The position numbers and the translations under genes are program-made. Below are positions 1-64,000 of a DNA stretch of 64,000 nucleotides, piece after piece. Where the stretch lies: contig NW_025764935.1 in NCBI RefSeq assembly GCF_003918875.1, positions 248,001 to 312,000 on the forward strand, read 5' to 3'. The notes under the pieces are model-generated. The model ran no database searches. It was not told the DNA's origin and worked only from the letters and a program-made list of their open reading frames with translations. This DNA comes from Haliotis rubra. Lineage: Eukaryota. The number at the start of each line of letters is the position of its first letter. The stretch's first letter is position 1.

Positions 1-46
1 TCACTTCTTTGCACAGCATTTACTCCAACACTAGGAGCATTGATGC

Positions 47-288
47 CTGGGGTGGAAATAACTTTAAAATTGATAGTGTACTCCGGTACAGTGGCACATG
101 TAAAGTCACTTGCCCTAATATTTTTTCCACTATACCGACTGTTTTCTTGCTGATTTTTGTATATAAACAACATAATTAACATTGGAAAGGCAACTGGACA
201 CTGGTACAGTGTGATATACAAATTTGTTTGCCCAACAGAAAAAAACCACTTGACTCGGATGTCGGGCAATGGGTTATTTCCACCCCTG
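47..288. mobile_element. Short MITE, hAT-like termini
   Basis: 16-bp TIR cTGGGGTGGAAATAAC (47-62) / GTTATTTCCACCCCTG (273-288), one mismatch; no coding capacity; no clear 8-bp TSD. Confidence 0.6.
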
Positions 289-670
289 GATACACTTAAA
301 TGTTACAATCAGTGAAACCCTATAGGTTTTGTGCAGTAACATTAGTTATTCTCCTTCATTTGAAACTTGCGCAGTAGTTAACCGGAAATCAGTCTATAAA
401 TGAATTGGTGTGAAACCAACAAACGGCAAAGCAATGTGATGTAATTAACAATTGTATTCTAAAGTTACCTATGTTTACAAATAAATGCAAATCACTACAA
501 AGGTATTACAGTGGCATTACATAATAAGGACGGTATTATAAGAAAGTGATTGTGGCAATAAACGCAGATGGTAATATTCACCTCACTGAAACAAAGGTCA
601 AGTTTTCAGAAATAGACAGTTAAAAATGATCTCTACACAATTGGTGGTCTTGTAACTTCATGTAATGAGA

Positions 671-905
671 ACCTGTGAAGATCCGGGTTAGAATTGATCT
701 TCAGCAACCCATGCTTGTCGTAAGAAGTGACTAACGGGATCGGGTGGTCAGGCTGGCTGACTTGGTTGACACATGTCATGGTATCCCAATTGCGTAGATC
801 GATGCGCATGCTGTTGATCACTGGATTGTCTGATCCAGACTTGATTATTTACAGACCGCCATGATATAGCTGGAATATTGCTGAATGTGGCATTAAACAA
901 CAAAC
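671..905 (+). mobile_element. Short retroposon family A (no tRNA head), full-length copy
   Basis: Same ~240-bp sequence recurs at 4116, 20354, 34630 and 57495; ends in GCTGGAATATTGCTGA...TAAAC plus short tandem tail. Confidence 0.85.
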
Positions 906-3375
906 TCCGTTGTATGCCTGGAAGACCCGAGAAAATTCTCCAATCCAGTCGGTCAGAATATAGTGGAAAGGCCCCTAGGGTTGTAGTATGCTATACTACC
1001 TTCCAGTAACTACCAGAACTGTCTAAATATAGTTCACACCACTGCCTTTCTCTGACTATCCACATGTACAGTGTTTTACTCTTGGAACATTGTTACACAA
1101 TGAATAATACTGCCATATATCTTCATGTTGATGTTGAACAATTCGTGTATGTTTGGGGTTATTTTTAGGTAAGATGGTAATTCCAGAAACATGGCTATTA
1201 TTATTTGGTTAGCACATATATTGTACTTTATTGAAAGTAGTAGCAGATAAATTTACTGTGTCTAATATGTCAATGTTCCAGCAAACCATCTGCCGATGAA
1301 ATGAGGTGGGCAGATCAAAGAGCAACTGCATGAACAAGCACCTGTTCTTGGCATCAAGGATGAAGTCATCTTGTACCATCATGAAGCTGCCGGAAGCTGA
1401 TCATGACATGTGAATTGAAGAAATCCTTCACTTGTGGACTTGACTATTGTATGTGCTGCTCCTGAGTTCTTGATACAGTGTCATATTCAAACAAGGATTA
1501 GAGAAAGTGCATGTGATTCAGTGATCAATTTGCTGTTCCTCATATCACAGTGGAAGATGTACAGTAAAGGTAAGTTTTCTATTCTTTACACATGCATTGT
1601 TCTGAAACCAAGCATGAATGCAACACACTTTAGGATTGTAAGCCCGTAGAAGTGTGAAACTGGCCTATGTCATGTCAGTTTCCATGTGGCTCGGTTCGGG
1701 AACCAAGAAGATGTGGTTGAATGTCCAATGTTGAATTGGACTATCACATGGTGTGTTATCATCATTTAGTTTCTGAAATTGCATACTGAAGAGGTAAAGT
1801 GACAAACACCCATGACCCAAAGTTGTAGGATGGCTCACTATATAAAGCAAGACCTTGGTATTCCTACACCTACACTTCCAGAAACCTGTGAAGAACCTAC
1901 ATCGCCATACAAGAACGGATTGACAGGTATTTTACTGGAACTTCTCAGAGGTTGACATTTGGTCAGTCATGGCAAATGAGAGTAAATAGTATTCTTTTGA
2001 AATAATACATTCCCAAGTTCAGAAAATATTACATATTATGTTGCCAAATTTGCTATCCGTGAGATTTGGTTTTGAATTCATGATAAGTTCCTGATCAGTA
2101 TGCACCAGAGCTTACCTGACAAATGTGGGGCAGATGGTTCCGTTTCAAACCCAGAATAATTTCAGTTAAAATGCTCAATAATTACCTTACAGGTGGCCCT
2201 GATAGTTTGCTTGCCGATCGTAATGTGTCTGTCCCCGCAAACTTCTGATCCAAGAGAGACTTGTGAAAACTGGTCAACCCGTTATGTAGTATCTAGAGTT
2301 AACTCTTCTGCATCCAGAAAAAAATCGTCGCCGCCTCTTCAGGAAGAAGCATGCACTGATGAAAGACCAAAGTTAAATGATTCAAGTGCCACTCAAACTT
2401 TCTTATAACTTTTTGACGCAATATCTTGTGCAAGATCGCCAGATATGTTGATGCTTTGTTTGTTGAGAGATGTCTGTGACCAGTTGATCTTGATCTTTGA
2501 TGTTCCCTAATCATTCACTGTTGAGAGGATCAGGCAGCATGGTACAATCACTCGCTCTCTGTACTGTGTTCTGAAATGATTTGTCCACCATAAGTGATGA
2601 GTTTCGGTACTCATGAAATACATCAGTAGACATTGATATTTACATTGAAGGATAGCCTTCATTTAGTTGAGGTGTGTGCATGGTTCAGGGGGGATATTTG
2701 TAGTAATATAGTCATAACTCTAAACAAGTGTTTAGCATAAAAAAACATGACAGTTCCTTGTCAGCACCTGATTGTCAAAATGACATCCCCCCTCAGTTTG
2801 AGCACAAGATAAGTATGGCAGTTTGATCACATCAAAATGCATTAATATGATCCAGCTGGACTTGGTTTCTTTAAGTGGCATGCATCTTTAGTCACATCAT
2901 AAGCAGAAGGTTCAGATCAAACAATGGGCCAATTACATTGGAATTTCTGGCTCCAATATCTGTTCAAAGTACCCATGAAAATCCAGTCTTCAGCTACCCA
3001 TGCTTGTAAGTCAGACTTGCTCACACAGTTAATGCATGGCATTGTAGCCTAATTGTTTAGCTTGTTGCTTCTGTCAGTCACAGATCTGTATGGTTCAGGC
3101 TTCATTATGGACTGACTGGAATATCACCGTTTAAGCTTTAAACCAAAAGAAACATTGTTGAAAGGCATGTGCCAAGTATGCATGTATACTTGCAGAACTA
3201 TTCTCATGTACATTGGTCGATTGTAGAAAATGCAAGAATTCCACTACTTTAACAACCATTCTTGGCATCATGTTTGTCCATTTCAGATCAGTACTTTGAT
3301 ATTCGTCACAATATGGCTGAAATATTGCCAATGTAACCTTAAATCTAAAAACTCTCTCACTACTGTGATAATATA

Positions 3376-3790
3376 CTATTCACTCTTTGCTAAGGATCAT
3401 ATCATGGATTCAACAGAAAAGTATTATGTGGGGTCAAATTTGGTTTAAATACCTAAGCTTATTGTAAGCATGGATCCTAGGTTTCAGTGTGTCTTGCATC
3501 TTCTGGATCCCATACCTGCTATGAACAGATGTTATGTACTTGCCAATGACTTGTTCCATGATTTGCAAAATGGTTGATTGGTGCCATGAAAAACTCTTTG
3601 TATGGTTACTCATGTATCAAGTGCATTAGGTTAGATTAAGGCAGGGACCATATCGGTATATGGTCTCTGATTAAAGTGACTGTTTGCCTAATGAGGGGCT
3701 ACCATATTATTATCTATCCAGTTTTAAATGGATTAAATTGACTGTTTCAGTAAAGTTGTGAATTTTTGTGATCCTTAGCAAAGTGAGTAG
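3376..3790. mobile_element. MITE with CTACTCAC-CTTTGCTAAGGATCA TIRs, copy 1
   Basis: Inverted termini ctattcactctttgctaaggatca / tgatccttagcaaagtgagtag; colinear second copy at 28623-29015. Confidence 0.8.
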
Positions 3791-4115
3791 AATACACCAT
3801 GGCTGTCAAGGTAGATGATATCTTGTTATAGCATATCTTGTGCAACAGCTTTACTTTGTAGATCAACACCCCAAACAATGATGCACAATATCTAAAGCTG
3901 TGCAAGTGATCTTTTGATGGTATTGAAAGATGGTTCACTTACACATTTTTCCAATTCTGTAAAGTGGACATGGTGGATAGCCACCGTAATGAAGAGAATT
4001 ACAGGTTGTGTCATCTTTATTTATTTCAGTGTGTTGTATTCACACCAAGTACTCTGTGTACAACAACATTCCTTAATAGTTTTACTTTAGAAACACATTT
4101 TTCCGTATCCTGACG

Positions 4116-4322
4116 ACCCGTGAAGGTCTGGGTAGAATATTGATCTTCAGTAACCCATGCTTGTCGTAAGACTTGGTTGATGCATGTCATCGGTTCCCAA
4201 ATGCACAGATCGATGATCATGCTGTTGATCACTGGATTGTCTGGTCCAGACTCGATTACTTACAGACTGCCACCATATAGCTGGAATATTGCTGAGTGCA
4301 ATGTAAAACTAAACTCACTCAC
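4116..4322 (+). mobile_element. Short retroposon family A, internally deleted copy
   Basis: Starts ACCCGTGAAGG, ends TAAAACTAAACTCACTCAC; TATCCTGAC direct repeat on both flanks (TSD). Confidence 0.85.
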
Positions 4323-7300
4323 CTTATCCTGACTCATACTGTTTGCTTGAAACTGTCGGTAGGTGGTTGGCAGCCACTTATTATTTACTTCATTTACTGT
4401 TCATATAACCCCTAGGGAACTTCCAATCCTTTTGAAGATTCAAAGATTTCATGGATTGTAAGACTTGCATAGAATGATTCTTGCTTGTCTTAAGATGATC
4501 CAAGTGTTAAGAATAGGTCATTAACTTAACTAAATCATACTCAAGCTCTGAATCACAAAGTCAAACAGGCCTATGGACTCTGACAGGAGCCTGACTTTTA
4601 AGAGTCTATGTGATTGTGGGTGAGCATTATCTTGAAGGAACTGTTGTGCTACATCTTAAGGTCCAAATAAATGAATACCAGCAACATCTTCTGTAGCAAA
4701 ATCTCCTGAGATAATTCAGGGATTGCAATTTTCTGCTGATCCATGGATTTCCGCAGATTTTAATTCAAATTGTTCAATTGTGAATCGTCTAAATCCATTG
4801 AGAAACCCTCAACTCGATGACATAATATTAAGTTACCAGCTGAAAATAGATTTTCCTGTTGCCATCCCTGATAATTGTCAGCAAAAACAGTATCTGATTT
4901 ACAAAGACATCCTTCCATGATCATGGATGTGATCAATCAGTTGCAATGATGTAGTTGTTCCAGATATGTTGGATTTAGAGGTTTTTCATCTTGTTTACAT
5001 AGTACATCACATTCTTGAAAATATTTCTGCAAGAGGATATTCCAAGAATTGTATATTTTAGAACAGTATCTTTTTTTTTTCATTTTATGATACTTTGCCA
5101 TTTTTTTGAAGGCTACATCCTTAATCTAAATTAATGTATCAATAGAAGGTCCTCATTTTCTGCAGTATTTAACTGGAACATCAATCACTTTTCTTTAAGT
5201 TAACAACACTATTTCCAAATGTAGCAACATTATTGGCAAATAGAAGAATGGACAATGCATTTACAGCACAGTCAATAGAAGCTCCACTGAAATCATTCTT
5301 TACAATGTCTTCAACAAGTACATCAATGATGTACAGAATGAACCTTCCCCTGGGAAACTTTGGCTGGGGGTGGGGGGAGGTTTAGCCTAGACCAAACTTT
5401 CCCTGGGGTAGGAATATCCTATGACAAAACAGTGAAAAGTTAGGCCTAGGCCAGATTCTCCCCAAGGAAAGTTTAGACCAGGGAAGAAATGGCCTGCTAC
5501 ACCTGCAAGGTACCTTCTTTGCCTTTATTAAAGGGCAAGTTTACACAAAAATTAACCTTTTTTGTCTTGCACTTTTTCATCATAAAAAGTGTTTGTCAAG
5601 TAGTTTTATAGCCAAAACAGTACAAATATCAGAAGTAACTAATTTATTTTTTGTGTTATTTCGATTCACAATTTCCACATTAACCAAGAGTTCTATGTCT
5701 ACAATGAACACATCATGGCTAATGTACCTTGGAAATGTCATTGGTGCCCAATTGATAAATGAATGACGTTGTTAGACCTTATTAGACCCATTTCACATGG
5801 TGCAGGTATAGGTGTGGTTCTTGTGTCTGGATGTGCAGGCTCTTGTTTTAATCCACCTGTTGCCTGGCCGTCGGCTGGCTATGTGGTCAGATCCACACTG
5901 TGATGTTGCAATTTGAATAAACATATACATTGTACAAAAGTACCACATAACCAAATTGTATAACATTCAACCTGAATCGGTCATCTTTCCAACAGTATCT
6001 TCTTTCATCAGAACTAAATCGTATATGCACTACATCTAGCTAGCCATCAGTGAATGTGCCAGCATTCTATGTTTGGTACTTAATTCCCACAAATTGTACA
6101 ATATATGCCACTCCCCTTCAACCCTCACTGTCGAAACCATATTCAAATGCATCATGAAGGTAAATGCAATTTGCAGTTTTGAATTCTGTTTGAGATTCGT
6201 TTTTCTATATCTGCCGCTCATTGCAGGGCAAATTTACTGAAAATTACTTGCATCGTAACTCTCGCCAGTTTTGGCACATTACTGAATTACCATAATTTTG
6301 CATTTTGAATAATTTATAGTATGTCTTAATCTAAATGTTGAATTTTACTGGGACAATTGAATTAAAGAAACCCAACCCAAATCATTGTGATCAATACGCA
6401 AACAGGAACGGTGAAGTGAACTTTCTGCCAGAGTGTCATGTCACAAATATGTTGGTTATTTTTTCCCCATTACATCACAACTATAATTATTCAAAACCAA
6501 CCTCGTTACATGATTTTCTGAATTCCTCATAGTTAAAAATAAAATGACAAATAGTCTTTGTCACCAATACCAAGTGTCTCGGTGAAATCTAGCTAAATAT
6601 ATCAAATGCTGCTTTGGGAAAGGACCGCTTGTTTAAAATGTAAACAAAGCCAATCTCAGATTTCGACACTGTATACTGTCATACTGTGAGAGAGCCTTTC
6701 GCCTGCATGTTGCATACATTTGCTCATAAGTTTTAGAACATGCGTGGGAAGAGTATCATAGCAAGAGATGATAAAATATATAGGTGTATTCCGATTCAAC
6801 ACAATATATTATAGTTTCCGTAAGCGTCACGCCATTACTGACGCAAACTCGCGAGTAACGATGATGGTTCTTCTCATTTCTGACTATTGCCCTTGGTCGC
6901 AATGGAAACAAGCAGATTGTCAGAATGTTTTGGACTATTTACATGTCATGTTTATGCATATACGTTGGTGGAAAGAATGAAAATTTTCTTCCAAATATCC
7001 TGCATACTCCTGTTGGTGAATACACCATTTTGGGAAAGTTGCTTGGCGATAGTGATGTCATGCGTACGTCAACATTGTTATACATATTTGGTATTTTCAT
7101 TGAGGTAAGGTTATGAATGAAAATACACAATCATTTCTATCTTACTGCATACATGTTCAGTTGTAATGCTGCTTTTGTATTCTTATATACTTTTATCACA
7201 TGATTAATATCCGTATTATCTTTTGCTTTGGGACTAGACAAGTGACAGGTCTAAATCAATTGGCACCAATTACGTCATTTATATCAAAGGGTGGCAACTG

Positions 7301-8899
7301 TGGCAAACAAAGGCCTCATTATGGCATAACATTTCAGCACTTTTATTGAGGGTTCTACTTTTTATTGTAAGAAAATGAGTATATTTTCAAACATTGATAT
7401 TAACTAATAAATCAAACAAATAAATCATGTTTATTCTTGAGTGAAAAAAAATGGAATTTTTTAATTCCATTTTGTTTCACTCAAGAATAAACATGATTTA
7501 TTTGTGACCACTTCCCCTTTAACAACAAAGAGGGATCTTCTTTCTATCTTTGTCGCAGGCATTTTTAAAATCAATGAAAACTCCAAACATTGTTCAGGCA
7601 TCTTCTTTATATACGTATCTGATCCGTTATGCTGTAGTCTTTCCTGCACCTGGATTGAGATTAAAAAACATTCAAGAAAAGACCAAGGACGTCAAATTTG
7701 CAATTAAACATTGCTAGAAAAGATTATTTACCTATTCAGTTCTAATTTGTTTTTGCTAGGCATTGTCTTATATGCAGGGATTAAGATTAACATGTGTAAT
7801 TGTCTCGTATACAGCGCCGGAAATAGCAATCAGCTGTGCAGTGCACACGTTCCCCTACCTGTGACTTAGTTAAACTGTACCCAATAATATACCGAGATAA
7901 ATTCTGATGCAGTGATCTTGAAAATATAGTATCTGAAACTATTGTTTTATAAAGAGAAATATATTCTAGTACTGTCATTTTCATTGCAGGTTGTGCTCTA
8001 TAAATGTAAAATATTTATAATCATAACTAAGGTTATGCGACAGCGTTTTGGTGTATTGCCGGATAGTTTTTATGCATGGAACAATTTAACCTGTCACCGA
8101 TGAGGTTTCGCGCGATCTCGCTATTTCCACTGCGAAAGTAGTTTGTTGACATGTGATCGTCCAGGTACACTAATTATGACTTTTGGCGAAACAAAATCTA
8201 TGTGTATCCATTTACTGTTAACATCACTTCATTTCGAGACGTTAGAAGACGCAATATGTTAGTGATTGCTGTGAAGTAAGTACATTGTGTTAAGGAATTA
8301 CCGGTAGGCGAACATCTTGACTTCTTGATCACGTCATTTACATGGACCCTGAATAATTGCTTAAAAAAATGAGAGATGTCATTACGCCTGGAAAGCTTTG
8401 CACCTGCAGGGATCGAAATTCCCCTTATTTGCGTGCCGACGGCACGGGTAAATTGAAAATGGCACAGAAACAATTACTTCAACTTACCGTCTTGATTTTT
8501 TTAATAAAACTGACAAAATGTTTACTTTTTGACATTCTGACTACCAAAACGTATCCCAAATTGAAACCTTTCAACGTCTGTTATTTGTCATTCTCATGGG
8601 CGCCGCCATTTTGGTTTCAATTGGGCATGACAGGAGGTAACATGACGTCCTTCTTTGCATTCTGGGACAGGATGTTTACACCATGCGAAGATCTAGCTAA
8701 AATGTCCCAGAAGAAATACAAAACAATTTTTAAATTTCTTCAAACCCAGACAGGCCAAAATAAATGAAACCTCTGAAAGTGTTAACAGGCCTTCAACAGA
8801 GCCGACATGCACTGGTAGTAAGTGTAACTTATCTGCCACTACTGAAACTGAAACTGCTGATAGCGATGCTGAATGTGTCCAAACATGTATGACCGAAGA

Positions 8900-10760
8900 A
8901 GCCTAATCACTTTGTGACAGATTCACGAGGATTTAGAACAAGTAAACTGGAAAACCATGTGGCAAATGAACACATACTTGCACTTAGCGCCCAGTATGCT
9001 TCAGAAATTAAACCAGGCCAGTCAGAAATTGAAATTGAAAAGGGGATGATAAATCTTAATGAAAGAGACAGCAAAATAAAGCAAACTATTTGTAACTGCT
9101 TTCCACCTTGCACAACATGAAATGCCCTTTACAGAGTTTGTTGAACTTTTGAGACTTCAGACCGTGAATTTTGATGTAGATCTTATGAAAACTATTGTAA
9201 CGATAAACAGGCAAGAACATTTGTGAAGTTTATTGCACAAGACATTACAGACACAATTATGAATGATGTGAAAGGGGGCTGCTTTACAATTTTGTGTGAT
9301 GGTAGTACTGACAGTTCAGTGACTGAAGAGGAAATAATATATTTGAGATACATTGAGCAGGTTGAATGTAAACCAGTTACAAAGTTCTTGTGTGTTTTGG
9401 GGTTAGATGCCGCATGGGTATATGAAGCTATTGACAAAGCTTTGACAGAGATTGGAGATTTTCCTAACTGGAAAGACAAAGTTGTCTCTATTACGTCAGA
9501 CGGAGCACCAGTAATGATGGGCAGAAAAGGAGGGGTGGCGGCAAAATTAAGAAATGATGTCCCACATGTGATACCCATTCCATGTATCGCACACAGATTG
9601 GAGCTGGCCATGAAGAATGCTGGGATAGATCTGTCCTTGTTGAGTTCTCTTGACAAGCTCATGGAGGACGTCTAAAAGTTCTACCATTATTCTCCACTAA
9701 ACTGGACTGGACTACAGGAAACAGGAGAAGCCCTTAGCATTAAGGTGGTTAGGCCAGTGAACATATATGGTACAAGGTGGACAGGGCATAGACACAGAGC
9801 CCTGATGGCACTGAACACTGACTATATAGCTATCTACACACACTGTACTCAAATGAGCATGACCAACAGAGGTGACTCCAGAGCCAAAGCAAGGCACATA
9901 TTGGATCTTTCGAAGTCACTAGAGTTTGTCCTATTCATGCACTTGATGCTGTTTTACTTTGCAGCATGTGCCATGTTATCAGATGTTTTCCAGGACAATG
10001 ACACCTCCATTGATCTCATCCCAGTCAGGATTCATGCTGCCTGTGCCAAGATGACAGAAATTGATATGGATAAGATGGCTGTAGATTTTCTCAATGAGGA
10101 GGTAGTTGATAGTAAATACAAAACTGTACAACATGAAAAGAAAAGAGGGGCTGTTCCACTGAAGCTACTGTCATAAAAAAAGTCAAGACAGAGTTCAAAA
10201 CACTAACCAAAAACACAGCTGAAGCCTTGTATGGTAAGATTGCAGAGTTTGAAGGCAATAGTGGTGTGATGGAGGCCTTCCACATCTTCACTCCTGTAAG
10301 TTGGCCACAATATAAAGATTGTTTTGCTTCTTTTGGTAAGGAAGAAATAAAACAAATCACAAACCACTTCACAGAATACCTCAAGAAAAATGATATCTCC
10401 AAGGAGTCATGCCTCACTGAAATTCCAGATGTTCTCATGGGATGCCTCAGATCTCTTCAAGAGAACTCCAGACATTTCCTACATAGATCTTTGGTCTAAA
10501 GTGATGAGACAAGACAAAATGTACAAGAGGTACAGTAACATACTGTCCCTTGTACAGATATCTCTTGTTCTAGCTGTGTCCTCTGCTGAGTGTGACAGAG
10601 CTCACCCATGATTAGCATAGTAAAAACAGACTTGAGATCCAGGTTGAAGCCCCCACCCTCTCTCAACTCATGACAGTTGCCCAGTGCCAGACCCCACTTG
10701 CTGACTACAACCCCAGAGGGGCTATAGCAAGATAGATTGGGGTGGGGGTGGGTTAAAGGT
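8900..10760 (+). pseudogene. Decayed hAT transposase, ZNF862-like
   Basis: ORF fragments in order: LENHVANEH, ILCDGSTDSS, TSDGAPVMMGRKGGVAAKL, CIAHRLELA, GTRW, LAVSSAECDR (hATC dimerisation motif); several stops and frameshifts. Confidence 0.88.
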
Positions 10761-11689
10761 CTAAGGAGATGGACCCCTGCTTATGGCCTTCGGCTAGAAC
10801 TGCACCTTCCTCCACAGAGCTTGTGAATAGTGAAAGTAGCAACCACAGACAGCACTAGAACACTGCTTCTGTGGCTCTGATAGCGGCGATTTCAAATGAC
10901 AAACTGTCCAACTGTGGTACATTTGCCTAGACAAGCACATTGTACACACTTCCAGTGCACACATGTCAGGCGCCGGTTATTCCGCCTGTACCTGTAGCCA
11001 TCTAACAGAACTTGCTGCCCACCCCTTTCTGCGACGTGTAGTACTCTACCTTCTTTGGATTCGCCATGATTTGAACCAAACTATTCAGAAGTCCCATTTT
11101 ATTTCAACATGTTTCCTTCTCAAACTTACTCAGTACAAAATCTATTGCATGCTAAACAGAAGTAATTAAATTGCTTTTACATATATAGTTCTGTTGAGAA
11201 AGATAGACAAATTGTATTGAAAACAAGCGAAAAGGATACATAAGGCACTGCTTGTGCTGATATGATCAGATAATCTCTAGGAAGCTTTCATAGTGTACAC
11301 AGGTTAAACTCATTAGGGTGGAAGTGACCACTTGTGTGCAGGGAAGCATATGACTGCTGCTCACCTAAAACAACATACTCCGTAGCTATTATTGCCTGTA
11401 GGCATTTGTCACTGTAGGCATTAAGAAACCTAACCGTTCTACCCCTGCTAAAATGAACTTGACTAGTTAGCTGGTTAATTCTATGGTGTCTTCCCACTCT
11501 GCCTACAGAAGTTTAAAAAATGACAAGTGTTGGTTGGTAGGACATCTTTATTCATTCTGAGAATTCTCATACTTTACATGGAGACATGGATTTATCATGA
11601 AAAACTGATAGGTTTTACAGTCTTTCAGTGGTTTTACAGTCTTTTCACACTAAACTGACAATCACTTTGCAAACTTGATGAGATGTCCA

Positions 11690-12625
11690 GCAGCATCAAT
11701 GTACTGAAGAGGCGTTTTTCTGCCGCTCTAGAGGCGCTCCTTCAGTCTCAGAAGTCTCGCATCAAGCTCTCTGTAAACCCGCTTGCTTGCATGACTTGGG
11801 GAGGGCACCACAGTCGAGCTGAGCATGTTTAGCTTTGTCTACGGCTTCGATTTTCTTGATGTTGCAGATGAAGAGGTAGATGTTTGGGTGGGCTTTGGCA
11901 ATAAGGTTTTTCAGCTTCAGGTGCCACCCCTCAAGGTGGTTCACCCCTACTTTGTCCCTAACAACATCATTCAAAAACGTGAATAGTCTGACATAGGTAT
12001 CCCTCGTACGATTTGGCAACCACGCATGCACACATGGATACATATCCCCATTCACCATACAGTGAATGACGTACAGCTAATCCCATAGGGCTGGTGCAAC
12101 ATAGAAAGTTCCATCCATATACTACTTGTCGGCACTGTGGAGCATGTTTAGCATGTCCTCTGAAGCAAAAGCCAGTATCTTGTCATTGTCACCATCATCA
12201 ATGCACAAGAATTGCTGTCCATCTTTTGTCTGAGTCCATGGTCCTTGAGTTGAACATCAGCTAGAGACTTGGGTAGGTTTGGTAGAACTTTGCTTCTGTG
12301 CCGGTAGAAGGAGGACTTTACACTCGAACGATCATACAGACGCTGGGTCAGCAACCTCGGACAACTCTTCATCCTACAGCTGCCGAATGGATGTGACGTC
12401 CTCCTGTACAAGCTGACACCATCTGCTAAGGAGTTGAATCTCATCTTCAGATTCCACTGGGACATGGTTGTGCGGTGTTGTTGATTTCATGAAGTCTCCA
12501 GTTGTAGAACAGCGGCCTTTGCATTCAGAATGTAGACACTTCCAATGTGTTGTGGTCTGTCGTCTGATGTTGAGGTGATATCGGTACCCAGCAAAGAAAA
12601 CTGAACGCGTTGAACATTTGCCATT
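11690..12625 (-). pseudogene. Decayed MULE (Mutator-like) transposase with FLYWCH domain
   Basis: Minus-strand translation gives GYRYHLN..THWKC..CKGR..PHNH (FLYWCH), MDGTFYVAP..LYVIH..YPCVHAWLPNRT and NHLEGWH..HPNIYLFI; central part deleted. Confidence 0.85.
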
Positions 12626-13559
12626 GTGTGATGGATGCAGTTGGTTTCCCTTCTAATTTATTAGGAGTTTAATTAACTGAGAAGATGAGATCTTCTCAAC
12701 AATTTAGTCCTTACCATGTTTTTCGACATAATCTGACAAAGACAGACAAAGCCTGTAACAACATAGTTAAGACAAGCCTACCCAACTTGATCAAATAGGA
12801 TTAAGTTAATCCTGCTTTGGAGGTTAAAATATAAGCATGCTAACTGCTTCCCAAAACAATATAAAACAAATCATTGTACTTGTCTTGTAGTCTTTATTGG
12901 ATGAGAAGACTCAAAACATACTATACACAGAAGTAGATACACAGATGTATACTAATATAATCCCCCTAACTATCCCTTACTCCAAACGAAGCACCCCTTC
13001 TTCATTGATACTCGGGCTGTTCCATTATTCTACAGGGCAAAAAATCTTGTTGGCAGTTTGGGATGTAGGCAGTTTGGAAGTGTAGGCAGTATGGGACCTA
13101 ACCATTGAAAATAAGGGGGCTGGGACAGGACAACAGACAATGGACAACGTAAGCGCAAGAGTGACCGTGCTATTGTGAAAGTGAAGCAGGTTAGATTGAG
13201 TGGTTAAGCTAGGGCTAGACTTAGTGATTAAAATACAAATTAAAATACACTTGCTTATGTATTCATAATTACATACTCCTACATCAGCAAAGTCAAATTA
13301 AACACCCATGTGCGCACAAACTTAAAATGGGGTTGTTTATAATCGATGCTGCACTATTGGTTACATGCTGAGCATGAGTCTGAATCTCCTACTCACTCCC
13401 AGGCTCAATTTGCTGAGAACAAACTTTGAAGCTGAGAACAAATTTAAGTGTGAAGACTTGCTTGGAAACATGAGAATTCAAAGTAACTAGAAGTGCATCA
13501 CAGTAAGCAGATACTTAGGCTCCTTTATGTGGCCGAAGTTAGACAGGCAGATGTGCATA

Positions 13560-14040
13560 TTTGCATGCCATTAAGACTAAACAGTTTGCTGACTACCAGC
13601 CTTGGGTGGAAATGTTGGCAGTTCATGCGCACATTCAATAATATCTTTTGTACTTAAAACATATTCTTGGGATCTTTCAAGAGATTGTGAAGAATGTTCC
13701 CATTGACCAATATCTGTTATAAGAATTTAATTAACTGAGATTGTGTTGGATGATATTGTGGGCTGTTTGTGCATAGTGATACCCCAAAGGTGTGGATTGA
13801 ATTTTACCTTTCATTTATAGTAGTCACTCACTCACCTTTCGTTGGAAAGGAAGGAGATGTAATGTATAGAATGTGTTTGAAGACAGATTTTGTATCCCAT
13901 GGTGTAGATTTGGCATATAGGGCTTATATTGTCAGGGTCCCTGCCTTAATCATTTCCGAGACAGGTATCAGGTGTGATACTTGAAGTTGTTTTACTGGAA
14001 CATACACATTCAGGATGGTTATTCTGATACAAACTGTTAC
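13560..14040 (-). pseudogene. Possible very old LINE endonuclease (APE) relic
   Basis: Only weak motifs (ITILNVYVP; YAKSTPW resembling FNAxSxLW) across broken frames. Confidence 0.3.
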
Positions 14041-15809
14041 ATCAAATAAACATACTTAAGTTGGATTTTTCTGATGCAGCAATTCAGGCACGTGAAAGAG
14101 GTTTGATTAGCAGTAGATTTAGGTGTCTAGCCATGGCACTTATGAGTGAAATGAAATAGTGAGATTGGTTGTGGTCGATAAGGTTTCCCAGCTTAGGTAG
14201 CCTGTGGGACATCATGTTTGACACAAATTGAACTTAATGGTGTTGATGAATAGTTACTTGTACCAGTTTACTGAGACACAAGAAGATTTGTGAAAAACTT
14301 ACTGTGAAAACAAGCCTGATTTTTGTGTTCTGGCGTGAAAGTTTCTAATATTTGCAAACTTGGAAATCTCTTTTTCAGGTCTTCATGTAATGTCAAATGT
14401 TCTAATCTTGAGCCATAGATGAAGACAGAAATCTATTCTCATTACCTCCAGCTATTTCACTGTGGAAAATCACGTTCACAAATATTGTTTTATTTGAACA
14501 TAGATTTATGAAAATGTATCTGTATGTTCTATATGGCCTATCAATAACAGTTTTTAAGATTTGTAAAGATAGTTTACAATCATTTACAAGAAAGCTGAGA
14601 TATAAATGTGTACCAGGGATTGTTCTGTGTATATACCTGAACATTTGAATGTTTGTCAGGTGGGCTAAAGGGTCTGTGAAGATCGGGGTAAAATATTGGA
14701 CTTCAGCTGATAGCGATTGTTGTAACATACGACTAATTGCATTTAAAACAGTAGTGAATGGCTCAATACTGTGGATCTGAACATACAGCTAATTGGCATG
14801 TCCCAAAAGAGTTCTAATCCATTGATAAATTCCTCAAAGACGCTTGTTTTGAGCATGAAAAAAAAAGAGAATGGAGAGGTGATAAAAGCTGAGATCTGTT
14901 GAGCAAAGACTTTATTGAAGGCTGAGGTTTACCCAAAGGATTGTGGGAATAAATGTGGATTTCGAAGGATATTAGTTTCTTGTTCTTCTGGCATTTGCAT
15001 AGTCACTTGGAAATGCCAATATTTTGACATTTGTTTAATGAATAATCGATGTGATAATCTCGTGGGAGCTCTTCTGAAATTTGAAAAGATTGATGGTTAT
15101 CTGTAAGATGGCAATATTGAGTTGCTTATATTTTTTTTACCATGCGACTTCTAACAGGACAGCTCACAGCCATTTTGTTTGTACAACTGAATTGGATAAA
15201 TGAATTTACAGTTTTGAATACACAGACCCAATGTTCTGCGGGTCACCTGAAATTTTCCGGAATATTTTCTGATCAGAAAGGTCAAAATAGGGTAAAGCAA
15301 TATGCAACAGAAGTAGAAATAACAGGCTCATACGTTATACATACAGAAGTGGTGATGCAAAATTGACATTTACTGTGACTGTAATGTTGACATGCATACA
15401 GTTACCTTACGGTTAAAGGTTGATGTTGGGATAAATACACAATACTCAACACAGTTAAAACAAATGTCATTGTGAGGAACAAGCTGATATGTCTGAGTGG
15501 TGTGCAAAATTACATGTTCAGTTAGTCGTGTTTCCAGACTGATACATTGCTCAGACCCCAATGCATGAAATGTCAGTGCCATAAACCCTGCCTCTTGGAA
15601 GATGACATCCACCATGCAGCACAACAATGAAATAGTCAGGTTATTATGGGAAGTCAAAGGTTATATCAGGGCAAGAGAAAATGTGTTTAAAATTCACTTT
15701 CTTCACAGCACATAAAATTCCATGATGCGTGTCAGTGAGCTATTAATAGGTAGCTTTAGAATGTCTGTTTTTGATCCCCATCAAGTGTAGCATGCTCTTC
15801 ATATTTGTT

Positions 15810-15965
15810 GGGGTGGTGGGGTAGCCTAGTGGTTAAAGCATTGGCTCATCATGCCGAAGACCTGGGTTTGATTCCCCACATGGGTACAACATGTGAAGCC
15901 TATTTCTGGTGTCCCTGCCATGAAATTACTGGAATATTGCTAAAAGTGTGGTAAAAGTAAACTCC
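15810..15965 (+). mobile_element. tRNA-derived SINE family B, diverged copy
   Basis: A box TAGCCTAGTGG, degenerate B box GTTTGATTCC, tail CTGGAATATTGCTAAAAG; homologous to 16939 and 31285 copies. Confidence 0.85.
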
Positions 15966-15998
15966 CTGTTATTTGTGATGACCTTTCCCATGATCATG

Positions 15999-16098
15999 AA
16001 CCGCCTCCGTGGTGTAGTGGTTAGAGCGTCCACCCGGAGAGTGGAAGGACGCGGGTTTCGATCCCTGACTGCATCATACCAAAAGACGTTAAAATATT
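15999..16098 (+). mobile_element. tRNA-derived SINE family C, 5' half (split by pogo insertion)
   Basis: Matches the 5' ~100 nt of the intact minus-strand copy at 53531-53877; continues at 19221. Confidence 0.85.
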
Positions 16099-16678
16099 GC
16101 ATAATAAAACATCCAATATAAATTGTTGGCTTACTGTGTTTATCTGTTTTAAACACGTGTTTGTTTTGTTTTGTTCTGTTTTTGCCAGCTTGGGTTATCT
16201 TTGTAAAAGCGTGTTCTTTGCCACGGGCAGTTCAAGATACCTTAAACTTGTTTATTTTGAGAGCAGATTTCTGATTGGCTAATGATAAAATGAAAGGCCA
16301 ATCAACAGAAGCCTTACATAACCGGTTAAGCGATCGCTTCCAAGAAAGGTTGTGTTTGTGTGAAATGAACAGTTTCATAATTCCTTATGAAAAAAGACAG
16401 TCGACGACGTTGCTTTCTATAATTTATATCAGACAGTTCACTCTTCGTGATAAAAAAGCATTGAAGAAACAAATATAAAATAACAATTGCATACACATAT
16501 CACCATTGAGTGGAGGGATGTATAAAATATCGCATACATGTATTATGTTGAGGGTAGGGATATCTCAAATATTATTTCAGCAGCTAATGTTCATTGTGGT
16601 TTTATGGATTTTTTTTCACAAGTCGGCTTCTGTGAACCCATCAAACTCAGTGTCCGACTCCTCCCCTGCGAGTGCTTG

Positions 16679-18150
16679 CTAGGCCAGCTCATCTATGTTG
16701 TCGTCGTAATAGTCGTCAAGGTGTGTGTCGTCGTTGTGTTCTTCACTTTCAATGTCATCATGGGAGGTTGATCCGATGAGGAGTTCATCATCTTCACCGC
16801 CGTCTATGGCGTTGGATATACTGCACTTTAGGAAGCTTCGTCTGACCATATCCACCGGAATAGCATCCCACGAGTCACGCAGCCACGTAGCGACTGTAGG
16901 GAGGGGCGCACGTCGCATGGCGTTGTTCTTAGTGAACGGGGCTGTGGGGTAGCCTAGTGGTTAAAGCGTTGGCTCGTCACGCCGAAGACCCGGGTTCGAT
17001 TCCCCACATGGGCACAATGTGTTAAGCCCATTTCTGGTGTCCCCCGCCGTGATATTGCTGGAATATTGCTAAAAGCGGCGTAAAACTAAACTCAGTCAGT
17101 CAGTCAGTCTTAGTGAACGTATGTTCACCATTCACCATCCACTTGGACCACTGTTGTCGCACTCTGTTTGAATGGCTTGTTCAGGGAGACATCCAGGGGC
17201 TGTAGGAGTGACGTGCACCCACCGTGGATGACTACTTGTCTTGTCCTGTTTTCCCTTAGTCTCTTCTTCATGCCCTCACACAGATGTGCTCGAAACATGT
17301 CCCATACAAGGAGAGACTGACAACCTCTGGCACCTCCCGGTCTAGCCATCCACACGTCCGACAGCCAGCGCAGCACCAGTGTCTCATCCATCCACCCCTT
17401 GGGATGTACAGCGATGATGACATCCGGAGGAAACTTCTCTTTAGGCATCGTCTTCCTCTTGAAAATAACCATCCGCGTCAACTTCTTTCCATCGGCGGTA
17501 CATGACAGTACGACGGTGAAGTGGGCTTTCTCTGCTCTGGTCGTCTTCACGGTGATGGTTGATGACCCCTTGGTGTGAATGGTCCTATTCCCTGGCATGT
17601 CGAATGTGAGGGGAGTCTCGTCCATGTTGCCTATTTGTGACAGCTCGAAGTCAATGGCCTTCCTCTCTTTCAAAATGAACGCGTGGAAAAGGTCCACCTT
17701 CGTGTCCACCTCCTGTGGTAGTTTCTGTGCGATGTGTGTCTTTTGTCTGAGAGCAAGGTTGTGTCTTCTTAAAAATCGAGTACACCATGTAGAGGACGCC
17801 TTGAAATTCTCAGGAAGGTTCAGCTCTTTCCTCTTCTTCCGGTAAGTCTGGAGTGCATGATGACGTATCATCATACGTGTGACGACAAACCCGCTCTGCC
17901 TCTGCGACATCACCCACTCTTCTACTACCTTTTCTAACTCGACGAACAGGGTTTTCAGTCCTCGTCTGGCCTTCTTCGTTTTCGGCATCTGAAGAAGAGC
18001 GTCCTTCATCTTCCTCCAGTCACGTACTTGCTTCTCATTGACTGAGCAACTCCATGCAGCCGAACAGTTGCTGTTCTTCTCTGCGAAGGCGATCACTTGC
18101 AACTTGAAGGAGGCTTCATATGCGTGTCATTTGCGTTTGATATCCATGAC
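16679..18150 (-). pseudogene. pogo transposase (BrkDBD/CENP-B HTH + DDE_1), disrupted by SINE and frameshift
   Basis: 325-aa ORF with IGNMDETPL, HPKGWMDE, LLVWDMFRAH, LQPLDVSLNKPFK; C-terminus (WLRDSWDAIP..SFLKCSISNAIDGGEDD) resumes beyond the SINE at 16939-17107. Confidence 0.92.
16939..17107 (+). mobile_element. tRNA-derived SINE family B, young copy
   Basis: Intact A box and B box (GGTTCGATTCC), (CAGT)n tail, perfect 12-bp TSD TCTTAGTGAACG (16927-16938 / 17108-17119). Confidence 0.95.
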
Positions 18151-19220
18151 GAATGAAGATTTTGAATGTAAATGTATGTTTTATACTTTCAAGTTATTCC
18201 AGTGGAAATTATTAAACTAGCTTATACATCCCTAATCCGTATCTGCTGAGACGGATATATACAGTATCATTACTGTTGCGTGTTGAGATAAACATTAACT
18301 AAATGTTAAAAAACACAACAAAGCGAATACCATTACCGATTACGTAAATTTATCCGTAGTTAGATCCTTTGAAGGGGCGTAAAAACAAACTGGTGAGCTT
18401 GCAGGTGTGTACCTCGTGTATATTGCTATGGTTGACTTGTTCTTAGAAATCACACCATTGTAAGTAATTAATGTCACTGCATTCAAGAATTAGGTAATAT
18501 CTCCAAAGTGTATATTGTGTATAATGCCGGCGAACGGGCAGTTCAAGATGCCTTAAACTTGTTTATTTTGAGAGCAGATTTCTGATTGGCTAATGATAAA
18601 ATGAAAGGCCAATCAACAGAAGCCTTACATAACCGGTTAAGCGATCGCTTCCGAACGCTACTGTCCTGGTTCATTTACCGAGACTGATCGAGTGACACAG
18701 ATATTTGACTTCAATGTAATTTCTTGATTAATATCATCTGTAGTACCGCATTTATTAAATCATTAACAGTATTTTTCAAAACCACCACACAAAACTGCCA
18801 CAGAATACAAATAAGTTTACTTTACGTGAAACAAGTCGTGTCAAGTCATGTCACGTGGCCCAACTTTATCGCTCGATAACAAAGTACCGGTAAGTACATA
18901 GCTGTGATCAAAATATCTGATTAAATTTAATTTATTGTTTATACTATGAAATATATTTTACAAAAGACAAACAACAAAGTTTTATATTTTATGTTTTGTT
19001 TGTCCCACGATGTCATTTACCTTTGGAAACGTTGTCAGTACGTATATGCTTCCTGCTTCAGGTGTAAACATTGCCAGTTGAGTTCGCAGGGCTGGCAGAT
19101 TCACACACCTGACCTCTGGAATTTTTTGGGTAGATTAATGAACTCAAGTATAAGTCAGGTCTGATTTTTTACCTACATTTTCTGGTATCAAATTTCCGAC
19201 TTATAGTCAGTCATATACGG

Positions 19221-19597
19221 TACTTGTTGAACCCTGCCTGGCGCTTTGCATTAATGATTACAACAAGGACTGGTCGGCTTGGAGTCAGTATAATGTGTCT
19301 GAGTGGGGTATTCATGCTTCACTGCGGCATGGTATCTCAGTGAGCTAGCCCTATAAAACCAGCTTAAGTCTGGGCTAGTACAAGCAGCTGCACATACACA
19401 TACACACGCATGCACGTCATCATATGAGCGAAATATTCTCAAGCACGACATAAAACCCTATTTCACCTCACACATTCAATTTTGTTGCATATTTATGAAT
19501 GAAATATGATTCTTTCAAGAGTAAACATTATCATTGCTATAATTGTGTTAATAATCGGGAAAACCTTGAACTTGTCACTACCACATTTATCTAAATC
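19221..19597 (+). mobile_element. SINE family C 3' half plus 124-bp transduced flank
   Basis: Colinear with reverse complement of ~53407-53778; TGATCATG at 15991-15998 and 19598-19605 brackets the whole insertion. Confidence 0.85.
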
Positions 19598-20267
19598 TGA
19601 TCATGTTCATGGGTGTTTATTTCTTCAGCCTCCCTTAACAGACAAAGCACTTTGTTGTATTTTAAAATGTCCATATTTAACATGACTCTTCTCTGAGACA
19701 TTCAAAATGTTTTGGTTTTGACTACTGATTTACACTAATGAATAAAGATTGTAGTTTGGGTCCAAAGATTGGGTTTAACTTTCCATAATGTAACACCTTG
19801 TGCAAAGTTCAATTTCATTGCCAGGTCATCATCAGCATCAAAGAGTACTTTCTTCAGATGATTACACTAATGAAAGTATTTCATATCCAAATATCTAAAT
19901 TGCATCAGGTTAAGTATTAAGTGTTTTCCTTCAAATTACAACCAGTACTTGATGCACTCACCGATGAGACAACCACTCTCATTGAATGTACAATTTTGTC
20001 TTGGCCCACAATATATGCTCTTTCATGGTGAACCTGATAACCTGAAACTGGCCCCCTGTTTTTCCTCTGTAATTTGTACTTTTGATATCATGTAATGACT
20101 TGAAATTTGTTCACACATGCATATTTTCCATGATTCACTTTATCAGATCGTATTTTCAAGTTTTTGAACTATTATTTTGCGGAATGACAATTCCTTTTGA
20201 AACAAAATTATGAAATATGTTTTGGGTATAGCAATCCACAACATGCTTTACTTAATAACACATTGTG

Positions 20268-20559
20268 CCCATGAAGGTCCGGGTTAGAATATTAACCTTC
20301 AGTAACCGCCCCCATGCTTGTAGGGTATGGCAATAGAGTGCTTTACTTCATAACCCGTGAAGGATCGGGTTAGAATATTGGTCAGTAACCCTGCTTGCGT
20401 TGACTACATGTCATAGGTTCCATGTCATAGGTTCCTAAATGCGCAGATCGATGCTCATATTGTTGATCACTGGATTGTCTGGTCCAGACTCGATTATTTA
20501 CAGACCACCGCCATAAAGCTGGAATATTGCTGATTGTGGTGTAAAACTAAACTCAATAA
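20268..20559 (+). mobile_element. Family A retroposon: isolated 5' head (20268-20320) and second copy (20354-20559)
   Basis: Second copy has a perfect 13-bp TSD CTTTACTTCATAA (20341-20353 / 20560-20572). Confidence 0.88.
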
Positions 20560-21207
20560 CTTTACTTCATAAGCAGCACTGCATTCTTAGTGATGTCAGC
20601 TATTTTAGTTCAGTTCAGATTAGAATTTTTACAGGAAGCCATTTTATATTCTGTTGTATGTCCTCAGCTTGTATTGAATAAGGTTAAAGAATTGATAAAT
20701 TAAATAAATCATCCTTGAATGTGTGTGGTCTTTATTATGATGCTACACCACCAGTTTTGTGACACAAGGAAAACCAGGCAAGTGTTAACAAATTCTTTCC
20801 TGCAAAGATTCCAGTGTTATTTATTTCAAAACTGGGATGTTGGCATGGTTAAACTTCTTTGTTGTTTTGTCTCAAGAATGCATATTTGATGCATAAAATT
20901 ATATGGACACATTTTTGAAGGTGAAAAGCAGTCCCAGAGTACAATACACAAGTTGCATGCACTGATGAAGTTGTTACTATCCCTTGGACAGTTTTGGATA
21001 AGACTGGTGCCTTGAAAGGTTTACATGCACCACACGTCTTTCATGTCAAGACTCGGATCTCTTGCTTCCTTCATCATGGAAGACATTTTGTGTCTGTTTG
21101 CAATATTGAGATGTTGCTGTACATATCAGATAAGTTGTCTTTTCTGTAACATATCACACACAGCTGCTTCGGTGAAAGATAAAAGGTGTCGATAATGTGA
21201 TAATTTG

Positions 21208-21614
21208 TAGGGGTGGGTATTGCAGAGAATTTTCATATTACGATATATTGCAATGCGGAAGCATATATTGCGATATGTATTGCAATATATTGCAAGGATT
21301 ATTTTTTTAACAAAATCTGCTTATAATCGAGTTAATGCTTGATTATACAGCAAAACCACAAAAAAATCACTGATTGATTAACCTTTTATAAAAACTTTTA
21401 ATCATGACAAAATAAAAATGTAAGTGACATTTGGCACTAATGAATCAGGGAAAAGAACAATTAAAAAAACGGAAATATCAGAAGATTTCCGAGTGTTACG
21501 AAATTTTCCGAATGCATGTCAAAATACCGGTTTTCGATCAGCGTATCACAATACGTATCGTTTTCATGTCTGAACCGGTAAATACCGGTAAACCGGTTAT
21601 ATTGCGCAGCCCTA
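21208..21614. mobile_element. hAT-type MITE
   Basis: TAGGG...CCCTA termini, perfect 8-bp TSD ATAATTTG (21200-21207 / 21615-21622). Confidence 0.85.
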
Positions 21615-21890
21615 ATAATTTGCACTTTTTTGCGGTAAGAGTTCCGCCTGTACCCCCCCTCTCAGAAACCAAGATTATGAACTGTCACTCATAAAACACA
21701 CTAAATATACGGGCAATAAAGTGTACAGGGTCTAATAAACAATACACAAGGTTCAATAACTGCCGGTTGTGTATTCAGCCTCGGGAATTGAACGCGAGGC
21801 AGTTTACGTAGCTGTCTGCATACCATCATCGCCATATGCAAGCTATATTCCTTACGACTGATTATTACACATGAAGAACACAACGTACCT

Positions 21891-23520
21891 CTACTGTCCA
21901 CCTGTATACATGGAGCCGATGTCCTCCATCAATAACAAGAAGATGTCTTTGTCAGTACTGCACCGATATATGTATTTGGATAGGTGCAGTAGAAAATCAT
22001 AATGGTGGGTGCGAGTGGATGGTAACTGCCGTTTGATACACCGCCACCGGTTTTCGATAAGGTTAGTGCATGCACCGGTGGTGGGATCTGCAAATAATAA
22101 AACAAACATTACATCAAATGGCTGATTTTAGTTGCATGTCTTTACATGATGATAATGTATGGTGTATACATTTACCTTTGAAGTTTTGGGAATGGTTTAC
22201 CGTACTATGGGTATAACCCAGGTCAGACAGTCCGTCGTAACTCTTCCAACAGTCCGTGATTATATGACTACCCCCCACAACTTTCCTACAAGTGACATCA
22301 AGTAATGTCCGTCGGTCACGCGTCTCTACGGGAACAAGAAAGAACTGTCGAGTCTCCCTACAAATACATTCCAAAACCCACTGACCCTCTACCATCCTAC
22401 CTCTGTGATACTTACATTTCCCAAACTTACTTTCATCAATTTCCACTGTCAAGCCAGCCCCACCTATTCTGTCCGAACCATTCTTTTCCACCATCGCAGA
22501 GCATACCTCTCTGCAATACATGAAATAGTCCGATACTGTTTCTCTGGAGGTTTCTAGGACTTTCCCATCACCATCACATCGATACTCGTTTCTCTGATTG
22601 TGTCTGCATATGACATTTTATGTGCAAAGCAGAAGGTCAGCAAAACAGTTTTTCTCAGTGACAAATGGACCCAGAAAACCACGTACTCCTCAGTGCAGGA
22701 ACCTGATTTTTGTTACTTTTTAAACTCTTTTTTACATACTTTGCGGTTACACTGGAAACGATAGTCAGGCACCTTACCCTTGCGATTAATTGTATACGTG
22801 CGACTTAGAACTTGCCAACAGTTAGGACAAGTTGCTAGAGTAGGTAACACCCCATACAGCTGACAAAAAGAAATAGTGTTCTCGGTGCTTCCTAAATGTG
22901 AAATTAGAAAAAAAAGATTCATGGGAGGGGTTGTTTAGCAGTGGAACGTGTAACAATTCGAGGTGCTGGGGCAGTGTTACGAGGGGGTGTGGGGTGAGAC
23001 ACGGGATCAACAGCTGAAGGTGTGGGAGAGCGTGGTGGTGAGAGAGACTGGAAAGGGTCTGCAGGAGTTAGGTGCAGGGTTATTTTTTTACACTTACGCG
23101 GACGGCTTGTTTCAGATGGGTTAAGAGGGTTGTTGGGTGAAGTTACAAAGCGAGCGGGACGTTTAATAGTGCGTTTAGGGCGTGCTGGAACGGGAGGAGA
23201 CGAAGTGCAACAGGAAGGAAGGGAGCAGTGTTAGTACTGTTACTGCTGGTGTTAATATTTTGGGTAAGTAAAAAAGATAAACCTGTGCTTGAAACTGAAG
23301 AATTAGATGGCTGGCTGTCACTCGTTCGTCTCTCAGTTGATCGGTCACTAACGCTCGAAAATACCGGTGAGTCCTGGTTCAAGTCGTCAATCGGTCTCTG
23401 ACCTGGGTCGATATCACCCTCTGAATCTGTAGAAAAAAAATCTAGGAGAGGATCGGGAGATGACTAAGGATTATCTCCAACGACGTTGGGTGGAAATTCA
23501 TAGTCAGAAGAGGACATGGC
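21891..23520 (-). pseudogene. Merlin (IS1595/ISXO2-like) transposase, decayed, with GT-AG intron
   Basis: IGGAGLTVEIDESKFG..HRGR..GQWV, IITDCWKSYDGL, VNHSQNFK^DPTTGACTNLIENRW; upstream CPNC..FQC..C zinc ribbon; intron 22088-22175. Confidence 0.9.
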
Positions 23521-24529
23521 TTCACAATTCAGATGAATGGGAAAGAACAGGAATGGACAATACACTCGATCGGGATCTCGTATGGGAATGGCAAGCCCAT
23601 GTATGTTACACTCACAAAATAGGCAAGCTTTACATCATGTGACGTCACTAGATACAAGCACTTCGTGCCAAATTCCTTCCAAATGATATATTACATTATA
23701 GAATGACTTTAATATATTTAATATATTTAGCCCCGGTAGCAAATCCAGAATCGCATAAAATGTGTTGGGGTTCAAATTCCAGCATTGGGAAAATACTAAT
23801 CATTAACGAGAAAAACACTGGGATATTGCAAACCCACTGATTATGGGCTTCAACCTGCTTGAGCTCTGGTGACATCAGTTATTATTAAATATGAAGAATT
23901 TATTCCAAAGGGTCAATTTCTTTTTCAACATGTGTACCTCTTTATTTTTCCAGCAGTATATAGGTTAACTGATACATTAGTACAAAATAGACCAAACACA
24001 CCAGTATCTCAGCCTTGGCATCTCTAGTGTAATCTTTGGTTGGCAAAGACAGTAACAGACTTTCATAAAGATCCTTCCATAACAGATTTAAATGCCCTGT
24101 GTAGCCGGATGTGGTGGGTTAATGTCCAGTCACTGGGCTGCTTGTCATAACAAGGCAGTTCTTTGATGAAGATGTTTATTTTGTGTCAGATCAAAGGGAA
24201 GTTGAAAAAGAGAACCTCCCTCCTATTAGAGTTAATGCAGAATAGTTTTAAGTTAAGCCAAATATTAGATGGCTGTAGCATATGGTTGAAGACCACATGC
24301 TCAGTCAGGGCAAACATGTGGCAGCTGATAAATATTTAAGATAATATATGGAATAATATTGTAATAAAACATAATTTACTATTATGAAGTACTGTGATAC
24401 CCTGTAATAAATAGTGTTTGTTTCCAGAACAAGGTACATAAAGATAAGAATATTGAAAATTGTTTCACCTGAAAAAGAACATCCCTCCAATAAGACTTCA
24501 TGCAGATTGCATGAGGATGGAAGGTGAGA

Positions 24530-26075
24530 AAAGCAGTTTTAGAGAAGAGGACCAACAGACCTATTAAAAGAAAGGTAGCATCTAAGAGGTGTTGATGCCA
24601 CATGGTCTTGTAGCCCACACATCCTCAATCCAGCGATTCACTAATGTCTCATCCATCCACCCCTTGGGATGCACTGCCATGATAACACCTGTTGGAAATT
24701 TCTCCTTCGGCACAGTCTTCCACTTGAAAATGATCATGGGCTTGAGTTTTGTTTCGTCTGCCATACAGGCAAGCACCATGGTAAAATGTTGCTTTTAGTC
24801 TTCACTCATTTTATATCCAGTCTTTGTTCCGGGCATGTCAAAACTTAATGGCCTTTCATCCATATTGCCAATATGTGGTAATTCATAGTTGATGGCTTTG
24901 TGCCCCTTTATCGCAAAGGAGGAACAAGTCCACTTTTTGTGTTTACTTGTTCCAGGAGCTTCTGCACGATATGTCTACCCTCTAAAGACGAGATTACTTC
25001 TATTCCCATTCTTGGAACCAGGAATGATACTCCCTATTTGTGACAATTTGTAATTGAATGTTGTGCTTTCTTTTGTCACAAATGCATGGATCAAGTCCAC
25101 TTTCATGTTTACCTGTTCTGGCAGCTTCTGTGCGAAGTGTGTTTTGTCGCTGAGGGTGAGGTTTTTCCTGTTCTTCAAGAGGGTACACCAAGTTGATGAA
25201 GCTTTGAAACATGAGGGCAGGCTCAACGTCTTGGCTCTGTATAGAGTTTATGGTCAGTGCTGGATCATGTTTCTTGTTGCAATTTAGCCACACTGTCTTT
25301 GTTCCATAATCCAGTTGGAGAAGTTTTCTGGTTGGACATAGCAGGCCTACCAAAGAAAACTTTCCCACTGTGCAGAAAAACGCAGAAAAGGTCACATTAA
25401 TCGTGGAGATAGCAAAATAAACACATTACCTCGCTACGGATACAGTAAAAATGGCAACATTTTTATGTCAGCAAACTTTGACCTCTACTGAGCATGCGCA
25501 TTACGATCCGGGCTTCTTTCCAATTTCTGAGCAACCGTGAATTGCCTCGCATAGAAAAAGTATTAAATATGTCGAAATAATTGCTGTCAATCGTTTCATA
25601 CAACTGGAAAGTAAACTAAACAAGTGTGCACACAGGTATCATGATGATAAATGCCAAATAACACAACAGAAATACTTAAAAGGAATGTAACTTTTGTCCA
25701 AGCTGGAAAATGTAAACATGCGGTCGAGACTTTCTCATCCATGTGCGCATGCGCAAAATCGAAGTTGCAGGCTCCTCGTTTTATGATGCAGTGTTAGCGA
25801 TTTAAAGTTGCTATTTTTACTGTTTCAGTAGCGAGGTATTATGTTTATGTTGCTATTTCAACAATTAATGTGGGCTTTTCCGCGTTTTTCTGCACAGTGG
25901 GAACATTTTCTGTGGTAGGCCTGCGTAGGGTGATACAGTATAGGCATTTCAATCAGTGATGCTTTCTTTCTTCAAGTTGCAAACTTGTTTCTTTGTGATA
26001 TCAGTCTCTTGTAACAGCACTGTTTGTCATCTCTGCTTAGTGATACCACTAAAAAGGTGATTGGTATGAATTATA
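24530..26075 (-). pseudogene. Second, older pogo transposase relic, interrupted by a MITE
   Basis: Fragments FKASSTWCT, THFAQKLPEQV, LACMAD..KLKPMIIFK, HPKGWMDETLV similar to the 16.7-18.1 kb transposase; N-terminal remnant (KKASLIEMP) beyond 25930. Confidence 0.8.
25341..25924. mobile_element. Foldback-type MITE with ~120-bp imperfect TIRs
   Basis: GCAGGCCTACCA..TTCCCACTGTGCAGAAAAACGC.. mirrored by ..GCGTTTTTCTGCACAGTGGGAA..TGGTAGGCCTGC; TA next to or within 1 nt of each end. Confidence 0.85.
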
Positions 26076-26944
26076 AGTCAAAACTCTTTCAATAATCGTA
26101 AGTCTCTGATATAATGATAGTCTTTCAATAATCATAAGCAGGGCTTTGTAGAATTAACATAACTGTTTATGAATCACTATCAAATAGAATGCAGCAAGCT
26201 TAAGCTCCACAGATTGCAGAAAATAAGTTAACATGGATACTTGAAAAATGACACTGATACTTTTACAGTCTTCAAATGGTTAAATCAGCTTTACTTGGTA
26301 ACTCAGTACTCATTGACACTGAAGTACCCAGAGTTGACATGCTTGTCTCAATATTACAGTCTTTTTGACTCTACGGTACCAACAGAAGTTGTACAACTAT
26401 AATTGGTTTTGCATGCATGATGACACGTCATCAAAAACTGACTTCAGTTATAATAAAATGGTCTATAATATAGAGTCTAAAGTGATGGCTTAGGGATGCA
26501 ATAATCAGATTTTCCTTTTTCAAGTAACTTAGGAGTACAAATAATTATTTTCTTTTGTGCACATCTACTGTTCTCATCAGTTCATATGAAACTAGGTTTG
26601 TGATCAGTGGAATAAAATTAGTAGTGAGAATAGCGGTCACCTATTAATGTTAGTTTGAAGTTCCAGCTTCAAAGTAGTTTTCTGGCAGGATGGTGACTTG
26701 TGATGACTAGTCTTTCTGGAAGATTACTGGTCATGAGATAGATGGCTGATAGCTATTTTGAATGCTTTTTTTCTTTCTCTCGACAACATGGCAGTGCTCT
26801 TGGTTTTCACTGAAGTGTTAAATGCCACATTTATTTTCTTCAGTAAAGGCTGACGAATGGCAATATGAATAAAATACTGTCAAAGTGGTGGTGAATCCAC
26901 CTCACTGTGAGAACCAGAGGTTGACCTCATGTCTCAGAAGACCA

Positions 26945-27440
26945 GTGACTGCAGGCCCACACCATATCCCGGTGACTGCAAGCCCACACCATAACCCTGA
27001 CATCATATCCCGGTGACTGCAAGCCCACACCATAACCCTGACACCATATCCCGGTGACTGCAAGCCCACACCATAACCCTGACATCATATCCCGGTGACT
27101 GCAAGCCCACACCATAACCCTGACATCATGACTGCAAGCCCACACCATATCCCCGGTGACTGCAAGCCCACACCATAACCCTGACATCATATCCCGGTGA
27201 CTGCAAGCCCACACCATAACCCTGACACCATATCCCGGTGACTGCAAGCCCACACCATAACCCTGACATCATATCCCGGTGACTGCAAGCCCACACCATA
27301 ACCCCACACCATAACCCTGACACCATATCCCGGTGACTGCAAGCCCACACCATAACCCTGACACATCATATCCCGGTGACTGCAAGCCCACACCATAACC
27401 CTGACACCATATCCCGGTGACTGCGGCCCACACCATAACC
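26945..27440. repeat. 41-bp minisatellite, ~12 units
   Basis: Unit CCGGTGACTGCAAGCCCACACCATAACCCTGACAYCATATC head-to-tail with no spacers; explains the repetitive ORFs. Confidence 0.95.
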
Positions 27441-28622
27441 CAATCCACTGTCCTCATAAAGCAATTACAAAGACTGATGATTATCATAATTGATTTACTA
27501 ATTTCTGCTAATGTTATGGGTAAATATTTTCCAAGTAAGAGAATGTTCACATGTCTCAATAGAAATCAAAGAACTCTTAATAGAAGTGAAGCACACATAA
27601 AATATGAATCAATAATGTCAGTTGTCATAGATTAAGCCTGATATGTTTCACGAGAAGTGAAGCCCTTGTGCTATACTGATGCATCTCTCATAATTCCAGG
27701 ACCATTGACAATTTCACCATGTCACCTGGAGGAAGACATGCAGTATCTTTTTCTCATCCTTTCCTCAGAATGAACCAAATCAAACAATCCACTGTTTCTG
27801 GTAACCATATTTCTTCATGCTTTTACATTGTCAAACTCTAGTATGATCTGATGTCATGATTCCATCCCATGGTTGACCTGTGTTCCTGGTGTTGCTTATT
27901 GTAATGACAGTATACTTCTTTCAGGTTGAAAATATTGCATTTATCCAATCGATCATCTCAATGTCATCCTGATATCATAAAAATCAAAACATTTCCTGTG
28001 GCATATAATTTGTTTTGAGTTTAATAAAGTGGAAAGTGACAGCCATTCTCCTGTAAACTGCACTTTACCTTCATCTCACCATCCATAACTGTATTGCATG
28101 TGCATGAGGAAAACAAATAAACATCCCTCACAGTTTTGAACACTTGCCAACAATTCATATTGTTCTTTTATGTATGTTAGTTTTATCCATCTGCCCATCC
28201 TGTCCTTCAGGAGTGGAGTATGCAGATGAGCAACAAACTTAATACTGCAACTGGCCATCTGGAGATACCGGTACTGGGATAAATGATGGTTCTGTCATTG
28301 GAAGGCGGGCCACCAATTCTAGCCTGTCACAAACTTGTACTCCTGAAAGGAAGAACTGTTTCAGAAATATTTGACATCGAATAAATTACATGCTGTTGAG
28401 GTGTATTGATGGATGCTGGATGTTGTGTATAGGTTATAAAAACTGATTTTGTGGTAGGGAAGATCCCTGGCCATCTGACAACATTTGTGAAATGTCCACT
28501 GGGAAAACTGGTGACAAAGGAGACAGGTTTATTTTTTTACAAACCTGTTATATAGCCTATTCAAAAGTTGAACCCTTGATCGTTTCATGTTTCTGTTGTT
28601 GAAAGTTCATCACATCTATAAA

Positions 28623-29015
28623 CTATTAACACTTTGCTAAGGATCATATCATGGATTCAACAGAAAACTATGATGTGGGGTCAAATTTGGTTTAAATATC
28701 TAGGCTTATTGTAAGCACGGATCCTAGGTTTCAGGTTGTCATTTCATCTTGTGGATCCCATACCTGCTATTGACAGGTGTTGTGTACTTGTCAAGGACTC
28801 GTTCCATGATTTGCGAAATGGTTGATTGGTGCCATGAAAATCTTTTTTATGGTTACTCATGTATCAAGTGCATAAGGTTAGATTAAAGTGACTGTTTACC
28901 TAAAGAGGGGTTACCATATTATTTATCCAGTTTTAAATGGATGCAATTTCAAATTATGAATCTACTTTTAAGAAAAAGTTGTGTATTTTTGTGATTCTTA
29001 GCAAAGCGTGAGTAG
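28623..29015. mobile_element. MITE with CTACTCAC-CTTTGCTAAGGATCA TIRs, copy 2
   Basis: Colinear with 3376-3790, same orientation; lacks a ~33-bp internal segment. Confidence 0.8.
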
Positions 29016-30484
29016 TATATTTAATATGAAAGACCCAAGTGTTCAACTTTTGAGTTGTATTAAGTACGATTTTACAAATAACATTTTTGATAAGAATGTA
29101 TGTCTGATCTCATTCTCAAAAAACACCAAAAACTCAAACCGTCTAGGACTCAATGTAATTGTGTTGTGAAGCTCTACCTCTGATAGAAATTGAACCAATG
29201 ATATATCTTACTTTCCATTTATTCTTCCAGAGAAAACATTTAGATTCTGCTTCATACTTGTAGCTGTACTGAAACTAGGTTTTAAGTACATATTCTGCTG
29301 ATTCTATTCCAGGCTTCCCTATCGCACAGCATCACAAAATTCGACAAATTTGCATTGATTTCCAATTTTAAGATTTGCGAACTAACAGCTCTCTAAGTGT
29401 GGATATTGTCAATACGTGTGGCGAACGAACTGGAAGGAAGAGATTACCACCATTCCTAAGAAGATCATTGACAGAATTTGTTGTAAAGTAGGCCACCTTC
29501 GACGTGGTGATAGGACCCTGTAATGAACTGTTTCTATTGAGATTATGGCATTTCTATGCTTCAACTCTGTCCAATCTCTTTTTTTCTCATCATGGCATTG
29601 TTTATGGAGACAAATTTGACAGACTTTCCATGACTTCTTCCATGGTGTTGGAATCAGTTACGTTGTTTTTCCTACACTATTACATAGGTAATATGAAAAT
29701 ATGCAATTGTGGATCATCTTACATTTATTTGACATTCAAAAAGCTTTTTTGTTCTGCGTAACTTCGATTCCAAGTGGATAGATGAAATATTCCAGTGTTT
29801 TGTTCATGGGTTTGTGGTCTCGTGGGAACTGTCATGAATATATAACTCCCTTGTACTTGAGCAATCAGGAACACTGTGGGATTTGGTATAGCTTTGGTCT
29901 CCAGAAACCTTTTGTCTGTCACAATTTGTGAGTCGGCTAAACTGGATTGAGTGGTCAGACTGTTTTAGATATAGTCCCTTAGTGTACATCTTTGAATACC
30001 CAACCATTATAGGTGAGGAAGTATGTTAATTTTATTAGACTGGAAATGTTGATTCTGATTCAAACATAACGAAGGGATCTGTCTCCACGTTGATAGTGAT
30101 TTCAATGTTGTTCTGAACTTTCAGATCATATGTTTTGTCTATAGACTGTCAATCCTAAGTTTTACGATGTTGCTGATCCAAATGATCCAAAGAATGATCT
30201 TCAGTGTGATGTCAATTTGATTGTCCATTGTCAAAAAGGATAGTACTGCCTATGGTTTGATATGTCGATCTAAAATTAGATGATCTTTATTGTCAGAACT
30301 GGCTTGGTGTTGTTGATCCTACCGTAAATGTTGATCTGAACATTAATATGAATTTGTCTGTAGACTGTTGCTCCTAAGTTTTACAGTGTTGCAGATCTGA
30401 ATGATCTGAGGTATAATCTTCCTTGTGCGAAATATATCAGATTTTTCATGTCAATGCAACTCGGGACTGTCTCCTGTCTGCCTT

Positions 30485-30720
30485 TATAATAATAAAGTGT
30501 CCATTTATATAGCGCCAAACTCCACACTAGGTATGCTCATAGCACTAACACTGAACAGCGCAGCACATTATTACCACGGATAACCCAATAATTCTGTCTG
30601 TTAGGCGCTAGAAGGTTATAGTCACATGACTTTTTCCACACCAGGTACCCATTCTCTTGATGGGTGAACAGAGGCAATATTGAACAAACTCACTTGCCTA
30701 AGGTGTGACCACATGTATCA
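30485..30720 (-). mobile_element. Old CORE-like SINE
   Basis: Minus strand reads CCTTAGGCAAGTGAG..TGCCTCTGTTCACCCATCAAGAGAATGGGTACC (CORE-like) and ends GCGCTATATAAAT..TTATTATTA, an L2-like tail. Confidence 0.55.
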
Positions 30721-30938
30721 CATCTGCTTCTGCCTTGTGGATAAGGACTATTTACTTGCTGGACAATTCTGGCACCGTTTGGATGGTTCATTCTTGTTGA
30801 TTGTTGTATTTTTTTATGTATCCTTAGACATGACTGAGTGATGCCATAGTCTGGACATTGTCTACTGAAAGGGAATTAGGCATGGCCATCATTTTGGCAA
30901 GAATATCTGTGTGAAGAAAACTATTTGAGAGCAAGAAA

Positions 30939-31035
30939 TATGTGTGATGCCCATTTCTGGTGTCCCCTGACATGATATTACTGAGATATTGCTAAAAACG
31001 ACGTAAAAAAACCCCAAAACTCACTAACTCACTTC
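30939..31035 (+). mobile_element. 5'-truncated SINE family B
   Basis: Body and tail only; AGCAAGAAA repeated on both flanks. Confidence 0.7.
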
Positions 31036-31284
31036 AGCAAGAAAGTAATACATGCCTTACAACTAATCAGTGTTATGAAATTCTACTGAATCAAAAAGGA
31101 AACGATGTAGTGCAATTACAATTAAGTTACCACTGCCATATAACAGATGCATATATTTGAATATGAAAGAGACAGTGTAGAGACAGTCACCTAGTCTCTT
31201 ATTAATGGCTCAGGTGGGTTAATGAGTATATGGGAATTGGTTATTTGACCATCAGTGAATAGTATCCGATTCTTGATCAGAATG

Positions 31285-31450
31285 GGGGCGGTGGGGTAGC
31301 CGAGTGGTTAAAGCGTCCGCTCATCACACCGAAGACCCGGGTTCGAATCCCCACATGGGTAAAATGTGTGAAGCCCATTTCAGGTGTGCCCCGCCGTGAT
31401 GTTGCTGGAATATTGCTAAAAGTGGCATAAAACTAAACTCAGTCAGTCAG
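31285..31450 (+). mobile_element. tRNA-derived SINE family B
   Basis: A/B boxes intact; perfect 14-bp TSD TCTTGATCAGAATG (31271-31284 / 31451-31464). Confidence 0.95.
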
Positions 31451-31898
31451 TCTTGATCAGAATGAAAGTGTCACAGGAATTGTGCTCTGGCTGATGAGTG
31501 TTCTGATATCTTGGCCTGTGAATTATAACAAATCAAATGTTGTATGGAGAATGTCTGTGTATTATCAATGCATATGTTGATAGGAAATTAGTTCAGAAGG
31601 AAGAATAATATGTTCAGTTGAAACTTGCACTAAATATGCAATAACTAACAGAAATAAGTTGATGGGTAATTCCAATTCTGCTGTAAGTCGTGTCCAGCAA
31701 GAAGGTGTATGTACTTGCAGCTATAAATACAGGTCCAATGGAATACCAGACTGCCAAACAGAAATAGACAGCCTTTGGACATTGTTATGTATTCACTTAG
31801 GACGATTACTGTGTATGTTCTCCAACGAAATAGCGATCACCTTGCATGCTTTTCTTACTAATAAATTTGTCAAGACATACTTAGTAAATATAGTTTAA

Positions 31899-33311
31899 CC
31901 CATTCAACACCGCAGGCCGCTTAAGCGGCCACAACGTTATGAGTCCCTAGACAGAGGCCGATTAAGCGGCCAGGCAGTAGTCACGTCAAAATGAGACATA
32001 ATTTTAGGAACCTACCTGACTTATGATACATATATTAAATCTATCACATTTCACAATGTCTGAAAACACTTATTAAATTTCAATTTATCATATATTATCA
32101 GCAGAATTAAAATTATAAACTATTTTTCGCAATGTTATTGAAAACAATGATTCTCGGACACATGCTTCGGCAGCGGGTCTACAATAACATTGTCAAAGAG
32201 CAAAGTAACGATGTTTCGAGGAATTCATTAAATAAATTGAATAAACTAATGAATAAAATCAACAACAACATTCATAAAAGTTGTCAAACGTACATATAAA
32301 ATTACTATTTCCATCTTTTTGTGCGATCATGTAATGTAAGTCAAGTCACTGACGAGTGACATCTCGGCTCTCGCCTCCTCAATCTTCACGCTTGGACACG
32401 ATGTTTAATGCGAAAATATATGCATGAAGCATTTTTGTCACAGGTCATAACCTAGCACGATACGTCCAATAAGTTCAATAATTTACGTATAGGTAGCGAT
32501 TTCTTGCTTAATATGTTCAGAATAGCATTATTTTACCCAAAACATTTGTCTAAATCTAAAAGTTTTCGCTCACGAGGACGGTATCCATTGCCGTAATATG
32601 ATTGGCTGCTTTAGGTCACGTGTGTGATTTTGACCAATCACGACCCTTATAGCAGACTGTGGCGAAAAAGCGTCATTAGAAACCAATCTTTATCCAATAA
32701 AATCGCTTCTTACAAATGTGAAAATACTCTTGGCAAGGGTACAGTGATATTGTTGATGTTCAGAGCTTTCGAACGATGCCTGACATCAAACGATTCGCCT
32801 CGCACGTTATTCATACAAAGCTTCGAAAACAGAGGTATTTTCCGTTGTTATGTCATGTTACCGAGCGGAAAGCCACAGATATCGTGAAATAGGCGACCAT
32901 ACATATTATTTGAGAAATCTTTTTATAATAATTTTCTGATTACGTAAAAATGAAAATATAAAAGAAAAAGGCACGGGCATGTTATGACATGTCACAAATG
33001 GAAAAAAAATCGCCATAGTTTTTGCTTCTTTCGTGGTTTATCTGGACATTATAAATGTAAACTGGCATTTTCATTCAAAAATAAATTTATTTAAGTTTTA
33101 GTTGTATTATTTGAATAATATTATAAATATAAACTTCATATTTATCAACAGTAGGATTAGATCTTTTAAATGGTGTATGGGATGTAGTAGCAATAACGTT
33201 TTACAAGCTTATAATTTCCTTCATAAACATAGGCTTCATCTATGACCTCAGAGTCTCTGGGAACTCGGTGTCATGGCAGGAAATGCCTCTGGTTGACTGG
33301 TGTTGAAAGAG
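31899..33311 (+). mobile_element. Non-autonomous piggyBac-type element, copy 1
   Basis: TTAA|CCCATTCAACACC ... GGTGTTGAAAGAG|TTAA; 13-bp imperfect TIR; subterminal palindrome GGCCGCTTAAGCGGCC; no transposase. Confidence 0.88.
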
Positions 33312-34629
33312 TTAAAACATTTTGAACCACACAATTAAAATACTTTAAAAACATAAGCCCAGATATACAGTTAAAACTTTTTATAAGCAGACGGTGTAAT
33401 TACATAATTAGATTTCACATTGAAGTTAGGATTTGGACATGCTATTTCCAGTGTTTCAAGCACATGGTAGTAACTGTCCACTGGGGGATAAAATATCAAA
33501 ATTGATTACTGTCTACAAAGGACACCAACTCTACAGATGTGTTTGGGGGAAAAAAGGAGCTCAATACAAAAAGTACAGTAATCAATTAAGGCTATGAATG
33601 TCATGACATTTAACAAAAATGTCAGTGATCTCATGTATTGTGGACCGGAGAACTGAGCAAAACCCAACAAAAACAGTGCACCAAAATGCATCCAAGGACC
33701 TGTGAAATGACAATATTAAATTTCATGTACACAATGAACATTACACATGATTCTTGTGTTTTTAAGACATGTGTTATCAGGTAGCAGCATGGGCTTATGT
33801 TAGCCCCATTGTGGGAATTTTTATTTAAAACTTTGTGTTGAAAGCAACTTAGTTTATTAGGAATGGAAGTTCACATTTAAAAATGGACTTGAGCCACAAA
33901 GGTCGGTAAAAGTGTTGAAATGGTAAATTGTGTAGTTTCAGGAGCGACATTTAATGTTTGGACTTGTTTCAGCTCTGTTTTGATAAACGGGGTTATGTTC
34001 TTCTCCATACTTCTAATGATGTTTGCTTTCATTTTACTGATCCCGGTTGTCTTTAAGGAACACAAGACACTAAAGATTGTAAATTCAGGTCCAAGATTTG
34101 TCCAAATTTTGTGTGTTTCCGTATCATTAATATCATATATTAGGAATAAAAATTGTATTATGCGAGCCTTTGGCGAGATTATTCCTAATTTATATGACGA
34201 GAATCGAGCATTCGCGTAAGAATACTTAGCGGTACACCAAGGTGAAGGTCGTTCATGACAGTGGCATATGGTTGTGACTTGTCGCTAATACATGTGCAAA
34301 TATGTGCAAACATAACTCATGCTTAAAATAAGATCTTTTTTGTCTAAAAAAACCCCAACAAAATTGGGCAGGGTTTTCTTGGGAGTGTTTCTATTTTCAC
34401 TGTGGGTAATCACCTCATCAATATCAGTTTCTGATACCTGCATGATGGAATCGATTCGTCGTCTGTATTGTGTTCGATAGATCGAAATCCTTGGTTGGTA
34501 CCTTTCTTAGACTCTTGCCTTTCAGTCATGCCTCACAATCAGTACCTTCAATTTGAACGAAAGTACTCCGTTTCATGTTTTCCGAAGTCAATTACTGCAG
34601 TAACGACTCCAGAACCTCTCATCAATTTG

Positions 34630-34860
34630 CCACAAAAGGCGCCTATGCTTGTCATAAAAGGCGACTAACGGGATCAGGTGGTCAGGCTCGCTGACTTGGT
34701 TGACACATGTCATCGGTTCCCACTTGCGCAGATCGATGCTCATGCTGTTGATCACTTGATTGTCTGGTCCAGACTCGATTATTTACAGACCGCCGCCATA
34801 TAGCTGGAAATTGCTGAGTGCGGCGTAAACTAAACTAAACTCCCTCCCTCACTCACTCAC
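34630..34860 (+). mobile_element. Family A retroposon, 5'-altered copy
   Basis: Lacks the first hairpin and has a duplicated AAAAGGCG motif; TCATCAATT on both flanks. Confidence 0.85.
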
Positions 34861-35424
34861 TGTCATCAATTCTTACAGAATCACCAATTTTGAGAATGGG
34901 AGCAGCCATGTTTGTTTACAAACAATGTAAACTCGCGGCGACGTCATCAATGAAATGTTAAAAAACGTTTTAGGATTTGCATGGCGTGTATGGAGTTTTA
35001 CGAAAGTAGTTCGTGGATTGACGTAATTTGCATAGTTATCAGATTTGGATACCAAGTTTATCAGCTTGCTTTATTGCACTGATAACACCCTCCATTAGAT
35101 GATAACTTCATTTATCAGACAGAAAACTGACCACCGTTTACATGTTGACTTGTGTGACACATTATCTGAGACTCCAGACATCATTTATTATAAACTGTAA
35201 ATGATAGATGCAGTTCAGAGTATACTAACACAAATAAGTGAACTTGGTCATTGAGGAAGCAAGAATGAAAACTGTAAATTTTTTGAGTAAAGGGATTGAC
35301 AAAATTATGACCCGTTGGAAATTGCACTGGTTTTGGGGTAATGCAAGCTGTGTTGACATAATGGGGTGAATTCAATGCTGAGGAGATGAGAAGTAGCCAG
35401 TACACTCGGTGCTGCAGAGAGTCC

Positions 35425-36490
35425 ATTCAGGAATGGTCTGTGCTACAGGATCCATTCTGTTCTTGACATGATGCTCACAAAGATGGAAGAACAGTGTCCT
35501 GAAACTCGGAATGTTCTCTTGCGTTGGGCAGATATGGCTAGAAATACTCTACAAACATGTCATGGGTATAGAAGTTACCTACCTGCTTGTAATTGGACAA
35601 AATCCCAACTTGGATTGACTTGCATGACTGAATGTGTTCCTGCCCTGGAAGATTTGACAAGTGAGACATTTCCTCAACAATTGAATTCTTTGCATCTTGC
35701 CTGCAAAGTTTTCATAGAGTCTGAGGCAAATGTGTGTATACACAGAGCTTTGTCCTCCAAAATTTGAGCCTCCGAGGAAGTCATCGAGATTAATTAACAT
35801 GTGCAGAGTCTAAAATGTAACTGGAAACTAATCATATAAATTTTAAACACTTACTTTTGACCTAAACAAGGAAATTAACACAATTTATTATCAAGTTAAC
35901 ATGATTCAACGAGAAGAAAAATATTGCCTCATCAGGGCCTCAAATCCCTACCTCATCCTAGTTCAAGTATAATAGAATAGTTGCTTTTTAGCATTAAACA
36001 AATGGCAAATAACAAAAGGAAGCACAACTCTTAATACCAAAAAGCAAATTAGCCTGGTGTATCGTTTTCCACTGTCTTCAATATTTCCAAATAACTTCGC
36101 ATTTCACATGAAGTATTACCCATCTCCAGATGTATCCACAGAACACGACCAAAATGCACTGGGTGCATTTGGGTGAGCAATTTTAAAGCAAAGCCAAAAT
36201 GTCTTCAGAACATCAGGTTTAATACAGCTCCAGAAATTCGATTGAGGATATAACAGGTTTGACAAGCAGGTATTCAAGCTGATGTTGACCGCACATGTGG
36301 TAGAGGCTGTAACATTCGCCAGTCTTGGTGATGACAAGCGTTCAAAGTCTGATATTCAGCAATCCTGACAGAACAAGGAAGCAAATTCTGCCAAATGGAT
36401 TGCTGGTGATCAGCAACTTGCTGATTCATTGATGAAAAGCGGGGCATCTGGGTATTGGCTTTTGAATGTGTTGCAAACTTGGTGTCTTCA
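35425..36490 (+). pseudogene. Ty1/Copia (GalEa-like) pol relic: integrase C-terminal part and RNase H end
   Basis: NGLC..DMMLTKM..LLRWADMARNTLQ..HGY..GQNPNL..PALE..IHRALSSKI followed ~600 bp later by KWIAGDQQLADSLMKSGASG (Copia QLADxxTK-like motif); integrase-before-RNase H order is Copia-type. Confidence 0.7.
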
Positions 36491-37116
36491 GATTGATGGA
36501 TGGTGATTTTGAGTTCTTGAGTGTTTCAAGTTAGAACTTTTAGAATGAAGATGGTAACGATGTGATACTTGAGATGCATGGAGTGATGGGTCAGAAAGAG
36601 ATTATTTGTCAAATCCTCTTGTACTTTTCTTTTAAATATGAGTTAAATAATACGAAAATGTTTTACGCTAAATGCAATAATTTTTACAGATTTTCATGAA
36701 TACTTTTTGACACTGATTTCCGTGCTCTCATATAAAGTAAAAGAAAAAGGAAATATATTTAAGAAGTACAGTTCGCTCTACCCCCATATAGTGTAATAAA
36801 GTACACTTTTGCCCTAAACTATTATAGTTAAAGTACAAGGACGCTTGCTTGCTTCCTTTCTGCACTGTGTAAGTTCTTTTTGCATGTTCTTTTGGAGAAT
36901 GTAGGCTATCTGATGTCTTAAATAGTCAACATTGTTTTAGCTCTGTTTCAATATTAGCAATGAATGTATCATTGTTGGGGCGGGAAGTTTCAACCCAGAG
37001 AGAGCGGTGTCTTCTTTGGAGAGGTGCTTGCCACTGAGGTTGATGAGTTCTCTAGAAGTGTTCGTCTCTGGATTGGGACTTTGGGTACTGTTGGTCTGAG
37101 CTTGTTAAATTTTTAA

Positions 37117-38532
37117 CTCTTTCAACACCAGTCAACCAGAGGCATTTCCTGCCATGACACCGAGTTCCCAGAGACTCTGAGGTCATAGATGAAGCCTATG
37201 TTTATGAAGGAAATTATAAGCTTGTAAAACGTTATTGCTACTACATCCCATACACCATTTAAAAGATCTAATCCTACTGTTGATAAATATGAAGTTTATA
37301 TTTATAATATTATTCAAATAATACAACTAAAACTTAAATAAATTTATTTTTGAATGAAAATGCCAGTTTACATTTATAATGTCCAGATAAACCACGAAAG
37401 AAGCAAAAACTATGGCGATTTTTTTTCCATTTGTGACATATCATAACATGCCCGTGCCTTTTTCTTTTATATTTTCATTTTTACGTAATCAGAAAATTAT
37501 TATAAAAAGATTTCTTAAATAATATGTATGGTCGCCTATTTCCCTATATCAGTGGCTTTTCGCTCGGTAACGTGACACAACAACGGAAAATACCTCTGTT
37601 TTCGAAGCTTTGTATGAATAACATGTGAGGCGAATCGTTTGATGTCAGGCATCTTTCGAAAGCTCTGAACATCAACAATATCACTGTACCCTTGCCAAGA
37701 GTATTTTCACATTTGTAAGAAGCGATTTTATTGGATAAAGATTGGTTTCTAATGACGCTTTTTCGCCACAGTCTGCTATAAGGGTCGTGATTGGTCAAAA
37801 TCACACACGTGACCTAAAGCAGCCAATCATATTACGGCAATGGATACCGTCCTCGTAAGCGAAAACCTTTAGATTTAGACAAAAGTTTTGGGTAAAATAA
37901 TGCTATTCTGAACATATTAAGCAAGACATCGCTACCTATACGTAAATTATGGGATTTATTTAACGTATCATGCTAGGTTATGACCTGTGACAAAAATGCT
38001 TCATGCATATATTTTCGCATTAATCATCGTGTCTGAGCGTGAAGATTGAGGCAGCGAGAGCCGAGATGTCACTTGTCAGTAACTTGACTTGCATTACATG
38101 ATCGCACAAAAAGATGGAAATAGTAATTTTATATGTACGTTTGACAACTTTTATGAATGTTGTTGTTGATTTTATTCATTAGTTTATTCAATTTATTTAA
38201 TGATTTCCTCGAAACATCATTACTTTGCTCTTTGACAATGTTATTGTAGACCCGCTGCCGAAGCATGTGTCCGGGAATCGTTGCTTTTAATAACATTGCG
38301 AAAAATAGGTTATAATTTTAATTCTGCCGATAATACATGATAAATTGAAATTTAATAAGTGTTTTCAGACATTGTGAAATGTGATAGATTTAATATATGA
38401 ATCATAAGTCAGGTAGGTTCCTAAAATTATGTCTCATTTTGACGTGACTACTGCTTGGCCGATTAATTGGCCTCCGGCGTCTAGGGACTTATAAAGTTGT
38501 GGCCGCTTAAGCGGCCTGCGGTGTTGAATGGG
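37117..38532 (-). mobile_element. Non-autonomous piggyBac-type element, copy 2 (inverted)
   Basis: Reverse complement of 31899-33311; TTAA at 37113-37116 and 38533-38536. Confidence 0.88.
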
Positions 38533-38949
38533 TTAATGTGGATCTTTGTTTGAACACGAACCATCAAGTATATTGTCTGTAATTATTAGTAAACTGTCTG
38601 TGTTACAGACTCCCTAAGATAAAAAAAATAATAACGAAGGGAGGTAATCCTTACCTAGATAACACTATAGCTAAGTGCAACTTTCCACCACCAAAAAGGG
38701 ATTTTCTGGTGAGATAGAATGATTGTAGGGAATGATGGAGTAATCTAGATTACTGTTAATTAATCAATATATCAAGATTTTAGTATTTAGTGATGTCACT
38801 ATCGTTCTTAATGACGTCACTAAGTGATTTTATGACGTCACTTCCGGTTGATTTGGTTTAATTAGATAATTGTCAGCTTTTCATCATCATTCCCATCACA
38901 TAAACGTGGTATTGTGTGAAGTATAAGAGGCAAGAATTTGATCCATCAC

Positions 38950-40390
38950 CTGGGGAAGAATGTGTTAGTACTGGAGTCCTTCACCCGATCAGTGATGTTA
39001 CACAACTATCTTACCTCATAATCCTAACAGATTCCACCATAAGTTGATCCATGATGAACTTGTGTAGAGTCTTGAACACCCATCGGACGTTAACATAGTC
39101 CTGATAACAATCTTAATAGCCAATAGATATCGCCTTGCAAAGCCAGGCAGCTAACGTATTTTTGGATAGTTCCGTCGTGATGTGTGGTTTGCAGGGAAGA
39201 AAGAGACGACGATGCTTATGTCAAAAGTGTCCGTACGATTCGTGTAACAGCAAAGCGCTCTGATAGGACACAAGACGAGATCTATCTGAACGAGAAGTGA
39301 GGCAATGCTGGTATAACATATGACCTGGCACCTAATAGTCCATGTGCCGTGGATTGATTCTTGGCCACAAATTCCGGGAGTGTACGGCAAGAGAGGCTGG
39401 AATAGTGCTCCGCAAAACGAAGAGATAAAATGTCTATGGCATGCAATTCCGAAACGAGGGCTGCTGTGGCAAAAGCGAATAGGAACGCAGTCTTGAGTGA
39501 GTGTCAGATACATGATAGGCACCAATTCTAGAGGTTCAAAGGGTGCCTTAAGTAGAGCTTGCAAAACAAGACATAGATCCCACTTAGGGAATATCGATGG
39601 CGATGATAAATCTTTGAGTTGGAAGGAGCGCACTAAACGATGCAAAGATATCTCTGACCCGACTTGTAGACCTTGTAAGTTGCAAACCGAGGCGATTGCA
39701 GACCGATAACCTTCAATAGTGCCAGCTTTAAGTTGTCCCTGTGTGCGTAAATATGAGAGAAAATCAGCGATCATGGGGATAGTTATGGACTGTCCGAGGA
39801 GTTGTCGCGGAGTTCGCCATTGGGTGAAACGTTGCCATCTTGCTTCATGTAGGAGTGCTGTGGATGGACGAATGGCCTCAGATATGGCTTGTATGGCGTC
39901 AGGTACAAAGTCTTGTTCGTGTAAAGAAGAGTGGATAGTCTCCACACGCGAAGATTGAGAGCTGCAACGTTCGGGTGGAACAGTGACAAGTCTGGTTGAG
40001 CCAGAAGATTGTTCCACAGCAGCAAAACAAGGGGTTCATCCGTCAGAAGCTCCAGGAGGAGTGGAAACCAAGACCTGGTCGGCCACTCCGGCGCCACTAG
40101 GTAAAGGACACATTGATGTTGCAGTAGTTTGGATAGTACATCCGGGATCACCTTGAATGGGGGATATGCATACGCGATCATTTTGTCCCAGGAAACTGAC
40201 AGCGCGTCTACGACCCAGGTTGTTGGGTCAGGTACTGGACTGACATAGACTGGCAACTGGGTATTGCCACTTGTGGTAAACAGGTCTATACATAGTGTTT
40301 CCCTGTTTCCCTGTGAGCGGAGATTCCAGCTCGTACAAAAATACAGATGAGCGGCTGTCCAGCTCATACAAAACAAACATTATATTGGTT
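38950..40390 (-). pseudogene. DIRS1-like retroelement: methyltransferase-like domain and overlapping tyrosine recombinase ORF
   Basis: IDLFTT..NTQLPVYVSPVPD..DALSVSW..YAYPPF..APEWPTRSWFP overlapping with IADFLSYL..TIEGYRSAI..PKWDLCLVL..PFEPL..LCPIRAL; RT absent, frameshifted. Confidence 0.9.
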
Positions 40391-42529
40391 GTTTCCACCG
40401 AGTGGCAAAATCTTGCTCGTAGTCGACCATACAGTCATAATTCCTGACTGATAAGTACACATATGACATATAGGAACAAAAACATAATGTGCGTAATGCG
40501 TCGTCGTTTGCATATAAATGTAATATTTTCATATTCATAACAACAGTAAGATCTTTGAAATTGGGAGTCTTATATTGGTGAGCCTATACTCGGCAAGGCT
40601 ATCAAATGTGGATGTGATCTGCACTAAAAGTAGAATTGGCATCAGAAAAAAACAAAACCTAATTTCACCAACTTCAAAAGTCTAAGCGAAAGTTAATGAA
40701 AAATTAATTCAAGTGAACTTGGCTCGAAGATATGTTAGCGAATTGTATATTGTGTGCCTGAGACCATAAAAGTATTATGCACAAAGATACTAAATTTTCA
40801 CTGGTATCATAACTAAGCACATTCAATTTATCCCTAGAATATTGTAAATTCCCAACAATATGGAAGGAAGCTATTGTCACTCCTATTCATAAAAAAAGGT
40901 AGTTTTAATGAATGTAAAAACTACAGACCAGTTGCTCTTACCAGCTGTTTATCAAAGGTATTTGAGAAATGTATTTTTAAACATGTGTTTAACCCTTTTT
41001 TTAGATAATAACGCATTGACCAATTTGCAGTCAGGATTCATGCCTGGGGATGGTACTGTATACCAACTGACATACTTGTATGATTTTATACTATATGCAT
41101 TAGACAAAGAAGTCAGGGCAGTTTTCTGTGACATAAGCATGGCTTTTGACAAGGTTTGGCACAAGGGAATCATAGCGAAATTAGAAGCTTATGGTATTAA
41201 GGGTAAGTTACTTGATTGGTTTTCTAGTTATCTTGACAATAGATTACAGAGAGTAGCTATAGACAATTACAATTCAGATCTAAAGAAAGTCACTGCTGGG
41301 GTGCCAAATGGATCTGTCCTTGGGCCATTCCTGTTTTAAGTTTACATAAATGATATCATTGAGGGTATCAGTAGTAACATTCGTCTTTTTGCCGATGATA
41401 CTTCGGTATATGTTATTGTTGATAATCATGTTGTTACTGCCGTTTCCTTAAATAATGACCTAAACAGGATCTCTCACTTAAATATGGCAGGTTAGCTTTA
41501 ATCCTGGTAAGACTGAAGCTGTTTTATTCACTCGCAGAAATACCGGTAATCAATTTCCAATTCCTAAGCTTAAAATGCATGGAGTAGACATTACTGAAGT
41601 CGGCTACCATAAACACCTAGGAGTAACCTTGCAATCAGACTGTAAATGGAACTCCCACATTGGTGAATTAGTTAAAAAGGTTCGTCCATTGGTAAATTGT
41701 CTACGTAGTTTTAAATATAGATTATCTAGAAAATCATTAGAGCAAATGTACAAGTCATATATATTACCAACGTTCGATTACTGTTCGCACCTTTGGGATA
41801 ACTGTACTAAAGAACAAGAAAAACTTGTCGAAAATCTACATTTAGACGCACTGCGGACGATTTGCGGGGCAGTAAAAGGAACAAGTCATGATCAAATATA
41901 TAAGGAAACTAACTCGATGCCCCTAGTTGACCGTAGACAAATTAGCAAGTTATCATTATTTTACAAAATGGTTCATCATATGACACCAGTTTATTTAACT
42001 GATCTACTGCCCGAAAAAGTATCAGTTAAGTGACCATAGATTAAGAAACAGTAATAACATTCAAACTATAAGAGGTCGTAGTGATTTGTATAGCAACTCG
42101 TTTTTACCAGATACAATACGAGAATGGAATGGTTTGCCTGAGAATATGTACGATATTGAAACCATAGGCCAATTCAAAAATGCATTCCAATCATCAAAAC
42201 CACTCAATTTTAATATATTTGATAAAAACTTTGGTACACGTTTCTGCCAAATTATCCACTCGCGCTTCAGACTTGGGTGCAGTCATTTGAAAGCGTACAT
42301 GTTTGAACGGCACATTTCAGTTGATCCATTCTGTTCCTGTGGTCACCCCTATGAGGATACTTTACATTACTTCCTTACTTGTCTGATGTTAGAATAATTA
42401 GGACATCGCATGTATTTTTACGAACATGGATATAATTTAAATTCTGTCCTAAATGGTAATCCAAACAAAAATGAACTTGTGAATTCTTTCATACTACAAT
42501 CTGTCCTTACTTTTATAATAAAATCGCAT

Positions 42530-44115
42530 ATTCTACCATGAATCAAGAAAATACTAGATTCTGATTGGTTGTTCAGAAAAATCAGACGGCATCAATTGTG
42601 GATTGACGCTCATCTGATTGTAAGGCCGCTTCACCGCGCATTGACAAATCTTATTGTGAGAACTACTTCCGTTTGACCACAATGATGGCGGATCATAACA
42701 ACAACTCCATGGATTTTGACGCTGACTTTCGAATTTTCCACACAGGCAATTGGAAATTTTTGGATTAAAAATGCGTTTGATTTCATTGCGCTTCACTGCG
42801 CACGTATAGAACACTGCCGCACTACTTCAGCTTGACCACCAACATGACTAATATCAACACAACAGACGTGATGGAAATGCTGACAAAACATTTATTTAAA
42901 CTCGAAAAATACAGTTATATGATTTCCCCCCCAACAATTATGAGGGAACTTCACTATCATATTACCTTCTATTATAAAAATATTCAAACTCAATTACAAT
43001 ACACAGCCCCAAACATAAACAAAACAATATCTAACATATAAATCAGAAAGCCTTTGTAAACATACATCCCTATTTATACAAAATATGCAGCAAAACATTC
43101 GTAAACATTTACCTACCTGGTAAATGGTATATTTAATTCGTTTAGAATGGGAAATTTGCAAGATAGATCTAACGGTCTGGCTTAAACACCACATTTATGC
43201 CACTCATAGCCATACTCCATCATATCCCGCTGCATCGCTCACAAAATAATTCTGCTCTCTGCCAGTTTCGCAAAGGTTGTCACTGTTATGTTCATCTACT
43301 TTGAAAAACGCTTGGACACAGCCCAGTCCCAAACGATGAAAACAAAGTTCCAAGGAATCACAAGTTAGTCGCATGTACAATAAGCAGCAGTACTGTCACT
43401 CTTTTGTCGCATGCCGGGGTGGAGGCAGTACATGAAATCATGATCGGCCGGTCATAACAATCAACAGTCTTTGATAAGTTACAGGTCGTAGGTTGATCAG
43501 GAAAGGATCTATTCTTCGATTCTGCAGGGTTCAGATTCAACAGTCAGTCAAGTATTGTCCACTGTCACTTCAAATTTCAACCTTTCGCAAAATGTAAACA
43601 ACACTGGCTCGTCCGCCATTTCAAACTGTTTAGCGTAACTGTCTACTTCCAAGAAAATAAGTAGGTCAGACGATTTCATTATAGTGTGGCCAGGGGGGTA
43701 CAGTTTCACGGCACACAAAACAATAGGCTGGTTTTAGTCGTGTGGAGTTGGTATTACCTAATTGCATTGAATAAACAGTAGTTTGATTTCTTTGGACAGA
43801 ATATTGTTATGTTGTAATGTTAAAAAATACGAACAGCATCTACCGCCCTTCACAGACGAAGTTCAATTCGCCTCTCGTCCCATGGCGGATTACGCAGTGT
43901 CTTCCGCAGAGCGAGGAAGTTCGATTTTAAATGGGTCATGGTAGAATGGAGATAACCTAGTGTGTTTGAAAATCAGAGACATGCTTTACTGAATTGATGG
44001 CGACTAAATATTTCAATTGAAACCTCACGCTACGCGTTCGGTTCCAATTGAAATTTAGTCGCCATCAATTCAGTAAAGCATGTCTCTGATTTTCAAACAC
44101 ACTAGGTTTATCTCC
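42530..44115. mobile_element. Non-coding element with asymmetric inverted repeat and long terminal hairpin (Crypton-V-like by architecture)
   Basis: ATTCTACCATGA (42530-42541) inverted at 43936-43947, then ~76-bp-arm hairpin 43948-44115; interrupts CR1 without obvious TSD. Family assignment is from recalled architecture only. Confidence 0.65.
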
Positions 44116-44216
44116 TAAATGTTTAATACGCAGGTTGCTTGCTTTCCTATCATGCTGCATATTATTTAATATTTGTTTTTATTCATGTATCAATGAAATG
44201 GAGAGGTATTCAAATA

Positions 44217-44993
44217 CTGTAAACATACTTATTTTCGCGATGGTGCAATTTTCGCGGAATTGACAGGTTAGACTACATCGCACGGTCAATTATTCGCGTA
44301 ATCAGTAATTGCCGGAACTGCCAGCTGTCTCTTTGGCCGCCACTAATAGCAGTGGAAACAAACAGAGTGGCTTAACCTGTCAGGCGGCGTTTATTGCTTA
44401 CTCACAGGAAATCCCTATCTGTGCGATATACTAGTACACAGTAACCCGTTTACTCTCTCGGAAGAGATGAAAAACACATCAGTCTTATGTTCCGAATTCT
44501 GACGATCTGACGAATTAACTTATACTGTATATGAAGCTTTTTGTGATTTCAAACAAGCCGGGTTGTTGTGAATGAGATGATTGAGTGTTAGTGACTATTC
44601 GCTTCATGATGATACGTTTGTATCTAAATGAATAAATAAAATACTGCTGCATTATTATTGCCGCATTATTATTCGTTTCATGGTAATCTATTTTGTATCA
44701 AACCATCTGTCATGTGACCAATTTCCATGGCGGCCACAACACACATTGCTGTTTTCGCTAATTCGGCGATGGGATTTGGCTCATTATTTAATTATGTTTT
44801 GGGAAATCCATTACAGCGACAGTTAAGTATGATTGTTTATGCTACTATCAGTCGTCATTTTAAGATTCCCGTAGATTTCTGTCTTCAAACTTGATGTGTT
44901 ATGGTTTATTCGCGGTGTATAAATTTTCGCGCTAAAATGTTTTGCGCGAAAAGAGCGAAAATAAAACCTGCGCGAAATATACTACGTTTACAG
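44217..44993. mobile_element. Tc1/mariner-pogo type MITE
   Basis: TA|CTGTAAAC..TTTCGCG / CGCGAAA..GTTTACAG|TA; removal restores CR1 tail CAAATAAGCC. Confidence 0.88.
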
Positions 44994-47900
44994 TAAGCCA
45001 TTACGGCTTGTTTACCAATCCTAGTTCAATTTATTTTGAATAAAATATGTTTACACTAAGCACAAAAACATGTTGGCAAAACGAAGAAGTAGGATATAGA
45101 CTCGGTCTTCTCGTTCACCCAGCAGCTTAGATATGCTTGCTTGATTGTGCAAATACTGTTCATCCCTGTGAGATATGGTCCGCCAAGCTAAAGGATTAGC
45201 TCACCTAATTAGCCCGCTGACAGCAGTTTATGATGACACTGACAGACATTAATCTTAATTTGTTGTAACATCACTGCAAGTGAACTATAATCACTACATA
45301 CATGTATATAATGTTGCAATTTGGTCTAGTGCACTCATTCACCATGGCAAACGCTCAGGTTGACTTTACATTTCATTCCAAATGGTAGAGGAGGTCAGTA
45401 CTGGGTATTTAGGGGCAGCAGATTTAGTATCAAGACAAGGAGAGCAACTTCTATCCACTGGACGAGTTGTATATAAGAGTATTTAACATGTATATAAGAT
45501 GTATATAATGTGTATATCTATATAGTATGGATATAAGGCGATGTAACTTATTAATATGTGTCATGTAAAAATAAATGTGTTCGATCAACATTCTGTCACA
45601 GTCATTCCTCAAATTAAAAGTTTCAAAGTTTACAGGATCATACAACACTGTGACTAAATATCACAGCCGATCAAATATCACAGGGAACAAAATAAAAAGC
45701 ACACCTTTTGTTGTAGGGGATTAACTCGCAGAGTAGTTACAGTATTGAATAACTTGTTAAAAACTGTTGTCTATAGTAATAGTTATAGCGGAACAAATTG
45801 TTAGAAAAATCCTTGAAACCGGGAGTCTGAATGGAATGGGACGACTTGGAACCTGCAGACAGTGTTGATCTGCATTATATGTAGACCTTCCAATTGATAT
45901 TACGATATGGTCGGAAATAGATAAGAATAAAGGAATTCAGTAAACAGACTAAACAAGACAGATGTGTGGATGACAAAGAGCACGGTGTGGATGGCACAGA
46001 CGGGACCAAATGGGTATGATAGCTAATTGGGGCCCTCTGCCATGGCAAAGCAGACGAGTAAAGCATGGGAAACTCGGTACTTCCTCCCGCGGAGACAGCA
46101 GGCAGGAAGGTTTGGGCTGCCGCTGTAAAAGCAGATGCCAAGTAACTCTAGTTGTAGCAGCGCTGCTGCTTAGTCCCGTCAGCACCATGCCCACTGCACC
46201 TATTTTAATAAGAAGTTGGATCTTGGTACAGCTTGTGTCTGTTCTGTACAATGGTGACTTAAAAGTAAAAAATTACCAACCTCCGCGCCCCCCTCCCCCA
46301 AACACGGTATTGCCCTCTGAAGGGACGGGTGGGAATTATTTAGCAGAGGCAAAGTGTAAGACTTGACCGGAGAGCATGAAGGATAGAAAGGAAGGATATG
46401 ACGTATGCTTGCGGATGTGACGTCACTCCGGAAGTGACGTAACTGCTATTATGGGATGTGGAAGAACAACACTGCCATGTGCGTTGCTGTGCTGGTTAGC
46501 GAAAGCGAGTGCTAGGGTTTAAAGTTGTGCACAAGGATTGTAAATACTGGCTATGAACATGTTTACCAATTCACTTCTAAATGCCCTACTGCTGCTATTA
46601 ATAAATGCTGAAATAATACAGCGCCTCCTGTACTGCTACGCTGGATGGATACTATAAGCCAAGACAAGTGCTAGAGTTTAAAGTTAGGCGCTGAATTGTA
46701 AATGCTGCCCATAAATGTCATTAAATGGGTATATGCGTAGGGTGTAGTATATGTAGAGTAAGAGCCTAACCGATTTTAAAAAACTTAATCCAACAAATAT
46801 GTACGTCTCATAATACCACATACAGATTGCAATACATACTCAATAAATGAAAAATACGACAAACACACACGAAACAATGATTGGAGAAAATTCACATACC
46901 TGACGTGAACAAGACTGTTTGAGAGAAAATGTATAAACACAAACACTTTGAGAGAGTATGCACAAAAGTTAACAGATATTGTCTCGCACACATGACGGGA
47001 AGCACTTGGTGACGAATCTTGAGGCTTGTTGACATGATCTTGAAGCGTGGCTTTGAAAGTTGTTGCACTCACAATTACATGGACTTTGCTCGGTCTGGTT
47101 GTTGCTGTCGAAGACTTTGTGAAGTTTGCTGGCTATGGGCTGCTGTCTCGTTGATGATTGTCAGGTCGGCTGATCTTGTCTCCCATCTCTGAACTACCGG
47201 TTGCTTTGCTGCGAGTTAGGGTAGGGGAATTGTGTGTGAGTCACAACAAACTCACGCTACCCAGATTTTCACAATCTGTCCAAGAGCGTTTGTTGTGGTG
47301 CTCTCGGATGGTAGCTCAGGATGGTGGACAAGAGATGGAAGACAACAGTCAGCGGTACAGTTGAAGACAGCAGCAGCCATGTTTATTATGGTTGGGGAAT
47401 AATGGTCGAAATGGGACATAAAATGGTAATAATGTGACAAAACGCACATCAGGACCGAGTGGCTAATGTTCCCAATGTGGAGCCCGCTCTGTCACTTACA
47501 CACATGTAGAATTAGTTGGACGGCAATTCTTCATCGTCAACGTAGTCATTGGTGAGGCGACGGCCTTGGCCGATGCCCCAACTATCCACATAATCCGTCC
47601 GCTTCTGTCATTGATCTGGGCCCGTCTCCACTCCTCGGCTCTGACTGGTCTCCCTGAGTGACCATGTCAGTCAGGTTTTATACATAGGGACATTACACCA
47701 CGTTATGCAAGGTCACTGACCTATTCACATGTACATATGTAAGATCCGCCAACATAGGGAGGTGTTAATTGGCATTTACTGATAACATTCAGAATTATGG
47801 GTCCTGCTTGGAGGGGGGTTTATGATAAGAGGGCTACACCAAATGATTGCAGAATACATTAAACCGACAAAGGGAATAGTTTTTCGGTGCACTTTGGATA

Positions 47901-48224
47901 TATATTGAAACAATTATGTTTTAATATATGAAGTTTTACAGAAACTTATTGAAATGGTTTTCTCTGACATATTTGTCCCTCCATTTTGTTGGCCGATTTG
48001 CTCTGGCTCATGGACAAATAGTCAAGTTCCAACCACTTATTTTTTAAAAAGTACAATACTACCTGTTTAAGCTCACACTAAAAATATAACAAATTGAAAT
48101 TTGATAAGTTTACTTGCAATCTGATTAAAACACTCAAAGTATGGTTACCACACTATAAATAACTATAAATCACTGTTTTCAAATAATGCTTGTGGTTATT
48201 GTATGAACCACCCCTGGCATCCAC

Positions 48225-48600
48225 ACCTGTACATGGTATAGCCACCCTTGTATGGACAACATATGCCAGTTTTCACTGCGTACTGGCAATTAAGTGTTGA
48301 CTTCTTTGCGTTAAAATTCTCTGCCATTCCTCCTGCAGATTTTGAAGAAGGTGCCATCCAAGATAGTCCCAAAAATGTTTGATGTTCAGATCGAGGCTGT
48401 TTGCAAGCCATGGTATTGACAAGTATATGGTTATCAAAATGAATGGTATCCAGTGCTTCCCCTTGATAGCGTTGAGCGAGTGAGTGTCCCGGGGAAGTGT
48501 AATGAGACCCAACTTGCAGTCTAACAAAGGCAACCCATCACCAGCATCAAGCCACCATCAAACAGTCAGCTGCATGTGTAATAGGCGCTCTGTAATAGGC
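48225..48600 (-). pseudogene. Old Tc1 transposase C-terminal relic
   Basis: PWLANSLDLNIKHFWDYLG..LQEEWQRI..HLIAS..GGYTMY parallels the end of the Tc1 at 55844-56859. Confidence 0.7.
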
Positions 48601-49044
48601 AGCCCAGTGACAGGAGTTTCAATGTGGAATGTATGTTAATGTTTCCTTGTTCATGGTTTTATTGTGGACTTTGAGTTTTTCTACCTTACATTAAAATCAC
48701 ACAACACAAAGTCCAGAGGAACAGTGTACAATTCTTCTTCAGTTTAATGGCATTTGTCAGTCCTTCCAACAAAATGTGACACAAGACAGAAATGTAATTA
48801 ATAGCAATATATTCTGTTAAATGAAAAGAGAAAAATAACAACAAAATTGAACTAAATAGCTCTCCTTCACTCTCTAGAAACCTTCCCTACACTGTACCTA
48901 AATTCTATATGTCATACTTCATTCCTATGGCTATTTTCTCCCCCAACTCACACTACTTACATGATATAAAAATACCCAACAAATATATACTATATCATAA
49001 CATATGTCTATTGTATAAGCAAGTGCCATGTTTGCATATGGTAC

Positions 49045-49045
49045 C

Positions 49046-49101
<56 letters not shown>

Positions 49102-49125
49102 CACACACATAACACACAACACACA
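49045..49125. repeat. (CA)n microsatellite
   Basis: ~55 bp near-perfect CA run with decaying flank; source of the poly-TH/VC ORFs. Confidence 0.97.
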
Positions 49126-49447
49126 TGAGACCCATAAAATCAGTGTCAAAATCGTATGTCTCATAGATAAAAAGTACCCACGAGAAATAAAAACTGAATT
49201 CCTAACCTGTAACATCGTCCTGGCAGGGCACTGGCGAGCTGAAAAATATTTCTGTGAAATCTCATAGATAAGACGACCCCCTTCTACAGACATGTTTTTG
49301 GGTCCTCAAAATTCGGCTGATATATGGTAATATACAGTAACTTACTACTACATAATTCCTATCTCTCCTTTACCCCACCTGACTACCGTTCAAAACCACT
49401 ACATCAATAGCAAGTCTTGGGGAAAACCTAATGAGCCAGAGGGAATA

Positions 49448-49979
49448 CTGTAATCGTAGTTATTTTTGCGTGGGATTAATTTTCGCTTTTTAGCAAAATG
49501 ATTGCCAAAAAATCGCATACCAAGCTTAAATATTCATGGTCAAGTCATGACAAATACTCAAGTAGGAACAACATGCAATTTGTTTATTCTCTCAGATAAT
49601 ATCAAAACAATATACAAAGGAATGGAGGCATATACTAGTATACTAGTAATAGCTATCACAATCAGCAAATGTTTGTTATCAGTTTGTCAGTTAATTGATA
49701 GCTGATTACTCGTAATCACAAAATGAACGAAGCTCACTTACATCAGTCACAAATCACAATGTTGACACAAGTATAATCCCACATCTCTCTGATTGTTTTA
49801 GTAAACATGATTCAATTATGGCGGCTAGCTTTGATCATTGCATGTCTATGGGTTGTGAAAACTTTGTGATGGACACCATCACTCAGGCATTTGAAATGCG
49901 CGAAAAAACTACTGCGCTAAAAGGGCTTTTGTGAACTTTCCGCGAAAATTGCACCCCGTGAAAATATATATGATTACAG
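49448..49979. mobile_element. Tc1/mariner-pogo type MITE
   Basis: TA|CTGTAATC ... GATTACAG|TA, termini related to the 44217 MITE. Confidence 0.82.
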
Positions 49980-50029
49980 TATCCCCTGCAAAGGCAGTGG
50001 GTTTACTGCTCAGATCACCGACATGCAAG

Positions 50030-50600
50030 ACAAATATATCGGTCGCATCAGGCTCTTACATACCCCGTGAGCTAACCTCCAAAAAAGTGATGACGAAGTG
50101 TTGCCATTGGTTAACACCACAGCAAAAACTTCACTGCAGCTCTACGCGTCTTCCGCTTACAAGACTTGTACATGAGACAAACCAGATGGAACTTGTTCAC
50201 CTTCAAATTCTACCTCTTCATCCGATACTTCTTCTGTGTCTGTGTTCATGAAAGATGATAGCAGCACAGTTCAGACATTATCACTGTCCTCGATCCTCGA
50301 TAGCAGTGAGCTGAGCATATGCTTTCTATACCAAGCTTTGAAGGCACAGATGATCCCTTGATGTAATGGCTGCAGGACAGATGTTGTGGTAGCTGGTAAG
50401 AACTTCACTTCAACATTGCTGAAGTTGAATTTCAATCCATGGGAAGGAGCATTGTCAATACACAATGATATCTTGCGGCGTTGTTGTCTCATCTAGACCT
50501 GTCTGTTTACTTTCTCCAGCCAGTCAGTGAATACTGTGGTATTCATCCAAGCCTTCTAATAGGCTGTCCATGTCACGGCAAACTGACACCGAGTTAATGT
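50030..50600 (-). pseudogene. Tigger transposase relic
   Basis: AWMNTTVFTDWL, IDNAPSH, FLPATTTSVLQPLHQGII..FKAWYRK. Confidence 0.82.
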
Positions 50601-53530
50601 TATTGCTATAAATAATGTGTATTTATTGAATTCATGAAAGATTGAGAACAGAAGTAACAGGGGTGTTTATTCAACAGACTATTGCTTTAGTCAGCTATGT
50701 ACGGATTACAAAGCATTGTTCTCGTACCAAGTTGATTGTCAGGTCTGTTACTTTAGTCCATAATCCGTAATTGAGATAGTCCGGATTATAATGCAAGCAT
50801 TAATGATAAATTAAGAACAAATTTGTATCCTAAGTTTCCTTTGAGTAGCCAAATAAATTGTACTCACCTCACTAAAACTCAATTGGGTATTTTGCCGTTT
50901 TCCATTAATTTTTAAAATATAAAAAAGTTTAAATGTCAGTGTTTGTTATTTATATTTGATCTGTAATATGAGAAACGATAAGAAAGACTGCAAGTTGTGA
51001 AGTTCATGTCCTGGAATAGAACCTCTCAATATACCTCAGTTTTTTTATCTATCCACCGGTACGCAAGCTAAGATTTGACATTCTCGTGTGTACGCATGTA
51101 AGATCACATTTATTGAGTATTTACCCAAATTCAAGCGTACTTGTACGTAACAAACATAATAGGAATTGAGTTTCTGACTCTTCATAGTAGTGTGTTAGTT
51201 CGGAAAATATCTCTGTGGCTAAGTGTTCTTTCATGACACTTTGCAAACACAGACCAAGTTGTCATCTTCTGATGAATCTTGTTGACAGTTTTTCCTGAAC
51301 ATCTGAAGATAGATAAAAAACTGTGCCTGTGGACACCATGTTTAATAGCCGAAGCCCCCATGAATCAGGAAAAGAATGTTTCCATTCATTTTTGAAATCT
51401 CATTGTAATGTACATTGTTGAAATATCCGATGTTTTGACAGATTTGAATGTCACTCTTTTCTAAGTTAGAAAATAGTCTTTCAAACCTTTTGAGTGTTTG
51501 TGAATACAAATTGTGTTTATTCTACCAGTTTCAAATTCTTTCTGTGAATGTAAAGAATGTTTTCCCTTGATTGTATTTCAAGTTCTTTGATCAAGCAGTT
51601 AATGAATTGGTATGTTTTAAGCCTTGCCAATGAAATCTTACAAATTTTCCATCTATAGCAGCCAGACTTCACGTTACTGCTGGCAGGGACAGAGTGGGTT
51701 TACTTGAAGTCTGTTTGAGGTTGCCATTAAAAGTACAATCTTATATCCATGGGCTAATTTTTAGCTCGCATGACAGAATGTCAAGCAAGTTTGTCATGTC
51801 ATCCATCAGTTCCAAACTTTTAGATATCTTCTGACACTACAGGTTGAAACTACATTAAGTTGGAATCCTGCTCCCAGAATTGACTTTCAACATGACAATT
51901 CAGGTTCTACATTTTCATTGGCTTAACATAACCATGTTTTTTTGGTCATTAAGGTTCAAATTTTGATGTTTTTCAACCAATCTCACTGATCAGCTAAGTG
52001 TTACAATTTGTTTCAAAACCTGTATTTATTTTGGCTGTATAATGGATATTTTGTGGTATTACCTGGCAAGCTACAATTGCTAATGGCCGTCCATTCTGTC
52101 GCCAGTGAAATTTACAGTAGAATTGTACTGCTAATGATTATTGACACGTCATCTTCATGACCTTATCACTCTGACTTGTTAACATTACTCTATCCAGGAT
52201 TTGTTATAATATCCCACATTTCCTGTTTATTGGACTCCAAGTGTTGGGTAATGACTTGGAACCTTCTTGTCACTTTAGCCTAAGTACTTTAGCTTAAGGA
52301 AAAAGCACTGATGCATCCTGGGAATGATGAGTGGTGTACAGATGCCTCCAAGAGCAATGTCTGAACCCCTAAAAGCCTCTGAAAATCCATCCTTCAGACT
52401 CTATGAACACATTTCAGGGAACGGTACTTTTCAACTAGGGCTTTTTGTCCCATTAAATACAAATACTAAAAGCCAAAGTCACTGCAGTGAATACTGATTG
52501 GGAAGTTGAAGGGAAATAGTGGTTTAGGCCTCGACGTAGGATTACGATTTAAAGTTGCCTACAGATTTATGCTTAATGGAATGGTGTTGATGTTTGTTGA
52601 TCAAAGGACTGGACTGGCCAATTGATTTGTTTTAAATCCATCCCAGTATTCTTGTCAGTGTAGATGAAAGAAATAAACCTGGTCTTGTTGGGTTGTAATT
52701 CTCAAGACTGTCTACCTTGCAATTCATTTTCAGTTTGAGATTGTTGAATGCTAGATAAATGTTGATGTGAAGTTAAAGAAGCCTGCTGAGTACATGTATG
52801 GTTATATTAAATGTTCTGCTGTCCAACTTGCAGTTTCAGTCAAGGCAAGCATCTTCTGTATTTCTTTCTTCTCTCTTTTTTTTTTTTACATATGTCAAAT
52901 ATATTGCATCAGTAGCTATCGATGTGGTTCTCTTTTGAATGAAGTGTGAGATTTCAGTAGAAATTACAATTTGCGTTACATTATCTATATGACAATGGTC
53001 CATTAAGATGAAATACTGATTTTAGACAATCTTCATTGTATTAGGTGTGTCGTGTCATACATAACAGTTCTTTTTTTAGAAATCGTTTCTGTAATGCATT
53101 GCTTTTGTATTGTACATTTTGTACTCGGTTGATGTTATTTCCGAAAGTTTCTAAGTGTGGAGATTCTCGTTGTCATACTTGTGAAAGTATGATTGAGGGA
53201 AGTTTTGTTAACATTACACCCAGTGAGACATTTGTTGTTCAACAAAAAGTGAATTGTGACACTAGAGATGTTATTTATGTCATTACATGTTCTTGATGTA
53301 ACGAGAAGTATATAGGGAAAACAGAACAAATTAAAAAGAATGAACCTGCATCAATCCCACATTAATCACCCCCCAAAACGCACTATAACTATTCCTCTCA
53401 GTGAACATTTAGATAAATGTGGTAGTGACAAGTTCAAGGTTTTCCCGATTATAAACACAATTATAGCATGATAATGTTTTACTCTTGAAAGAACCATATT
53501 TCATTCATAAATATGCAACAAAATTGAATG

Positions 53531-53877
53531 TGTGAGGTGAAATAGGGTTTTATGTCGTGCTTGAGAATATTACGCTCATATGACGACGTGCATGCGTATG
53601 TGTATGTGCGGCTGCTTGTACTAGCCCAGACTTAGCTGGTTTTATAGTGCTAGCCCACTGAGATACCATGCGGCAGTGAAGCATTAGTACCTCACTCAGA
53701 CACAGTATACTGACTCCGAGCCGACCAGTCCTTGTTGTTCCCTTTAATGCCGAGCACCAGGCAGGGACCAACAAGTACCATATTTTAATGTCTTTTGGTA
53801 TGACGCGGTCGGGGATCGAACCCGCGACCTTCCGCTCTCCGGCGGACGCTCTAACCACTACACCACGGAGGCGGTCC
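53531..53877 (-). mobile_element. tRNA-derived SINE family C, intact copy (central domain resembles Meta/RUDI-type SINEs)
   Basis: A box TAGTGGTTAG, B box GGTTCGATCC, CATACCAAAAGACATTAAAATATGGTAC..CCCTGCCTGG domain; 12-bp TSD CAAAATTGAATG (53519-53530 / 53878-53889). Confidence 0.92.
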
Positions 53878-54039
53878 CAAAATTGAATGGCAACACATGA
53901 TTGTGTGTACATGATACAATGCTATTGTTGCTGTATGATTGTGTGTACATGATACAATGCTATTGTTGCTATATGATTGAGACATCATACGTGACTGTGC
54001 AATGTCGTATTGCTTTAGAGTGTCAGTTACTGCATTAAA

Positions 54040-54087
54040 TGGCCTGAAGAAGCAGGTACCGAATGTACTTGCTGAAAACGTTTGCCA
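54040..54087 (+). ncRNA. Minimal type I hammerhead ribozyme (Penelope pLTR type)
   Basis: Stem I UGGC/GCCA, core CUGAAGA, 9-bp stem II AGCAGGUAC/GUACUUGCU, GAAA, palindromic stem III AACGUU, predicted cleavage after U54083. Confidence 0.8.
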
Positions 54088-54157
54088 AACTTATTTCATC
54101 TTCATCTTCTATACATGTGACCATAGAGTGTGAACATTTCGTGTGATATTTCTTATA

Positions 54158-54663
54158 TATTCTTTAAAAAAGGTAGGGGAACCTGAACTTTCAATTTGGA
54201 TAGAATGTATAAGTGTTCACAAACTTTTCAAAGACAGACATCTTATGAACGCACCACCATTTCTCCCTATCACCACCCCTAAACACAACGCATGGGATGC
54301 ACGTGCACAACGCAGTAGCCCCATATACCTGTCATTCTTGATTTTGACGGTTTTCAAGAAGGTCGATAAGTCACTGTAGACATTAATTTTGACAATCATC
54401 TTGCATCACACAGTTGTTAGTGTTTGTTTTTGCTTTATTTTTTTTTTTTTTTTTGAAAATGAAAATCGTACACATGCAAATTTCACTTACACCAATCATC
54501 TTTCACAAGCGATTCCTGTACAAACAACTATGGTCATAAGGAAGTGTAAGTGGTGATGCACTCTCAAAACATTCATTGTTATATCAACATTGATCGACTC
54601 CGATATCTCCAGATGTTTTCAATTGTAAATTAAAAATGAAGTTCCCTCAATTTTTTAAGAGTG
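54158..54663. mobile_element. Tc1-type MITE
   Basis: Imperfect TIR tattctttaaaaaaggtaggggaac / gttccctcaattttttaagagtg between TA runs. Confidence 0.65.
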
Positions 54664-55398
54664 TATATATATAATGTCCATATTCACCCAGTACTGTTCA
54701 CCTGAAGCAGTAAGAATTAACTCCGAAGCGTTGTAATAGACAGTTTCGGTCATGAATAATAGAGAGCTTCATTTTTTGTGCTCATCCCCGAGATTGTTCT
54801 CATCATTTTATGAAAGTCCAAGATTTCTTTATTTATTATTACATACCATTGCATGTTTTGTGTGTAAAAACTTATTTGAGATCAAATAAATGTACCACTG
54901 TAATGTTTAACAGTTGTAAGCTCAAGTGTTTGTCATGATCTACAGGTGCTTGTGTCACCAAAATGTATCTAGTTTATTCTTAGATTGTATCATGCACTAA
55001 AATTTCTTTAAATATTCCAAATACTTAAGTAAACATCTTCCTGGACATGTTATCTCTCTAACTTAATGTCCTGTTTTATTTGGTGTGTAATCACATTCTT
55101 TTCGCTTTGTAAGTTGTAGTTTTTTGGCCTAGAGTTTTGAGAAGTATTTTGATTCCATAGACTTTTGCTTCAGTTTTCATATAAAAATTATCAACCAGCA
55201 TCGCTGGCTCTGCCATTGTGCATAGTAATTATTCTGTTTTAAGTACATTTACTCAAATCTAGAAATTATATAAATGAATATAAACTGACGAACATTAAAT
55301 TAACTATTGCATATATCATGCAGTTAGCTCATTCATAGTTTGCCAGTGTAACTTCATAAATAACATGGAAGATTTCCATTGAGGTTTATTATTTGTTA

Positions 55399-55480
55399 AT
55401 GTGTGAAGCACATTTCTGGTGTCCCTCGCTGTTATATTGCTGGAATATTGCTAAAAGCGGCGTAAAACTAAACTCACTCA
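55399..55480 (+). mobile_element. 5'-truncated SINE family B
   Basis: Body and tail GCTGGAATATTGCTAAAAGCGGCGTAAAACTAAACTCACTCA. Confidence 0.8.
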
Positions 55481-55586
55481 AAGTTTAATAAGTTAGTAGG
55501 CTGGACAACATATAATGACGGCAAAATAATTGTGTGTGTGTGGTGAAACTAATATTTATATTTTCCTATTATCTGAATCCTAATTA

Positions 55587-57108
55587 ACTAGTGTCCAAAA
55601 GAAATGATACCACGTGTTTCAAAGATCACTAAATTAAAACAAAACAACATAGACATTTCAAATTGATATCTTTCATTAGATAAATGATTTTACGGCATGT
55701 GTACAAAAAGTCATGGCAATCAAAGATTTACAATCATTAACACAGGGCTTTAAACGAAGTGTGGTGCCCAAAATTGAAATTTCATTTTAGCACAGTGGAG
55801 GAGGCTAGTGGGGTTAGTCTCTGAAAACAGTCTTAACGCCACTTTAGTACCGGGTATGTCCACCAGCAGCTGCGATACATGCCATGACACGCCTCCGAGC
55901 TGACGACGTCAAATGTCGGATGACGTTAGGGGTGATTCGCTGCCACTCATCCTGGAGACAATGTTCCAATTGTTGGAGGTTGGCCGGGGCAGGGCGCTTT
56001 TCTGATTTTCCGATTGAGGTGATCCTATATGTGCTCAATGGGATTCAAACCGGTGAACACGCTGGCCATGGCAAAACCTGTATGTTGGCGTTGGCAAGGA
56101 AGTTCTGGGTCAATCTTGCCGTATGAGGCCTAGCGTTATCGTGCTGGAACACGATTCCTCCTGGATGCTGTTGGGCTTAATGGCTGCACGACTGGTCGTA
56201 AAACCTCATCCTGGTAACGCTGTGCATTCAGGTTCCCCCAAATAATGACGAGCCTCGCTTTTCACATCACCGCAGATACCTCTCCACACCATAACACCTC
56301 CGCCTCCAAATGCATGGACTTGCTGGATGCAGTTCGGCGCCAAACGCTCACCGAACTCTTCGGGTATACTGCGCTGCCGACCATCGTTCTTGTAAAGGCA
56401 AAACCGGCTTTCGTCCGAAAACAAAGACACGTCGCCCAGTTTCGACGTTGCCACCGCCCGAACACGCCTGGCCCAAATCAGTCGGTTGACTCTGTTTTGA
56501 CGTGTCAGGTAGACTAAGCTGTAGAGGCGGCGTGCACGGATACCATGTGCCTGCAGTCTCCTGTAGACGGTTTGTCGACTTATCCGGTGTCCCAGTCCCG
56601 TCGCCGCCGTTAACGTTGTAGGAACGAAGCGGTTACGTAGGTGAAGTAACCGGATGTGGTTGTCTTGAATAGGCGTGGTCACCAGGGGTCTCCCGCTTCT
56701 CGGCCTGTCTGTTGTTCGGCCTGTTTGACGCAACCGTTGCATTAACCTGGTAACGGTTATGCGCGAGCATCCAAACGTTCTTGCTACAGCGGCGTGTGAT
56801 GCTCCCTGTCGGACCATTCCAACGGCTCTTTCTCTCTCGATCGCTGTCAAACGTGCCATTTCTTTTGTGTGCTTTTTACTGCAGTGGGCACAACGTGTCG
56901 GACCAGCGGTTTTATACAGTTCATCTGCACGTGCATTTCGTGCTACACGACTTAACGTCATAAGTGAATAAATGTGGCCGTGTTTTTCGATTGAATACGT
57001 TTGGTTAGGAACTTGGGATACACAGAAATATGTTTTTTCTCCAAAAAGTATCATTAATTTAAAAATATTGAAACAAATATTTGGTATCGTTTCTTTTGGA
57101 CATGAGTT
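55587..57108 (-). mobile_element. Full-length Tc1 element (DD34E), frameshifted transposase 55844-56859
   Basis: TIRs ..TGTCCAAAAGAAAYGATACCA at both ends with TA flanks; paired-like HTH, RPRSGRP, FSDESRF, GGGGVMVW, FQHDNARPH, LNPIEH (34-residue D-E spacing after repairing one frameshift), GGHTRY. Confidence 0.93.
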
Positions 57109-57494
57109 TATATCGCTTGTTTTAATAATGAATTATATTTATTATAAATTATTACTCTATCGTAGGGCACTAGCACCTTGCTTCCTTAATATGTTCCATC
57201 AGCATCGTATGGGGACGTTTTTCATCCTTGAACATTAGGGAACAGGTTGACCTGACCCTTGCGAGTCAGTTTCCAACTCCAACAGAAAGAGGCAGCTCCC
57301 TGCGCGGACCTGTTTTTGCAACAACGTTCAACCAATTTAGTCACTTCTTGAGGCCTTGTATTCTATAGAACTTATATATACTAAGCTAGTCCACCCTGGT
57401 CCAGTCCTCTCTTGATCTGTTAAGTTTTGTGTCCTACAAACATTTACCAGCCAGTTGAAAACTATGAACTGGGCATTGTGCTTTCAAACTGTTA

Positions 57495-57738
57495 CCCATG
57501 AAGGTCCAGGTTTAGAATATTGATTTTCAGTAACCCCATGCTTGTCGTAAGAGGTGGTGACTAAGGTGTTCGGGGTTAAGCTCGCTGACTTGGTTGACAC
57601 ATGTCATCGGTTCCCAAATGCGCAGATGGATGCTCATGCTGTTGATGACTGGATTGTCTGGTCCAGACTCGATTATTTACAGACCGCCACCATATAGCTG
57701 GAATATTGCTGAGTGCAGCGTAAAACTAAACTCGCTCA
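57495..57738 (+). mobile_element. Family A retroposon, full-length copy
   Basis: Starts CCCATGAAGGTCC, colinear with 671-905. Confidence 0.88.
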
Positions 57739-60700
57739 TTTAAACTATGTAGTGGTAACAAAACTTGGGCTAAAACCATAGTATCCTGACCCATGAAGAA
57801 AGCAATTCTGCCCAGTCCAGTTATTGAGACAGATTAGATTTGGTTAGATTAGGTTTGGTTTCCATGGCAACCATATATGACAAGATCAAATCACTGATAT
57901 TGTTCAGCATTTCTTCCTTGCTATTTAATCTGCTTCTACTCTTATGTTTATTCTGTTACATATTCATGACTGTTCATTGAAGTAATGCTGTAGCTTTTCT
58001 TCAATGTCCAGACCTTTGAAACCACTATTAAATCCACAGGTGACATTTCAAGAAACACTTATGCTGGAAATTTTCCCTTTCAAACATAGTTTATTCAAGT
58101 GAATTCAATATGCTGTAATTATTTCACTCTTAGCACATATGTCATTCCTCAGGGAGTCTGGATGTGGAAGATAGTTTTTCATAGCCTGCAGGCAAGGGTG
58201 ACTTCTCAGATATTGGTTCTGAAAGAGATCAATGATACTTAACTTAAACGAGTGTTGGTTTATAATTAATGTCTCATCTTTTGTCATCTGTGAGCTTGAT
58301 TCCTATCTTGACACCAACTGTAACAGTCTGTCACCTTGTAACAGGTGGTCCTTGTGAAGCAAATCCTGTGGGGATTCTGAGGCAGAATAGGGCTTGAATT
58401 CATCAAGCTTCAGAACCATGGGCTGAGTGGGTCAGGTGCAGGCAAGGTGTGCCATGGTTCATTGTCCAGTGAGATGAATTACCTGAAGGTCCTATTTAGT
58501 GCATGGAAGAAGTTAGCAAATATCCAATTCCTTGATGTAACTATATCTAATTTGTCTCTGTAGTATCAGCAGTCTGTAGGAATCCATTTTGTAAGTATTT
58601 ATAGAGAAAATGAGTTCAGACAGAATGTTAAGGACATGTTGACATGAGTTGATCTTGATAATTCATATAATTCACAGATAATTCAGATAATTCACAGATA
58701 ATTCAATGACAACGAATCACAGTAGAAAATCTTTTCCAATTTCCTGGATGTCCTGTGCGTAGCACATACAGAAAAATTGTGAGGTTAAAAAAGCGTGCTC
58801 TGACGTCACAAATTAAGGGGAGATAACTCCACGGGATGAGGGAATACCACCAGGGGAACTATGACTTAAGGGATCGTTTTTTCTTTTCCATTTTACTGTA
58901 TGTGTCTGTGGTAACCACAGGAATAAGGCAACCATAGTCCAGAGGGAATAATTGGTATTTCCTGTGTTAAACTGGATGGTCCAGTTAGCTGCAAAGTGAT
59001 TTTAAGCTATTGGTGAGATGTGAGAATCAAGCCAAACTACACACTGACAAGTCAAACAGACAATTCTCATACGACATGTCATAACGAACCAGTAATAATC
59101 AAGATAGTACAGTTTACACAGTGTTAATGTCGAAGGTTCAGGTCTCTCATTGTCCGAGACAAATAGAATTTTCTAAAAAGCTGTTTATTAGCCTGAAATT
59201 AGAAATGTCAACATCAGGTAATATTGATATCTCTCTGCCATTATATGTCATTCAAATATGATGCCGCAGATAGAGCTGATGAATTGGCTGCTAGTCAGAT
59301 GTTGATAAGATGTGCAACTCCTTATAATTTGATATTGAAGATGCAGCCATAGCACAGAACCAAGAAGAAATACTGCTGTCAGCAATATTTACTTAGCAGG
59401 ATGCAGTTTCCTTCTCTCCTTCCTTCCTTTTCTGTCTAAAAAGTTACAAATACTTTTTTCAGCAATTTTCGTAACAAGTACTCAGTATATCGGAAACATT
59501 CAACGGAACCTGACTTCATGATGATACATGAAGGATTTTGTTTCAATTTTACATTACCTTTATTTATAAATCTTAATTGTATGATTGCTGCTACATTACT
59601 CATTTATGAGTAGACAAATGTTTGTTTTTTATAAGTCATGCGGAGAGAAACATTACTTTCAATCACAATTGAAACACGATAGCTATAAGATGTTGGAGGA
59701 TATATTATTACCTGCACTGGGTGCAACCTGTTGCTAACAGTAACCTGCACCAGCTGTTTTTAACATGCACCAGTGCAGGTTGTAAATAGTGAAATCGCAC
59801 CCTGATTTAGTGATAAACTCTTAAAACCCCACAGAATTAATTCAGTGGTATGGATTTTCTGGTAATAGACAAATTATTCTGGCCTAAAAATTATTAACAA
59901 CTCACTCCCAACAGTCTGTCATACTTAAATCATATCTTAGAATTATTCAGCTACCCTACAAAGACAACTTTCTGGAACATGTAAAGTGCTTAGAAGTGTT
60001 TGTCGTTTTCCTTCAGTTCCACCATCAGCACATTCAATGTTCTGTGTGTGTCAGATCCATCTTGATTATCTCCATTCCCTCTGGGGACACGTTTTCTTAT
60101 CAGACTTATCCTTTTCTTGGAATGCTTAACTAATAGCATGATTGTTGCCAGTTTACAAACTGGCCTGGGATATGCTTTCTGGTTCATGTTGTCTGTGTAA
60201 ATGTGTCATCCAAGAGAGATTTTGTGTTCCTAAAAGGAGTTGATTAACCAACAAATAGCTCTTGTTTCACTGTGTAACCGGCGTGGTTTACCAACTTAAG
60301 ACTGTGATGGTTTGACGCTATGAACTTTGACAACCTTGTACACACAATGCAGTCTTGTCACTTCATGTACCAAACTTCAACCACGCTGTTTCCCGTTTAA
60401 AGGATGCAGCTTATGATCAATAACATACCAGATTATTACAATTATCCATTTTATTACAAATAAGAAACCTCACAAACGAATAAACAAAATATACAATATG
60501 AAATATAGTTCTGAGAAGATTTATAAATATTAACTCGAAACAAAACACACCCGCACCAAACTTTCCTGTAGAAATTACATATATACATATAAACTCTAGC
60601 GCTTATAACAGCAATAGTGCACTCGTGCTAAAACCAGCATCCATCCTGCTTCCTAACATTAACCCTGTATAATACATTAAAACTAAATACTATTTTATCC

Positions 60701-61180
60701 TTTATTACATTCAACCACCCATTCCTACTTTAATCTTTCTAAACCTAACTATAAAAACCTATTCTAAGGTGCTACACTGTTGGAAGGGGTCAGCTGTTTC
60801 ATCGTGAAACAAATTCTGTCCATCACGGACAAGTGCTGCATCATCGGGAGGCAAGTGGGACGCTGTTTCGTCACGAAACAAGTATTCTCACCTATTCTTA
60901 GGCTAACTGCTACCAAGAAACTGAATCACGCATCGCACATCCCTTTTATACCCACCAGGTGGCCTGACCCATTAAGTGACAAACACACCTGCAGCCCTGC
61001 CCAGAGCGCGGCCAATTGCTTTGTCGGAACAGAGTTGTACCAACCAATGTAATGATCGTCGGGACTCGCTCGTTTCGGAATACAGTCGTGCCCTGTTTAT
61101 CCAGACATTTGTTTTTCTTGAAACTGTCCAGATGAATGAATTTCCGGATATCTGAACCAAGGACCATATGTGAAAAGAGA

Positions 61181-63379
61181 TAGTCAAGTCGCGTTAATCC
61201 GACATCATCCGTTGCACAGCAAATTGTCGGATTATCGAGGATGTCGGATTATCAAATTCGAGGACAGATCACGCCCATGATCGAAAACAGGTCAATCATG
61301 ATTCATATTCCGGTTACTGTAATAATACTAAAACGAAAAATTAATTCAGAGTTCATATATTTTATTAGCACATAACATAAAAATGCACAACATTTATAAA
61401 CCTCATTTGTAATATCAACCACATGTATAAATTGTAACCTAATAAAACCATTTACTCACATGTTTCACATTCATGTACATGCTTCCGTGAAACCTATGAC
61501 GGAGCCCGTGATGATACATGTACAGTACACTGTTTTCCTAACAATAAAAAGTCTTTGATGCTTTTCTGACATTCAGCCTTGCTTCGTGATTTTCCTGAGA
61601 GTTTGTTGAATATTTTCAAACGCATCAAGATCAGCCACGCTGAACGTGTCCAGATGGTGCTCAACAAAGCATGCAATCTCGGTCAAATGAGATTTGACAG
61701 TAGAAGCCTTTAGAATGGTGGGTTCTTCACTGTCATCACTCTCGTCCTCAGTGGGTTCGCTGTTTTCGGTCTTCCGCACCATGTCGATGATCGATTCATC
61801 AGATAATGATTATTCGCATGGAAGATCGCTGTCTACATTGATGAGATCTCCAGTTGACATGTTTGGGCCATACACTTTAATCACAGCTGTTGAAATTTCG
61901 CAATCGCTTCCTCTACATCGATGACAAGATCCGTGGTCACTGGTTCAGTTGACGGCAGAATTTGTGTGTGGCGCCAGCAGTTGATAATGGTCTGTTGTTT
62001 GACTTCGCTCCAGGCTGTTTGGATAAAGAGCAGGGCTCGCTTCACGTCCAGAGATTGCGGAGTTTCATTTTGAGAATTGTCCAAATAGAGTTTCATTTGT
62101 TGTTTCTTGTACATGAGTTTGAAATTTTTTATGATCCCAGCATCGAGTGGTTGGATGTGTGAAGTGGTATTAGGTGGCAGAAAATGACATGTGACATTAG
62201 TTAACTGGCAAGTAGCATGGGAGGGGGCATTGTCTAACAGCAGGATCACGTTACGTCTCTGCATGCGCATTTGTCGGTCAAAGTTCACCAGCCAATCCCG
62301 GAAAATTAAGGATGTCATCCATGCTTTCTTGTTTACGTACCAGTGGCAAACAGACGTAGGGTCAAATGTTCTTCCAAAACATCTCAGCTGATTGAATTTA
62401 TGAATCACAAGTGGTTTCAGTTTTTTCATGCCCGTTGCATTTACTGTCAGCATTACTGTCAAACGATCTTTAGACTGTTTCTTGCCAGAAACCGGAGCAG
62501 TGCACAATGTTGAATTTGGCTCAACCTTGTAAAATAAGCCTGTCTCATCAAAGTTGAAAATATCACAAGGATTGAAATTGGCGAGGACTTCCTGAATAGA
62601 TTGCCTGCCTTCTCCTCAGATTCACCATGAACTTTGTGATTTCTTATCCCATGCCTCTGTTTAAAACGATTCAGCCAGCCAGTACTGTATGAAAAATCAA
62701 GTACACCTAACCGATCGCCCAACACTTTGGCCTGTGTTTTCAACAGTTCATCATTCAGCATCACATTTCTTGATCTTACATCCGTAAACCACAGAAACAA
62801 GGCATTCTCCAGCTCCTCTTGTTTTGGTTTTCTGTTTCTTGATGTGGACATGTCGCTTGATGGCACAGCCAACCATTTTGTTGAATCTTTCAGGATATCT
62901 TCAACCCGAACTTCTCAACTGCATAAGTGATAACTTCACCTTGTGTCACTTTAGGTTTACTTTGCTTGAAGAGGCAAATGTCCTTCTTGATCTGTGGCGT
63001 TAACTCTACTCTCGCACGCTTACTTGGTGTTGAACAAGACATTTTGCCGCCTGTGTTAGGTAAGTCATTTTCATTATCTTTATACATGTACATGTACTTA
63101 CCTTGAGCATTGTGTAACTCACTTTCTTTATCTTGAGTGACACGTGTCAGTGTATTCACGGCTAATTGATCACACGCGCTGCTCACCTCAGTGTCGGATT
63201 AACAGGACCAATTACTGTATGATTACGACAGTCGGTTGTTAATTGGGTCTGTCGGAGTCGGAACTAGGGACTGCCGGATTAACGAGACTAAATAGCGTTG
63301 ATTTAATTTGTTACCGACAAAAGAGTCGGATAAAGCCGATTGTCGGATAAACGGAGGTCGGATTAACGTGACTTGACTG
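61181..63379 (-). mobile_element. Full-length Tigger (pogo superfamily) element, frameshifted transposase ~61530-63042
   Basis: 23-bp TIRs YAGTCAAGTCRCGTTAATCCGAC; CENP-B HTH (ELENALFLWF, YSTGWLNRFKQRHGI), FNFDETGLFY, NKKAWMT, LLDNAPSH, IQPLDAGIIKNFK. Confidence 0.93.
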
Positions 63380-63529
63380 TACAAAGAAACGAACATAATA
63401 GGCCTCAGACATAATCTTTTTTGATCAGACATCAACAAATAACAATGCATACATAGTAACACATCTTGTCAAATACAGTAGTCAAGTCAATAACACATGT
63501 GAACATACCTGTACATGCAGTTATGCTGG

Positions 63530-63830
63530 CTTGAAGAAATGGGATGATTCCTGCATCCATTGGCTGAATGTGTGCTGTCGTGTTGGGCGGCAGGAAGTGC
63601 AATCTGACATGTGTCAACTTCACATTGAGGGTGTGGCTAGCTGCATTGTCCATCAATAAAATAACACGCCTACCTCTCAATCTCATCTGTCTGTCAAATG
63701 CTAGCAACCAATCATCAAACAGTTCTGAAGTCATCCTGTATGTAACAAACTTCCAGATTAAAGTCACTACCAAAACAATGGGGACGTCTAGCCTTGCCAA
63801 TCACAGAGGTTAAAGTTTAACTGAACCGTA
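63530..63830 (-). pseudogene. Tigger transposase fragment (different copy)
   Basis: MTSELFDDWL..LLMDNAASH..FLPPNTTAHIQPMDAGII. Confidence 0.82.
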
Positions 63831-64000
63831 TTTACAAATTTATCTCTTTTCTCCTACTGAAATGGCATGGCATTTACGTTTTGTTGGTTGACTTGCCATT
63901 TTGACAAAACAATGCTTCTGATCAAACAACAGTTTATCGGCGTAATTATAGTGACCCACAAATTCACACGCCTCAAAAGCTACTCAAAATTAACCTTGTG

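What the first reader, a model, noticed from the sequence alone, without database searches (positions are those of the whole stretch)
15991..19605. Apparent SINE 3' transduction with its source element 34 kb away
Seen: the family C copy split across 15999-16098 and 19221-19472 continues for 124 bp (19473-19596). That stretch matches the sequence directly downstream of the intact copy at 53531-53877 (reverse complement of 53407-53530, Penelope DNA including one TSD of that copy). Homology starts exactly at the SINE 5' end, upstream flanks are unrelated, and TGATCATG brackets the whole unit. Inference: a read-through transcript of the 53.5-kb copy (past a T4 run) was retrotransposed locally. This would identify a source element and show a SINE moving Penelope sequence.
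Basis: partly seen in the sequence, partly recalled or inferred. Interest (0 to 1): 0.78.

Follow-up and report, generated by a model that had tools for sequence, protein, structure and literature searches.

The report
SINE copy patched from its neighbour
One copy of a short mobile element really does carry 124 bases taken from the DNA beside a second copy 34 kb away, but the two element bodies are not parent and daughter, so this looks like a local DNA-repair patch that mimics a 3' transduction, not an RNA-borne one.

Summary
Copy A (15999-16098 + 19221-19472, split by a 3.1-kb insert) runs on for 124 bp (19473-19596). That stretch equals the 3' flank of copy B (reverse complement of 53407-53530), including B's own 12-bp target-site duplication. 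Genome-wide, the SINE-flank junction exists only at A, at B and at B's allele on a haplotig. B is a true insertion into a 5'-truncated Penelope-like fragment, and paralogous fragments show the empty site.

The SINE bodies of A and B differ at 33 events in 313 nt and share no derived variant. The last 166 nt differ at only 2-4 (p about 0.001). The four shared derived variants all lie in the last 25 nt of the SINE. A is therefore a mosaic of an old, independent SINE body and a young B-derived tract (from 19432-19459 to 19596). The donor lies 34 kb away in cis, the tail ends at no terminator and carries no family tail repeat, and the 8-bp duplication is shorter than the family's usual 11-14 bp.

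I favour DNA-level templated repair or partial ectopic gene conversion running out into B's flank (about 0.55). The rivals are a reverse-transcriptase template-switch chimera (0.15) and plain 3' transduction (0.12). Other first readers of this scan flagged similar 'local' SINE transductions elsewhere in this genome; none has been checked.

The parts
15991..15998 (+). Upstream copy of the 8-bp direct repeat TGATCATG flanking unit A
   Evidence: shorter than the 11-14 bp duplications of most other family copies
15999..16098 (+). SINE copy A, 5' part (tRNA-like head), old body
   Evidence: many private CpG and non-CpG changes
16099..19220 (.). 3.1-kb insert splitting SINE A. It holds a pogo/Tc5-like DDE transposase remnant (17125-18102, minus strand) and another SINE (16938-17105). 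No clean terminal inverted repeats were found.
19221..19431 (+). SINE copy A, middle part; belongs to the old body and is not B-like (last A/B difference at 19431)
19432..19472 (+). SINE 3' end of A that is B-like. The switch point lies between 19432 and 19459. The rare T at 19459 and the terminal ...CACCTCACA are shared with B.
   Evidence: T variant in 22 copies against 3947 with A
19473..19484 (+). Copy of B's downstream target-site duplication CATTCAATTTTG
19485..19596 (+). Copy of B's 3' flank (antisense Penelope-like DNA). 2 differences from B's haplotig allele over the whole 124-bp tail and 4 from B.
19598..19605 (+). Downstream copy of TGATCATG, preceded by one unassigned C at 19597
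53407..53530 (-). Donor stretch: the 3' flank of SINE B, with B's downstream duplication at 53519-53530
53531..53877 (-). SINE copy B, intact, 5.1% from the family consensus; its private variants are not a subfamily
53878..53889 (-). B's upstream target-site duplication CATTCAATTTTG
53118..54143 (+). Host repeat of B: a 5'-truncated Penelope-like 3' fragment with a decayed GIY-YIG endonuclease domain at about 53150-53400. Paralogues start at variable points (53118-53340) and most reach about 54055-54143.

Best explanation
A and B are two independent, old insertions of the same tRNA-derived SINE family. They lie 34 kb apart in inverted orientation on one chromosome. Later a break or stalled fork arose in or just past the 3' end of SINE A. 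The broken 3' end paired with the homologous SINE B and was extended on B as template through B's last 14-41 nt, B's target-site duplication and 112 nt of B's Penelope-like flank. It then came off and was joined back to the other end by end-joining, 1 nt before what remained of A's own duplication. This is SDSA/MMBIR-type templated repair, that is, a partial ectopic gene conversion that overran the repeat. Shown: the mosaic structure, the donor locus, the uniqueness of the junction and the ages of the parts. Inferred: the break, the DNA rather than RNA template, and the trimming of A's original tail and part of its duplication.
For: (1) Sharp identity step. A against B shows 33 events in 313 nt of body and 4 in the last 166 nt (p=0.001). 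Against B's allele it is 24/237 against 2/166 (p=1.5e-4). (2) A's 20 and B's 16 body differences from consensus include none that is shared. All four shared derived sites lie in the last 25 nt of the SINE, and one of them is present in only 22 copies against 3947. (3) The body divergence (10.5%) is close to the sum of the two copies' distances from consensus (6.4% + 5.1%), as expected for independent insertions. (4) No other copy carries A's private variants; its best matches are 95-96%. They therefore arose in place, and A's body is older than its tail. (5) The donor lies 34 kb away in cis. Ectopic conversion between SINEs is distance-dependent and often partial, giving hybrids (PMC8230782). 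(6) A's flanking repeat is 8 bp against 11-14 bp for most family members, as expected if repair trimmed the downstream copy. (7) The tail ends at no T run and carries no (CCTCA)n tail.
Against: With non-CpG sites only, the divergence step is weaker (p 0.01 against B's allele, 0.08 against B). The model needs the right-hand junction to fall just at the start of A's old duplication so that 8 bp survive. There is no clear microhomology at that junction. No pre-patch allele (SINE A with a canonical tail) was seen in the assembly or in the public contigs. The maximum-likelihood tree cannot reject an A+B clade.
Confidence: 0.55

Rival explanations
1. Chimeric retrotransposition. Reverse transcription started on a transcript crossing locus B (antisense to the Penelope fragment), copied the 124-nt flank and the last 14-41 nt of SINE B, then switched to another family-C SINE RNA and finished at its 5' end. 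The hybrid cDNA was inserted with an 8-bp duplication.
For: This explains the mosaic, the exact SINE 5' end and a direct repeat bracketing the whole unit in one step.
Against: Landing 34 kb from the template locus in a 1.38-Gb genome has a chance of about 5e-5 under random insertion. A's body carries about 20 private changes that no scored copy shares (best matches 95-96%), so it looks much older than the tail, unless the second template was an old copy now missing. The duplication is short for the family. There are no tail repeats at the 3' end.
Confidence: 0.15
2. Plain 3' transduction. A Pol III read-through transcript of B ran past the T4 run and was retrotransposed whole soon after B inserted. 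All body differences arose afterwards.
For: Homology starts at the SINE 5' end, the tail contains B's duplication, TGATCATG brackets the unit, and the junction is unique to A and B. The tree does not reject an A+B clade.
Against: The divergence step between body and tail (p 0.001 to 1.5e-4 for all sites, 0.01-0.08 for non-CpG). B's lineage has 13 private changes in the body and none in 166 nt (binomial p=0.004). No shared derived body variant. The tail ends 31 nt before the next T4 and lacks the family's tail repeats. Source and daughter lie 34 kb apart. A survey of 118,489 AluY elements confirmed no Pol III SINE transduction (bioRxiv 10.1101/2024.04.29.591526).
Confidence: 0.12
3. Assembly artefact: a false join inside the SINE repeat.
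For: SINE copies are a classic place for mis-joins.
Against: Independent contigs from public runs of two samples bridge the tail into A's unique flank. About half of the contig depth over the tail shows the A-specific state without the extra A at 19522 (table 4). A false join would also need a second one outside any shared repeat.
Confidence: 0.03

Closest known systems
Partial ectopic gene conversion between dispersed SINEs (Alu-Alu hybrids; PMC8230782)
   Same: A resident SINE has part of its sequence overwritten from another copy, giving a hybrid with a sharp identity step. Neighbouring copies are favoured.
   Different: Here the tract does not stop inside the repeat. It overruns by 124 nt into the donor's unique flank and ends by non-homologous joining, so it adds foreign DNA and mimics a transduction. 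The distance (34 kb) is beyond the roughly 10-kb range that paper quotes for Alu.
Templated insertion at a break (SDSA with end-joining, or MMBIR/FoSTeS template switching); named from my own knowledge, not read here
   Same: A short (100-200 nt) stretch copied from a nearby ectopic template in inverted orientation, with one homologous and one non-homologous junction.
   Different: The priming homology is a SINE. The break itself and its cause are not observable.
3' transduction by L1 and SVA (Pol II read-through; described in PMC13141329 for canine L1)
   Same: Element plus downstream flank of a source copy, bracketed by a target-site duplication. The flank identifies the donor locus.
   Different: There is no poly(A), terminator or tail repeat at the end of the extra DNA. 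The element bodies are not parent and daughter. Donor and recipient are neighbours. For Pol III SINEs such events were sought and not confirmed in primates (bioRxiv 10.1101/2024.04.29.591526).

Membership tests
Retrotransposon 3' transduction | Extra DNA contiguous with the element's 3' end that matches the unique flank of one other copy | tested here: met
   a 124-bp tail equals B's flank including B's duplication; found only at A, B and B's allele
Retrotransposon 3' transduction | Target-site duplication brackets element plus transduced DNA | tested here: met
   TGATCATG at 15991-15998 and 19598-19605, but 8 bp against 11-14 bp for most family members
Retrotransposon 3' transduction | Element body of the daughter descends from the source (shared private variants; same divergence in body and tail) | tested here: not met
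   none of B's 16 body variants is shared; 10.5% against 1.2-2.4% divergence, p 0.001 to 1.5e-4; A's body is closer to at least 40 other copies
Retrotransposon 3' transduction | Transduced segment ends at a transcript 3' end signal (Pol III T run, poly(A) or the family's tail repeats) | tested here: not met
   the tail ends ...ATCTAAAT; the next T4 in B lies 31 nt further on; no (CCTCA)n
Retrotransposon 3' transduction | Empty site with a single copy of the duplication | not testable with these tools
   no second haplotype of locus A in the assembly; haplotig C2360 starts at window position 41.4 kb; the public contigs were uninformative
Ectopic gene conversion / templated repair between repeats | Mosaic recipient with a sharp identity step to a single donor | tested here: met
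   the switch lies between 19432 and 19459
Ectopic gene conversion / templated repair between repeats | Donor unchanged, homologous at the entry point and nearby in cis | tested here: met
   B is intact with both duplications inside its host repeat; 34 kb away on the same contig, inverted
Ectopic gene conversion / templated repair between repeats | Recipient existed before the event (pre-conversion allele or orthologue) | not testable with these tools
   indirect only: A's body has about 20 private changes and carries a 3.1-kb insert, whereas the tract has 2
tRNA-derived SINE family ('family C') | tRNA-like head, thousands of dispersed copies with duplications, and a common 3' end | tested here: met
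   a weak Rfam tRNA hit over B's head (20.4 bits); more than 5500 first-look candidates; 3947 exact 3'-end matches; duplications mostly 11-14 bp...CACCTCAC(CTCAC)n tail
Penelope-like element (host repeat of B) | C-terminal GIY-YIG endonuclease with an upstream Cys motif | tested here: met
   motif RCHTC...NCDT.NVIYVITCSGCNE.Y.GK; Atlas score 0.96 to GIY-YIG clusters, mostly eukaryotic, commonest phylum Mollusca; Pfam itself found nothing
Penelope-like element (host repeat of B) | Reverse transcriptase upstream; hammerhead ribozyme in terminal repeats | tested here: not met
   no RT-sized reading frames upstream of the endonuclease motif in the 3-kb loci held, by eye and not family-scanned; Pfam scans of the window flanks and the longest locus frames gave no RT. 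The copies are 5'-truncated, so the RT may simply be missing. No Rfam hammerhead.

The most novel reading that the evidence does not exclude
The unit is a true RNA-borne event: a Pol III (or host) read-through transcript of SINE B carrying antisense Penelope DNA was reverse-transcribed, with or without a template switch, and inserted nearby. That would be a documented SINE-mediated 3' transduction with its source identified, in an invertebrate. Together with the scan's other unchecked notes of local pairs, it would hint at locally biased retrotransposition.
Probability: 0.25. Interest if true: 0.6.

Novelty: new member of a known kind. Interest (0 to 1): 0.3.

Why it matters
Shared 3' flanks are used to trace active source elements. 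This case shows that a repair patch primed in a dispersed repeat can create the same signature (element + donor flank + bracketing repeat) without any RNA step. It can also move 124 nt of unrelated (Penelope-like) DNA. Any census of SINE transductions in this genome, including the other 'local source-daughter' notes of this scan, should first test body against tail divergence and the distance between partners. As a biological object it is an ordinary, neutral rearrangement in repeat-rich DNA.

Tried and rejected
(1) Composite subfamily: rejected. The junction is present only at A, B and B's allele.

(2) Third independent copy at C2360: rejected. It is collinear with window 41.4-63.8 kb, so it is a haplotig.

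(3) Tail ending at the natural end of the host repeat (tail capture): rejected. Paralogues run on about 290 bp further.

(4) B's odd variants as a subfamily signature: rejected. A 32-nt pattern with up to 2 mismatches finds only B, its allele and two partial sharers.

(5) Empty or pre-event allele: not found. No second haplotype of A exists in the assembly. Reads were available only as contigs and were swamped by repeat copies.

(6) Tree of family copies: star-like. A and B are apart in the free search, but a forced clade is not rejected (p-AU 0.66), so this is uninformative.

(7) Simple inversion by crossover between the inverted SINEs: rejected, because the tail is present at both loci.

(8) Host repeat as the end of a Tc1/mariner element (transposase next to it in L008/L009): rejected in favour of a Penelope-like 3' fragment once the GIY-YIG motif was read.

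(9) Hammerhead ribozyme in the host repeat: none.

(10) Terminal inverted repeats of the 3.1-kb insert: none clear.

Full report
**What is there**

Copy A of a tRNA-derived SINE occupies 15999-16098 and 19221-19472 on the plus strand. It is split by a 3.1-kb insert. The insert holds a pogo/Tc5-like transposase remnant (DDE_1 8e-18, HTH_Tnp_Tc5 1e-15) and another SINE.

Copy B is intact at 53531-53877 on the minus strand. A local alignment runs from the SINE 5' end through the SINE and on for 124 nt: 19473-19596 equals the reverse complement of 53407-53530 (window self-BLAST 92% over 383 bp, E 7e-155). TGATCATG lies at 15991-15998 and 19598-19605.

**B is the donor**

B is flanked by CATTCAATTTTG on both sides. 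Six paralogous copies of its host repeat read straight through a single copy of that 12-mer (...CATGTTTTGC-CATTCAATTTTG-GCGCATATTTATG...). B is therefore an ordinary insertion, and the 12-mer at 19473-19484 in A is a copy of B's downstream duplication.

A search of the 1.38-Gb assembly with 19440-19596 finds the SINE-flank junction at three places only:
- A itself;
- B;
- C2360:17187-17344, which lies on a contig collinear with window 41.4-63.8 kb at 94-98% identity and is thus the other haplotype of B, called B' below.

All other hits either start exactly at the junction (host-repeat copies without a SINE, at most 94% identical) or end there (canonical SINE copies). The junction is therefore not a composite subfamily.

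The host repeat runs on about 290 bp beyond 53407 in its paralogues. The tail does not end at a natural element end.

**Host repeat**

On the plus strand, 53150-53400 translates, with stops, to ...CGDSRCHTCESMIEGSF...NCDTRDVIYVITCS*CNEKYIGKT.... An intact paralogue gives ...RCHTC...NCDTRNVIYVITCSGCNENYTGK.... From my own knowledge this is the Cys-motif plus GIY-YIG pattern of Penelope-like endonucleases.

- The ESM Atlas places it at 0.96 with clusters carrying PF01541 GIY-YIG. They are mostly eukaryotic, and the commonest phylum is Mollusca.
- Pfam itself is silent.
- Paralogues start at variable points (53118-53340), and most reach about 54055-54143, as 5'-truncated retroelement copies do.
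- I saw no RT-sized reading frames upstream of the endonuclease motif in the loci held, Pfam scans gave no RT domain, and there is no hammerhead.

'Penelope DNA' is thus plausible. The tail is its antisense strand.

**The family**

There are more than 5500 first-look candidates and 3947 exact matches to a 20-mer of the 3' end. Canonical copies end ...AAAACCCAATTTCACCTCAC followed by CTCAC-type repeats. Their duplications are mostly 11-14 bp.

**A is a mosaic, not a daughter of B**

I aligned A, B and B' with 35 other copies.

| Region | A vs B | A vs B' |
|---|---|---|
| SINE body (A vs B: 313 nt; A vs B': 237 nt, because B' has a rearranged head) | 33 events | 24 events |
| Last 166 nt (41 nt of SINE + 124-nt tail) | 4 events | 2 events |
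| Fisher p, all sites | 0.001 | 1.5e-4 |
| Fisher p, non-CpG changes only | 0.08 | 0.01 |

Further points:
- A differs from the consensus at 20 body positions and B at 16, and none is shared. The only columns where A = B and both differ from consensus are four sites in the last 25 nt of the SINE.
- One of those four, the T at 19459, occurs in 22 copies against 3947 with A.
- B's lineage has 13 private changes in the body and none in the 166 nt (binomial p=0.004).
- B's variants are private and do not mark a subfamily.
- A's body finds at least 40 copies at 95-96% identity and none closer. B (about 89%) is not among them. A's private changes therefore arose in place.
- The A-B body distance (10.5%) is about the sum of their distances from consensus (6.4% + 5.1%), as expected for two independent insertions.
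- The B-like tract starts between 19432 and 19459 and ends at 19596. It is about as diverged from B and B' (1.2-2.4%) as the two B alleles are from each other (5 events in about 400 nt).
- A maximum-likelihood tree of the bodies is a star. It neither joins A with B nor rejects that grouping.

**Mechanism**

A plain read-through transduction requires three things: that all of B's body changes post-date the event while its tail stayed unchanged; that the RNA ended at ...ATCTAAAT, 31 nt before the next T4 and without the family's tail repeats; and that the daughter landed 34 kb from its source. My estimate for that last chance is about 5e-5 for a random site in 1.38 Gb.

A template-switch chimera removes the first difficulty but not the others. 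It also leaves A's body looking much older than its tail.

A DNA-level event accounts for all of it. A break arose at the 3' end of an old resident SINE A. The broken end invaded the nearby inverted SINE B. Synthesis ran through B's 3' end and 124 nt of its flank. End-joining then linked the new strand to the other end, trimming A's tail and the first bases of its downstream duplication, which would explain why 8 bp remain where the family shows 11-14.

Partial, distance-dependent gene conversion that yields hybrid SINEs is documented for Alu (PMC8230782). The unusual feature here is the overrun into the donor's flank. By contrast, a survey of 118,489 AluY elements confirmed no Pol III SINE transduction (bioRxiv 10.1101/2024.04.29.591526).

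Weak points of my reading:
- The non-CpG statistics are modest.
- The right junction has to fall conveniently close to the old duplication.
- No pre-patch allele was seen. The assembly has no second haplotype of A, and the public runs are available only as contigs, which were swamped by repeats. They do confirm the tail-to-flank junction in two samples.

**Context from the scan**

Four other first-reader notes in this genome claim SINE 3' transductions, two of them explicitly local. They are unchecked. If they are real, recurrent local pairs would themselves argue for a cis-acting DNA mechanism, because random retrotransposition cannot produce them at that rate.

**Verdict**

The donor locus and the Penelope-like nature of the tail are supported. 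The RNA transduction reading is not favoured.

| Explanation | Probability |
|---|---|
| Templated DNA repair / partial ectopic conversion overrunning into the flank | 0.55 |
| Reverse-transcriptase template-switch chimera | 0.15 |
| Plain 3' transduction | 0.12 |
| Assembly artefact | 0.03 |
| Unassigned | remainder |

The feature is a new example of a known kind of event. Its interest is modest, mainly as a caution for transduction-based source tracing.

Noticed in passing
window 41409-63831 vs G000:C2360:1-30823: A haplotig covers the right third of the window at 94-98% identity. It has large presence/absence differences (about 5.5 kb extra in C2360 at 4784-10300, near window 46.28 kb; about 5 kb against 1.8 kb between window 55277 and 57109).
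   Followed up: partly
G000:C2360:17614-17707 (allele of window 53832-53874): The B' allele of SINE B has a rearranged tRNA-like head: extra or replaced sequence of about 60 nt that does not align with B or the consensus.
   Followed up: no
window 17125-18102 (-): A 325-aa frame with DDE_1 and Tc5 HTH domains (pogo/Tigger-like transposase remnant) lies inside the 3.1-kb insert that splits SINE A. No terminal inverted repeats were found at the insert's ends, so the insert may be nested or degraded.
   Followed up: partly
window 56206-57054 (-): A 282-aa frame with Tc1/mariner-type HTH domains (HTH_23, HTH_Tnp_Tc3_2): a second DNA-transposon remnant about 2 kb from the B locus. Weak 70-nt inverted arms lie at 55550-55619 and 57075-57144.
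   Followed up: no
window 15810-15964, 16938-17105, 31285-31452: Three copies (84-91% identical) of another short repeat family with a tRNA-like head (Rfam tRNA 31.2 bits at 16943-17009). Contigs laid on it run on into CTCACTCACTCA-type tails. The first copy sits 35 bp upstream of SINE A.
   Followed up: no
window 53890-53980 (-): The Penelope-like 3' region next to B contains a tandem duplication of a unit of about 47 nt (ATCATA[TC]AGCAACAATAGCATTGTATCATGTACACACA...) that is single in paralogue L004.
   Followed up: no
window 31895-33322 vs 37107-38536: A 1.43-kb inverted repeat at 96.6% identity. The scan's other notes call it a piggyBac-type composite with possible arm-to-arm conversion.
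   Followed up: no
window 26942-27441: A block of tandem repeats (period roughly 90-180 nt, 83-94% identity between units).
   Followed up: no
L008 and L009 (G000:C118:8069-11164; G000:C81:292704-295799): Two loci on different contigs are near-identical over the stretches compared (same BLAST coordinates and identities against the window, shared reading frames). Each has a Penelope-like 3' fragment next to a Tc1-like transposase (HTH_38, DDE_3). They may be haplotigs or a recent segmental duplication.
   Followed up: no
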